A stretch of DNA of 47,781 bases from assembly GCA_021788175.1 (NCBI GenBank), contig JAJYKX010000001.1:1-47781 (forward strand), read 5' to 3'. Source of the stretch: Chloroflexota bacterium (lineage in GTDB: Bacteria; Chloroflexota; Limnocylindria; Limnocylindrales; CSP1-4). The position numbers were made by a program, and so were the translations under genes. The notes under the pieces were generated by a model. That model saw nothing but the letters and a program-made list of their open reading frames with translations. It was not told where the DNA came from and searched no databases. Positions 1-47,781 of the stretch are shown piece after piece (position 1 is the stretch's first letter; every line of letters begins with the position of its first letter).

Positions 1-969
1 ACGTACCGCCGGCAGGCTCGCGGCGGCAAGGGGATCATCGGCGCCCGCACCGTGGAGGAGGACGCGCTCGAGCACCTACTGGTGGCCAACACGCACGACT
101 GGGCGCTCTTCTTCACCAACCGCGGGCGGGTCTTCAGCTCCAAGGTCCACCAGATCCCGGACGCCAGCCGGACCGCCAAGGGGATCCCGATCATCAACCT
201 CGAGGGCGTCCAGGTCGAGCCGGGCGAGGTTCCCACCGCCACCATCACCCTGCCCAACTTCGAGAAGGGGCACAACCTGGTGATGGCGACCCGCCAGGGC
301 GTGATCAAGAAGACCGCCATCGAGCAGTTCGAGAAGGTCCGTTCGTCGGGGATCCGCGCGATCACGGTGAACGAGGGCGACGACCTCGCCTGGGTCGAGG
401 TCTCGTCGGGCCGCGACGACGTCGTGCTCGCGACCGCGGAGGGGCGGATCGCGCGCTTCAACGAGGACGAGGTGCGCGCCATGGGGCGCGACGCGGCGGG
501 CGTCATCGGGATCCGTCTCTCCCGCCCCGGCGACCACGTCGTCGCCATGAGCGTGGTACACCCGGAGGCGGACCTGCTCGTGCTGACCGAGACCGGCTAC
601 GGCAAGCGGGTCCGGCTCTCCGAGTTCCGCACCATGCACCGGGGCAGCCAGGGGGTCCGGCTGATCTCGCTCGAGGGGCGCAAGACCGGGCGCGTGGCGG
701 CCGTGGCGCTCGTGACGGAGGCCGACGAGGAACTGCTGCTGATCAGCGCCGGCGGCCAGGTGGTCCGGACCGACGTGAAGACGATCAACCGCTACTCCTC
801 CGCCGCGCGCGGCGTCATCGTCATGCGGCTCAACGAGGGCGACCAGGTGGCGGGGATCGCCGTCTTCCGCGCCGGGCTGGCGGAACACCGGGCCTTGGGC
901 GACAATGGCGACACCCGGCAGGACGGCCGAACGCCGGCGCGCACGCCCGGCACAGACGGTGGGCAATGA
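1..969 (+). CDS. gyrA: DNA gyrase subunit A, C-terminal domain (5' end lies outside the window)
   Basis: Frame 1 is open from nt 1. The translation begins TYRRQARGGKGIIGARTVEED, a GyrA-box-like RGGKG motif. Repeated beta-pinwheel blades follow (FFTNRGRVFSSKVHQIP, LVMATRQGVIKK, VLATAEGRIARF, LVLTETGYGKRV, LLISAGGQVVRT, IVMRLNEGDQV). Stop at 967-969. Confidence 0.9.
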   Translation, partial: TYRRQARGGKGIIGARTVEEDALEHLLVANTHDWALFFTNRGRVFSSKVHQIPDASRTAKGIPIINLEGVQVEPGEVPTATITLPNFEKGHNLVMATRQGVIKKTAIEQFEKVRSSGIRAITVNEGDDLAWVEVSSGRDDVVLATAEGRIARFNEDEVRAMGRDAAGVIGIRLSRPGDHVVAMSVVHPEADLLVLTETGYGKRVRLSEFRTMHRGSQGVRLISLEGRKTGRVAAVALVTEADEELLLISAGGQVVRTDVKTINRYSSAARGVIVMRLNEGDQVAGIAVFRAGLAEHRALGDNGDTRQDGRTPARTPGTDGGQ

Positions 970-1029
970 GACGGTGAGCGCCTTGGGGGTCCGGCACGAG
1001 GGGGGAACCTCGACGCGGGGAGCGGCCGC

Positions 1030-2118
1030 GTGAGCTCCTTCGGCTCGCGCGACGCGTCCGTCTATGTCGAGCGGTTCGACCTCTACACCGGCAACGCCAA
1101 CCCTGACCTCGCGCGCAGCATCGGGCGCTACCTGAAGATGGACCTCGGGCGGGCCGAGGTCTTCGAGTTCGCCAACGAGAACATCTTCGTCAAGATCCTG
1201 GACAACGTCCGCGACCGCGACGTCTTCCTCATCCAGCCCACCTGCTCGCCGGTCAGCAAGTCGATCATGGAGTTGCTGATCATGATCGACGCGTTCAAGC
1301 GGGCGAGCGCGGGCCGCATCACCGCGGTGGTGCCGTACTACGCGTACGGCCGGTCGGACAAGAAGGACCAGCCGCGGGTGCCCATCACCGCGCGGCTGGT
1401 GGCCGACATGATCTCGGTGGCGGGCGCCGACCGGCTCCTCACCATGGACCTCCACCAGGGCCAGATCCAGGGGTTCTTCAACATCCCGGTGGACGAGCTC
1501 ACGGCCGTCCACATGCTGTCCAACTACTTCCGCCGCAAGTCGCTCACCAACGCGGTGGTGGTGACGGACCTCGGCTTCGCCAAGCGGGCGCGCGCGTTCG
1601 CGGAGCTGCTGGACGCGCCGCTGGCGGTCATCGAGAAGCGGCGCGTGGGCAACCTCGACCGCGCCGAGGTCCTCAACGTGATCGGCGAGGTCCGCGGCAA
1701 GCGCGCGATCATCGTGGACGACGAGATCGACACGGCCGGCACGCTGATGGAGATCACCCGCGCGCTCCGGCGCGAGGGCGTGGACGAGATCTACGCCTGC
1801 GCCACCCACGGCATCCTCTCCGGCGACGCGGTGGACCGCATCGCCGCGTCCGCCGTGCGGGAAGTCGTGGTCACGGACACGGTGCGCCTCCCGCCCCAGA
1901 AGCGCATTCCCAAGATCCACACGCTGTCGGTGGCACCGCTGATCGGCGAGGCCATCCGGCGCATCCACCTGGGCGAGTCCGTCGGCGCCCTCTTCTCCAG
2001 CGAGCTGAACCTCGTCGAGGAGATGCTGCTGTGGGAGGAGGGAGACGACAACTCGCAACCCGCCTCCCTGGTCGATCCCTCGCGGATCGGCACTACCCGA
2101 GGTGAACGGTGTCCCTGA
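1030..2118 (+). CDS. prs: Ribose-phosphate pyrophosphokinase (PRPP synthetase) with a C-terminal extension of about 40 aa
   Basis: GTG start with GGGGAG 7 nt upstream. Motifs: VVPYYAYGRSDKKD, TMDLHQGQIQGFF and IIVDDEIDTAGT (the PRPP loop). The tail LNLVEEMLLWEEGDDNSQ... runs beyond the usual Prs length. Confidence 0.9.
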   Translation: MSSFGSRDASVYVERFDLYTGNANPDLARSIGRYLKMDLGRAEVFEFANENIFVKILDNVRDRDVFLIQPTCSPVSKSIMELLIMIDAFKRASAGRITAVVPYYAYGRSDKKDQPRVPITARLVADMISVAGADRLLTMDLHQGQIQGFFNIPVDELTAVHMLSNYFRRKSLTNAVVVTDLGFAKRARAFAELLDAPLAVIEKRRVGNLDRAEVLNVIGEVRGKRAIIVDDEIDTAGTLMEITRALRREGVDEIYACATHGILSGDAVDRIAASAVREVVVTDTVRLPPQKRIPKIHTLSVAPLIGEAIRRIHLGESVGALFSSELNLVEEMLLWEEGDDNSQPASLVDPSRIGTTRGERCP

Positions 2119-2336
2119 AGCTCTATCGACCGGGCCCCGAGGGCCTGGAGCCCTCGCCCACCGTGGACCGGGACTACCGGACGCAGCTGCGCTCGAGCCG
2201 GTGGCGGCTCCCTGCGCTGCGCAACCCGGAGGCCCAGCCGGTGAGCGCAGCCGGGGGGATCATCCTCTTCGGCGGGCTGGGCCTGCTGACGTTCGTGATC
2301 CTCCTGGTCGGGTACGGCGCCGGCTTCTGGCGCTGA
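2109..2336 (+). CDS. Hypothetical small membrane protein (75 aa, one C-terminal TM helix)
   Basis: GTG start overlaps the prs stop by 10 nt. GC3 is high. The C-terminal hydrophobic stretch GGIILFGGLGLLTFVILLVGYGAGFW looks like a TM helix. No recognisable family. Confidence 0.35.
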   Translation: MSLKLYRPGPEGLEPSPTVDRDYRTQLRSSRWRLPALRNPEAQPVSAAGGIILFGGLGLLTFVILLVGYGAGFWR

Positions 2337-2426
2337 CGCGACTCTGCGCGGCCCGCACGAGGCGCCGGGACCGACCCCGCCGGCGGCCGGGACCGCGCCT
2401 GACCGGCCCCTATACTTGACGGTCCG

Positions 2427-5501
<3,075 letters not shown>

Positions 5502-5506
5502 CCTCG

Positions 5507-6091
5507 GTGGCCCTCCGCCTCGCCGTGGCGGGCCTCGTGGGCGCCGTGCTGGCGACCGGCTACGCCACGTTCCGGATCTGGCAGCAGGGGACCGTCGATG
5601 AGCGCGGACACCCGGTGGACGCGATCGTCGTGCTCGGCGCCGCGCACTACGGGGAGGAGCCGTCCGCCGTCTTCGCCGCGCGACTCGATCACGCCGTCGG
5701 GCTCTGGCTCCAGGGCATCGCGCCGTACCTGGTGGTGACCGGGGGGATGGCACCGGGGGACACGACCGCGGAGGCGGACGTGGCCCGGGCGTACGCCGAG
5801 CACCGCGGCGTGCCGGCCGACGCGATCCTTGAGGAGCGAACGGGACGCGACACGGCGGAGTCGCTCCGCAACGTGGCCGCGGTCCTGTCCGCGCGCGGGC
5901 TCCGCTCCGCGCTCTTCGTGAGCGATCGCACCCACATGCTGCGTGTCCTCCGCGTCGCGACCGACCTGGGGATCACGGCATACGGGTCGCCCACCGCCAC
6001 CAGCCCCGCGGACCTGGACCCGCAGGCGCGCGTGGACGCCACGATCCACGAACTGGGGGCGCTCGCGCTCTACCTCGCGACGGGGCGCTGA
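5507..6091 (+). CDS. DUF218 (YdcF/ElyC/SanA-like) membrane-anchored protein
   Basis: GTG lies 6 nt after the secA stop. N-terminal TM helix VALRLAVAGLVGAVLATGYATF. DUF218-like core: AIVVLGAAHYGEEPSAVFAARLDHAVGLWLQGIAPYLVVTGG ... ALFVSDRTHMLR. The track ORF start at 5459 would overlap secA, so I chose the later start. Confidence 0.75.
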   Translation: MALRLAVAGLVGAVLATGYATFRIWQQGTVDERGHPVDAIVVLGAAHYGEEPSAVFAARLDHAVGLWLQGIAPYLVVTGGMAPGDTTAEADVARAYAEHRGVPADAILEERTGRDTAESLRNVAAVLSARGLRSALFVSDRTHMLRVLRVATDLGITAYGSPTATSPADLDPQARVDATIHELGALALYLATGR

Positions 6092-6100
6092 GGCCGGCCC

Positions 6101-6116
6101 ATCCGGTCGACCGGAT
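6101..6116. repeat. Perfect 16-bp palindrome ATCCGGTCGACCGGAT just after the DUF218 stop (function unknown; possible terminator or operator)
   Basis: Read directly; the sequence is self-complementary. It starts 10 nt downstream of the stop at 6091. Confidence 0.8.
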
Positions 6117-6176
6117 CGTGCCGGTGGCCGCCGCCGGAGATGCCGGTGCAAGGCCGCAATTTCCGCGGGCAACCTC

Positions 6177-6205
6177 TTGAGAACACCGGGCCCCATTCGT
6201 ATACT
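6177..6205 (+). promoter_or_regulatory. Sigma-70-like promoter: -35 TTGAGA, 17-bp spacer, -10 TATACT
   Basis: TTGAGA at 6177-6182 and TATACT at 6200-6205. The predicted TSS near 6212 is followed at once by a 10-bp stem-loop: AACGCCGGAG (6213-6222) pairs with CTCTGGCGTT (6229-6238), with one G-T pair. Confidence 0.45.
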
Positions 6206-6281
6206 TTCGTGAAACGCCGGAGTCCGCGCTCTGGCGTTCCGTTTGCCACCCGGGACGTCCCCCCGAGGGTGTTCGACAGCG

Positions 6282-6530
6282 GTGGATAGCAGCGAGGGTG
6301 TCGTGCGGGCGGAGGTCGTCGAAGAAGGGTTCCTCGATCTGATCGCATGTGAGCGAGACTGCCGGAAGTGCAGCTACGCCGCGAGCCTCGACTGTGACGG
6401 CAATTGCGGTGCCTGTCCCCACAACGAGTACTGTCCCTGCGTGAACCCCGTCGTCGCCAGGAGCAAGACCGCCCTGCGCATGATCGAGCTGCGCCCGATC
6501 CTGCTGCAGGACCTGCGAGCGCGTCGCTGA
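6282..6530 (+). CDS. Small Cys-rich protein (about 76-95 aa, 8 Cys), family unknown; its stop overlaps the prfB start
   Basis: The frame is open over 6243-6530. Counted by hand from 6303, GC3 is about 83% (62 of 75 codons), and the composition is protein-like. The 8 Cys fall as CERDCRKC...CDGNCGACPHNEYCPC, giving two CX3CX2C units plus C-P-C. TGA 6528-6530 overlaps prfB ATG 6530-6532. The start is uncertain: TTG 6243, GTG 6282 or GTG 6303. Confidence 0.5.
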   Translation: MDSSEGVVRAEVVEEGFLDLIACERDCRKCSYAASLDCDGNCGACPHNEYCPCVNPVVARSKTALRMIELRPILLQDLRARR

Positions 6531-7640
6531 TGGACCTCTCGTCCGTCCGGGACCTCGTGGAGCGCGTCCGGGCGACCTCGGGGCGTCTTTGACCTCGACG
6601 GGAAGGATCGCCGGCTCCGCGAGCTTGACGAGGGCGCCGCGCGCCCGGACCTCTGGGATGACCCCCGGGCGGCCCAGCGCCTGCTCCGCGATGCCGACCG
6701 GCTTCGCGAGGAGCTGACCACCTGGCGCGACCTCGAGCGGCGCGCCACGGACCTGCTCGAGCTGGCCGAGCTCGCCGCCGAGGACGGGGACCCCGAGATG
6801 GCGGCCGGCGTCGACGACGAGTATGCCGGCCTCGACGCCGCCTACGCGCGCCTGCGGACCGAGCTCCTCTTCAGCGGCGAGTACGACGCACGCGACGCGC
6901 TGCTGACGATCAGCGCGGGGGCCGGGGGCACCGAGGCGACGGACTGGGCGCAGATGCTGCTCCGCATGTACCTTCGCTGGGCCGAGCGTCACCGCTTCGC
7001 CACCGAGATCCTGGACCAGACCGAGGGTGAGGAAGTCGGGCTCAAGAGCGTGACGGTGGCCGTGGACGGACGGGACGCCTACGGGTACCTGCGGGCCGAG
7101 CGCGGCGTCCACCGACTGGTGCGGATCAGCCCGTTCGACTCCCAGAAGCGCCGCCAGACGACGTTCGGCCTGGTGGAGGTGCTGCCCGAGGTGGAGGACG
7201 ACGTGGAGGTCGAGATCGACCCCGACGACCTGCGGATCGACACCTTCCGGGCCACCGGGCACGGCGGGCAGAACGTCAACAAGACGGACTCGGCGGTCCG
7301 GATCACCCACCTCCCGACGGGGATCGTCGCGCAGAGCCAGAACGAGCGCTCCCAGCTCCAGAACAAGGACACCGCGATGAAGATCCTCCGCGCGCGCCTC
7401 CTGGAACGGGCGCTCGAGGAGCGCGAGGCGCAGCTGGCCGCGATCCGCGGCGAGCACGTGGAGGCGGGCTGGGGGCACCAGATCCGCTCCTACGTGCTGC
7501 ATCCCTACCAGATGGTGAAGGACCTGCGCACCGAGGTCGAGACCAGCAACACCGGCGCGGTCCTGGACGGGGACCTGGACGGGTTCATGCTCGCCGAGCT
7601 CGAGCGCGAGGCGACCGACGGCGGGGAGGAGCGGGCGTGA
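6530..7640 (+). CDS. prfB: Peptide chain release factor 2, made by a programmed +1 frameshift (frame 0 covers 6530-6589, then continues from 6591)
   Basis: Frame 0 encodes MDLSSVRDLVERVRATSGRL and hits TGA at 6590-6592. The +1 frame continues DLDGKDRRLRELDEGAARPDLWDD... and runs without stops into the 6798-7640 ORF. RF2 motifs present: SPFDSQKRRQTTF and GHGGQNVNKTDSAVRITHLPTGIV (GGQ). Confidence 0.93.
6581..6593 (+). promoter_or_regulatory. RF2 autoregulatory +1 frameshift site (GGG-CGT-CTT-TGA-C)
   Basis: The canonical slippery and stop context CTT TGA C sits at 6587-6593. An SD-like G-run (GGGG, 6580-6583) ends 3 nt upstream of CTT. Frame arithmetic: 6530 is 2 mod 3, while 6591 and 6798 are both 0 mod 3. 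Confidence 0.9.
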
Positions 7641-8716
7641 GGGACGACGCGGATCACGCGATCCTCCGCCCGATCCGGCCGGACGACATCCTCGGCTGCG
7701 TGGACGTCTTCTACGACGCCGTCGACCCGCTCTACCGACGGCTGGACCAGCCGCTGCCGCCGCGGGACCCCGCGTCGCTCGGGCGGCTGATCGGCCACCT
7801 GCTGGACCACGACGCCGATCGGGCGTGGCTCGCCGAGGCCCCGTCGTCCACGGGCGACGACCGGCCGCCCCGGATCCTGGGGTTCGGCACGGCCTGGCAG
7901 CGGGAGTCCACCTGGTACCTGGCGCTCCTCTTCGTCCGGCCGCAGGCCCAGGCGAGCGGCCTGGGCCGGAAGCTGCTCCTGCGCACGTTCCCGCGAGGGC
8001 CGATGGATCCCCCGGACCCGGAGGACGGCGCGCCCGATCCGGGCGGCGCGACGGAGGGCGGCGCGCCCGTGCTGGACGGCGCGGCGGCGGCCCCCGGTCA
8101 CGGGGCAACCGGCGGTGGGGCGACCGGCGCCGGCTCCGGCCTGATGGCGACCTGCGTCGACTCCATCCAGCCCATCTCCACCGGGCTCTACGCGGGATAC
8201 GGCATGGTGCCCCGCGTGCCGCTCTTCACGGCCATCGGACGGCCCCGCCCCGGGTCGCTGCCGGCACTCCCCCGGGATGTCGTGGCCACCGGCTTCGAGG
8301 CGCTCCCGGCCACGTACCCGCTCGCCGGGACGCTCGCCGGGCTGGACCGCGCCACGCTCGGGTTCGAGCGGCCGCAGGACCACCGGTTCTGGGCGCGCGA
8401 GGGCCGCCGCGGCGTCCTGTTCCGCCGGGCGGGGGCCGGCGATGTCCTGGGGTACGGCTACGCCCAGCCGTCGGGCCGGCTGGGCCCGGTGGCGCTCCTC
8501 GACGAGACGCTCTACCCCGGCGTGCTGGGGACGCTGGTGGCCCGCGAGTCGCCGCCGGGCCCGTACCTTGCCCTCGTGCCCGGCGTGAACCACCGCGCGA
8601 TCGTGGCGCTGCTCCACGCCGGGTTCCGCTTCGAGGGCTTCCCCGGGATCGTCGGCTCGACGCGCCCGTGGGAGGGCCTGGCGCGGTACCTGCCCGCCAG
8701 CTACGCGCTGCCGTGA
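7637..8716 (+). CDS. GNAT-family N-acetyltransferase with an extra C-terminal domain
   Basis: GTGA overlap with the prfB stop. The N-terminal region has the GNAT acetyl-CoA motif: LALLFVRPQAQASGLGRKLLLRTF (Q/RxxGxG/A). A low-complexity Gly/Ala/Pro stretch lies mid-protein. Substrate unknown. Confidence 0.7.
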   Translation: MRDDADHAILRPIRPDDILGCVDVFYDAVDPLYRRLDQPLPPRDPASLGRLIGHLLDHDADRAWLAEAPSSTGDDRPPRILGFGTAWQRESTWYLALLFVRPQAQASGLGRKLLLRTFPRGPMDPPDPEDGAPDPGGATEGGAPVLDGAAAAPGHGATGGGATGAGSGLMATCVDSIQPISTGLYAGYGMVPRVPLFTAIGRPRPGSLPALPRDVVATGFEALPATYPLAGTLAGLDRATLGFERPQDHRFWAREGRRGVLFRRAGAGDVLGYGYAQPSGRLGPVALLDETLYPGVLGTLVARESPPGPYLALVPGVNHRAIVALLHAGFRFEGFPGIVGSTRPWEGLARYLPASYALP

Positions 8717-8731
8717 TGGGACGCGGGCATG

Positions 8732-8799
8732 GTGACCGGGCGGGCGGCGTGACCGGGCGGGCGGCGTGATCGGGCCGGCGGCGTGACCGGGCGGGCGGC
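8732..8799 (+). repeat. Four tandem copies of a 17-nt unit GTGACCGGGCGGGCGGC (the third copy is degenerate)
   Basis: Units at 8732-8748, 8749-8765, 8766-8782 (GTGATCGGGCCGGCGGC) and 8783-8799. The fourth unit provides the GTG start of the downstream ORF. Confidence 0.9.
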
Positions 8800-9676
8800 G
8801 GCGCCGTTCGACCCGGGCTCGTTCGACGCCGCGGCGTTCGGGGCCGGCTGGAGCGCCTCGCTGCGGCGCGGCTCCGATACCGAGCTGCGCGGCTGGCTCG
8901 ACCTCGCCCTCGCGTGCTGCGACGCGGCCGACGCGATCGCGCTGCGCCACTTCCGGCGCGACCTGGAGATCTCCGCCAAGCCCGATCGCACCCTGGTCAC
9001 GCAGGCTGATCGCGCGATCGAGCTCGAGCTCCGGGAGCGGATCCTGGCCGCCCACCCGGACCACGGGCTGGTCGGCGAGGAGTACGGCACCGAGTCGGCC
9101 GGCGCCTCGGTGCGCTGGCACATCGACCCGATCGACGGGACCCACAACTTCGTCCGGGGCGTCCCGCTCTTCGCCACGCTGCTCGGCGTCGAGCGGGACG
9201 GGGAGCTGCAGGTGGGCGTCCTGTCCGCGCCGGCACTGCGGGAGCGCTGGTTCGCGTGGCGAGGGGGCGGCGCGTGGGCGGCCCGTTCGGCGGCCCCGGT
9301 GCGCGTGGAGGTCTCCCGCGTGCACCGTCTCGCCGACGCGCAGGTGCTGTACGCCTCCCCGTTCGACGTCATGGCCACCGGCTGGGCACCGGGCTTCGAG
9401 GCGCTCGTCCGGGGTGCGTGGCGAGACCGCGGGTTCGGCGACTTCTGGGGCTACGCGCTGGTGGCCGAGGGCGCGGCCGAGGCGATGATCGAGGTCGGCC
9501 TCAAGTCGTGGGACCTGGCGGCCCCCACCGTGCTGGTCGAGGAGGCGGGCGGACGGCTCAGCGACTTCGCGGGGGCCCGGGGCCTGGAGATCGGCAGCGT
9601 GCTCGCGACCAACGGCAGCATGCACGGCGCGGTCCTGGCCGCGCTGGGCGGCCGGGAGACCGACGCCTCACGCTGA
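8783..9676 (+). CDS. Inositol monophosphatase family protein (HisN / ImpA / SuhB-like)
   Basis: IMPase motifs: LVGEEYG, WHIDPIDGTHNFVRGVPLFATLLGV and SWDLAAPTVLVEEAGGRLSD. Sequence alone cannot separate histidinol-phosphatase from inositol-phosphatase. Start uncertain. Confidence 0.8.
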   Translation: MTGRAAAPFDPGSFDAAAFGAGWSASLRRGSDTELRGWLDLALACCDAADAIALRHFRRDLEISAKPDRTLVTQADRAIELELRERILAAHPDHGLVGEEYGTESAGASVRWHIDPIDGTHNFVRGVPLFATLLGVERDGELQVGVLSAPALRERWFAWRGGGAWAARSAAPVRVEVSRVHRLADAQVLYASPFDVMATGWAPGFEALVRGAWRDRGFGDFWGYALVAEGAAEAMIEVGLKSWDLAAPTVLVEEAGGRLSDFAGARGLEIGSVLATNGSMHGAVLAALGGRETDASR

Positions 9677-9785
9677 GCCCCGAGGGGCGGCCGGGTCGGT
9701 GCCCGTGCTACCCTGTCGGCGACGTGGCTTTGCTCGCCGTGCCCGCGTGCGGAGTCCCCGGCAACCTCCGCGCGCGGAGCCAGAC

Positions 9786-10592
9786 ATGAGCACCTCCCCG
9801 CCCCGCATCGCGGGCGCCATCGCCGCATCGGCCGCGGTCCACATCTCCCGGGACGCCGCACCACTGGCACCTTCGTCCACGGACGCGGCCCCCGCGACCC
9901 GGCGCATCTCGCTTGCGCTCGAGGACGTGAGCAAGGTCTACCCGAACGGGCGTCGCGCACTGGCCGACGTGGACCTCGTGGTGCCCGACGGCGACTTCGT
10001 CTTCCTGGTGGGTCCCTCGGGCGCAGGCAAGAGCACGCTGATCAAGCTGCTGATCCGCGACGAGCTCGCCACCAGCGGCACCGTGTTCGTGGCGGGCCGC
10101 GACGTCAGCCGGCTCTCGCGCCGGGACGTGCCCCGACTGCGGCGGCGCATCGGAATCGTCTTCCAGGACTACAAGCTGCTGCCCCACAAGTCGGTCCGGG
10201 AGAACGTCGCGTTCGCCCTCGAGGTGACGGGCACACCCGGCCGGCAGATCCTCCCCGCCGTCGAGCGGGTCCTGGCCCTGGTCGGGCTCACTGCGCAGGC
10301 CGACCAGCTCCCCAGCCAGCTCTCCGGCGGCGAGCAGCAGCGCACCGCGATCGCGCGAGCGCTGGTCCACGAACCGCGCGTCATCATCGCCGACGAGCCG
10401 ACCGGCAACCTGGACCCGCTCATCAGCTGGGAGATCATCCAGCTGCTGCTGCGCATCAACGAACTGGGAACGACCGTCCTGATGGCCACCCACAACGCCG
10501 AGGTGGTGACCGCGCTGCGGCGCCGCGTGGTCGCGCTCGAGGATGGGCGGGTGGTGCGCGACGAGGTCGGCGGCTACCACCGCGAGTACTGA
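9786..10592 (+). CDS. ftsE: Cell-division ABC transporter ATP-binding protein FtsE
   Basis: Motifs: [14 protein letters not shown] (Walker A), [15 protein letters not shown] (signature) and [12 protein letters not shown] (Walker B). It sits directly before ftsX. There is an N-terminal extension of about 45 aa; ATG 9786 is the first ATG in frame. Confidence 0.9.
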
Positions 10593-10595
10593 CGG

Positions 10596-11486
10596 ATGCT
10601 GCGCTTCCTGCTCTTCTCGTTCCGCCGCGCGTGGCAGGGGTTCTGGCGCAACCTCGTCATGAGCCTCGCCGCGACGGTCACCATGACCCTGATGCTGCTC
10701 ATGCTGGCGGGGCTGGTGATCGGCCTCTCCGGCATGGACGCCGGGCTCCGCTTCGTGGAGCAGAAGGTGGAGGTCCAGGCGTTCATCGCCGACGGCGCGC
10801 CCCAGGCGCAGGTCGACGCCCTGGTGGCCCAGGTGCGCGCGCTGCCGGAGGTGTCGCAGGTCGTCTACCTGGACAAGCAGCAGGCGCTCGCGCAGTGGCA
10901 GCAACAGCTTCGCGAGCAGGGCAAGCCGGACTACTCGAGCGAGACGGGCACCAACCCCATCCCGGCCAGCATCCAGGTGAAGCTGAAGGATCCGCACGTG
11001 TACGGGTCCGTGATCCAGACGCTCCAGAGCGCGCACGGCGTCGTGACCGACGTCCTCCAGACGCAGCAGGTGGTGGATGCGCTGCTCACCGTGACCGGCT
11101 TCCTGCGCACCGCCGGGCTGGTGATCCTGGGCCTGGTGGGGATCACGGTCCTCTTCATCGTGATCAACACCATCCGGCTCGCCGTGGTGGCACGCGGCGA
11201 GGAGATCGAGATCATGCGGCTCGTCGGCGCGTCCGACGCGTTCATCCGCTGGCCGTTCATCTTCGAGGGGATCCTGGTGGGCCTCCTGGGCGCGGCGATC
11301 ACGCTGGGGATCCTCGGGCTGGCGGCCCAGCCGATCGGCCAGGCCGTGGCCACGCTGGTGGGCCAGGTGCCCATCCAGTTCGACCAGGACCTCGCGCAGC
11401 AGCTGGTCCTCGTGGTGGGCGGGGCCGGGATCGCGCTGGGCGGCGTGGGTGCCTTCATCTCCGTGCGGACCTACCTGATCCGCTGA
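10596..11486 (+). CDS. ftsX: Cell-division permease-like protein FtsX
   Basis: ATG lies 3 nt after the ftsE stop. N-terminus FRRAWQGFWRNLVMSLAATVTM, a large extracytoplasmic loop, and a C-terminal 3-TM FtsX domain (EIEIMRLVGASDAFIRWPFIFEG). Confidence 0.9.
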   Translation: MLRFLLFSFRRAWQGFWRNLVMSLAATVTMTLMLLMLAGLVIGLSGMDAGLRFVEQKVEVQAFIADGAPQAQVDALVAQVRALPEVSQVVYLDKQQALAQWQQQLREQGKPDYSSETGTNPIPASIQVKLKDPHVYGSVIQTLQSAHGVVTDVLQTQQVVDALLTVTGFLRTAGLVILGLVGITVLFIVINTIRLAVVARGEEIEIMRLVGASDAFIRWPFIFEGILVGLLGAAITLGILGLAAQPIGQAVATLVGQVPIQFDQDLAQQLVLVVGGAGIALGGVGAFISVRTYLIR

Positions 11487-11644
11487 TCCCCGCCCGACGG
11501 CCGGCCCGGGAAGCGGCACAATCGCACCACGCGGCGGCGCGCCGCGGATCGAGCCTCGGTGGCCGGTGGCCCATGGGCATCCGGCCTCCGTCCGGGCATG
11601 CGCCGTCCCGCCCGACGGGCGGGACGTCAACGAGGCACCCGCCC

Positions 11645-13111
11645 ATGCTGATCCAACCGTCATCCCCGGATCCCCTCCCGCGGACGCCGCCCGAACAGCC
11701 ACACGACCCCGCCCGGGCCCCGGACGCGGCTCCCGCCCCGGCTCCTGCCCCGGTTCCGGACGTGGCCCCTGCGCCGGCCCCGGTCGCCGGACCGGCGCCG
11801 GCCGGGCACGCCGATGGCCGTCGCGCCACGGTGTGGCTCGCGGTGATCGGCGCCGCCATCCTGGCCGGCAGCGCCCTCTTCGCCGCAGGATTCCTCCTCG
11901 GCCGCCAGACGGTCCTGACCGACGGAACACCGCCCCAGCTGGCGGCCGATCTCCAGCCGTTCTGGGACGCGTTCGATTCGATCGAGCAGCGCTACGCGGG
12001 CCTCCCGGTGGACCGGCGCGCGATCGTCGAGGGCGCCATCTCCGGCATGTTCAAGGCCCTGGGCGATCCCTTCTCCGCCTACATGACGGGCGAGGCGTAC
12101 CGCGCCTCCCTCACCAGCGTGTCCGGCCAGTTCGAGGGGATCGGGGCCACGATCGCCACGGAGGACCCGTCCGGGAACCAGGGGTGCGAGCCGGCAGGAC
12201 CGGCGTGCCGGGTCGTGGTCGTCCGCCCCATCCCCGGTTCGCCGGCGGAGCGTGCCGGGATCCGGCCGGGCGACGGGATCCTGGCCGTGGACGGCAGGGA
12301 GGTGACCGGCCTGACGATCGACCAGGTGGTGGCGCTGGTCCGCGGGCCGCGCGGCACGCCGGTGAACCTGCGCATCGGACGCGGCTCGGCGCCGCCGTTC
12401 GACCTGCGCATCGTCCGCGCGATCGTCACCACCGAGGACGTCACCAGTCGGCTCGTGGCAGGGGGAACCCTGGGGTACATCCAGGTCTCGGGATTCGGCG
12501 CCGGTGTGGCCGCCGACTTCAAGTCCCAGCTCCGCTCGCTCCTCGCCAATGGCGCCCGCGGCATCGTGCTCGACCTGCGCGGCAACCCCGGCGGGCTCAT
12601 CGACCAGGCACGCACGATCGCGAGCCAGTTCATCGCCAGCGGGCCCATCTACTGGGAGCAGCAGGCCGACGGCTCGCGCACCCCGGTCGACGCCGAGCCG
12701 GGCGGAGTGGCCACCAGCCGCGCCCTGCCGGTCGCGGTCCTGGTGGACAAGGGCACCGCGAGCGCATCGGAGATCCTGGCCGGCGCCCTCCAGGACAGCG
12801 GCCGCGGCATCCTGATCGGCAGCACGACGTACGGCAAGGGGACCGTGCAGGAGTGGCAGCTCCTGGGGCAGGACATGGGCGGGTTCAAGCTGACCATCGC
12901 GCGGTGGCTGACGCCGTCACAGCGCTGGATCAACGGCACGGGCCTGACGCCGAACATCGCCGTCACGACCCCGGCGTCGGCCACGGCCGGCGGCGACCCG
13001 GTGCTGGCACGGGCGATCCAGGTGCTGTCGACGAAGCTGGCACCCGCGGCCGGGACGACGGCCGTGCCACGCGGCGCAGCGGCGCTTGCCTTCGCCGCCG
13101 GCAGCCGCTAG
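11645..13111 (+). CDS. S41 family carboxyl-terminal processing peptidase (Ctp/Prc-like) with a PDZ domain
   Basis: Pro/Ala-rich N-terminus plus a TM helix (WLAVIGAAILAGSALFAAGFLLG). PDZ segment: VVRPIPGSPAERAGIRPGDGILAVDG. S41 catalytic region: VLDLRGNPGGL ... LVDKGTASASEILAGALQD ... GSTTYGKGTVQ. An alternative in-frame ATG lies at 11573. Confidence 0.88.
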   Translation: MLIQPSSPDPLPRTPPEQPHDPARAPDAAPAPAPAPVPDVAPAPAPVAGPAPAGHADGRRATVWLAVIGAAILAGSALFAAGFLLGRQTVLTDGTPPQLAADLQPFWDAFDSIEQRYAGLPVDRRAIVEGAISGMFKALGDPFSAYMTGEAYRASLTSVSGQFEGIGATIATEDPSGNQGCEPAGPACRVVVVRPIPGSPAERAGIRPGDGILAVDGREVTGLTIDQVVALVRGPRGTPVNLRIGRGSAPPFDLRIVRAIVTTEDVTSRLVAGGTLGYIQVSGFGAGVAADFKSQLRSLLANGARGIVLDLRGNPGGLIDQARTIASQFIASGPIYWEQQADGSRTPVDAEPGGVATSRALPVAVLVDKGTASASEILAGALQDSGRGILIGSTTYGKGTVQEWQLLGQDMGGFKLTIARWLTPSQRWINGTGLTPNIAVTTPASATAGGDPVLARAIQVLSTKLAPAAGTTAVPRGAAALAFAAGSR

Positions 13112-13209
13112 TATCCCCTGCAACGAAAGGAGGTGATGTGCAGTGATAGACAGTCATTGCACCACCCCGCGGGAGGCCTCGGCCTAGCTCGCAGGTTGGT
13201 ACGCAACCG

Positions 13210-13236
13210 AACGCCGGCCCTCGGTGGGCCGGCGTT
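13210..13236 (+). terminator. Perfect 11-bp stem-loop (AACGCCGGCCC-tcggt-GGGCCGGCGTT) with no U-tract
   Basis: Read directly. It lies 99 nt after the ctp stop and is preceded by a smaller GGTTG-gtacg-CAACC hairpin. The terminator role is inferred; a hairpin without a U-tail would be a non-canonical terminator. Confidence 0.4.
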
Positions 13237-13407
13237 CGTGCGTCCGGGGGCCCTGCTCGCGTATCCTCATCGCTCGCCACGGCAGCGGGCCCTCCCGTGC
13301 ACGACGTGGCACCGCATGCCGTCGACCGGCCCGGCCCGGCCCACGCACCCGCCGCGACCAGCCCGCCGATCGAGCAGGGCCGGCGCACCGGCCCGAAGGA
13401 TCGTCAG

Positions 13408-13872
13408 ATGTCCGAGCACACGGTCACCGTCAACCGCAAGGCGCGTCACGAGTACTCCATCGAGGAGACCGTCGAGGCGGGGATCGTGCTGACCGGCACC
13501 GAGATCAAGAGCGTCAGGGCGGGGAAGGTCAACCTGCAGGACGCGTATGCCCGGATCGAGCGGGGCGAGGCGTGGCTGATCGGGGCCCACATCGCGCCGT
13601 ACGAGGCCGGCAACCGCTACAACCACGAGGCGCGGCGCACCCGCAAGCTCCTCCTGCACCGTGACGAGATCCACGAGCTCCTGGGGCGCACGACCCGGAA
13701 GGGGCTGACCCTGGTGCCGCTCCGCCTCTACATCACCGACCACGGACTCGCGAAGCTCGAGCTGGGCCTGGCCCGCGGCAAGCAGCAGCACGACCGGCGG
13801 CGCGAGATCGCCGCGCGGGACGCGCGCCGGGAGCTCGACCGGGAGCTGGCCGACGCCGATCGCGGCCGGTAG
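13408..13872 (+). CDS. smpB: SsrA-binding protein SmpB
   Basis: The sequence NRKARHEYSIEETVEAGIVLTGTEIKSVRAGKVNLQDAYARI ... YNHEARRTRKLLLHRDEI ... GLTLVPLRLY is the classic SmpB core. It lies immediately upstream of ssrA. Confidence 0.93.
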   Translation: MSEHTVTVNRKARHEYSIEETVEAGIVLTGTEIKSVRAGKVNLQDAYARIERGEAWLIGAHIAPYEAGNRYNHEARRTRKLLLHRDEIHELLGRTTRKGLTLVPLRLYITDHGLAKLELGLARGKQQHDRRREIAARDARRELDRELADADRGR

Positions 13873-13951
13873 GCGCCCCCGGACGGCCCTTCGCGGGACC
13901 CCGCACGGGCACAGCGCCAGGCGCCGGCACCGCGATCGCGGGGGTCGGGTC

Positions 13952-13980
13952 TTGGCGCAGGCGGCGTGAGCCGGTAGAAT
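13952..13980 (+). promoter_or_regulatory. Candidate ssrA promoter: -35 TTGGCG, 17 bp, -10 TAGAAT
   Basis: TTGGCG at 13952-13957 and TAGAAT at 13975-13980. The mature tmRNA 5' end is at 14007, which implies a short processed leader. Confidence 0.5.
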
Positions 13981-14006
13981 CAGGTTTCCGAACGGAAGTT
14001 CGGTAT

Positions 14007-14376
14007 GGGGATGCGTGGTTTCGACAGGGCCCGAACCCCAGGGAACGCGAGCCGAGGTGCCGTCTGGCCTCGTTAAACAGGCGGCAAACGAAGTAACTGG
14101 CAACCGCCAGCCTGCTCTCGCCCTCGCCGCTTAGGCGGTAAGGTGAGCGTGGAAGCAGCCTCCTCCCCGTGGGCTGTGGAAGCGTCATTCAGCGGGGATG
14201 CGGCTCCGGGGAGCGTCGCGTAGCCGGAGAGCAAGCCCGAAAGGGGACGCGACTGGACCGGACGGCACGTTGCCGATGGCGGGCCGGACGGTCGACGACA
14301 ACGCATCGGACACGCTCGTAGTGGTCCCTGGACGACGGTTCTGGACGGGGAGTTCGACCCTCCCCCATCTCCACCA
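14007..14376 (+). ncRNA. ssrA: tmRNA (SsrA), one-piece, with tag reading frame 14084-14134
   Basis: The 5' end GGGGATGCGTGGTTTCGACAGGG pairs with the 3' acceptor CATCTCCACCA. T-arm: GGGGAGTTCGACCCTCCCC. Tag ORF: GCA AAC GAA GTA ACT GGC AAC CGC CAG CCT GCT CTC GCC CTC GCC GCT TAG, encoding ANEVTGNRQPALALAA followed by a stop. Confidence 0.92.
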
Positions 14377-14390
14377 GCACTCATCGCGAC

Positions 14391-14427
14391 GACGCCGGTT
14401 CCGGGGCGAGGCTCCGGGTCCGGCGTC
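14391..14427 (+). terminator. Long imperfect hairpin after ssrA (GACGCCGG...CCGGCGTC outer stem)
   Basis: Outer arms at 14391-14398 and 14420-14427 are perfectly complementary, and the inner CCGGGG/CTCCGG segments pair partly. It starts 15 nt after the tmRNA CCA end. Confidence 0.4.
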
Positions 14428-14613
14428 ACGCATGTCCGGCCCCGGTCGCCGGACACCGCGCACGCTGCTTCGCCCCATTGATTCGCGCCCGTCGCGGCCC
14501 CAGACTGGTTCGCAACGGGCCGGCAAGCGTCCGCCTGCGCGGATGGTTCGCAGGGCTGCCTCGAGGTGGGCGCCGGCCGTGGCTCGCGTCCCGAATCACC
14601 GGAGGTTGACCCC

Positions 14614-15732
14614 GTGGGTCGAGTCGTCCCCCGCACCAGGCTGCTCCGCCTGGGCGCGGCCCTCGCGCTCCTCGCCGCGCTCCTCACGCCGGCCGCCCAG
14701 TCGGCAGTGGCCAACGCCGCCAGCGCCGGCACGCTCCCGCAGCACGTCTTCGTGATCATGCTCGAGAACCACTCGAAGTCCAGCGTGCTCGGCGACCCGA
14801 ACGCTCCGTACATCAACGCCCTGGCGAAGGAGTACGCCGTGGCGGAGAACTACTACGGCGTGACCCACCCCAGCGAGCCCAACTACGTTGCGGCCATCAG
14901 CGGCAGCAACTGGTTCATGAACGACGACAACCCGGCCAATCGGTATGACCACACCAACCTGGTGGACCAGCTCGAGGCGCATCACCTGACCTGGACCGCC
15001 TACATGCAGGCCATGCCGTCGGCCGGCTTCCTCGGCGATTCCGCCAACGGCGGCCTCTACGCCAGCAAGCACGACCCATTCGTGCTCTTCAATGACATCC
15101 GCAGCAACCCGAAGCGCCTGGCCAACATCAAGCCGTACACGAGCTTCGCCTCCGACCTGGCGCACGGCCGCGTCGCCAACTTCGTCTGGATCACCCCCGA
15201 CCAGTGCAGCGACATGCACGGCGGGGTCTACTCGGCGGTGGCCGGATTCCCGGAGGCGCCCTGCCCCTACGGCAACACCAACGACGACGCGAACGACGCT
15301 GCGCTCAAGCAGAAGGCCGACGCGTTCGTCAGGACCACCGTCCAGGCGATCATCCACTCGAGCGCGTGGGGCCAGAACAGCGCCATCTTCATCGTCACGG
15401 ACGAGAACGACTACACGGGCGACACGGCGACCGACGGCTGGGCGTCTGCGGCCGGCTGCTGCAACTCGCCGATTCTCCCGCCCGGATACCAGTTCCTGAA
15501 GTCCGACGGCGTCACGCCGGACGGCAACACCTGGGCCGGCGGGATGTACGGCGGCGGACTGATCCCGGCCGTGGTCGTGACCACGCACGGCAAGCGCCAC
15601 TTCCAGGGCTACCAGGCGTTCAACCACTACTCGCTGCTCAAGACGGTTGAGCAGATCTGGAACCTGGGCTACCTGGGGAACGCCTCGGACGACGTGCAGG
15701 TCCACTCGCTGCTGGGGTACCTGCGTCCCTGA
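14614..15732 (+). CDS. Secreted phosphoesterase-family protein (acid phosphatase / phospholipase C-like, Pfam Phosphoesterase type)
   Basis: GGAGG lies 8 nt before the GTG. Signal-peptide-like N-terminus: RLLRLGAALALLAALLTPAAQSAVANA. Family signature: HVFVIMLENHSKSSVLGD ... THPSEPNYVAAISGS ... CSDMHG. Confidence 0.8.
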   Translation: MGRVVPRTRLLRLGAALALLAALLTPAAQSAVANAASAGTLPQHVFVIMLENHSKSSVLGDPNAPYINALAKEYAVAENYYGVTHPSEPNYVAAISGSNWFMNDDNPANRYDHTNLVDQLEAHHLTWTAYMQAMPSAGFLGDSANGGLYASKHDPFVLFNDIRSNPKRLANIKPYTSFASDLAHGRVANFVWITPDQCSDMHGGVYSAVAGFPEAPCPYGNTNDDANDAALKQKADAFVRTTVQAIIHSSAWGQNSAIFIVTDENDYTGDTATDGWASAAGCCNSPILPPGYQFLKSDGVTPDGNTWAGGMYGGGLIPAVVVTTHGKRHFQGYQAFNHYSLLKTVEQIWNLGYLGNASDDVQVHSLLGYLRP

Positions 15733-15770
15733 CGTGCCGCGCGGCGGACATCCCGCCGCCCGTTGAACCA

Positions 15771-15802
15771 GTCGAGCCGGGGGCCTGCGACCCCGGCTCG
15801 AC
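15771..15802. terminator. Bidirectional terminator-like hairpin between convergent genes (12-bp perfect stem, 8-nt loop)
   Basis: GTCGAGCCGGGG (15771-15782), loop gcctgcga, then CCCCGGCTCGAC (15791-15802). It lies between the stops at 15732 (+) and 15833 (-). Confidence 0.6.
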
Positions 15803-15832
15803 CGTCTGTCTCGTGGATCCCCGCGACCCGGG

Positions 15833-17725
15833 TCAGGGAGCGGCCGACGCTCCCGCCGACGGGCCGGCGGACGGAGACGGCAACGCCTTCACCCCGACCT
15901 GGATCAGCCCGTTCACCGTGGCGTAGTGCGAGTAGAACGTCTCCTGGTGGATGACCGCGCCGGAGGCATCGGTGACCGTCCGGGTCACCCACGCGTCGAA
16001 CCCGTTCGACGCGTACTCCACCTGGTTCGTCTGTCCGGGCTTCAGCGTGGTCACGTCCACGTACTTCGTGGTGGCGTACGAGTAGTTCTTGATGATCGGG
16101 GTCGACAGCGTGACGGTCCGGCCGGGGTTGACGCTGAAGAGCTGGAACGTGACGGTGCCCGGGCCGTTGATCGCGTGGATCAGCACGGGGTAGCTCGTGT
16201 CGTTGCGCCAGGTCATGTCCTGCTCCCACCCGGTGCCCAGGGCGACGGTGGCGTCGAGGCCGACCGGGTAGCGCGAGATGTAGTAGTAGTGGTTGGCGCG
16301 GTCCCCGATCTCGTAGCCGGCGCGCAGCGCGGCGTTGAACAGGGTGGTGGAGGTGCTGCAGATGCCGCCGGCGATCGCGCCCGTCTCCTCCGTGTGGCCG
16401 TCGATGATGGCGCCGCCCATGCCGTAGCCCTCGGCGAGGGTGGGCACCCCGACCACCTTCCAGAAGTCGAACCAGGCCCCGGGGGCGACCACGTAGCCGT
16501 CGATCTTCGCAGCCGGGATGCTGATGTTGCGACCCCAGTAGTTGGAGATGCCGGGCACGAAGTAGGTGGTCCAGCTTCCGACCATGGTCATCAGCGGCGC
16601 CGTCTGCTTCGCCTCGGCCGTGGTCAGTGCGGGGGCCACGCTGGACATCACCAGCTGCACCGTGGGCGGCGGGCCGCCCACGGGCTGCGCGGCGAGCGAG
16701 GTTCCGATCGCCCCGAGACTCGCCGCGACGTCCAGCTGGCTGCCGTCCCGGCCCGCGAGCACGCCGACCACCGTGCCGTCTCCCAGCAGGTACGTGGCGT
16801 CCTTCGGCGCCTGGTTCACCTTCGGGGCGAGCTGGGCGAGCGCATCCCGCGCGGCGGCGGCCCCGACGACGGGCACGTATCCCTGCGCCGTCGTGGTGAA
16901 GGCGATCCACGTCCGCAGCGTGGCGGGGTCGATGGTGGCCGAGAACTTCGGCTGCCCGGCGACGGTCAGGGTGAGCGGCTGGGCCGTCATCCGGTCGGCA
17001 GCCTGGATGGCGGCGGTGGCCTCCGCGGTGCTCACCGCCGGTGACGTCGCGAGGTCGGTCAGGTCGACGACGGCCCGGGTGCCCGGTGCGGCCAGGGCCC
17101 GATCGGCGGCGGCGAAGGCCGCGGACTGGTCGATGGCGCTTCCGGCGGCCGCGCCGGTGACGACGAAGGTTCCGTCCGGCCCGAGCGTCGCCGACGCGTC
17201 GATCGCCGCCACGTTGCGGATGCCGGCGGCCTGCGCGATCGCGGCCTCGAGCGCGGGACGGCTGTACGTCATCCGAGCGCCGACGGTCTCCCCGCGGACC
17301 AGCGCGCGCACGTCCTCCGCAAGGTTCGTGGCCTGGTCGGCACCGTGGCCGACGGAGAACGCCGCGCCGAGCAGGGCCGGGTAGTCGTAGGAACGGCCGA
17401 GCTGCGCGAAGGGCACCTGGATGTCGCCTGCAGGTGCCCGAAGCACGAGGACGCCGTCCGTGGCGCTGGGAAGCCGCGCCCGAAGCGTCGCCTCGGCGGC
17501 CGCGCGGTCGAGCCCGCCGATCGGCACGCCGCCGACGGTGACGCCCGGGACCGCCCGGCCGGCGAACGCCTGCTGGTACCCGACCGCGAACCCGGCGAGG
17601 ATCGCGACCGCGAGCAGCAGCGTCACCGCGAAGGCCGCCACCGCACGCGGCCACGACGCGGGCTCGTGCAGCTCGATGCCCGCCGGCAGGTCGACGCCGG
17701 CAGTTTCGGCAGTCATCGTGCGCAT
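15833..17725 (-). CDS. VanW-family protein with an N-terminal TM anchor, PG-binding-like repeats and a G5-like C-terminus
   Basis: TM helix AVAAFAVTLLLAVAILAGFAVGY. VanW core: GGICSTSTTLFNAALRAGYEIGDRANHYYYISRYPVGLDATV. The start may instead be ATG 17716 (see the leaderless finding). Confidence 0.85.
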   Translation of the reverse strand: MRTMTAETAGVDLPAGIELHEPASWPRAVAAFAVTLLLAVAILAGFAVGYQQAFAGRAVPGVTVGGVPIGGLDRAAAEATLRARLPSATDGVLVLRAPAGDIQVPFAQLGRSYDYPALLGAAFSVGHGADQATNLAEDVRALVRGETVGARMTYSRPALEAAIAQAAGIRNVAAIDASATLGPDGTFVVTGAAAGSAIDQSAAFAAADRALAAPGTRAVVDLTDLATSPAVSTAEATAAIQAADRMTAQPLTLTVAGQPKFSATIDPATLRTWIAFTTTAQGYVPVVGAAAARDALAQLAPKVNQAPKDATYLLGDGTVVGVLAGRDGSQLDVAASLGAIGTSLAAQPVGGPPPTVQLVMSSVAPALTTAEAKQTAPLMTMVGSWTTYFVPGISNYWGRNISIPAAKIDGYVVAPGAWFDFWKVVGVPTLAEGYGMGGAIIDGHTEETGAIAGGICSTSTTLFNAALRAGYEIGDRANHYYYISRYPVGLDATVALGTGWEQDMTWRNDTSYPVLIHAINGPGTVTFQLFSVNPGRTVTLSTPIIKNYSYATTKYVDVTTLKPGQTNQVEYASNGFDAWVTRTVTDASGAVIHQETFYSHYATVNGLIQVGVKALPSPSAGPSAGASAAP

Positions 17726-17867
17726 ATCCTAACCGGACGATGCACAAACCGATGCCGGGACTTTCGGCCCACGGCCGACTGGGTCGCGGGCGCCCTCGGT
17801 CCCGGCGTCGGCGGCGGGCCTCCAGCCGCCGGACGGCCACCGTCCCGACCGGGAACGGGCGGGGGCG

Positions 17868-18947
17868 CTAGTCCTCCTGGCGGATGATCACCACGCGCCG
17901 GTTGGGCTCCTCGCCGATCGACTGCGTGGCCACGCCCGGCCGGTCACGCAGCGCCAGGTGCACCCAGCGCCGCTCGAGCGCGGGCATCGGCTCGAGCTGG
18001 AGCATGCGCCCGGTCTCCTCGACGTGGTCGGCGGCGCGCTGTGCGATCTCGCGCAGCTGCCGTTCGCGCCGCCCGCGATAGTCCTCCACGTCGACCAGCA
18101 CGCGCGTCCACTCGCCCATCCGCCGCGAGAGGAGCAGGTTGACCAGGTGCTGCAGCGCCGAGAGCCGCTCGCCCTTGCGCCCGATCAGCGCACCGAGCGC
18201 CTCCTTCTCGGCGCCCTCGCCGGTCACGTCGAGCTTCGAGGTCTCGCCCGTGTGCACGGTCACGCGCACGTCGTAGCCGAGGTGACCGAGGATGGTCTGC
18301 AGGATCTCGCGACCCGCCTCGAGCGCCTCGGGGCTGGCTTCCGCGGCCTGGACCTCCTCGCGCTCGGTGCTCACCGAGCGTGCCGCGGCGACCTCCGCCC
18401 GCTCGCCCTCCGAGAGGCTGACTGCGCCGCGCTGCTCCCGGGGTCCGCGACGAGGCGCGCCCCGGTCGCCGTGCCGCTCGAACCGTCCGCCGCGCTCCGT
18501 CCGGGCGGGTCGCTCGTGGTGCTCACCTCCGGCCGGTCGCTCCGCGCGCTCGGCCGTCTCGGTCCGCTCCGGACCGGCCGGCTGCCAGTCCCGGGGCCCT
18601 CGCGGCGCGCCCTCCCGGGCAGGACCCCGGCGGCCCCGTTCGCGGTCGCCGGCCCCGCCCCGCTCGAACGCACCTCGGCCACGGTCCTCCCGCGGCGGGC
18701 GTTCCGGGAGCGGCGGCAGCGGCTGGGATTCCGCCGCGGCACGGCGGGGCGCTGCTCCGCCGAGCGCGGATCGCGGCGCGGCGATGACCCGCGCGGGCTC
18801 GGCGCCCATGCCGAGCACGCCCCGGCTCCCGGGGGTCAGGATCTCGAAGTCCAGGTCATCCAGGCCGCTCACGCCGAAGGCCTCGCGCGCCTGGCGGAGT
18901 GCCTCCTCGACGGTCCGGCCGGTGAACTCCTGGTACTCGCTGCTCAT
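17868..18947 (-). CDS. jag: Jag/KhpB-type RNA-binding protein (Jag_N, KH and R3H domains) with a long Arg/Glu/Gly-rich linker
   Basis: N-terminus MSSEYQEFTGRTVEEALRQAREAFGV (Jag_N). C-terminus LEPMPALERRWVHLALRDRPGVATQSIGEEPNRRVVI (R3H). ATGA overlap with the yidC stop; the yidC-jag order is conserved. Confidence 0.85.
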   Translation of the reverse strand: MSSEYQEFTGRTVEEALRQAREAFGVSGLDDLDFEILTPGSRGVLGMGAEPARVIAAPRSALGGAAPRRAAAESQPLPPLPERPPREDRGRGAFERGGAGDRERGRRGPAREGAPRGPRDWQPAGPERTETAERAERPAGGEHHERPARTERGGRFERHGDRGAPRRGPREQRGAVSLSEGERAEVAAARSVSTEREEVQAAEASPEALEAGREILQTILGHLGYDVRVTVHTGETSKLDVTGEGAEKEALGALIGRKGERLSALQHLVNLLLSRRMGEWTRVLVDVEDYRGRRERQLREIAQRAADHVEETGRMLQLEPMPALERRWVHLALRDRPGVATQSIGEEPNRRVVIIRQED

Positions 18948-20206
18948 CGACGCCTCCCTCGCCGGCTCGTCCGGGCCCGTTCCCTGTTCGGCCGCACCGT
19001 GCCGGCCGCGCTGTCCCTGGGCAGGCGACGCGGACCCGCCTGATCACCCGCTCCGGGCGTCGGCAGCTTCGGCGGCGGCGGCGCGAACCTCGGGGTGTGT
19101 CCGACGGCGAACGACGGTGTCCATCCGAACAAGGGGAACAGTGATCCCCAACCGGCGATCAGATACTGCTGCACGATCGAGAAGACCGTGGTGACGATCC
19201 AGTAGATGAAGAGCCCGGCCGGCAGGAACGAGCCGTACACGAGCGAGAGGAGCGGCAGCAGCAGGAACGCCCGCTGCTGCGCCTGGGCCTGCGGGTCGCT
19301 GGAGCTCGGCATCATCATCCGCGTCTGAAGCAACTGGAACAGCGCGGAGACCAGGGCGAGCAGGCTGAACCCGAAGTTGATCACCGGGATCCTGAAGAGG
19401 ATCTCCGGTGTGCTCGCATCGAGGCCGCCCAGCCACCAGATGTGCGGCTGGATGCAGGGGGCGCCCGTCGCCGCCCCGGCCTGGCACGTGACGTGCAGCA
19501 CCTCGACGCCGAACACCTGCAGCATCGAGCTGATGTTCGGCGCCGTCAGCCCCGACGAGAAGACGGAGTACATGGGGAACAGGAGCACCATGGTGAGCAT
19601 GGTGGGCAGGCACCCGGAGGCGGGGTTCACGCCGCGCTCCCGGTAGAGCCGCATCTGCTCCTCGCTCACCTTCTGGCGGTCGCCCTTGTACTTCGAGGCG
19701 ATCGCCTTCAGCTCCGGCTGCAGCATCTGCATCCGGCGCTGCGAGACGATCTGGGCTCGGTAGACCGGGACGAGCAGGAGCCGGATCAGGAGCGTGACGA
19801 GGATGATCGCGATGCCGATGTCGCCGACGATGTTGTAGAAGAAGATCAGGACCAGGAAGATCGCCTGGAAGATGGGGGTGAAGGCCCACGCGATCAGGCT
19901 GAACGGGTCGGCGCCGTTCGGCTGGGCCGGGCAGAGATTGGGGTGCCGCGTGGGCGCCGGCGTCTGGCCGGGCTTGAGGCTGGGTGCCGGCGTGGCCGCC
20001 GGGTTGGGGCACGGCGGCAGGGACGCGGTCACCGCCCCGGTCAGCGGAGACGCGCTCGGCCCGGTGGCCGATGCGCCCGATGCAATCGGCGCGGGCGAGG
20101 CGCCGGGGGTGGGCGACGCGGCCAGCGCGATCGGGATGATCGCGAAGTACGCGGCGAGCGCGAGCGCCGCCGCCATCGGCAGCACGCGGAGTCGGCGGGT
20201 GATCAC
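18944..20206 (-). CDS. yidC: Membrane protein insertase YidC
   Basis: Motifs: RRMQMLQPELKAIASKYKGDRQKVSEEQMRLYRERGVNPASGCLPTMLTMVLLFPMY and LLPLLSLVYGSFLPAGLFIYWIVTTVFSIVQQY. The start is uncertain: GTG 20206 (VITRRLRVLP...), ATG 20176, or ATG 20251, which would overlap yidD. Confidence 0.88.
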   Translation of the reverse strand: MITRRLRVLPMAAALALAAYFAIIPIALAASPTPGASPAPIASGASATGPSASPLTGAVTASLPPCPNPAATPAPSLKPGQTPAPTRHPNLCPAQPNGADPFSLIAWAFTPIFQAIFLVLIFFYNIVGDIGIAIILVTLLIRLLLVPVYRAQIVSQRRMQMLQPELKAIASKYKGDRQKVSEEQMRLYRERGVNPASGCLPTMLTMVLLFPMYSVFSSGLTAPNISSMLQVFGVEVLHVTCQAGAATGAPCIQPHIWWLGGLDASTPEILFRIPVINFGFSLLALVSALFQLLQTRMMMPSSSDPQAQAQQRAFLLLPLLSLVYGSFLPAGLFIYWIVTTVFSIVQQYLIAGWGSLFPLFGWTPSFAVGHTPRFAPPPPKLPTPGAGDQAGPRRLPRDSAAGTVRPNRERARTSRRGRRR

Positions 20207-20234
20207 CTTCGTGGGCTGCTCCCTTTCCTCGGCG

Positions 20235-20441
20235 CTACGGCACGGGGTCATAGCCGCCCGGGTGCCACGGGTGGCACCGGGCGATCCGCCGCGCGCCCAT
20301 CCAGCTGCCGCGCAGCAGGCCGTACTTCGCAATGGCCTGCTCCGTGTAACGGGAGCAGGTCGGCTCGTAGCGGCACGACGCAGGGAGCCAGGCGAACAGG
20401 ACGCGGTACAGCCGGATCGCGCCGATCCCCAGCATCCTCAC
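20235..20441 (-). CDS. yidD: Membrane protein insertion efficiency factor YidD
   Basis: The sequence [61 protein letters not shown] is a full-length YidD signature. GTGA overlap with the rnpA stop. Confidence 0.88.
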
Positions 20442-20794
20442 GCGTCCCTTCCCTCCGGCCGAAGGATCCCCGCCCGGCCGAACAGTCGAGCCACCACGTC
20501 CCGCAGCTCAGCGTAGCTCGCCGAGACGCTGCCGGAGCGGGCAACGATCAGCACGTCCCATCCCGGTGTCACGCGCGCGGCGAGCGAGCGCACGATCTCC
20601 CGCAGCCGTCGGCGGACGCGGTTGCGCACCACGGCGCCTCCCAGCCGGCGACCGGTCGAGAAGGCATAGCGGGTTCGATCGAGACCGTTTCGCATCGTCC
20701 GCACCACGACGAGCGGATGGGCCCGGCTGGTCCCGTGGTGCTGGAGCGCGGCGAAGTCCGCCGGCCGGCGGAGCGTCTCCAGCGGGACCGCCAT
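20438..20794 (-). CDS. rnpA: Ribonuclease P protein component
   Basis: RnpA-like RNR motif region: [27 protein letters not shown]. It sits between rpmH and yidD. Confidence 0.88.
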
Positions 20795-20809
20795 GGCGAT
20801 CCGGTCAGG

Positions 20810-20944
20810 TCAGACGGTCAGGCGATGCCGGCCCCGTGCCCGCCGAGCGGCGAGCACGCGCCGCCCCCCGCGCGTCTTCATGCGCGCGCGGAAGCCGTGC
20901 TCCTTGGCGCGGTGTCGCTTCTTGGGCTGGTACGTCTGCTTCAT
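20810..20944 (-). CDS. rpmH: 50S ribosomal protein L34
   Basis: [44 protein letters not shown] (44 aa). AAGGAG lies 12 nt upstream of the ATG. The 79-aa track ORF is an upstream run-on. Confidence 0.94.
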
Positions 20945-21077
20945 CGGGCGCCACGGCTCCTTGGCAGGGACGACGTTCGAGCGGCGGCAGCAGGGCCGGA
21001 TGGGGCCCACCTGCCCTGGGTGGATACGACACGACGCGCCGGCGCCCACGGCGCAGCGACGCGTCTCGTGCCGGGGG

Positions 21078-21107
21078 ATTATATGGACCCGCCGGAACGG
21101 GTGTCAA
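21078..21107 (-). promoter_or_regulatory. Consensus sigma-70 promoter for rpmH: TTGACA, 18 bp, TATAAT
   Basis: On the minus strand, TTGACA is the reverse complement of 21102-21107 and TATAAT is the reverse complement of 21078-21083. Both hexamers match the consensus perfectly, which is rare in this GC-rich window. Confidence 0.6.
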
Positions 21108-21155
21108 ACCGGTCGGACGTGTCCGGACGTGCCGACGAGCGTGAGGGGATGACGG

Positions 21156-21527
21156 GTGGGCGAGACGATCCAGCGCGATTTCCGGCCGTCCGGCAGCGCG
21201 ACCATCGAGGACTTCGAGCGGCTGGACATCCGCGTCGGACGGATCCTCTCGGCGGAGACGTTCCCCGAGGCACGGCGCCCCGCCTATCGCCTGCGGATCG
21301 ACTTCGGCCCCGGCGGGATCCGCGGCTCGTCCGCCCAGCTGCCCGGGACGTACCCGGACCCGGCCGTGCTGGTGGGTCGACTCGTGGTCGCGGTCGTCAA
21401 CTTCCCGCCGCGCCGGGTGGCGGGTTTCCGAAGCGAGGTGCTCGTCCTGGGGGCGCTTCCGGACGACGGGCGGATCCCCCTCCTCTCGGTGGACGAGGGG
21501 GCATCTCCGGGCGATCCGATCGGTTGA
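21156..21527 (+). CDS. csaA: tRNA-binding-domain chaperone CsaA
   Basis: IEDFERLDIRVGRILSAETFPEARRPAYRLRIDFG ... SSAQL ... VVAVVNFPPRRVAGFRSEVLVLG closely parallels B. subtilis CsaA as I recall it (FEKLDIRTGTIV..FPEARVPAIKL.IDFG...VIAVVNFPPRRIAGFKSEVLVLG). Confidence 0.85.
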   Translation: MGETIQRDFRPSGSATIEDFERLDIRVGRILSAETFPEARRPAYRLRIDFGPGGIRGSSAQLPGTYPDPAVLVGRLVVAVVNFPPRRVAGFRSEVLVLGALPDDGRIPLLSVDEGASPGDPIG

Positions 21528-21768
21528 CCCGGGCGCCCGACCGGGGAGGATCCATACTCCCAGGGGGTATGGCGGTTTCGCGTTGCGACGGCATCGCGGC
21601 CGGTGCTAGGCTGTCCGGGCTCCCGATGCCCAGGGCACCGAGGCGGTCCGGATCGGCCGGCCGGCGTCCACCACGGGAAGCGCACAGGCGTCCGGTACCG
21701 ACCCTCGCGCAGGGTTCTCCGGCTCCGCCACGGCGGCGAAGCGGTTGGGATGGAGTCGAGCGAACGGC

Positions 21769-23118
21769 ATGGACGCGAAGCAGGTCTGGCGCGCCGCTCT
21801 CGGGGAACTCCAGGTGTCGCTCTCGCCGGCCAACTACGAGACCTGGCTGCGCGACACGGCCCTCATCGCGGTCGACGAACATCGCTTCCGGGTCGCCGTT
21901 CCCAACGGGTTCGCCAAGGACTGGCTCGAGTCGCGCTATCGCTCGCTGATCAGCCAGACGCTGGCCCGGATCGTCGGCTACAGCGTGCAGGTGGACTTCG
22001 AGGTCGTCTCGCAGCCCGCCGAGGCGGCCGAGGCGGTGGCCTCCCAGCCCGTGCGGGTGGAGCCCTCCCGGGTCGGCGGCGAGGGTGGCCCCAGCAACCT
22101 CAACCCGCGCTACACGTTCGGCAACTTCATCGTCGGCTCCGCCAACCGCCTGGCGCATGCCGCCAGCCTGTCGGTGGCGGAGCGCCCGGGCCACGCCTAC
22201 AACCCGCTCTTCCTGTACGGCGGCGTGGGCCTGGGCAAGACGCACCTGATGCACGCCATCGGCAACCAGGTGATCGCCCGGTTCCCCCGCAAGAAGGTGG
22301 TCTACGCCACCAGCGAGAAGTTCACGAACGAGTTCATCACCAGCATCCAGCAGGGCCGCATCGACGAGTTCCGGGCCCGCTACCGGAAGATCGACGTCCT
22401 CCTCATCGACGACATCCAGTTCATCGCGGACAAGGAGCGGACGCAGGAGGAGTTCTTCCATACCTTCAACGCCATCCACGAGGACGGCAAGCAGATCGTC
22501 CTCTCCAGTGACCGGCCCCCCAAGCAGATCATGACCCTCGAGGAGCGGCTCCGGAGCCGCTTCGAGTGGGGGCTCATCGCGGACCTGACGGCGCCGGACC
22601 TGGAGACGCGGATCGCGATCCTGCGGGCCAAGGCGGAGGAGCAGTCGGCGGCCATCGGCTCGGACGCGATCGAGTTCATCGCCCGCAAGGTGGTCAGCAA
22701 CATCCGGGAGCTCGAGGGCGCGCTCAACCGGATCCTGGCCTACGCCAGCATGAACGCCGTCCCCGTCAGCATCGACCTGGCCCAGGCGGTCCTGTCCAAC
22801 GTGCTCTACAACCCGAAACGCCGCACCGTCACGCCCGAGCGGGTCGCGCGCGCCGTGTCCGAGTACTACGGGGTGGAGCTGGAGGCGCTCCGCGGGCAGA
22901 AGCGCGACAAGGCCATCGTGGTGCCGCGCCAGATCGCCATGTTCCTGATGCGCGAGGAGACGGATGTCTCGCTCCTCCGGATCGGGGCCGAACTCGGCGG
23001 CCGGGACCACTCCACGGTGCTGCACGCCTGCGACAAGATCACGCGGGAGAGCCAGGAGAACGACGATCTCCGCCGCGAGATCGCCGCCCTTCGCGAGCTC
23101 ATCTACGCCGGGGAGTGA
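21769..23118 (+). CDS. dnaA: Chromosomal replication initiator protein DnaA
   Basis: N-terminus WRAALGELQVSLSPANYETWL. AAA+ region: NPLFLYGGVGLGKTHLMHAIGN and DVLLIDDIQFIADKERTQEEFFHTFN. Domain IV: AMFLMREETDVSLLRIGAELGGRDHSTVLHACDKI. An alternative ATG lies at 21745. Confidence 0.96.
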   Translation: MDAKQVWRAALGELQVSLSPANYETWLRDTALIAVDEHRFRVAVPNGFAKDWLESRYRSLISQTLARIVGYSVQVDFEVVSQPAEAAEAVASQPVRVEPSRVGGEGGPSNLNPRYTFGNFIVGSANRLAHAASLSVAERPGHAYNPLFLYGGVGLGKTHLMHAIGNQVIARFPRKKVVYATSEKFTNEFITSIQQGRIDEFRARYRKIDVLLIDDIQFIADKERTQEEFFHTFNAIHEDGKQIVLSSDRPPKQIMTLEERLRSRFEWGLIADLTAPDLETRIAILRAKAEEQSAAIGSDAIEFIARKVVSNIRELEGALNRILAYASMNAVPVSIDLAQAVLSNVLYNPKRRTVTPERVARAVSEYYGVELEALRGQKRDKAIVVPRQIAMFLMREETDVSLLRIGAELGGRDHSTVLHACDKITRESQENDDLRREIAALRELIYAGE

Positions 23119-23239
23119 TCGCGGCCCTCACCGCGTCTCCGGCGGGACGATCGCGCGGCGTGCCGTCGCTCTTCAGCCTGCCGCCCGCGGCGTCGCAGCA
23201 GGGCCTGCCGCACATCCTCGAAACCGTCCCGGCAGGGCT

Positions 23240-23545
23240 CTCGTGTGGATAAGGGGCCGGAATCGGTGGAAAAGCCCCGGCCGTTGTGGATAAGGAGGCA
23301 CCGCCGCGAGGGGCCTTCGCTCCGTGGCGCCCGTCGCAGACGGGCCCCCGCGCCGGGGTCCGACTACTCGTCGAAACCCATCCACAGGTCGCCTGGGCCC
23401 GCATCCACAGCGCCGGCGCCGCCATCCACCCGACTGGCCGCGTCATCCACCTCTCGGCCGTGCGGGGCGGATCGGCGCCATCCACACCGTCCACCGCCCT
23501 GATGATGAGGGTGATGGAATGAGAAGATATGGGTCTCGACCAACC
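23240..23545. other. oriC-like region: a DnaA-box cluster plus a flanking AT-richer segment in the dnaA-dnaN intergenic space
   Basis: Two perfect boxes TGTGGATAA (the reverse complement of TTATCCACA) at 23244-23252 and 23285-23293. Opposite-orientation boxes: CCATCCACA 23378-23386, GCATCCACA 23401-23409, CCATCCACC 23422-23430, TCATCCACC 23443-23451, CCATCCACA 23478-23486, CCGTCCACC 23487-23495. The AT-richer stretch ctGATGATGAGGGTGATGGAATGAGAAGATATgg follows at about 23499-23535. Confidence 0.8.
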
Positions 23546-23601
23546 CCATCCATGGCGCAGTGGACAAGCGGAGCGGCCACGAGCACCGAGGGAGACGATC
23601 C

Positions 23602-24720
23602 GTGAAGCTATCGCTGATGCAGGAGAACCTGGCGCGAGGGCTCCAGGTCGTCGGGCGGGCGGTCTCCAGCCGGGCCACGCTCCCCGTCCTGTCCAACGTG
23701 CTGCTCCGCACCGAGGACGCCGGCCTCAAGCTGACCACCACGAACCTGGAGATCGGCATCACCTGCTGGGTGCCCGGCAAGATCGAGACCGACGGCTCGC
23801 TGACCGTCCCGGCGCGCCTCTTCGCCGACATCGTCAACTCCCTGCCGCCCGGCGAGCGGGTGGATCTGGAGGCTGATGGGGCCACCGGCCTGCGCATCCG
23901 CAGCGGGCGGTTCCGGGCGCACCTCAAGGGGATCGAGGCGGACGAGTTCCCGGCCATCCCGTCGGCCGGCGAGCGACCGACCACGCGCATCTCCCAGAAG
24001 GTCCTGCGCGCCGCCCTGGGCGAGGTCACCTTCGCGGCCGCCAGCGACGAGAGCCGCCCGATCCTGACCGGGGTGCTGACCCGGTTCACGGGCGACCGTC
24101 TCACCCTTGCCGCGGCCGACAACTACCGCATCGCGGTGAAGTCGATCGATGTGCTCGACCCGGTCGAGGAGAAGGCGGTGGTCGTCCCGGCCCGCTCGTA
24201 CGCCGAGCTGGCGCGCATCCTCGCCGACGTGGACGACCCGCTCGAGGTGGTCCTGGCGCCCGCCAGGAACCAGGTGCTCTTCCATGTCGACGGGATTGAC
24301 CTGATCACCCGCCTGGTCGATGGGCAGTTCCCCAACTACCAGCAGGTGCTCCCCACCTCGCACGCCACGCGTGCCGTCGTGGATCGGGAGGAGCTCCTGA
24401 AGGCCACCCGCCTCTCGGCCCTCATCGCCAGCTCCTCGGCCAACGTGGTGAAGCTGACCGTCTCGCCGGAGGGGACCGGGTCGATCGCCGTCGCGGCCAA
24501 CGCGGAGGTGGGCGACAACGAGGGGGAGATCGAGGCCACCGTCGAGGGGGACGGCATCACCATCGCGTTCAATGCCCGGTTTCTCGCCGAGGTGCTGCAG
24601 AACATGGGCGATGCCCAGCTGGCGCTCGAGTTCAACGGCGCGCTCTCGCCCGGCGTGATCCGCCCGGTGGGCGACCCGGACTACGTGCACGTCATCATGC
24701 CCGTGAGGACCGCGTCGTAG
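23602..24720 (+). CDS. dnaN: DNA polymerase III beta sliding clamp
   Basis: GAGGGAG lies 7 nt before the GTG. Sequence: VKLSLMQENLARGLQVVGRAVSSRATLPVLSNVLLRTEDAGLKLTTTNLEIGI ... RPILTGVL ... LVDGQFPNYQQVLP. Confidence 0.94.
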   Translation: MKLSLMQENLARGLQVVGRAVSSRATLPVLSNVLLRTEDAGLKLTTTNLEIGITCWVPGKIETDGSLTVPARLFADIVNSLPPGERVDLEADGATGLRIRSGRFRAHLKGIEADEFPAIPSAGERPTTRISQKVLRAALGEVTFAAASDESRPILTGVLTRFTGDRLTLAAADNYRIAVKSIDVLDPVEEKAVVVPARSYAELARILADVDDPLEVVLAPARNQVLFHVDGIDLITRLVDGQFPNYQQVLPTSHATRAVVDREELLKATRLSALIASSSANVVKLTVSPEGTGSIAVAANAEVGDNEGEIEATVEGDGITIAFNARFLAEVLQNMGDAQLALEFNGALSPGVIRPVGDPDYVHVIMPVRTAS

Positions 24721-24783
24721 CACGCCGCCGGGAGCGGCTGGGCTCCCCGGTTCCGTTCCACTCCCCGGACCCGGGACGCTGCC

Positions 24784-25914
24784 GTGCGCGTCGATGATCT
24801 CTCGCTGACCGACTTCCGGAGCTACCCCAGGCTCGAGGTGGCCTTCGGCCCCGGGCCCCACGTGGTGGTGGGGTCGAACGCGGCGGGCAAGACGAACCTG
24901 CTCGAGGCGATGGTGGTGCTGTCGCGCGGCGGTTCGCACCGGGCGCGCAGCGACCAGGAGTTGATCCGCTGGGGAGCGCCGGTCAGTCGGCTCGAGGCCG
25001 TCGTGTCCAGCGAGCCGGCATCGCAGGCGACGAACCGACTGGAGGTGGCGCTGGCCGCGCCTGGCGCCGGCGTGCGCGCCCAGAAGCGGATCCGCGTGAA
25101 CGGCGTTGGCCGACGCGCCGACGCGCTCGGCGACGTCCTGCGGACGGTCCTCTTCGCACCCGAGTCGATGGCCCTGGTCTCCGGTTCGCCCTCGTTGCGC
25201 CGCGATGAGCTGGACCTGCTGGCCTCCCAGCTCCGACCGGCGCACGGGCGCGCCCTCGCCACCTACGGCCGGGCCCTGAGCCAGCGCAACAGCCTGCTGC
25301 GGCTGATCCGGGAGGGAAGCGCGGACCGCGACCAGCTGCCGTACTGGGACCGCGTCCTGGTGGAGGAGGGCGGCGCGATCGTGGAGGGGCGCCTGGTCGT
25401 CCTGGGGGAGCTCGAGGACGCGCTGGCCGGCGCCCACCTCGAGATCGCGCCGGGAGAATCGCCGCTGGCGGTGGCCTACGAGACGAACGCACCCGCCCGC
25501 CCCGGTGAGACTCCCGCGGATGCGCTGCGCCGACGGCTGCGCGAGACGGCCGAGAAGGAGGCCTGGAACGGGCAGACGCTGGTGGGGCCCCACCGCGACG
25601 ACATCCGGTTCATCCTCGGGGGGCGGGACGCCGCCTCGTACGGGTCGCGCGGCCAGCAGCGCAGCATCATCCTGGCGTTCAAGCTGGCCGAGCTCGACCT
25701 GCTGGCCCGGCGCGACGGCGTGGCCCCCCTGCTCCTCCTCGACGACGTCTTCAGCGAGCTCGACCCGGACCGTCGCGCCCACCTGGTGCGCAGGATCGGG
25801 GCCCTGCCCCAGGCCTTCATCACGACCACGGCGCTCGAGGACCTCGACCCGGCCCTGGTGGCGGAGTCGACGGCCTGGCGCGTCGCCCCCGGCCGGCTGG
25901 AGCGGATCCCGTGA
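24784..25914 (+). CDS. recF: DNA replication and repair protein RecF
   Basis: LSLTDFRSYPRLEVAFGPGPHVVVGSNAAGKTNLLEAM (Walker A) ... GPHRDDIRF ... SRGQQRSIILAFKLAELDLL ... LLLLDDVFSELD. Confidence 0.93.
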   Translation: MRVDDLSLTDFRSYPRLEVAFGPGPHVVVGSNAAGKTNLLEAMVVLSRGGSHRARSDQELIRWGAPVSRLEAVVSSEPASQATNRLEVALAAPGAGVRAQKRIRVNGVGRRADALGDVLRTVLFAPESMALVSGSPSLRRDELDLLASQLRPAHGRALATYGRALSQRNSLLRLIREGSADRDQLPYWDRVLVEEGGAIVEGRLVVLGELEDALAGAHLEIAPGESPLAVAYETNAPARPGETPADALRRRLRETAEKEAWNGQTLVGPHRDDIRFILGGRDAASYGSRGQQRSIILAFKLAELDLLARRDGVAPLLLLDDVFSELDPDRRAHLVRRIGALPQAFITTTALEDLDPALVAESTAWRVAPGRLERIP

Positions 25915-25962
25915 TCGCTCGTGGGAACCGGGGTCGATGAGGCGCGCCGGGAGGGGGCGACC

Positions 25963-26310
25963 ATGACGGGGCGTCGGCGCCCCATGCGGCGGCTGGGCGA
26001 CCTGCTGCCGGCCACCGCGGCCGCCCTCGGGCTCGAGGACGAGCTGCGGCTGGCGCGCGCCATGGCGGCCTGGGACCGGATCGTCTCGGAGCACGTTCCC
26101 CCGGCCGCGGGGGAGACCAGGCTCATCGCGATCCGCGGTGACGAGCTGCTGGTGAGCGCCACCTCGGGTGCCGTTGCGGCCGAGCTCCGGCTTCGAGCCC
26201 CCACCCTGCTGGGGGCGCTGGCCGCGGCGCCGAACGGGGTCCGGGCCCGCGAACTGCGGATCGCCGTCCGTCCGGCCGCCGGGGGCAGGCACGACCCCGG
26301 GGGCGTGTAG
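25963..26310 (+). CDS. DUF721 protein (DciA-like, comparable in position to mycobacterial Rv0004)
   Basis: GGGAGGGGG precedes the ATG. LGDLLPATAAALGLEDELRLARAMAAWDRIV ... LIAIRGDELLVSATSGAVAAELRLRAPTLL is DUF721-like. Position directly after recF is conserved. Confidence 0.72.
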   Translation: MTGRRRPMRRLGDLLPATAAALGLEDELRLARAMAAWDRIVSEHVPPAAGETRLIAIRGDELLVSATSGAVAAELRLRAPTLLGALAAAPNGVRARELRIAVRPAAGGRHDPGGV

Positions 26311-26320
26311 ACTCGAACCC

Positions 26321-28588
26321 ATGGCGGTCCGGCTCCACACGAACCTCGGCCTCGTGCCGGAAGGCGAGCGGCTGGAGTCCTCGCCGGACGCAACCCTCGT
26401 GCAGGTGCCCACGATCGGCGCGACCGCGCGGTCGAAGGGGAGCCTGTACGCGATCGCGACCGTGCGGGGAGGGACCGCGCGCGCCCGCGAGGCGACGCAC
26501 CTCCTGCTCGAGACGATCCAGCGGGAGTACTACTACGACGAGTCGGCCGGGATCGCCATCTGTCTCGAGAAGGCGATCCGCTCGGCCAATCGCCGGCTGG
26601 GGCACCGGCGCGACCTCCACCTGCCGGCCGATGGCGGGATGAGCGCCGTGGTGGCGGTGGTCCGGGAGCGCGAGATCTACGTCGCCACGGTCGGCGACGG
26701 CGATGCCTTCCTGGCCCGGCAGGGCCGGCTGCTGACGCTTCCCGAGGCGGACCGCGGACCGGGGCTGCCGGCGCCGGGCAACCTGCACGTCGACGTCTGG
26801 CGCGGCGAGCTGCTGGTTGGCGACGTGTTCCTGCTCGCCACGGGGGAGCTCGCGCGGCGGCTGGGGGTCGACGAGCTGCGGGGGGCGGTCTCCTCGCTCC
26901 CGCCGGCCCAGGCGGCGGCGCATCTGCACCACCGGCTGGTGGCGGAGGGCGCGCAGGACTCGGACGCCATCCTGGTGGTGGAGGCGTCCGAGGTCCCCGC
27001 CACGCGCGTGGAGCACCGGCTCGTGCCCGTTCATCCGGCGGATCCGCTGGCCGGGGCCCCCGATCGGTCGCCCATCCCGCTGGCGGACTCCGTCGTGGAG
27101 GGGGTCACCGCCGTCCGCGGCACCGCCGTGCGTGCCGGCGACGCGGGCGCGAGCGCGCTGGCGGGGCTCGTCGAGCGTGCACTGGAGCTTCTCCCGCGCC
27201 GCGGCACCGGACACCAGCGGGTCCGCTCCGTCACCGATCGCCGGGCGGGCGAACGGCGCATCGCCACGGCGATCCTGGGCACACTGGTGGTGCTGCTGGT
27301 GGCGGGCGTGGGCTACTGGGCCCTCAGCGGCGGGATCCGCGGGAAGACCGCGGAGATCCGGCAGGCGACCACGGGCGAAGACGCGCTGGCGTCGGTGCAG
27401 AACCAGCTCACCCTCGTCTTCGGCGGGGGCGGCGACCTGGTGAAGGCGGACCCCGCGCAGGCGCTCACCGCGCTGCGCTCGGCGTGGCAGCAGCTGGACG
27501 TGGCGCAGCAGGCCGGCGTGATGCCGGGCACCATCGCCGTCTACCGGGCGCAGGTCGCGGCCGGGCTGGACCAGCTCTACGGCACCGTGCAGACGGCGGC
27601 CACCACGGTGGTCACCATGAAGAAGCTCGACCCGGCCGCCGACCTCTCGGGCCTGGTGCTCGGGCCTGACGGCGCCGCCTACGCCATCGACCGAGCGGCG
27701 CACACGGTGGTCCGCTTCGACCTGGCGCGCCACACGGTGACCGCCGTGGTCCGGCAGGGCGACGGGCCGGGCAACGGGGTGGGCGACCCGTGGATGCTCA
27801 CCGTGGGCGGGCCCGACGTGGTCATCGTGGACCGCAACGGCGGCGTCTGGCGCTGGCGGCCGGCCGATCGCCTCGGCCACGGGACGCTGGGGGCGATCGT
27901 CATGAACCGGTCGGTCACCTGGGGCACCGACCTGATCGACGTGGAGACGTTCGTCCACAACGCCGACCTGGGCCTCTACAACCTCTACGTGGTGGACCCG
28001 AGCGCCCGGCAGATCCTGCGGTACGCGCCCGCCGCCGACGGCAGCGGCTTCCCCTCCGACCCGACCGGGTACCTTGCCACCGCGCAGGACGTCTCGGGCT
28101 TCGAGCAGATCTTCATCGACGGCGACATCTACGCGCTCTCTCCCGACACCGTCACGCACTACATCGCCGGGCGGCCGGATGCCGCCTTCTCCCTGGCGAT
28201 GCCGCCCGACAACCAGGACCTGCGCCCGGGCCACCACTACCAGCTCATGACCGGCTCGGCGACGCGCGGCCAGGGGGCGCTCTACGTGTACGACTCCGCG
28301 CACCAGCGGGTCATCGCGTTCGACAAGGCGACCGGCAGCTACCTCGGCCAGTACATCGCCGCCCAGGGCACGATCCCCTTCCAGGGCGTGCGCGGGATGT
28401 TCCTGCTCGATCCCGGGGGCGGCAAGGCACCGTCCATCGTCTGGGACACCGCGGACCGGCTCCTGGTCACGCCGCTGGTGGCCGCGCCGACCGGCGCCGC
28501 CGCGTCGCCATCGCCCTCGCCGACTGCGACGCCCCGCGCTACCGCCCGGCCCACCCGGCGCACCCCGGCACCGAGCACGAAGCCCTGA
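26321..28588 (+). CDS. Membrane protein: degenerate PP2C-like N-terminal domain, one TM helix, and a beta-propeller (NHL-like) extracytoplasmic domain with a Pro/Ser/Thr tail
   Basis: PP2C-like blocks: VATVGDGDAFLARQGRL, GDVFLLATGELARRL and DSDAILVVEA. The DGxGG-type metal motif is replaced (TVRGG). TM helix IATAILGTLVVLLVAGVGYWAL. Repeated Y..D.....I..F-type propeller strands: YAIDRAAHTVVRFD, LYVVDPSARQILRY, LYVYDSAHQRVIAFD. Confidence 0.6.
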   Translation: MAVRLHTNLGLVPEGERLESSPDATLVQVPTIGATARSKGSLYAIATVRGGTARAREATHLLLETIQREYYYDESAGIAICLEKAIRSANRRLGHRRDLHLPADGGMSAVVAVVREREIYVATVGDGDAFLARQGRLLTLPEADRGPGLPAPGNLHVDVWRGELLVGDVFLLATGELARRLGVDELRGAVSSLPPAQAAAHLHHRLVAEGAQDSDAILVVEASEVPATRVEHRLVPVHPADPLAGAPDRSPIPLADSVVEGVTAVRGTAVRAGDAGASALAGLVERALELLPRRGTGHQRVRSVTDRRAGERRIATAILGTLVVLLVAGVGYWALSGGIRGKTAEIRQATTGEDALASVQNQLTLVFGGGGDLVKADPAQALTALRSAWQQLDVAQQAGVMPGTIAVYRAQVAAGLDQLYGTVQTAATTVVTMKKLDPAADLSGLVLGPDGAAYAIDRAAHTVVRFDLARHTVTAVVRQGDGPGNGVGDPWMLTVGGPDVVIVDRNGGVWRWRPADRLGHGTLGAIVMNRSVTWGTDLIDVETFVHNADLGLYNLYVVDPSARQILRYAPAADGSGFPSDPTGYLATAQDVSGFEQIFIDGDIYALSPDTVTHYIAGRPDAAFSLAMPPDNQDLRPGHHYQLMTGSATRGQGALYVYDSAHQRVIAFDKATGSYLGQYIAAQGTIPFQGVRGMFLLDPGGGKAPSIVWDTADRLLVTPLVAAPTGAAASPSPSPTATPRATARPTRRTPAPSTKP

Positions 28589-28693
28589 CCGACGGCCCGG
28601 CCGTCAGGTGCGCCCGCCGGGAGCGGCGGCCCGATGTCCCGCTGCCGGCCCCGTCGTCCGGTCGTGCGGGAGCCCGCGTGTAGAATCGCCCAC

Positions 28694-29227
28694 ATGGAGT
28701 CGGACGGGCTCTGTGAGATGGTCGTCGAGAGCGTACGGGTCCACATGCTCTCGAGCCAGCACGTGGTGATCCTCAAGGAGCTGGGTCGCGACCGCTACCT
28801 CCCGATCTGGGTGGGTCCGTGGGAGGCCAACGCGATCGCCATGAAGCTCCAGGACCTGAAGCCGGAGCGCCCGCTCACCCACGACCTGTTCGTCACGACG
28901 CTCGAGCGGCTCGGCGCGACGCTGCGCCAGGTGGTGGTCTCCGACCTGGCCGACGAGACGTTCCGGGCCCGGATGTACCTGGAGCTGGACGGACGGACGC
29001 TGGACGTGGATGCGCGACCGAGCGACGCGATCGCGCTGGCGATCCGGGGCGGCGTCTCGATCTACGCGACGCAGGCCGTGCTCGACCGCGCGGGAGTCGA
29101 GCCGGAGCCGGACGCCACGGAGGAGGGCGGCGATCGCCTGGCGGTCTTCCGGGACTTCGTGAACTCGCTGGACGCCGACCTGGGCGATCCACCGGGCGGC
29201 GGGCCGGAGGGGCGCCCGGGCACGTAG
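28694..29227 (+). CDS. Bifunctional nuclease family protein (DUF151/BFN domain)
   Basis: VVILKELGRDRYLPIWVGPWEANAIAMKL ... RPLTHDLFVTTLERLGATLRQVVVSDL ... ARPSDAIALAIRGGVSIYA. TAGAAT lies 7 nt before the ATG. An alternative ATG is at 28718. Confidence 0.8.
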   Translation: MESDGLCEMVVESVRVHMLSSQHVVILKELGRDRYLPIWVGPWEANAIAMKLQDLKPERPLTHDLFVTTLERLGATLRQVVVSDLADETFRARMYLELDGRTLDVDARPSDAIALAIRGGVSIYATQAVLDRAGVEPEPDATEEGGDRLAVFRDFVNSLDADLGDPPGGGPEGRPGT

Positions 29228-29292
29228 GGGCGGCCTCTCGTCGGCGAGCCGGGGCGATCCTTCCGGGTGCGGTCTCCCCGCGCCCGGCACGG

Positions 29293-30072
29293 TCAGCCCC
29301 GGGTGTCGGTTCCCAGCACCGGCACGCCGCGCGCGAGGGCGGCACGGCGGTTCGCCCAGAGCCGAAGCCGGAGCAGCCAGAAGTCACGCACCGCGCGCAG
29401 GATCACCCGGATCTTCGCGCCGGTGGCCCGCCCGGCCGTGCGCGGGTAGTGGGGCACGCCGACCTCTTCCAGCCGGGCGCCACGGGCGGTCACCTTGATC
29501 AGCAGCTCCGCGGAGAGGAAGGCGCCCCCCGACTCCAGGCGCACGCCGGCCAGTGCCTCGCGGCGGAAGACCTTGCACGCGCAGTCGACGTCCCGCACCC
29601 CCAGCCCGTAGAAGGTCCGCAGTGCGAGCCGGTAGAGCCGGGCGTACACGAGCCGCACCACCGGGTCCGCGCGCCGCAGCCGGTAGCCGACGACGGCGTC
29701 CGGCCCGCCCGGCCGATCGAGCAGCGCCAGCAGGCGCCCCAGGTCCGCCACCCGGAACTGGCGATCGCCGTCGGTGAAACCGATCACCGGGTGACGCGCG
29801 GCCGCGAAGCCGCTGCGCAGGGCGGCCCCGTACCCCAGGTTGGTGCGGTGATGCACGACCCGCACGAGATCCGGGTGCTCGGCGGCGAGTCGGTCGGCGA
29901 TCGCCGGCGTGGCGTCCGTGCTCCCGTCGTCCACCGCGATGATCTCGAAGCGTTCGGCGAGGGCAGGAAGCGCCTCCAGTGCCTCCGCGACGAGCGCCTC
30001 CAGGTTGTCCTGCTCGTCGTGGGCCGGGAAGAAGAAGGAGAAGGCCGGGATGCGCGCGCTGGCCGCAGTCAT
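29293..30072 (-). CDS. GT2 glycosyltransferase, polyprenol/dolichol-phosphate sugar synthase-like (Ppm1/DPM1-type)
   Basis: FSFFFPAHDEQDNLEALV ... FEIIAVDDGSTDAT ... NLGYGAALRSGFAAA ... GFTDGDRQF ... CACKVFRREAL. ATGA overlap with the stop of the upstream DUF2723 gene. Confidence 0.85.
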   Translation of the reverse strand: MTAASARIPAFSFFFPAHDEQDNLEALVAEALEALPALAERFEIIAVDDGSTDATPAIADRLAAEHPDLVRVVHHRTNLGYGAALRSGFAAARHPVIGFTDGDRQFRVADLGRLLALLDRPGGPDAVVGYRLRRADPVVRLVYARLYRLALRTFYGLGVRDVDCACKVFRREALAGVRLESGGAFLSAELLIKVTARGARLEEVGVPHYPRTAGRATGAKIRVILRAVRDFWLLRLRLWANRRAALARGVPVLGTDTRG

Positions 30073-31688
30073 CGGACGATCTCCCAGAGCGGGCTGTAGC
30101 CGGGAATGGTGTCGTGCTGCACGAGATGGTACTGGGACTCCAGCGCGGGGATGTCCTGGAACTGCCGGATCAGGAAGATCGGCCGGCCCTCGGCCTCGAA
30201 GTGGCGCACCGCGTTCTGGACGGTGTCCCAGCCGTCGTCGAGGAGGGTCCGGTCGTCCACGATCTCCACGTCGGGACGGCGCCCCTCGATCCAGCGTCCG
30301 TACCAGAGCGTGGTGGAGTAGCTCCACCACGAGATCACCACCGCGTCGCGCGGGAGGATGGCGTACGCCGCGTCCAGCCACTGGGCCGCCTGGTTGCCCG
30401 TCGCGCCGACCTGTGCCTGCCGCTCGGACAGGGCGCGCTGCGCGGGAAGCGTGAGCACGACCGCGGCCGCCAGCAGCGTCGCCACGACCCGCAGCAGCAG
30501 CGGCGCCACGCCCGAGGACATGCGTCGGCGCACGGCCGGCCGCCAGGCGATCGCGCGGCCGATGGCCCATGCGACGGCGTCCCAGGCGAGCGAGGCGGCC
30601 ACGCCGGCCCACAGCGCGAGGAGCGCGATGGGGACCAGGTAGTAGCGGTCCGGGGACCCATCGTTGTAGGCGCGGGCGAAGATCGTGACGATGACGAACC
30701 AGGTCGCCGCCATGAGGGCGACGGGCCGCCCCACGCTCCGCGGCCGCCGCGCCAGGACCAGCGTGGCGGCGAAGCCGGCGAGCCCGAGCACCACCACCGC
30801 CATGCTGAGGCTGGTGGCGAAGAAGTCGGCCACGGGGGCCAGGCCGCCCGTCAGCGGATCCTGGAGCAGCCCGCGGAACTGCAGCCCCAGGACCAGGTAG
30901 GCGAAGCGGGCGGGCGTGTCCGGGTGCGCGTAATCGAGCGGCGGGTTCATCGACGCCCGGATCGGGATGTACGCGTAGAGGATCACGGTCAGCCCGACGA
31001 TGAGCCCCGCGCACGCCGCGACCAGCCGGCGCCGGCGGGTGAACAGCCCCGGCTGCACGGCCAGCAGGAGGACCAGGATCCCCGGAGCGAGCAGGACGGT
31101 GAGGGCGTGGTTCCCGAGCGCGACCGCATAGACGGTCGACGCCGCGAGCAGGAGCCGGTCGGCCGTCCGGTCACCCGGGTCGTCCGCGGCCGCCCCCACC
31201 TCGCGCACTCGCTGCGCCCACGCCACGAGCAGGTAGAGGAGCAGGCCCGCCAGGAACAGGTGGAAGGCGTGCGGGTCGGCCCGTTCCGCCGTCCACCAGG
31301 TGATGGGCGCGACCGCCAGCAGCAGGCCGGACCCCACGGCCGGGGCCGCGCGCCGGGCCAGGCGATGGACGGTGGCGGCCACGAACGCCGCGCCGCCGGC
31401 CACGAGGATCGCCGACAGCAGGTTGATGCGGTAGGCGGTGTCGCCGAGCGGCGACAGCAGGATGCTGGCCGCCCAGGTCAGCAGGACGTACGAGGGGAAC
31501 CCGGTGGGGTGCGCGATCCCCAGCACCGGTCCCACGGTCTGGAACTCCGCCGTGTCCCAGAACCCGACGCCCGGCATGAGCGTCGGCACGTAGAGGACGA
31601 GCGCCGCGACGAAGGTGACCGCGGCGACCGCAGCGTGGGTCACGCGCGGCGACGCGGCCGCGCGGCCGATCCGGGTCGCGCTCACCAT
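30069..31688 (-). CDS. DUF2723 (TMEM260-like) polytopic membrane glycosyltransferase
   Basis: LYVPTLMPGVGFWDTAEFQTVGPVLGIAHPTGFPSYVLL is the characteristic DUF2723 N-terminal signature as I remember it. Many TM helices follow, then a soluble C-terminal domain. The start, ATG 31688 or GTG 31685, overlaps the upstream stop. Confidence 0.75.
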   Translation of the reverse strand: MVSATRIGRAAASPRVTHAAVAAVTFVAALVLYVPTLMPGVGFWDTAEFQTVGPVLGIAHPTGFPSYVLLTWAASILLSPLGDTAYRINLLSAILVAGGAAFVAATVHRLARRAAPAVGSGLLLAVAPITWWTAERADPHAFHLFLAGLLLYLLVAWAQRVREVGAAADDPGDRTADRLLLAASTVYAVALGNHALTVLLAPGILVLLLAVQPGLFTRRRRLVAACAGLIVGLTVILYAYIPIRASMNPPLDYAHPDTPARFAYLVLGLQFRGLLQDPLTGGLAPVADFFATSLSMAVVVLGLAGFAATLVLARRPRSVGRPVALMAATWFVIVTIFARAYNDGSPDRYYLVPIALLALWAGVAASLAWDAVAWAIGRAIAWRPAVRRRMSSGVAPLLLRVVATLLAAAVVLTLPAQRALSERQAQVGATGNQAAQWLDAAYAILPRDAVVISWWSYSTTLWYGRWIEGRRPDVEIVDDRTLLDDGWDTVQNAVRHFEAEGRPIFLIRQFQDIPALESQYHLVQHDTIPGYSPLWEIVR

Positions 31689-33172
31689 CCGAGCACCACG
31701 CCCCAGTACACCCCCCAGAGGTTGACCAGCACGGAGAGACCGAGGAGGACCAGGACGGCGCGATCCAGCCCGCGCCGGGCCATGGCCAGGGTCACCAGCA
31801 CGAGCGCGAACGGGGCGAAATCGTTGCTGAAGCGCCACCCGAACTGCACCCACCCCTGGCTGAAGTGCGCCAGGTCCGCGAGCGCCACGAGGAGGACCGC
31901 GAGCGCCGCACCGGCGACGAGCCGGTCACGGCGGATCGCCCGCAGGGCGGGGAGCGCGAGCAGGTACGCCGGGCTGGTCAGGATCAGGCTCATCGCGACG
32001 GGGTCGGGCTGGACGGTACCGCAGGTCGGGTCGAGGATCCCCAGGCCGCACGAGAGGTGGACCTGCGGAAGTCGGAACAGGACGAGCGCCAGGTTCTGCG
32101 GGATGTAGCGCAGGTCCTCGATGCCCCACGTCGGATGGTAGAGGGTCGGGTCCGGCCGGTACTCGACGCGGGCGATGGCATTGTAGGCGGGGTTGAAGAG
32201 ATGGCCCGTGGCCGCCAGGTTGTACGCCGCGAGCGCGAGGAGGGGGATCGCCATCCCGATCGCGGCGGAGACCAGGCGCGTGCGCCACGTTCCCCGCCCC
32301 ACGAAGAGCAGGAAGATCCCGCCGAAGGCCACGGTCAGGCGGGAGAGCGCGGCCAGGCCGAGCAGGAACCCGGCCGCGACGTCGCGACGGTCCAGCAGGC
32401 CGCGGGGATCCAGGAACCCGCGGGGGTCCGGCAGGCGGCGCGCGCGATCCTCGCCGGTGCCCTGCCGGATGACCGCGCCGCCCGTCGCGTCGGTCGTCCC
32501 CCGGCCGCGCAGGCCCGCGTCGCCGTCCACGGCCAGGGTGACCGCGAGCAGGGTCAGCCCGAGCGCGACGACGTGTGCCAGGAACCACGTGGTCCCGATG
32601 GCGGCCGCGTACCAGGCGACGGTCCCGAACCCGAAGAAGACCGTCGCCGCGAGCGCCACGCCGCGGTCCGCCGCCACGCGACGGCAGAGCCGCCATGCGA
32701 GTGCGACGTCCACTGCTCCCAGCAGCGCCGCGGTGAGCGAGGCGGGGGTGGCCAGGCCGAGGACCGCCACGACCGGCAGCAGGACGACGGCGGGGAGCGG
32801 CGGGAAAGGGATGATCCCCAGCCCGGGGTGGCCGGGGTCCGGCGCCACGTCCTGGAAGTACCAGTTCTGGTGCGGCCCGGTCGAGACGGGGAACGAGATG
32901 GCCAGGCGGCCGTGCAGCCAGGCCTCCGCCTGCCAGACGAAGTGGTTGTAGAAGTCCGAGTGCAGCGGGTTGGAGACGACGTACACCAGCGCGGCAACGA
33001 CGGCCAGGGCGGCGCCGATCCGCCAGGAGGGGATGGGCGCCAGCAGGTCGCCGATCGCCGTCCGGGGGCCCCGGGTGGGCAGGAGGGGCGGTCCGACGGT
33101 CCACGGGACGGACGCCGGCGCGGGGGCTCCCGCGGTCGTCGGTCCAGTGTCCGTTGCTATACTGCCGTGCAC
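31682..33172 (-). CDS. Polytopic membrane protein, GT-C-fold glycosyltransferase-like (ArnT/PMT-like; family unverified)
   Basis: At least 10 hydrophobic helices. The first loop is SDFYNHFVWQAEAWLHGRLAI ... NWYFQDV ... GIIPFPPLPAVVLLP. GTG 33172 is the only sensible in-frame start; the track ORF continues upstream to 35599 as Arg/Gly-rich antisense junk. Confidence 0.6.
   Translation of the reverse strand: MHGSIATDTGPTTAGAPAPASVPWTVGPPLLPTRGPRTAIGDLLAPIPSWRIGAALAVVAALVYVVSNPLHSDFYNHFVWQAEAWLHGRLAISFPVSTGPHQNWYFQDVAPDPGHPGLGIIPFPPLPAVVLLPVVAVLGLATPASLTAALLGAVDVALAWRLCRRVAADRGVALAATVFFGFGTVAWYAAAIGTTWFLAHVVALGLTLLAVTLAVDGDAGLRGRGTTDATGGAVIRQGTGEDRARRLPDPRGFLDPRGLLDRRDVAAGFLLGLAALSRLTVAFGGIFLLFVGRGTWRTRLVSAAIGMAIPLLALAAYNLAATGHLFNPAYNAIARVEYRPDPTLYHPTWGIEDLRYIPQNLALVLFRLPQVHLSCGLGILDPTCGTVQPDPVAMSLILTSPAYLLALPALRAIRRDRLVAGAALAVLLVALADLAHFSQGWVQFGWRFSNDFAPFALVLVTLAMARRGLDRAVLVLLGLSVLVNLWGVYWGVVLGW
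33155..33163 (+). promoter_or_regulatory. Extended -10 element TGCTATACT for the giant + strand gene
   Basis: TGn plus TATACT at 33155-33163. AGGAGG at 33186-33191 and GTG at 33203 follow. No convincing -35. Confidence 0.4.
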
Positions 33173-33202
33173 CTCGTCGCTCGTCAGGAGGCCCGTTCCC
33201 TG

Positions 33203-36200
33203 GTGCGATCGCCTTCGACGGGTGGGACCGATCGTGGCCTCGGAGCGCCGGGAGGTTCGGCGCGCGCCGGGGTTCGCATCCGCCCCATCGCGCTGCTGCT
33301 GCTCGCCGGTCTCGCTCTCCGGCTCATCATCGCATACGTCCTCTTCCCCGGTTCCGGCTTCAAGACCGACATCTCGAGCTTCACCTCCTGGTCCCTGACG
33401 CTGGCCCACTACGGACCGCCGGGCTTCTATGCCAACGCGGGCTTCGCCGACTACACGCCGGGGTACCTCTACATCCTCTGGCTGGTGGGGCTGGCGGGCC
33501 AGGCGATCGCGACCCTGCTGGGATCGGACCCGGCGGTGGTGGTGGGGCAACTCATCAAGCTGCCGGCGATTCTCTTCGACGTCGCGGTCGCGTACGTCCT
33601 CTACCGGATCGTCCTGGCCTGGAACGGCAGCCTCGATGAGCCGGCCGATGCGGCCGAGTGGTCCGGGGCCGGGTCGAGCACGGCCGCCGGAGCGACAGGC
33701 GGTGCCGGATCGATCACTGCCGCCGGAGCGGCCGGGGCTGCCGGGCGCGGGGGCCGCACGCCGCGGGTCCGGCTGCTCGCCCTCGGCGTCGCGGCGCTCT
33801 ACCTGTTCAACCCGGTCCCGTGGTACGACTCGGCGCTCTGGGGCCAGATGGACTCCCTGGGCGCGCTGCTCGTGCTGGGCGCGATCCTGACCCTGGTGGA
33901 CGGCTGGTCCGAGGCCGCCGCAGCGCTGGCGGTGCTCGCGGCGCTCGTGAAGCCGCAGTTCGGGCTGGTGCTCTCTCCGATCGTGGGCGTCGTGCTGCTC
34001 CGGCGCCACCTGTTCGTGCCCGGCTCGGGACCCGTGCCGCGCCTGCGCAGCGGGCGACTGGCCAGCTGGTTCGTGGACGAGCAGGGCCCGTGGCGGATCA
34101 TCTCCTCGATCGCCGCCGGCCTCTTCGTCCTCTTCGTGACCATCGTCCCGTTCCGCCTCGACGTGGTCGGGCTGGTGCGGCTGGTGTTGTCCACCGCCGC
34201 CGAGTACCACTACCTGACGGTCAACGCCTACAACGGGTGGGCGCTCGTCGCGGATCCCGGCGGCGTCTCGCTCGCGAGCGCGGGGACCTGGTCGAACGAC
34301 CTCGTCCCGCTGCTCGGCCCGCTGTCCGGGTTCGTCATCGGCGCCGCCCTGCTCTTTGCCGGCATCATCCTCGGCGTCCTGCAGGTCGCCTGGCGCGACA
34401 GCCGTCGCTCCATCCTGCTCGCCATGGCGTTCCTCTCGCTCGCGTTCTTCGTGCTCCCCACGCGCGTCCACGAGCGGTACCTGTTCCCGATCTTCGTGAT
34501 CCTGCCGCTGCTCGCGATGACCTCGCGCCGCTGGCTGGTCGCGACGGTCGTGCTGGCGACCGCGTCGTTCATGAACCTGCACGCCATCCTGACGCTCCCC
34601 CTCTACGCGACCGCCAACATCGCGGACCTGCTGGGCGGCCCGCAGTTCCGGTCCGAGCCCGGTGTCCTCCTCTCTGCCGCGGGGCACATCGCCGTCTTCC
34701 TGGTGGCCCTGGCGGCGCTGGAGCCGGTCGGCTGGCTGGTGCGTCGCCTCCTGGGCCGGCCCGATGTCGCCGCCGGGTGGGCCGGGGCGCCGGCAGGGGC
34801 GTCGATTACGGTGCCGTCGGCATCCGGACAGCCGCGCGCGCCGCTGGCCAGCGGGCCGCTCTCCGCCACGACGCCGCTTGCCACCGCCGTGCCGCCGGCC
34901 GCAGAGCCGGTCTCCACCACTGCGCCTCTCTCTGCCACGGGGCCGGTGATCGCCCCGCCGCCCTCTGCCGCGGGGCCGGTGATCGCCCCGCCGCTCCCCG
35001 CCGCGCCCGCGACCGGCGCGCCGGAGGCCGAGTGGGTCCCGCGCCCGGCGACCCGGTGGGGCCTGGGGGCCCTGCGCAATCTCCTCGGCCCGGGGTCGAT
35101 CCGCGCCGACCGCAGCGCCTCCCTCCGCCACGAGGGAACCGGCCGCGTGGACCGGCTGGACGTGCTGGTCATGGCCCTGCTCTTCGTGGCCGCCATGACC
35201 ACCCGGATCGTGGGCCTCTCCCAGCCGTACGGCATGTACTTCGACGAGATCTATCACGCCCGCACCGCCACCGAGTTCCTGCAGGACTGGCGTTACGGGA
35301 TGCCGCACGCGATCTACGAGTTCACGCACCCGCACCTGGCGAAGTACCTCATGGCCGTGGGCCTGGTGACGTTCGGGGACGACCGGGTCACCGGCACCAG
35401 CAACCTGGGCGTGCCGGTGCGCGATGCCGCCATCGAGCCGCGCTGGTCCGACCCGGGCGTCTCGGCGGGGCGGCAGGGGGACCGCCTCTACGTCGCGACC
35501 GGGAGCGACGTGCTCGCCTACGACCTCCAGACGCGCGGCCTGGTGGCACGCATCCCCGTGCCGGGCGCCACCGCGGTGGCGGTCGACACGTTCCAGCACG
35601 TGATCTACGCGGCCGGGACCGACGGCGTCATCTGGTCGGTGCCGGGCGCCACCCTGGATGCGCTGCGCTCGTCGGGCGGCGGCGAGGCCACCGTCCAGCC
35701 CGCGCGGCTGCCCGGACCGGGAGCCGGCGGCCAGGTCGTCCGGCTGGTCGCCTCGACCACCGGCGGCAGCGTGCTGGCGGTCACCGCGAACGGTGCCATG
35801 GTCAGCCTCGACACCACGACGGGCGCCGTGCTGGGCCGCAACTCGGCCAGCGCGCAGGCCGGCACCGGACCGGTGGAGGGCGTGGTCGCCCTCGATCCGG
35901 TGACCGACGTGACGGTGGATCTCTCGAAGCCCTACGATCCTGCCCAGCTCGCCTCCCTCACGACCGCGCTCGGTGTGGCGTCCGGGCCGGCGGTCGAGCT
36001 GCCCGCGGCCGTCACGAAGGCGGAGGCGACGGTCGCCTCGGCCTCCGCGTCGGTGCAGCGGTACGCCAGCCTGCGGGCACGCACCGCGGCGCAGGAGCAG
36101 GCGCTCGCGACGGCCCGGCAGGCGCTCGCGTCGGCGCAGGCGCAGCTGGCCGCCGCGAAGGCGAGCCTGCGGACGGTGGTCGTCTCCGGATTCCTGAGCG

Positions 36201-38911
36201 CGACCCAGCAGACGGCGATCCAGTCCTCACTGCAGGCGCTCGGGAGCGCGGCGCAGCTGAGCAGCTCGCCGGTCTTCGCGGTCTCCGGCGGAACGTCCGT
36301 GCGGTTCCTCGACACGGCGACACTCGACCCCGTCGCCTCGGTGACGCTCCCGGGTCCCGCCGGCGGCATGGGGTTCGCCGACACGACCGACATCGGCCAG
36401 CCGACGCTGTACGTCGCCGAGGGCCGCACGCTGCAGACGGTCCAGCTGCCCGGGGATGGCCCGCCCGTCCTCGGCTCCGCGGTGCCGATGCCCGGGGCGG
36501 TCACCAACGTCACCTGGGACGCGGCCTCGGACATGATCCACGCGCTCGGCACCGCGCCCGACGGGCACACGCCCACGATCTACGTGGTGGAGCCGCACGG
36601 CAACGCGGTCTACGCCAACGCCAACCTGCCGTTCACGCCCGCTGCGTGGGCGCTCGACCAGCAGCCGGGCAACCCCGGCGGCGACCGGCAGCAACTGCTC
36701 AACTTCTCGTCCGCCGGCGAGGTGGCCGCGGTGGATGTCGGCAGCCACGCCTTCGCGTGGCGCCTGCCCGGGGTGATCGCTGGCTCCCTGATGATCGCGC
36801 TCCTCTTCCTGCTGGCCCGCCTCCTGTTCCGCCGCCGCTCGGTGGGCCTGATCCTGGCCGCCATGGCCCTGGTCGACGGGATGTTCTTCGCGAACTCCCG
36901 GATCGGGATGAACGACATCTACTCCGGCCTCTTCATCGTGGCCGCCTACGTCGTCTTCGCGGCCCTGGCGCTCGGCAAGTGGCGGGGGCGGTCCGCCCTG
37001 CTCGTCGGCCTGCCGCTGATGGGTGTCCTGCTGGGGCTGGCCTGTGCCTCCAAGTGGGTGGGCTTCTACGCCATCGGCGGCATCGGCCTGCTGACGCTGC
37101 TGCGCAGCGGCCTGGGACGGACCCTCGCCCTCGGCTCGATGGCGGCCCTCACCGGGATCCTGGGCTACTACTCGATCAGCGCCGCACCCGACGTGACCAA
37201 CCCGCAGCTGAACGTCACGTTCCTGCTGATGATGATCGGGCTCACGCTGCTGCTGGCGGCGGGGGTCGCGGTGCGCAGCATGCACTGGACCGTGGAGGAG
37301 CTGCGCTTCGCGGTCTGGGGGCCGCTGGTCCTGGCGGCCGCGGCCGGCGCGGCCGCGATCCTCCTGGGTACCAGGCCGGGGTTCCCGGTCTCGCAGGTGG
37401 CGCTGCTGGGGGTGGCGCTCCTGCTGCTGGTGGTGGCGGTGGTCGCCTACGCGGCGCCGCTCGTGCTGGCGCGATACCGGGCCGGACCGCTGGCGCCCCC
37501 GCCCGAGCCGGGCGAGGCGCGCACCTACGTCGATCCGCCGGCGTCACCGCCCTCGGAGGACTGGCTGGTGCCGGGCGCCGGACGGGGACTGCCCTGGCTG
37601 TGGGCCCTGCTCTGCATGACCCTGATCCCGCTCGTCGTCTACGTGATCAGCTACATCCCCTGGGTGGCCCTGGGAAACCAGTTCTGGACCGGGTTCCCGC
37701 CCGGCAACCACGGGCAGACGCTGTGGCAGCTGACGGTCGAGATGTTCAACTACCACAACGACCTGCGCGTTCCGCACCCGGCATCGTCGCCGTGGTGGGC
37801 CTGGCCGTTCGACCTGAAGCCGGTCTGGTGGTACCAGGGATCGCTGGCGAACGGCACCGGCGCCTCCATCTACGACACCGGCAACCTGGTCCTCTTCTGG
37901 CTCTCGATCCCGGCGTTCCCCTGGGTGGCCTGGCAGGCGTGGCGGCGCCGCAGTCTCGCGCTCGGGATCGTGGTGTTCGCCGCCGCCAGCCAGTGGCTGC
38001 CCTGGGTCTGGGTCGACCGCGCGACGTTCCAGTACCACTTCCTGACCACGCTGCCCTTCACCTTCCTCGCGCTCGCCTACTTCGTGGCGGAGCTCTGGCA
38101 CGGGCCATCGCGCCGGACCTGGGCGCTGGCGCGGATCTCCGCGGCCATCGCGATCCTGGGCCCGGCCATCCTGTGGCTGCTCAAGGGGCCGCTCTGCACG
38201 CTCGCCGGCACCGCCATCGTCGATCCGGCATCGCAGGTGTGCGGCACCGTGGCCAACCCCGTGATCGTGACCCAGCGTGTGACCGCGGCAGCGGTGGTGC
38301 TCGTCATCGGCGCGGTGGCCACGGCGTGGCTCTGGTGGTCGGGGCGGAGGAGCGCCCTGGCCGAGGGTCGTGTCGGCGCCCGCGCGGTCCTGCCGGTCGG
38401 GATCGCCGTGGCGGCCACGCTGCTGGCCCTGGCGGTCGCGCAGACGGTGGTGCCGGACGTGCAGCTCCTCTCGGTGCCGCTGGGCAGCGGGGGCCCGCTC
38501 GTGGTCGCCGCCATCGTGGGGCTGCTGCTGCTGGGCCCCGCCTGGCTGGCGTTCCGGGCGCGCGACCCGCGGCGGTTCGCGGTGGGCATCCTGGTCGCGG
38601 CCGCACTCTGGTTCGTGGTCTGGTACCCGAACATCTCGGCCCTGCCGCTCCCGGCCTCGTTCGTCAACATGTACCAGGGGCTGCTGCCGACCTGGATCTA
38701 CGACTTCCAGTTCACCGTCAACATGACGCCCGCCGCGCACCCGAAGCTGCTCACCGCCGGCACGGTGGCCCTGATCGCGGCCGTCGGGATCGGGTCGGTG
38801 GCCGTGATGTACGCCGCGCGGGCCTGGCGACTGGAGCTGGCGGTGCGACGCGCCGAGCGGGAGGGCCGGCTCCTGGACGGCACCGCCGGCGAGGGGCGCG
38901 CGACGCCCTGA
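33203..38911 (+). CDS. Giant (1902 aa) fusion of two GT-C membrane glycosyltransferase modules; the second is GT39/PMT-like and is interrupted by a soluble insertion of about 455 aa
   Basis: One frame is uninterrupted. Module 1 (about 33203-34770): FKTDISSFTSWSL...DYTPGYLYILWL...VKPQFG...RVHERYLFP. Pro/Ala linker: about 34770-35140. Module 2: YGMYFDEIYHARTATEF (PMT DE-type loop) ... insertion about 35380-36750 ... FANSRIGMNDIYSGLF ... FQYHFLTTLPFTFLALAYF (PMT_4TMC-like). AGGAGG lies 11 nt before GTG 33203. Confidence 0.72.
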   Translation: MRSPSTGGTDRGLGAPGGSARAGVRIRPIALLLLAGLALRLIIAYVLFPGSGFKTDISSFTSWSLTLAHYGPPGFYANAGFADYTPGYLYILWLVGLAGQAIATLLGSDPAVVVGQLIKLPAILFDVAVAYVLYRIVLAWNGSLDEPADAAEWSGAGSSTAAGATGGAGSITAAGAAGAAGRGGRTPRVRLLALGVAALYLFNPVPWYDSALWGQMDSLGALLVLGAILTLVDGWSEAAAALAVLAALVKPQFGLVLSPIVGVVLLRRHLFVPGSGPVPRLRSGRLASWFVDEQGPWRIISSIAAGLFVLFVTIVPFRLDVVGLVRLVLSTAAEYHYLTVNAYNGWALVADPGGVSLASAGTWSNDLVPLLGPLSGFVIGAALLFAGIILGVLQVAWRDSRRSILLAMAFLSLAFFVLPTRVHERYLFPIFVILPLLAMTSRRWLVATVVLATASFMNLHAILTLPLYATANIADLLGGPQFRSEPGVLLSAAGHIAVFLVALAALEPVGWLVRRLLGRPDVAAGWAGAPAGASITVPSASGQPRAPLASGPLSATTPLATAVPPAAEPVSTTAPLSATGPVIAPPPSAAGPVIAPPLPAAPATGAPEAEWVPRPATRWGLGALRNLLGPGSIRADRSASLRHEGTGRVDRLDVLVMALLFVAAMTTRIVGLSQPYGMYFDEIYHARTATEFLQDWRYGMPHAIYEFTHPHLAKYLMAVGLVTFGDDRVTGTSNLGVPVRDAAIEPRWSDPGVSAGRQGDRLYVATGSDVLAYDLQTRGLVARIPVPGATAVAVDTFQHVIYAAGTDGVIWSVPGATLDALRSSGGGEATVQPARLPGPGAGGQVVRLVASTTGGSVLAVTANGAMVSLDTTTGAVLGRNSASAQAGTGPVEGVVALDPVTDVTVDLSKPYDPAQLASLTTALGVASGPAVELPAAVTKAEATVASASASVQRYASLRARTAAQEQALATARQALASAQAQLAAAKASLRTVVVSGFLSATQQTAIQSSLQALGSAAQLSSSPVFAVSGGTSVRFLDTATLDPVASVTLPGPAGGMGFADTTDIGQPTLYVAEGRTLQTVQLPGDGPPVLGSAVPMPGAVTNVTWDAASDMIHALGTAPDGHTPTIYVVEPHGNAVYANANLPFTPAAWALDQQPGNPGGDRQQLLNFSSAGEVAAVDVGSHAFAWRLPGVIAGSLMIALLFLLARLLFRRRSVGLILAAMALVDGMFFANSRIGMNDIYSGLFIVAAYVVFAALALGKWRGRSALLVGLPLMGVLLGLACASKWVGFYAIGGIGLLTLLRSGLGRTLALGSMAALTGILGYYSISAAPDVTNPQLNVTFLLMMIGLTLLLAAGVAVRSMHWTVEELRFAVWGPLVLAAAAGAAAILLGTRPGFPVSQVALLGVALLLLVVAVVAYAAPLVLARYRAGPLAPPPEPGEARTYVDPPASPPSEDWLVPGAGRGLPWLWALLCMTLIPLVVYVISYIPWVALGNQFWTGFPPGNHGQTLWQLTVEMFNYHNDLRVPHPASSPWWAWPFDLKPVWWYQGSLANGTGASIYDTGNLVLFWLSIPAFPWVAWQAWRRRSLALGIVVFAAASQWLPWVWVDRATFQYHFLTTLPFTFLALAYFVAELWHGPSRRTWALARISAAIAILGPAILWLLKGPLCTLAGTAIVDPASQVCGTVANPVIVTQRVTAAAVVLVIGAVATAWLWWSGRRSALAEGRVGARAVLPVGIAVAATLLALAVAQTVVPDVQLLSVPLGSGGPLVVAAIVGLLLLGPAWLAFRARDPRRFAVGILVAAALWFVVWYPNISALPLPASFVNMYQGLLPTWIYDFQFTVNMTPAAHPKLLTAGTVALIAAVGIGSVAVMYAARAWRLELAVRRAEREGRLLDGTAGEGRATP
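34931..34996 (+). repeat. Tandem 2 x 33-nt in-frame duplication in the inter-module linker (SATGPVIAPPP / SAAGPVIAPPL)
   Basis: 34931-34963 is tctgccacggggccggtgatcgccccgccgccc. 34964-34996 is tctgccgcggggccggtgatcgccccgccgctc. The copies differ at 2 positions. Confidence 0.88.
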
Positions 38912-39014
38912 CGCGGATCCCTGACCGGCGCGCACCGCGCTGCGGCCGGATGGCTGACGCGGCCGCGTCGTGCTGCGGCCACCGCCGGCCGGGTGGCCCG
39001 CCCGGCGCCGCGCG

Positions 39015-40214
39015 CTACCCGGGCGTGCCGGCGGCGGTCGGGATCGCAGACGGCGCCCGGGACGGGATCGGTGCCCGGAAGGACGGGGGAAGCTGTCCCT
39101 GGGCGGCCAGGCGCCGGATGACGAACCCGTAGTAGTCGTCCACGCGGGCCGTCACGCGGTCCCAGCCGAACTCGTGCGAGCGCTCCAGCCCCGAGCGGCC
39201 CATCCGCTCCCGGGCCGCTGGATCGTCCAGCAGGTGCGCGATCGCGGCGGCCAGGGCCTCGGGATCGCGTGGGGCCACCAGCAGCGCCTGCTCGCCGCGC
39301 CGCACGACGCCCTTGTATCCGTGGATGTCGCTGCACACGATCGGCTTGCCGGAGGCCATCGCCTCCAGCAGCACGATCCCGAAGGACTCGTGCCCGGTCG
39401 CCGGCGAGACGTACACGTCGGCCGTGGCGAACCACCGCGCCTTCTCGTCCTCGCTCACGCGCCCGAGCATCTCCACCCCGCTGAGACGGCGCGTCATCAC
39501 GTAGCGGCGGGCCTCGCGGTCCTGCGGTCCGTGGCCCACCACCAGCAGGCGGCAGTCCCGGCCCTCGCGCCGCAGGAGACGGAAGGCCTTGAGCAGGTAG
39601 AGGAGCCCTTTTCGGTCCTCGAGGCGACCCACGAACAGCAGGTTGGGCGTGCCGTCGCGCCAGCGCTCGATGGGTCGGGCGGACACGAACCGTTCGACGT
39701 CGACCCCGTTGGGGATCACCTTGTAGTCGCCGGGGAAGTACTTGTCGATGAAGTACCGGGCCGCCGCGCTGACCGCGATCCGGCCGTGGAGCCGCCGCGC
39801 ATAGCCGCCCAGCATCCGGCGACTGAACTCGTAGGCCGGGCTCCACCCGTTGTACGCGTGGAACGTGGCGACGTTGACGCTGGTGGACTCGCGGAGGAGC
39901 ACCAGCGAGAGGAAGGGCACGAAGGGCTCGTGGAAGTGGAGCAGGTCGAACTGCTCGCGGTCGAGGACCTCGCGGCACTGGGAGAGGAACCGCGGCGAGA
40001 CGGTCAGGGTGCCCACGGAGCCGTTGGACGGAACGCTGAAGCCGCGCCCGATCCGGATGATGTCGCCCTCGCTCGACCGCTGCAGGCCGTGGGTGCTGCT
40101 GATGATCCGCACGTCGTGGCCCCGCGCGCGGAGGTGCTGGTGGAGGAACCCGACGTGCGCGTTGACCCCGCCGGGCAGCGGGTAGATGTACGGCGTCACC
40201 AGCCCGATCTTCAC
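39015..40214 (-). CDS. pimA: GT4 glycosyltransferase, PimA-like phosphatidylinositol alpha-mannosyltransferase
   Basis: MKIGLVTPYIYPLPGGVNAHV ... LLHFHEPFVP ... ATFHAY ... IPNGVDVERF ... LLFVGRLEDRKG ... ATGHESFGIVLLEAMASG is collinear along its length with mycobacterial PimA as I recall it (MRIGMVCPYSFDVPGGVQSHV...IHEPNAP...GGESFGIVLVEAMAAG). GTGA overlap with the PHP gene stop. Confidence 0.85.
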   Translation of the reverse strand: MKIGLVTPYIYPLPGGVNAHVGFLHQHLRARGHDVRIISSTHGLQRSSEGDIIRIGRGFSVPSNGSVGTLTVSPRFLSQCREVLDREQFDLLHFHEPFVPFLSLVLLRESTSVNVATFHAYNGWSPAYEFSRRMLGGYARRLHGRIAVSAAARYFIDKYFPGDYKVIPNGVDVERFVSARPIERWRDGTPNLLFVGRLEDRKGLLYLLKAFRLLRREGRDCRLLVVGHGPQDREARRYVMTRRLSGVEMLGRVSEDEKARWFATADVYVSPATGHESFGIVLLEAMASGKPIVCSDIHGYKGVVRRGEQALLVAPRDPEALAAAIAHLLDDPAARERMGRSGLERSHEFGWDRVTARVDDYYGFVIRRLAAQGQLPPSFRAPIPSRAPSAIPTAAGTPG

Positions 40215-41074
40215 GGCGACGCCTCCTGCTCCCCCGGGGCGGCCTCCTCGTCCGACGCCCGGGGCTCGATGAAGCGCGGTGGCCGGAGGTTGCCCCCGGG
40301 GTAGCCGAGATCGCGCCCGGTCCCGTTCCGGAGCAGGGCGCCCCGCAGGTCGTCGCGGATGTCGCGGCTGTACTTGCGGAGCTGCCGGCCGTACATCACC
40401 ACCTGGAACCCGAACGTCCAGAACTCGCCGTGCCAGCCCGTGCGGTGCTCGAGGATCGCCTGGCGGAGATCCTCCGCGGTGTGGCCGGGAAAGGTCGTGT
40501 AGCCGGTGGCGATCGCCTCGAGGAGGTGCGCATCACTGCCCCCCGTGGTGGCCATCCGAAGCTCGTCGGCGAGCCGGACCGTCTGCGCGTGGTGCGTCCG
40601 CCCGGCGGTGGTCGGGTTGAATGCCTCCAGCGCGTCGAGGTGGAAGCGCGGATCCGGGTCGGCCTGGAAGCGGCGGATGGACCGGCCGCTCGCGCAGATC
40701 GGGTACGGTGCCAGGGGGTGGGCGGCGATGGCCAGGCCTCCCTGCTCGTGGACGGCCGCGATGGTGGCCCGCAGTGACTGGAGGGGCCGGATGCGCTCCT
40801 GCAGGAACAGCGCCAGCAGGTGCCCGCCTCGCGTGGTGATCTCCTCGCCCACGATCACCTCGACCCGCGAGTCCCTGGCGCGGGCGAGCGCCCGTGCGGC
40901 CAGCCCGGCGTCCACCCGCTCGTGATCGGAGATCCCGATGACGTCGAGATCCGTGTTCCGCTCGACGTGGTCGAGGATCTCCTCGATGCTCGCCACGCCG
41001 TCGGACGCAAGGGTGTGGATGTGCAGGTCCGCCCTCCCCAGGCGCACCGTATCGGGCCGATCGTGACCGTTCAT
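40211..41074 (-). CDS. PHP-domain metal-dependent phosphoesterase (COG0613/TrpH-YciV-like)
   Basis: RADLHIHTLASDGVASIEEILDHV ... DVIGISDHERVDAG ... GEEITT ... AIAAHP ... TTGGSDAHLLEAI is the PHP His/Asp pattern. ATGA overlap upstream and GTGA overlap downstream. Confidence 0.8.
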   Translation of the reverse strand: MNGHDRPDTVRLGRADLHIHTLASDGVASIEEILDHVERNTDLDVIGISDHERVDAGLAARALARARDSRVEVIVGEEITTRGGHLLALFLQERIRPLQSLRATIAAVHEQGGLAIAAHPLAPYPICASGRSIRRFQADPDPRFHLDALEAFNPTTAGRTHHAQTVRLADELRMATTGGSDAHLLEAIATGYTTFPGHTAEDLRQAILEHRTGWHGEFWTFGFQVVMYGRQLRKYSRDIRDDLRGALLRNGTGRDLGYPGGNLRPPRFIEPRASDEEAAPGEQEASP

Positions 41075-42063
41075 GCCTGTTCCTCCGCCCACAGCGGCTG
41101 GAAGATCGACCACCACTGCTCGGGCGCCTCGGCGATCAGCCGCTCGAATGTCCGTGCCGCCTGGTCCAGGACCCGGCGCGCGCGTTCGTGCCGCGTCCCC
41201 GGGGGCGGCGCCTCGAGCGGCACGACGAACGCCCGGTAGTCCGTCCACCCGACGCGGATGCCCGCCGCGACGAAGGCGGGCACGCCCGACTCGGCGACCA
41301 GGACGCCCGGCCCGGCGGGCAGACGGGTGGTGGCGCCGAACAGCCGGACGGCCACGCCGGGCCCACCCACCCCCCGGTCCGCGATGAGGCCGACGATGTC
41401 CCCGCGCGCAAGCGCCCGCTCGAGCGCCGTGCGCGACCCTCGACTGGGGATGATCTCCACCCCGGTGCGGCCGCGACTGCGCTCCATGTAGGCCTGCAGG
41501 GGCGCGTTGCGGAGCGTCTCCATGGGTGCCACCGCGTGCCGGCCCCGCATCACCGTGATGTATTGCGCCGGGAGCTCGAGCGCCCCCAGGTGGAGCCCGA
41601 TCACGATCGACGGCCCGGGCCGGTCGATCTCGCGATCCGCCACTTCGGGATCCTCGAGCTGGAGGTGGCGCTCCAGGAACGCGCGGTCCACCCTGGCGTT
41701 GCGCACCACCTCGAGGTAGTAGCGGGCGCGGTGGCCGAAGGCGTCGCGCAGGAGACGCTCGAGCGCCGCCGGGTCGTGGGCTGCCCTCCGGATGCGCGGC
41801 GAGGCGGTCCCGTTCGCGTCGAGCCACTGGCAGACGCGCCGGAGGTTGGCGCGGGCAAGAGTCCGCTGCCCCGGCGCGACGAGATACCAGCCCGCGCCCA
41901 CCACATGGGCGATGCGATGGAGGGCCCCTGCCGGCAGCGGCGCGACCAGCGTGGAGAGACCCTCCAGGGCTGCGGCGCCCGCGCGCTGTCGCAGCGTGGG
42001 TCGGGAGGCGGGTCCTCCGCCCCGTGCGCCGTGCTCCGCGGTGCGCAGGCGTCGCTCAGGCAC
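41071..42063 (-). CDS. LPLAT-superfamily acyltransferase, HtrB/PatA-like (copy 2)
   Basis: LHRIAHVVGAGWYLVAPGQRTLARANLRRV ... IVIGLHLGALELPAQY ... GDIVGLIADRGVGGPGVAVRLFGATTRLPAGPGVLV ... PEQWWSIFQPLW. The proposed GTG 42063 overlaps the upstream stop by 8 nt; start uncertain. Confidence 0.75.
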   Translation of the reverse strand: MPERRLRTAEHGARGGGPASRPTLRQRAGAAALEGLSTLVAPLPAGALHRIAHVVGAGWYLVAPGQRTLARANLRRVCQWLDANGTASPRIRRAAHDPAALERLLRDAFGHRARYYLEVVRNARVDRAFLERHLQLEDPEVADREIDRPGPSIVIGLHLGALELPAQYITVMRGRHAVAPMETLRNAPLQAYMERSRGRTGVEIIPSRGSRTALERALARGDIVGLIADRGVGGPGVAVRLFGATTRLPAGPGVLVAESGVPAFVAAGIRVGWTDYRAFVVPLEAPPPGTRHERARRVLDQAARTFERLIAEAPEQWWSIFQPLWAEEQA

Positions 42064-43267
42064 TCGCAGCGCCCTCGTCGACGAGACCAGGGTCGAGCGC
42101 CACCGGTTCCGGGGCCGTCGCTCGTGGCGCGGCGGGCTCCTCCGCCGCCGGTTCCGCCCCGCCGGCCTGCCGCCGACGTCGCCGGGCCGCACGGTCGCCG
42201 CGATCGGTCAGCGCCGCCGCGGCGCGCTCGGCAAGGTGGCTCGCCTCGGCGGCCGTCTCCGGCCAGATCGGCTTGAAGCAGTACCACTGGGACGGTTCCG
42301 TGGCGATGGCCGCCTGGAGGGCGTCGGCCACGGTCTGCGTGGCGCGCTGGATCTCGGCCGGGGAATCGCCCTCGACCTCGATCGGCTCGCCGTGCTCCGC
42401 GTGGTAGCGACCGTCGGCCGCCAGCCGGTTCACCACCGGGACGATCGCCGCGCCGCTCTTCGCGGCGAGCACCGCCGGGCCCGCCGGGAGCGTCGTCCAG
42501 TCCCCGAAGAGCCGGACCGGGATGCCGTCCGATCGATAGCCCCAGTCCACCAGGAGCGCCAGGATCCCCTGTTCGCGAAGGACGCGGTGGATCTCGCGCA
42601 GGTTGCGCCACGCGATCACCTGCACGCCCCAGCGACGCCGCTGCTCGGCGAGCAGCTCGTACAGCTCGGGGAACGCGGTGTCGTCGGCGACGCCGTACGC
42701 GGGGAACCCGTGGGACGCCATGGCGGCAGCCAGCGTCTCCATGCTCCCCACGTGCAGCGTGACGATGATCATCGCGCGGCCCTCGGCACGAAGCCGCTCG
42801 TACAGGCGCCTGAAGGAGTCGAGCCCGCGGTCGCCGTCCGCGTCCACCAGGCGGGCCGGGACGTCCGGGGGCAGCGCCGGCAGGCGCATCAGCCCGACCA
42901 CGTACCCCGCGTAGGCGCGGTAGACGTCGCGTGCCAGGCGGGCCACGTCCGGGTGCTCCACCGGGAGGCCCAGCACGTGGCCGGCATTCGCGGTGATCGC
43001 CCGTCGCTTGGCGGGCCAGAGCGCGTACCCGGCCAGGAACCCCAGCCGGGCGATGGCCAGCACCGGGCCCTCGGGCAGGTGCCCGAGGGCCCAGGAAGCG
43101 GCGCGATAGGCGCGGACGGTCGCCTTCTCGTTGAGCCGGCGGGCCAGCCGCACGAGGCGCCGCCCATCGGCCGCTCGCCGGTGAGGTGCGTAGGCGACAC
43201 CGCCGGCACCCCGGCTCCGACCGGAGATCGCCTCGCCCGGGGCCGGCCCGCCGTTCGAGGACGGCAT
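42056..43267 (-). CDS. LPLAT-superfamily acyltransferase, HtrB/PatA-like (copy 1) with a charged C-terminal tail
   Basis: LAIARLGFLAGYALWPAKRRAITANAGHVLG ... MIIVTLHVGSMETLAA ... GILALLVDWGYRSDGIPVRLFGDWTTLPAGPAVLA ... PSQWYCFKPIW. ATG 43267 lies 13 nt after the ino1 stop. Confidence 0.75.
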   Translation of the reverse strand: MPSSNGGPAPGEAISGRSRGAGGVAYAPHRRAADGRRLVRLARRLNEKATVRAYRAASWALGHLPEGPVLAIARLGFLAGYALWPAKRRAITANAGHVLGLPVEHPDVARLARDVYRAYAGYVVGLMRLPALPPDVPARLVDADGDRGLDSFRRLYERLRAEGRAMIIVTLHVGSMETLAAAMASHGFPAYGVADDTAFPELYELLAEQRRRWGVQVIAWRNLREIHRVLREQGILALLVDWGYRSDGIPVRLFGDWTTLPAGPAVLAAKSGAAIVPVVNRLAADGRYHAEHGEPIEVEGDSPAEIQRATQTVADALQAAIATEPSQWYCFKPIWPETAAEASHLAERAAAALTDRGDRAARRRRRQAGGAEPAAEEPAAPRATAPEPVALDPGLVDEGAASA

Positions 43268-43280
43268 GCGTCCGACCGGC

Positions 43281-44525
43281 CTAGCCGGCGTGTCCCGTGG
43301 CGGAGGCGGCCCGACGCTTCGGCGAGGAGAGCTTCCGGGCGGGCCGCCTGGCCGGTGCCGGCTCGTCGCCGTGGAGCACCTCGTTGTCCTCGCCACGGAT
43401 GAACGCCTCGACGCGCTCGCGCGCCTGGTCGTCATGGATCTGGATGGGCGGGCTCTTCATGAAGTACGAGGACGGGGCGACCAGCGTCCCGGTGAGGCCG
43501 CGGTCGAGGCCGAGCTTCAGGCAGCGGACGGCGTCGATCACCACGCCGGCGCTGTTGGGGCTGTCCCACACCTCGAGCTTGAGCTCCGCGTTGAGGGGCA
43601 CGTCGCCGAAGGTGGTGCCTTCCATGCGGATGTAGCACCACTTGCGGTCCTGCAGCCACGGCACGTGGTCCGACGGCCCGACGTGGATGTCGTCGGGATC
43701 CAGCTCGTAGTCGAGCATGGAGGTCACGGCGTTGGTCTTGGAGATCTTCTTCGACTCGAGCCGCTCGCGCTCGAGCATGTTGAGGAAGTCCGTGTTGCCG
43801 CCGAAGTTCAGCTGGTAGGTGCGGTCCAGCTTCACGCCGCGGTCCATGAAGAGGCGGGTCATCACGCGGTGGCTGATGGTGGCACCGACCTGGCTCTTGA
43901 CATCGTCGCCGATGATCGGCAGCCCGGCCTCGGCGAAGCGGCGCTGCCAGTAGGGCTCACGGCCGATGAAGACCGGGATGCAGTTGACCACCGCGACGCC
44001 CGCGTTCAGCGCCTGCTCCACGTACCACTTCGTCGCCTCCTCCGAGCCGACGGGGAGGTAGTTGATGACGACGTCGACTTCGCGCTCGCGCAGGATGCCG
44101 GTGATGTCGGCGGTGGGGCCGGGCGCCTTCTCGATGATCTGGCTCAGGTACTTCCCCAGCCCGTCGTGGGTCATGCCGCGCTCGACGGGAACGTTCAGCT
44201 TCGGAACCTGCTGGAAGACGTACGTGTTGTTCGGCTTGGCGTAGATGGCCTCGGAGAGGTCCTTGCCGACCTTGTTCTTGTCGATGTCGAAGGCGGCCAC
44301 GAACTCCAGGTCGCGGATGTGATACCCGCCGAGGTCGACGTGCATGATGCCCGGGATGAAGTCGCCGGGCTCCGCGTCCTCGTAGTAGTAGCGGCCCTGC
44401 ACCAGGCTGCTGGCGCAGTTGCCCACGCCGATGATGGCGACGCGGATCTTGCCGTCGTTGCGCTTCGAGCGCTTGTGGCCGTTCCCCTCCGGGGCAGCCG
44501 CCGTCAGCTTCGTGGTCTCGTCCAC
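43281..44525 (-). CDS. ino1: myo-Inositol-1-phosphate synthase
   Basis: [24 protein letters not shown] (Rossmann) ... [19 protein letters not shown] ... [17 protein letters not shown] ... [11 protein letters not shown] ... [10 protein letters not shown] ... [19 protein letters not shown] start with GGAGGAG upstream. Confidence 0.9.
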
Positions 44526-44531
44526 CGGTGC

Positions 44532-45257
44532 CTACTCCTCCGCTTGCCGCGCCTGCGCGCGTACGTGCCAGATCCGCTGGAGCACCGTCACGGTGCTCAG
44601 GATGAACAGGAGCGCGAGTGTGCCGGCGAGCCACGGCTGGCCGGCCTGCATCGAGAGCTCGAACCCGCCGGGCAGGCCGAGCGATCCGCCGGCAGCGCCG
44701 GCATCCACGGCGACGCCGCCCGCCAGCCCGGTGGCGATCAGGCCGAGGCCCATCACCACCACGCGTTCGGCGCGAGGCGCCACGCCCACGTCCCCCCCGA
44801 AGCCGAGCCCCTCGGCTCGCGCCCGCGTGTAGCTCACCAGGAACGCCGCGACCATCGCGAGCGCCGCCAGGGCCGGGAGCAGGGGGATCGTGCCGGCCGG
44901 GGATTGCCGGGCGAGGGCCCCGGCCACGGTGCCGGCCACGACGCCGACGTAGAGGACACCTTCGCCGGCGCGATCGAGGGTGCTGTCCAGGAACGCCCCG
45001 AAGCGGGAGACCCGGCCGGTGGCGCGCGCCAGCGCGCCGTCCAGCATGTCGAAGGCCGCGAAGACCAGACCCACGACGCCCGCTGCGACCCACTGGCCAT
45101 CCGCGGCCAGCCATGCCGCGACGCAGACGCCGAGGAAGCCGATGACCGTGAGCGCGTTGGGCGTGAGTCCCACCCGTCCCGCCGCCAGCGCGACCGGGAC
45201 CGCGAGCGACTTGATCCGCGCCCGGGTGGCGGGCGGCACCAGCGAGTGCTCGGTCAC
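44532..45257 (-). CDS. pgsA: CDP-alcohol phosphatidyltransferase, PgsA1-like (probable phosphatidylinositol-phosphate synthase)
   Basis: The CDP-alcohol motif D-x2-DG-x2-AR-x8-G-x3-D-x3-D is read as FDMLDGALARATGRVSRFGAFLDSTLDRAGE. Six hydrophobic helices. GTGA overlap with the arsR-like stop; adjacent to ino1. Confidence 0.85.
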   Translation of the reverse strand: MTEHSLVPPATRARIKSLAVPVALAAGRVGLTPNALTVIGFLGVCVAAWLAADGQWVAAGVVGLVFAAFDMLDGALARATGRVSRFGAFLDSTLDRAGEGVLYVGVVAGTVAGALARQSPAGTIPLLPALAALAMVAAFLVSYTRARAEGLGFGGDVGVAPRAERVVVMGLGLIATGLAGGVAVDAGAAGGSLGLPGGFELSMQAGQPWLAGTLALLFILSTVTVLQRIWHVRAQARQAEE

Positions 45258-45598
45258 GACATCGCCCCCTGCGCCGTGGCCACGAGTCGGTCCTGGCTCC
45301 GCTGGTACCGCTCGAACTCCTCCCTGCGCAGCGTGCAGATCACCTCGCGGCCCACGCGCCGGGTCGCGATCAGCCCGGCGGCGCGAAGCGTCCGGAGGTG
45401 CCAGGAGACGAGCGGCTGCGACAGGTCCACGAACTCCACCAGGTCCGTGACCGTGGCGGGGGATTCCGCGAGCCGCCGGATGATGCGGAGCCTGGTCACA
45501 TCCCCCAGCGCCTTGTGGAACGCGCGCAGGTCGCGCAGCTCGTCCGGCGGGGCGGCGATCGTCGCGATGGTCGACCGGATGTGGGCTGGCGAAGGCAA
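45254..45598 (-). CDS. ArsR/SmtB-family winged-helix transcriptional regulator
   Basis: RAFHKALGDVTRLRIIRRLAESPATVTDLVEFVDLSQPLVSWHLRTLRAAGLIATRRVGREVICTL is the ArsR HTH signature. I chose TTG 45598, which has GAGG 5 nt upstream. The track start ATG 45667 would place a 14-bp AT-only palindrome inside the coding sequence, so the start is uncertain. Confidence 0.72.
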   Translation of the reverse strand: MPSPAHIRSTIATIAAPPDELRDLRAFHKALGDVTRLRIIRRLAESPATVTDLVEFVDLSQPLVSWHLRTLRAAGLIATRRVGREVICTLRREEFERYQRSQDRLVATAQGAMS

Positions 45599-45604
45599 CG
45601 CGAC

Positions 45605-45632
45605 CTCACGTGAGCAGGACTTTATATAAAGT
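45605..45632. promoter_or_regulatory. Two adjacent perfect palindromes, CTCACGTGAG and ACTTTATATAAAGT: candidate operator overlapping a -10 (TATAAA/TATATA on the minus strand)
   Basis: CTCACGTGAG at 45605-45614 and ACTTTATATAAAGT at 45619-45632, both self-complementary. Its central ten bases (TTTATATAAA, 45621-45630) are the longest uninterrupted A/T run I noticed in the window. Confidence 0.5.
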
Positions 45633-45682
45633 GTCGCTGATGCTACCACGCATCCGGCCGGCGTCAAACCGGGGCGTGCGCG

Positions 45683-46426
45683 CTACTTCCGACCGGCGAG
45701 CAGCGCGTAGGCCCAGGCATCGAGCGCCTTCGCGCCCCCCATGACCGTCCTGACCGAGTCGCGGAGCTCGGGTTTCGTGGCGAGGAGCCAGGCGGCGCGC
45801 GCCCAGGCACGGGCGAGCCACCGGAGTCCGATCCAGCGCATGCGGCTCCTGACCTCCATCGCGGGATCGATCCGGTGGATCTCCACCACCCTGTCCTGGA
45901 GGCCGGAGTCGTCCCAGGTCCCCCGCCATGCCGCCGCGGTCAGCACCTCCGTCCCGAGGTCGCGCGCCACCCGGGCGACGTCCTCGGGGATCTCCTCGAC
46001 CGCGACGAGCTCGTTCAGCCCGACGTAGCCCCCGGGCCGGGTGACCCGCACGAGCTCGCGGATCGCGCCCGCCTTGTCGTCGACGAAGGCGAGGACCGAC
46101 TCGGCCACGACGACGTCGAACCGGTCGGACTCGAACGGCAGGTCGCGGAGGTCGGCGACCTGCAGGTCGACCAGGTCCTCCACGCCGTCCCGCCGGGCGC
46201 GTTCCCGCGCCCACTCGATCATCTTCGGCGAGCGATCGATCCCGACGACGCGGCAGCCATGCGTCCGGGCGATGTACGCGGGCCCGACGCCGATCCCGCA
46301 GCCGACGTCGAGCACCTCGCTGGCACGCTCGACGTGGCACAGCGCCAGGAGCCGTCGCGTCGCGGGGATGCCGCCCTGGTGCTTGCTGATCCCGAGCTCG
46401 GCCTGCATGTCGAGGTAGTCGACCAT
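45683..46426 (-). CDS. Class I SAM-dependent methyltransferase (Methyltransf_11/25-like)
   Basis: VLDVGCGIGVGPAYIA (motif I) ... VVGIDRSPKMIE ... FDVVVAESVLAFV ... RPGGYVGLNE. GGGGAGG lies before the ATG. Substrate unknown. Confidence 0.8.
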   Translation of the reverse strand: MVDYLDMQAELGISKHQGGIPATRRLLALCHVERASEVLDVGCGIGVGPAYIARTHGCRVVGIDRSPKMIEWARERARRDGVEDLVDLQVADLRDLPFESDRFDVVVAESVLAFVDDKAGAIRELVRVTRPGGYVGLNELVAVEEIPEDVARVARDLGTEVLTAAAWRGTWDDSGLQDRVVEIHRIDPAMEVRSRMRWIGLRWLARAWARAAWLLATKPELRDSVRTVMGGAKALDAWAYALLAGRK

Positions 46427-46711
46427 GGCAACCTCCCCGAGCTGCCGACGGGCGGTCCGGCGCGATCCGCCCGCGGCCGGGGGCGGTGGGCGAGCGGGCC
46501 GCCGGTCAGCGCTTCTGCTGTTGGGGAGGGTGCGCGCGTTCGGATCCGTCTGCCAGAGGCATTCGGCGGGAAGGAGGCCGGGTGCCCCGGCGCCGAGGTC
46601 GGTCGGAAGGGGCGCGCCTCCCGCCAGGCTCGCCGTGTCATGGAGGGACCGTCACGCGGCCAGGATCGCCGCGGACCGGCTCGGTGCCCGCCGGAGGTGC
46701 CGTCCGGGGGC

Positions 46712-47236
46712 CTACCCGGCGTCCTGCTCGCCGCCGGGCGCGGGTGCCGCCGCCCGCGCCAGCCCCTCCACCACCTCCGCTCCGCGCAGGGTGAGCAGGA
46801 TCGACGGCGGCGCGATCACCTTCCAGCTGCGGCTGCCGCCGCCGAGAACGATGCGGTCGCGTGCCATGACCGCGGCGTCCACCCAGATCGGCAGCCCGTC
46901 CGGGAGGCCGAAGGCCGTGACGCCGCCGATCTCCTGACCGGTGAGCGCGCGCGTTTCTTCGGCCGAGGCGAAGGACGCGCGCCGGGTGCCCAGCCGGTCG
47001 CGGATGGCGTGGTTGACGTCGAGGCGATGCGTGGCGAGGACCACGCAGGCGGCGTAGCGCGGGGGATCCGCCTTGCCGGCGACGACGATGGTGTTGGCGG
47101 CGTCCTCCGGCGCGAAGCCGTACGCGGCGCAGAACGCGGCGGTGTCGGCCAGGGCCGGGTCGCAGGGGAACAGCTCGTAGGGCTCACGGCCCGCGAGCAC
47201 GAGCTCGAGGCGGGCCCGATCGGGTTCGGATGTCAT
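46712..47236 (-). CDS. YbaK/EbsC/ProX-type aminoacyl-tRNA deacylase domain protein
   Basis: NTIVVAGKADPPRYAACVVLATHRLDVN ... ASFASAEETRALTGQEIGGVTAFGLPDGLPIWVDAAV ... IVLGGGSRSWKV. Confidence 0.78.
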   Translation of the reverse strand: MTSEPDRARLELVLAGREPYELFPCDPALADTAAFCAAYGFAPEDAANTIVVAGKADPPRYAACVVLATHRLDVNHAIRDRLGTRRASFASAEETRALTGQEIGGVTAFGLPDGLPIWVDAAVMARDRIVLGGGSRSWKVIAPPSILLTLRGAEVVEGLARAAAPAPGGEQDAG

Positions 47237-47312
47237 CCCGCAACGCTACCCCATGCGGTGCCGGCACGCGGCACCTGGGGTCCGCGCGGGGCCGGACCCG
47301 GCGCGGGATCCC

Positions 47313-47335
47313 GGCCCGGGCCCGGGCCCGGGCCC
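47313..47335. repeat. Simple hexanucleotide repeat (GGCCCG) x about 3.8 in an intergenic spacer
   Basis: ggcccgggcccgggcccgggccc, read directly between the YbaK-like start and the DinB-like stop. Confidence 0.85.
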
Positions 47336-47341
47336 CGAGCA

Positions 47342-47781
47342 TCAGGCGATCGCCGCCCGGATGGAACCCTGGTGCATCGTGATGTGCCCGATCAGCACGC
47401 GCTCGATCCGCTGCGCCACCGACATGGGTCCCACCGGGGTCTCCCGTGCCTGGTCGAGCTGGTCGTCGGGGATCGCCCGGACGGCGGCGGCGATCGGCGC
47501 CGTCTGCTCCCGCAGCAACACCAGGACCTCCTCGCGTGACGCGTCCGCGTGCTCCGCCGCGTGCCGGGCGTTGACGGCGCCGATGTCTCCGGGCGACGGG
47601 AGGGGACGGCCGGCAAGCATGGCCTCGATCCGCTCCATGATCCACGGCGTGTTGATCGCGACGTGGTGGGCGATGACGCCGACGGATCGACGCTCGTCCT
47701 CGTCGTTGATCCGCACCGGGTAGTTGCGGCCGACGCGATGCCACTGCTCGTCGGTCAGCGATGCCACGAGCGCGATGAACT
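47342..47781 (-). CDS. DinB-family (DinB_2 / mycothiol-dependent-enzyme-like four-helix bundle) protein; 5' end runs off the window
   Basis: LVASLTDEQW ... VGVIAHHVA ... VNARHA ... VAQRIERVLIGHITMHQGSI shows the DinB His pattern. The frame stays open upstream of the listed GTG 47767 (..FIALVASL) to the window edge. Confidence 0.7.
   Translation of the reverse strand, partial: FIALVASLTDEQWHRVGRNYPVRINDEDERRSVGVIAHHVAINTPWIMERIEAMLAGRPLPSPGDIGAVNARHAAEHADASREEVLVLLREQTAPIAAAVRAIPDDQLDQARETPVGPMSVAQRIERVLIGHITMHQGSIRAAIA

Follow-up and report, generated by a model that had tools for sequence, protein, structure and literature searches.

A 1902-residue Chloroflexota membrane protein that joins two GT-C modules and has a predicted beta-propeller in the catalytic loop of module 2

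The gene and its family

The window, i.e. the whole 47,781-nt stretch of DNA that was analysed, encodes a 1902-residue membrane protein in which two GT-C modules are joined and a folded beta-propeller lies inside the catalytic loop of module 2 (Table 1). The region 33203-38911 on the plus strand was confirmed as one genuine gene. Between about 33250 and 38800 its GC3 stays at 0.89-0.99 in one and the same frame, unbroken across both module junctions and without a change of frame, and the GTG start codon at 33203 is preceded by AGGAGG about 11 nt upstream. At 72% GC, ORF length is little evidence because long ORFs lacking this signal occur in other frames. Two such overlapping ORFs, 1305 and 1824 aa long (31682-35599, minus strand, and 33658-39132, plus strand) were devoid of GC3 signal and were rejected as artefacts of GC-richness. 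The frame of the gene is free of stops from 31865 to 38911, which is longer than the sequence-only reading gave. An N-terminal extension into 31865-33200 was discarded, as its translation is charged junk and carries no GC3 signal. This stretch is antisense to the divergent minus-strand gene, and an alternative GTG for the giant gene is located at 33167. Scans for promoters and terminators at both gene ends found none.

Table 1. Features of the giant gene and of its neighbourhood (window coordinates)
Feature	Residues	Position	Strand	Evidence
Small GT2, candidate polyprenyl-phosphate-hexose synthase		29293..30072	-	Pfam Glycos_transf_2; 57/59 loci
TMEM260-like (DUF2723) GT-C		30069..31688	-	Pfam PF11028, 76.7 bits; 55/60 loci
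Divergent neighbour, 496-aa membrane protein, possibly distant GT-C		31682..33172	-	56/64 loci
Whole gene	1-1902	33203..38911	+	1902 codons plus stop, GTG start
Module 1, predicted ALG6/PIG-U/Gpi14-like GT-C	1-520	33203..34762	+	Pfam, AF2, Foldseek, invariant columns
Variable Gly/Ala/Ser/Thr-rich loop of module 1	140-190	33620..33772	+	Homolog lengths, pLDDT, TRF
Pro/Ala/Arg-rich inter-module linker	521-640	34763..35122	+	Length variation, composition, TRF, split positions
Start of PMT module	641-724	35123..35374	+	Alignment to yeast Pmt1 residues 49-107, invariant columns
Predicted WD40-type beta-propeller, probably 7 blades	725-1183	35375..36751	+	AF2, Foldseek, homolog conservation
Propeller excursion	about 907-1016	35921..36250	+	DSSP of AF2 model
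PMT transmembrane core	1184-1640	36752..38122	+	Pfam, alignment to Pmt1 residues 139-251, invariant columns
Family-specific C-terminal extension	1641-1902	38123..38908	+	Hydropathy scan, conservation
Convergent downstream cluster		39015..45257	-	Each gene in 51-64 of 54-68 loci

The sequence-only reading had proposed a single ORF fusing two GT-C modules and a search for the same architecture in related genomes. The one-frame GC3 and the fused orthologs at 68 of the 80 related GTDB loci bear this out, and no stop or frameshift splits the ORF. A database search gave 972 hits. Homologs measure 1464-1946 aa, with 119 of 120 proteins among the matches listed exceeding 1550 aa. Since these near-full-length homologs come from many independent assemblies, a chimera is ruled out. 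More generally, it is extremely improbable that two separate genes were joined here by a chimeric assembly or by an overlooked frameshift or stop, and for the whole family this explanation is effectively refuted. It could draw on six of the 80 loci, in which the frame of module 1 differs from that of the PMT module, and on at least two lineages in which two separate genes are real. However, among these six, L048 is frameshifted within module 1 and four, from MFD-labelled MAGs, change frame inside the linker.

At least 527 GTDB species genomes encode a relative, which together with the fixed near-origin position of the gene makes it a likely core cell-envelope determinant of the lineage. The family is nearly exclusive to MAGs of Chloroflexota/Limnocylindria, and all members originate from uncultured MAGs or metagenomes. 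The fused architecture is the norm in the uncultured class Limnocylindria, not a one-off. The sequence-only reading knew of no described PMT-type enzyme of such build, in agreement with our literature searches. These were directed at the fused architecture, at glycosyltransferases of Limnocylindria, at PIMs in Chloroflexota, and at COG5542/Gpi18-like proteins; they returned nothing relevant and no published description of two fused GT-Cs with a propeller in the catalytic loop. The proteins as such are, however, already in databases under generic names, many of them with the JGI label 'Gpi18-like mannosyltransferase', which is the COG5542 label.

Two GT-C modules and a propeller insert

Module 1 proved to be polytopic across its approximately 520 aa, as noticed from the sequence before. 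Its supposed PIG-V likeness had no support in Pfam, where neither PIG-V nor GT87 was found, PIG-V being absent even at E up to 10, and ALG6, PIG-U, and Gpi14 are nearer. The accompanying COG5542-like label is nevertheless the one that JGI gives to homologs. PIG-U (PF06728) was the sole Pfam family above threshold for module 1 searched alone (30.0 bits, gathering score 24.5), with residues 116-266 partially matching profile positions 79-193 of 378. Alg6_Alg8 stayed below its gathering score of 25 (19.7 bits, residues 382-463 only). For several homologs a PF03155 match is precomputed. The AlphaFold (AF2) model of module 1 (pLDDT 89.6) matched ALG6 best in Foldseek (6snh, TM 0.61/0.66), followed by PIG-U, Gpi14 (9wno, 0.52/0.64), ALG3, and PimE (9dm7, 0.46/0.61). 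Together with the PIG-U score, the model supports a GT-C fold for module 1, as originally assigned, that is nearer to ALG6/PIG-U/Gpi14 than to PIG-V. An origin of module 1 by duplication of the PMT module or of a neighbouring gene was rejected (hhalign probability at most 4.5%), and BLASTP gave no match between module 1 and the 496-aa neighbour.

Module 1 has its fold in common with ALG6, Gpi14 (PIG-M), PIG-U, and PimE (TM 0.46-0.66), as well as an Asp shortly after TM1 and an HE(K/R)-type motif that the Alg6_Alg8 profile matches. In contrast, its sequence matched neither a solved member of this group nor any other PDB entry, also when the family profile was used. To our knowledge, no enzyme of this group is fused to a PMT, and literature searches did not find such a fusion.

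Across proteins that are only about 45% identical overall, the invariant residues D56, D83, D126, D209, D217, K250-Q252, and H423-E424-R425 lie in loops of module 1 predicted to face outward. Conserved motifs are NPVxWYDSAxWGQxD (203-217), KPQ (250-252), and LPTRVHERYLFP (418-429). D56 (33368-33370) directly follows TM1, and its position matches that at which ALG6 and Gpi14 hold their catalytic bases (D69 and D39, respectively, in the first loop; PMC12653191). These conserved acidic loops argue for catalysis in module 1. They speak against the quite improbable case of a non-catalytic scaffold of GT-C fold which, like PIG-U in the GPI transamidase, would bind lipid or stabilise the PMT module in place of the second protomer of the obligate PMT dimer, leaving a single active site. 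PIG-U alone passing the Pfam threshold, its strong fold match, and the dimeric action of eukaryotic PMTs (PMC7759382, PMC12705809) would fit such a scaffold, although the PIG-U match is confined to the partial region named above. Among the neighbours examined no PIG-K-like transamidase gene is annotated.

The variable loop of module 1 comprises 51 aa here compared to a homolog median of 10 aa, has a pLDDT below 50, and contains a 36-nt tandem repeat (33664-33744, TRF). The inter-module linker ranges from 61 to 175 aa among homologs and consists of 18% A, 13% P, and 11% R. TRF recovered the 33-nt tandem duplication that had been noticed in this Pro/Ala linker (34923-35005, 2.5 copies, 88% matches), and natural gene splits map to the linker. 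Based on the positive-inside rule and on analogy to ALG6 with its 14 TMs, we infer a cytoplasmic location of the linker. This is not given by the helix count alone because 13 clear TMs were counted in the model of module 1 and an even number is needed.

Module 2 is, judged by its motifs, a PMT/GT39-type enzyme with a complete PMT signature. The Pfam domains PMT (PF02366, 47.2 bits, gathering score 22.7) and PMT_4TMC (PF16192, 41.4 bits, gathering score 32.4) both passed and enclose the YFDEIYHA and FQYHFL hallmarks recognised earlier, and Pmt1, Pmt4, and one further PMT chain (9i5k) were matched in a profile search. The start of the module holds TM1 (654-672), the catalytic D681-E682 (35243-35248), and HPHLAK (709-714). 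The core contains R1187, RIGMND (1233-1238), K1284, and PMT_4TMC (1506-1639), and three extra TMs at the site of the eukaryotic MIR domain. YFD681E682IYHA, located 9 residues past TM1 and aligned with FDEV of Pmt1, is invariant in 50 homologs; invariant in these are D681, E682, H709, P710, K714, R1187, D1238, and K1284. Residues essential in S. coelicolor Pmt are R82, D113, H159, D233, K302, and R510 (PMC8698208). Equivalents mapped by motif and spacing only are R651, D681, H709, D1238, and K1284, all of which are invariant, whereas no equivalent of R510 was mapped. At the level of motifs, D681, E682, H709, K714, R1187, D1238, and K1284 correspond to residues that are reported as essential or conserved in this enzyme (PMC8698208). 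The NCBIfam Pmt equivalog NF058602 scored 45.9 bits against a cut-off of 800, and the protein therefore is no ortholog of the characterised bacterial Pmt. The acceptor of module 2 could be other than protein.

Shared with bacterial Pmt (GT39; M. tuberculosis Rv1002c, S. coelicolor Pmt) are the DE motif after TM1, HPxLxK and the conserved Arg in loop 1, the RxxxxD motif, the SKW lysine, the PMT and PMT_4TMC domains, and the lack of a MIR domain. Characterised bacterial Pmt enzymes have roughly 500-600 residues. The S. coelicolor enzyme runs at about 66 kDa (PMC8698208). The characterised enzymes stand alone and have a short loop 1, whereas the giant protein has a 459-residue propeller in loop 1, a fused upstream GT-C, three extra TMs, and a C-terminal extension with about 6 TMs. 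This extension of 260 residues, absent from the sequence-only reading, carries an invariant Cys1665/Cys1680 pair and a YPNxxxLPxP...LLPTWxYDFQF motif. Pfam returned nothing for it past the tail of PMT_4TMC.

The insertion in module 2, earlier estimated at about 455 aa, comprises 459 residues without any TM segment. It is confidently predicted to fold as a propeller of WD40 type from which a helical hairpin protrudes. Its AF2 model (pLDDT 95.6, pTM 0.93) has about 27 strands, matches 7-bladed WD40 structures with a TM of 0.70-0.80 in Foldseek, and thereby sustains the propeller-like character assumed from the letters and speaks against a disordered insert. A Pfam WD40 signature was not found in the insert, only sub-threshold matches to PQQ_2 and other propellers. 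The propeller is kept in 118 of 118 homologs and gave only 276 matches among 1.84 billion representatives; its best-conserved parts are the blades adjoining the junctions, and its conserved face includes GDRLYVAT and TIYVVEPHGN. The flanks of the insert were aligned to Pmt1 residues 49-107 and 139-251, and in S. coelicolor Pmt both flanking motifs are found in extracellular loop 1 (PMC8698208). By homology, the propeller belongs to extracytoplasmic loop 1, where it is flanked by the HPxLxK motif on one side and the conserved Arg on the other. The HPHLAK helix was not called a TM segment in the hydropathy analysis.

The excursion is composed of a long beta-hairpin stalk, two long antiparallel helices (residues 929-955 and 962-987; 35987-36163), and a small alpha/beta unit. 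The two helices agree with the central coiled coil proposed before. Among homologs the excursion varies from 10 to 130 aa with a median of 81. An assignment of the coiled coil as a membrane-fusion-protein domain was rejected, as matches were weak and compositional (E of 0.002 or worse) and this part is short or absent in many homologs.

Eukaryotic PMT1/2/4 (POMT) share the catalytic fold, the DE loop, and a built-in soluble extracytoplasmic domain. That domain, a beta-trefoil MIR, is located between TM7 and TM8 (PMC12705809), whereas the giant protein carries its WD40-type propeller in the loop from TM1 to TM2 and has its three extra TMs at the MIR position. The protein O-mannosyltransferases TMTC1-4 and TMEM260 also combine a GT-C core with a soluble repeat domain thought to pick protein acceptors. 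In these enzymes the repeats are C-terminal and of TPR type, in contrast to a propeller in the catalytic loop. GT-C enzymes normally are single-module, and the known PMTs possess a MIR domain in eukaryotes but lack a soluble domain in bacteria. The giant family represents a different solution, with a propeller within the catalytic loop and a second GT-C coupled covalently or translationally.

Genomic neighbourhood

The locus of the giant gene is conserved and origin-proximal, between GT2/TMEM260-like genes and a phosphatidylinositol (PI)-glycolipid gene set, a setting absent from the sequence-only reading. GT2 and the other GT-C genes adjoin the giant gene in at least 88% of loci. The 496-aa neighbour matched none of the Pfam and NCBIfam families even at E up to 10, and the only lead to its identity is the hhalign comparison with the TMEM260-like neighbour (probability 52%, E = 1.5e-4). 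No relationship of the latter to either module was found by hhalign. The small GT2 gave sub-threshold NCBIfam matches to dolichyl-P-hexose transferase, ArnC, and PpgS.

The downstream cluster encodes a GT4, a PHP_C protein, two PatA-type acyltransferases with the PIM acyltransferase model as best NCBIfam match, myo-inositol-1-phosphate synthase (Ino1), and phosphatidylinositol-phosphate (PIP) synthase (135 bits). All NCBIfam matches of this cluster are below the equivalog cut-offs. Of 68 loci, 64 have the cluster next to the giant gene, as has the distant split lineage L081; four loci retain the upstream GT2/GT-C genes and lack the cluster downstream. Synteny reaches unrelated genes (RecF, PP2C, and BFN). 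Because the whole origin-proximal region is collinear, synteny is weak evidence of functional linkage and cannot choose between a protein and a lipid acceptor.

The neighbouring PI-glycolipid genes suggest a lipid acceptor, at least for module 1. It is possible, if rather doubtful, that the protein serves lipoglycan or PI-glycolipid assembly. Module 1 would then act like Gpi14/PIG-M or PimE on a PI-anchored glycolipid provided by the adjacent genes, and module 2 would mannosylate proteins in parallel from a shared donor supply or also serve the lipoglycan. Gpi14, PIG-U, and PimE among the fold matches all handle PI-based glycolipids, which together with the Pfam PIG-U match, the frequent adjacency of the cluster, and its PIP synthase, Ino1, PIM-type acyltransferases, and GT4 favours this assembly role. 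On the other hand, the best fold match ALG6 works on lipid-linked oligosaccharide rather than on PI, module 2 keeps the complete PMT signature, and the sub-cut-off cluster matches, the four loci without the cluster, and the weakness of adjacency in a syntenic region also weigh against it. A PI-anchored glycoconjugate system outside Actinobacteria, with module 1 as bacterial counterpart of GPI mannosyltransferase I or PimE coupled to a propeller-bearing PMT, is unlikely. If true, PI-lipoglycan synthesis would be physically linked to protein O-glycosylation, or a glycolipid and a protein substrate would be given to one machine. It would also form an evolutionary bridge from bacterial PIM/LM pathways to eukaryotic ALG/GPI GT-C enzymes.

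A candidate two-site envelope glycosylation enzyme

Our preferred reading, which as a whole has about an even chance of being correct, is an envelope glycosylation enzyme with two active sites that depends on polyprenyl-phosphate sugars and binds its acceptor via the propeller. Two independent GT-C active sites of one polytopic protein would face the outside of the cytoplasmic membrane, both supplied by polyprenyl-phosphate-linked hexose, the donor probably being made by the GT2 encoded two genes upstream. In module 2, Asp681-Glu682 in loop 1 would activate the acceptor hydroxyl, most likely of Ser/Thr in exported envelope proteins. Because the propeller is spliced into this same loop, between HPHLAK and Arg1187, its position in the chain would place it over the active site. 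There it may act as an acceptor-binding platform, a role corresponding to that of MIR in eukaryotic PMTs and of the TPR repeats in TMTC-type enzymes. The ALG6/Gpi14-like module 1 would use Asp56 of its own first loop for another transfer of this pathway, in the simplest case an extension of the first sugar, and the putatively cytoplasmic Pro/Ala/Arg linker would keep both modules at 1:1 stoichiometry. Such a natural two-enzyme assembly may be of use to structural glycobiology in work on how acceptors are handed over. From it and the neighbouring inositol-lipid genes, these bacteria are predicted to make O-hexosylated proteins and/or PI-anchored glycolipids.

A two-step machine that carries a substrate-recognition domain of its own, as suggested by the sequence-only reading, is a reasonable hypothesis that is strengthened by the natural split forms L058 and L081, in which the stop and start codons of the two genes overlap. 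A longer form, P0229, whose middle module gave a 16-bit match to the YfhO C-terminus only and is unrelated to the neighbours in the window, carries an extra membrane module in the same chain.

Gene structure and distribution of the fused protein

The giant gene encodes a membrane protein of 1902 aa that consists of a GT-C module (module 1, residues 1-520), a linker and a PMT/GT39-type GT-C module (module 2, residue 641 onward) carrying a propeller insert (residues 725-1183). In the ORF scan of the window its frame was open from 31865 to 38911. Since the GC content of the window is about 72%, ORF length alone is no evidence. GC3 values of 0.89-0.99 were found in a single frame from about 33250 to 38800, and no frame switch occurred at either module junction. 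The upstream 1.3 kb of open frame translate into charged low-complexity junk and are antisense to the divergent gene starting at 33172. The start was placed at a GTG, with AGGAGG some 11 nt ahead of it. In other frames, overlapping ORFs (1305 and 1824 aa) were rejected for lack of a GC3 signal.

All details listed in the sequence-only reading were found in the gene. Module 1 is polytopic with approximately 11-13 TM segments within residues 29-513, followed by a TM-free linker, a single TM (654-672), about 500 TM-free residues and a long polytopic region. The motifs YFDEIYHA and FQYHFL lie within Pfam PMT and PMT_4TMC matches.

At E ≤ 1e-5, 972 matches were obtained among 5.8 billion proteins. 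The best 120 of these, derived from NCBI, JGI, ENA and Logan assemblies, were 1464-1946 aa long (119 exceeding 1550 aa) and 42-100% identical. This recurrence of the same architecture across relatives from all four sources excludes an assembly error and shows the fused ORF to be real. Source-named homologs among the best 120 were called 'phospholipid carrier-dependent glycosyltransferase' or 'Gpi18-like mannosyltransferase', for the most part from Chloroflexota or Candidatus Limnocylindria. GTDB species representatives whose genomes encode a relative numbered at least 527. The best 80 GTDB loci all stem from uncultured MAGs, with record titles naming Chloroflexota or Limnocylindria in 79 cases and Methylomirabilota in one (L020).

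One ORF holds module 1, PMT N-terminus, propeller, PMT core and C-terminal extension in 68 of these 80 loci. The non-fused loci include L048 with a frameshift within module 1, four with frame changes inside the linker that are ambiguous as to a real split (L060, L061, L076, L079), and L058, a clean split in which the TGA of module 1 overlaps a GTG start. In a more distant lineage (protein P0154, locus L081) module 1 has a gene of its own (702 aa; hmmsearch E = 3.3e-91), which overlaps the PMT-propeller gene by 11 nt. In the metagenomic protein P0229 (2390 aa) module 1 and the PMT with propeller are separated by another polytopic module, about 700 aa long. Hence, the two modules always lie side by side, mostly fused, in some cases translationally coupled and in one case with a further extension. 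P0229 is an apparent triple fusion; its middle module, an unrelated one, has a soluble tail and gave YfhO C-terminal as its sole match (16 bits).

The linker (residues 521-640 here) measures 61 to 175 aa among homologs, has a high content of Ala, Pro and Arg, and contains the natural gene splits. The positive-inside rule and the need for PMT TM1 to run from inside to outside point to a cytoplasmic linker, the helix count of module 1 leaving the parity for its side unsettled.

Features of the window around the giant gene
Feature	Position	Strand	Remarks
jag, yidC, dnaA, dnaN, recF	17868-25914		
806-aa protein	26168-28588	plus	N-terminal PP2C phosphatase match only, rest unannotated
TMEM260-like (DUF2723) GT-C and small GT2	29293-31688	minus	upstream, divergent
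496-aa polytopic membrane protein	31682-33172	minus	no family found in Pfam or NCBIfam; in 56/64 related loci
Giant gene	33203-38911	plus	start codon GTG
36-nt tandem repeat	33664-33744		2.2 copies, in Gly/Ala/Ser/Thr loop of module 1
33-nt tandem repeat	34923-35005		in linker
33-nt tandem repeat	38914-38980		2 copies, 80% matches; immediately 3' of giant gene stop
Inositol-lipid gene set	39015-45598	minus	downstream, convergent

The PMT-type module and its propeller

Pfam PMT matched residues 1182-1300 (profile positions 81-198) and PMT_4TMC residues 1506-1639. With the insert removed, residues 653-718 aligned with Pmt1 49-107 and residues 1188-1301 with Pmt1 139-251. The family profile matched Pmt1 (E = 1.6e-4), Pmt4 (E = 0.016) and a third chain, 9i5k, named only dolichyl-phosphate-mannose protein mannosyltransferase (E = 1.3e-3). 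Extracellular loop 1 of S. coelicolor Pmt has been assigned the DE motif, H159/P161/K164 and R182, the equivalent of Pmt1 R138 (PMC8698208). The insert is located between HPHLAK (709-714) and R1187. Because the equivalents of both belong to loop 1, and the HPHLAK helix is too weakly hydrophobic to be flagged as a TM, the propeller lies, by homology, inside the extracytoplasmic catalytic loop.

The invariant residues D681, E682, H709, K714, R1187, D1238 and K1284 correspond, by motif, to essential or conserved residues of S. coelicolor Pmt. The score for the NCBIfam Pmt equivalog was 45.9 bits (cut-off 800), and the giant protein is therefore no ortholog of the characterised bacterial Pmt. Two further parts are family-specific: three extra TMs (1338-1417), at the site where eukaryotic PMTs carry a MIR domain, and a C-terminal extension of 260 residues with about 6 TMs and an invariant Cys1665/Cys1680 pair.

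The suspected propeller was borne out by an AlphaFold model of the insert (pLDDT 95.6, pTM 0.93, about 27 strands). Foldseek returned more than 1300 significant propeller matches, and target-normalised TM-scores to 7-bladed WD40 domains (5yzv, WDR5, UTP15, G-beta) were 0.70-0.80. On sequence level nothing in Pfam exceeded the threshold, PQQ_2/BamB-type matches being sub-threshold. In the model the propeller gives off a long beta-hairpin stalk that continues into two antiparallel helices (929-955, 962-987) and a small alpha/beta unit. This excursion comprises 130 aa here; the homolog median is 81, and some homologs have only about 10 aa. In distant lineages (P0154, P0174 and P0155; locus L081, 10001-14320) the place of the helical hairpin is taken by a Ser/Thr/Pro-rich low-complexity stretch, e.g. 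SSTPTESPTPTASSTPAPTATAS. Such sequences are typical of extracellular O-glycosylated linkers, a hint at an outside location and, possibly, at self-glycosylation.

The propeller was kept in all 118 full-length homologs, with conservation highest in the blades adjoining the loop 1 junctions. It is rare, with 276 matches among 1.84 billion representative proteins (E ≤ 0.001). All five matches scanned with Pfam contained PMT domains, and lengths and match positions of the remaining strong matches were consistent with the same family or its fragments. In PMC and bioRxiv our searches turned up neither a described PMT that has a propeller in loop 1 nor one joined to a second GT-C, and no account of such glycosyltransferases from Limnocylindria; the family is already in public databases, under generic names only. 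All three folds, the two catalytic ones and the propeller, are familiar; what is new is their combination, the site of the insertion and the conservation throughout the lineage.

Module 1 and the proposed mechanism

Module 1 passed the Pfam threshold for PIG-U (30.0 bits, threshold 24.5) and fell narrowly short of that for Alg6_Alg8 (19.7 bits, threshold 25). Its loops had been read as PIG-V-like; Pfam gave no PIG-V or GT87 match, and PIG-U passed instead. Its assignment to GT-C was upheld by the AlphaFold model (pLDDT 89.6, pTM 0.88), for which yeast ALG6 was the top PDB fold match (TM 0.61/0.66), with further matches to PIG-U, Gpi14/GPI-MT-I (0.52/0.64), ALG3 (0.49/0.64) and PimE (0.46/0.61). 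ALG6, Gpi14 and PIG-U have been grouped structurally together, an Asp of the first loop serving as catalytic base (D69 in ALG6, D39 in Gpi14; PMC12653191). In module 1, D56, nine residues past TM1, is invariant, as are D83, D126, D209, D217, K250-P251-Q252 and T420-R421-V422-H423-E424-R425-Y426. Since D56 and other loop residues are invariant, the conservation pattern is that of an active enzyme; these residues speak against a role of module 1 as scaffold only, which is the less likely reading.

The giant protein is best supported as an extracytoplasmic, polyprenyl-phosphate-hexose-dependent enzyme with two active sites. The PMT-type module would use D681/E682, and the choice of acceptor, most likely exported proteins, would fall to the propeller in its catalytic loop. 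The ALG6/Gpi14-like module would use D56 for a second transfer of the same pathway, and fusion, or translational coupling in split forms, would enforce a 1:1 stoichiometry. Inferred here are the donor and the acceptor, the order of the two steps and the topology of the linker.

The Gly/Ala/Ser/Thr loop of module 1 is expanded by its 36-nt repeat to 51 residues (homolog median 10). Taken with the repeat in the linker, this shows that disordered segments encoded by this genome have recently undergone slippage-type expansion.

Genomic neighbourhood

The presence of jag, yidC, dnaA, dnaN and recF shows that the window spans the chromosomal replication origin region, with the giant gene near the origin. 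The order recF, PP2C-domain protein, BFN nuclease, glycosylation locus is kept across the lineage, and the 806-aa protein is kept beside it in 57/57 related loci. The gene of the 496-aa protein diverges from the giant gene at a distance of about 30 nt; the sole lead on its product is an hhalign probability of 52% with the adjacent TMEM260-like GT-C. The small GT2 (259 aa) resembles polyprenyl-phosphate-hexose synthases and is a candidate donor synthase. Including the giant gene, the locus holds up to four GT-C-type modules besides this candidate.

The compact downstream set encodes a GT4, a PHP_C phosphoesterase-like protein, two PatA-type acyltransferases (best model for both: phosphatidylinositol-mannoside acyltransferase), a myo-inositol-1-phosphate synthase, a phosphatidylinositol-phosphate synthase (135 bits) and an ArsR regulator, an arrangement that resembles the actinobacterial pgsA1-patA-pimA one. 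It suggests PIM-like glycolipids in Chloroflexota, on which no report surfaced in our literature search. The main rival to the two-site reading builds on these genes: module 1, or both modules, would act on a PI-anchored glycolipid that they provide. Each neighbour was present in 88-100% of the loci with enough flank, and the neighbour genes were also found in the split lineage L081. As RecF, PP2C and BFN are conserved just as strongly, collinearity alone is unable to tie the giant protein to the PI-lipid genes. Four loci keep the upstream cluster without the downstream one.

A consensus scan of the gap 3' of the giant gene found no terminator-like hairpin. This convergent gap of about 100 nt holds the third tandem repeat.
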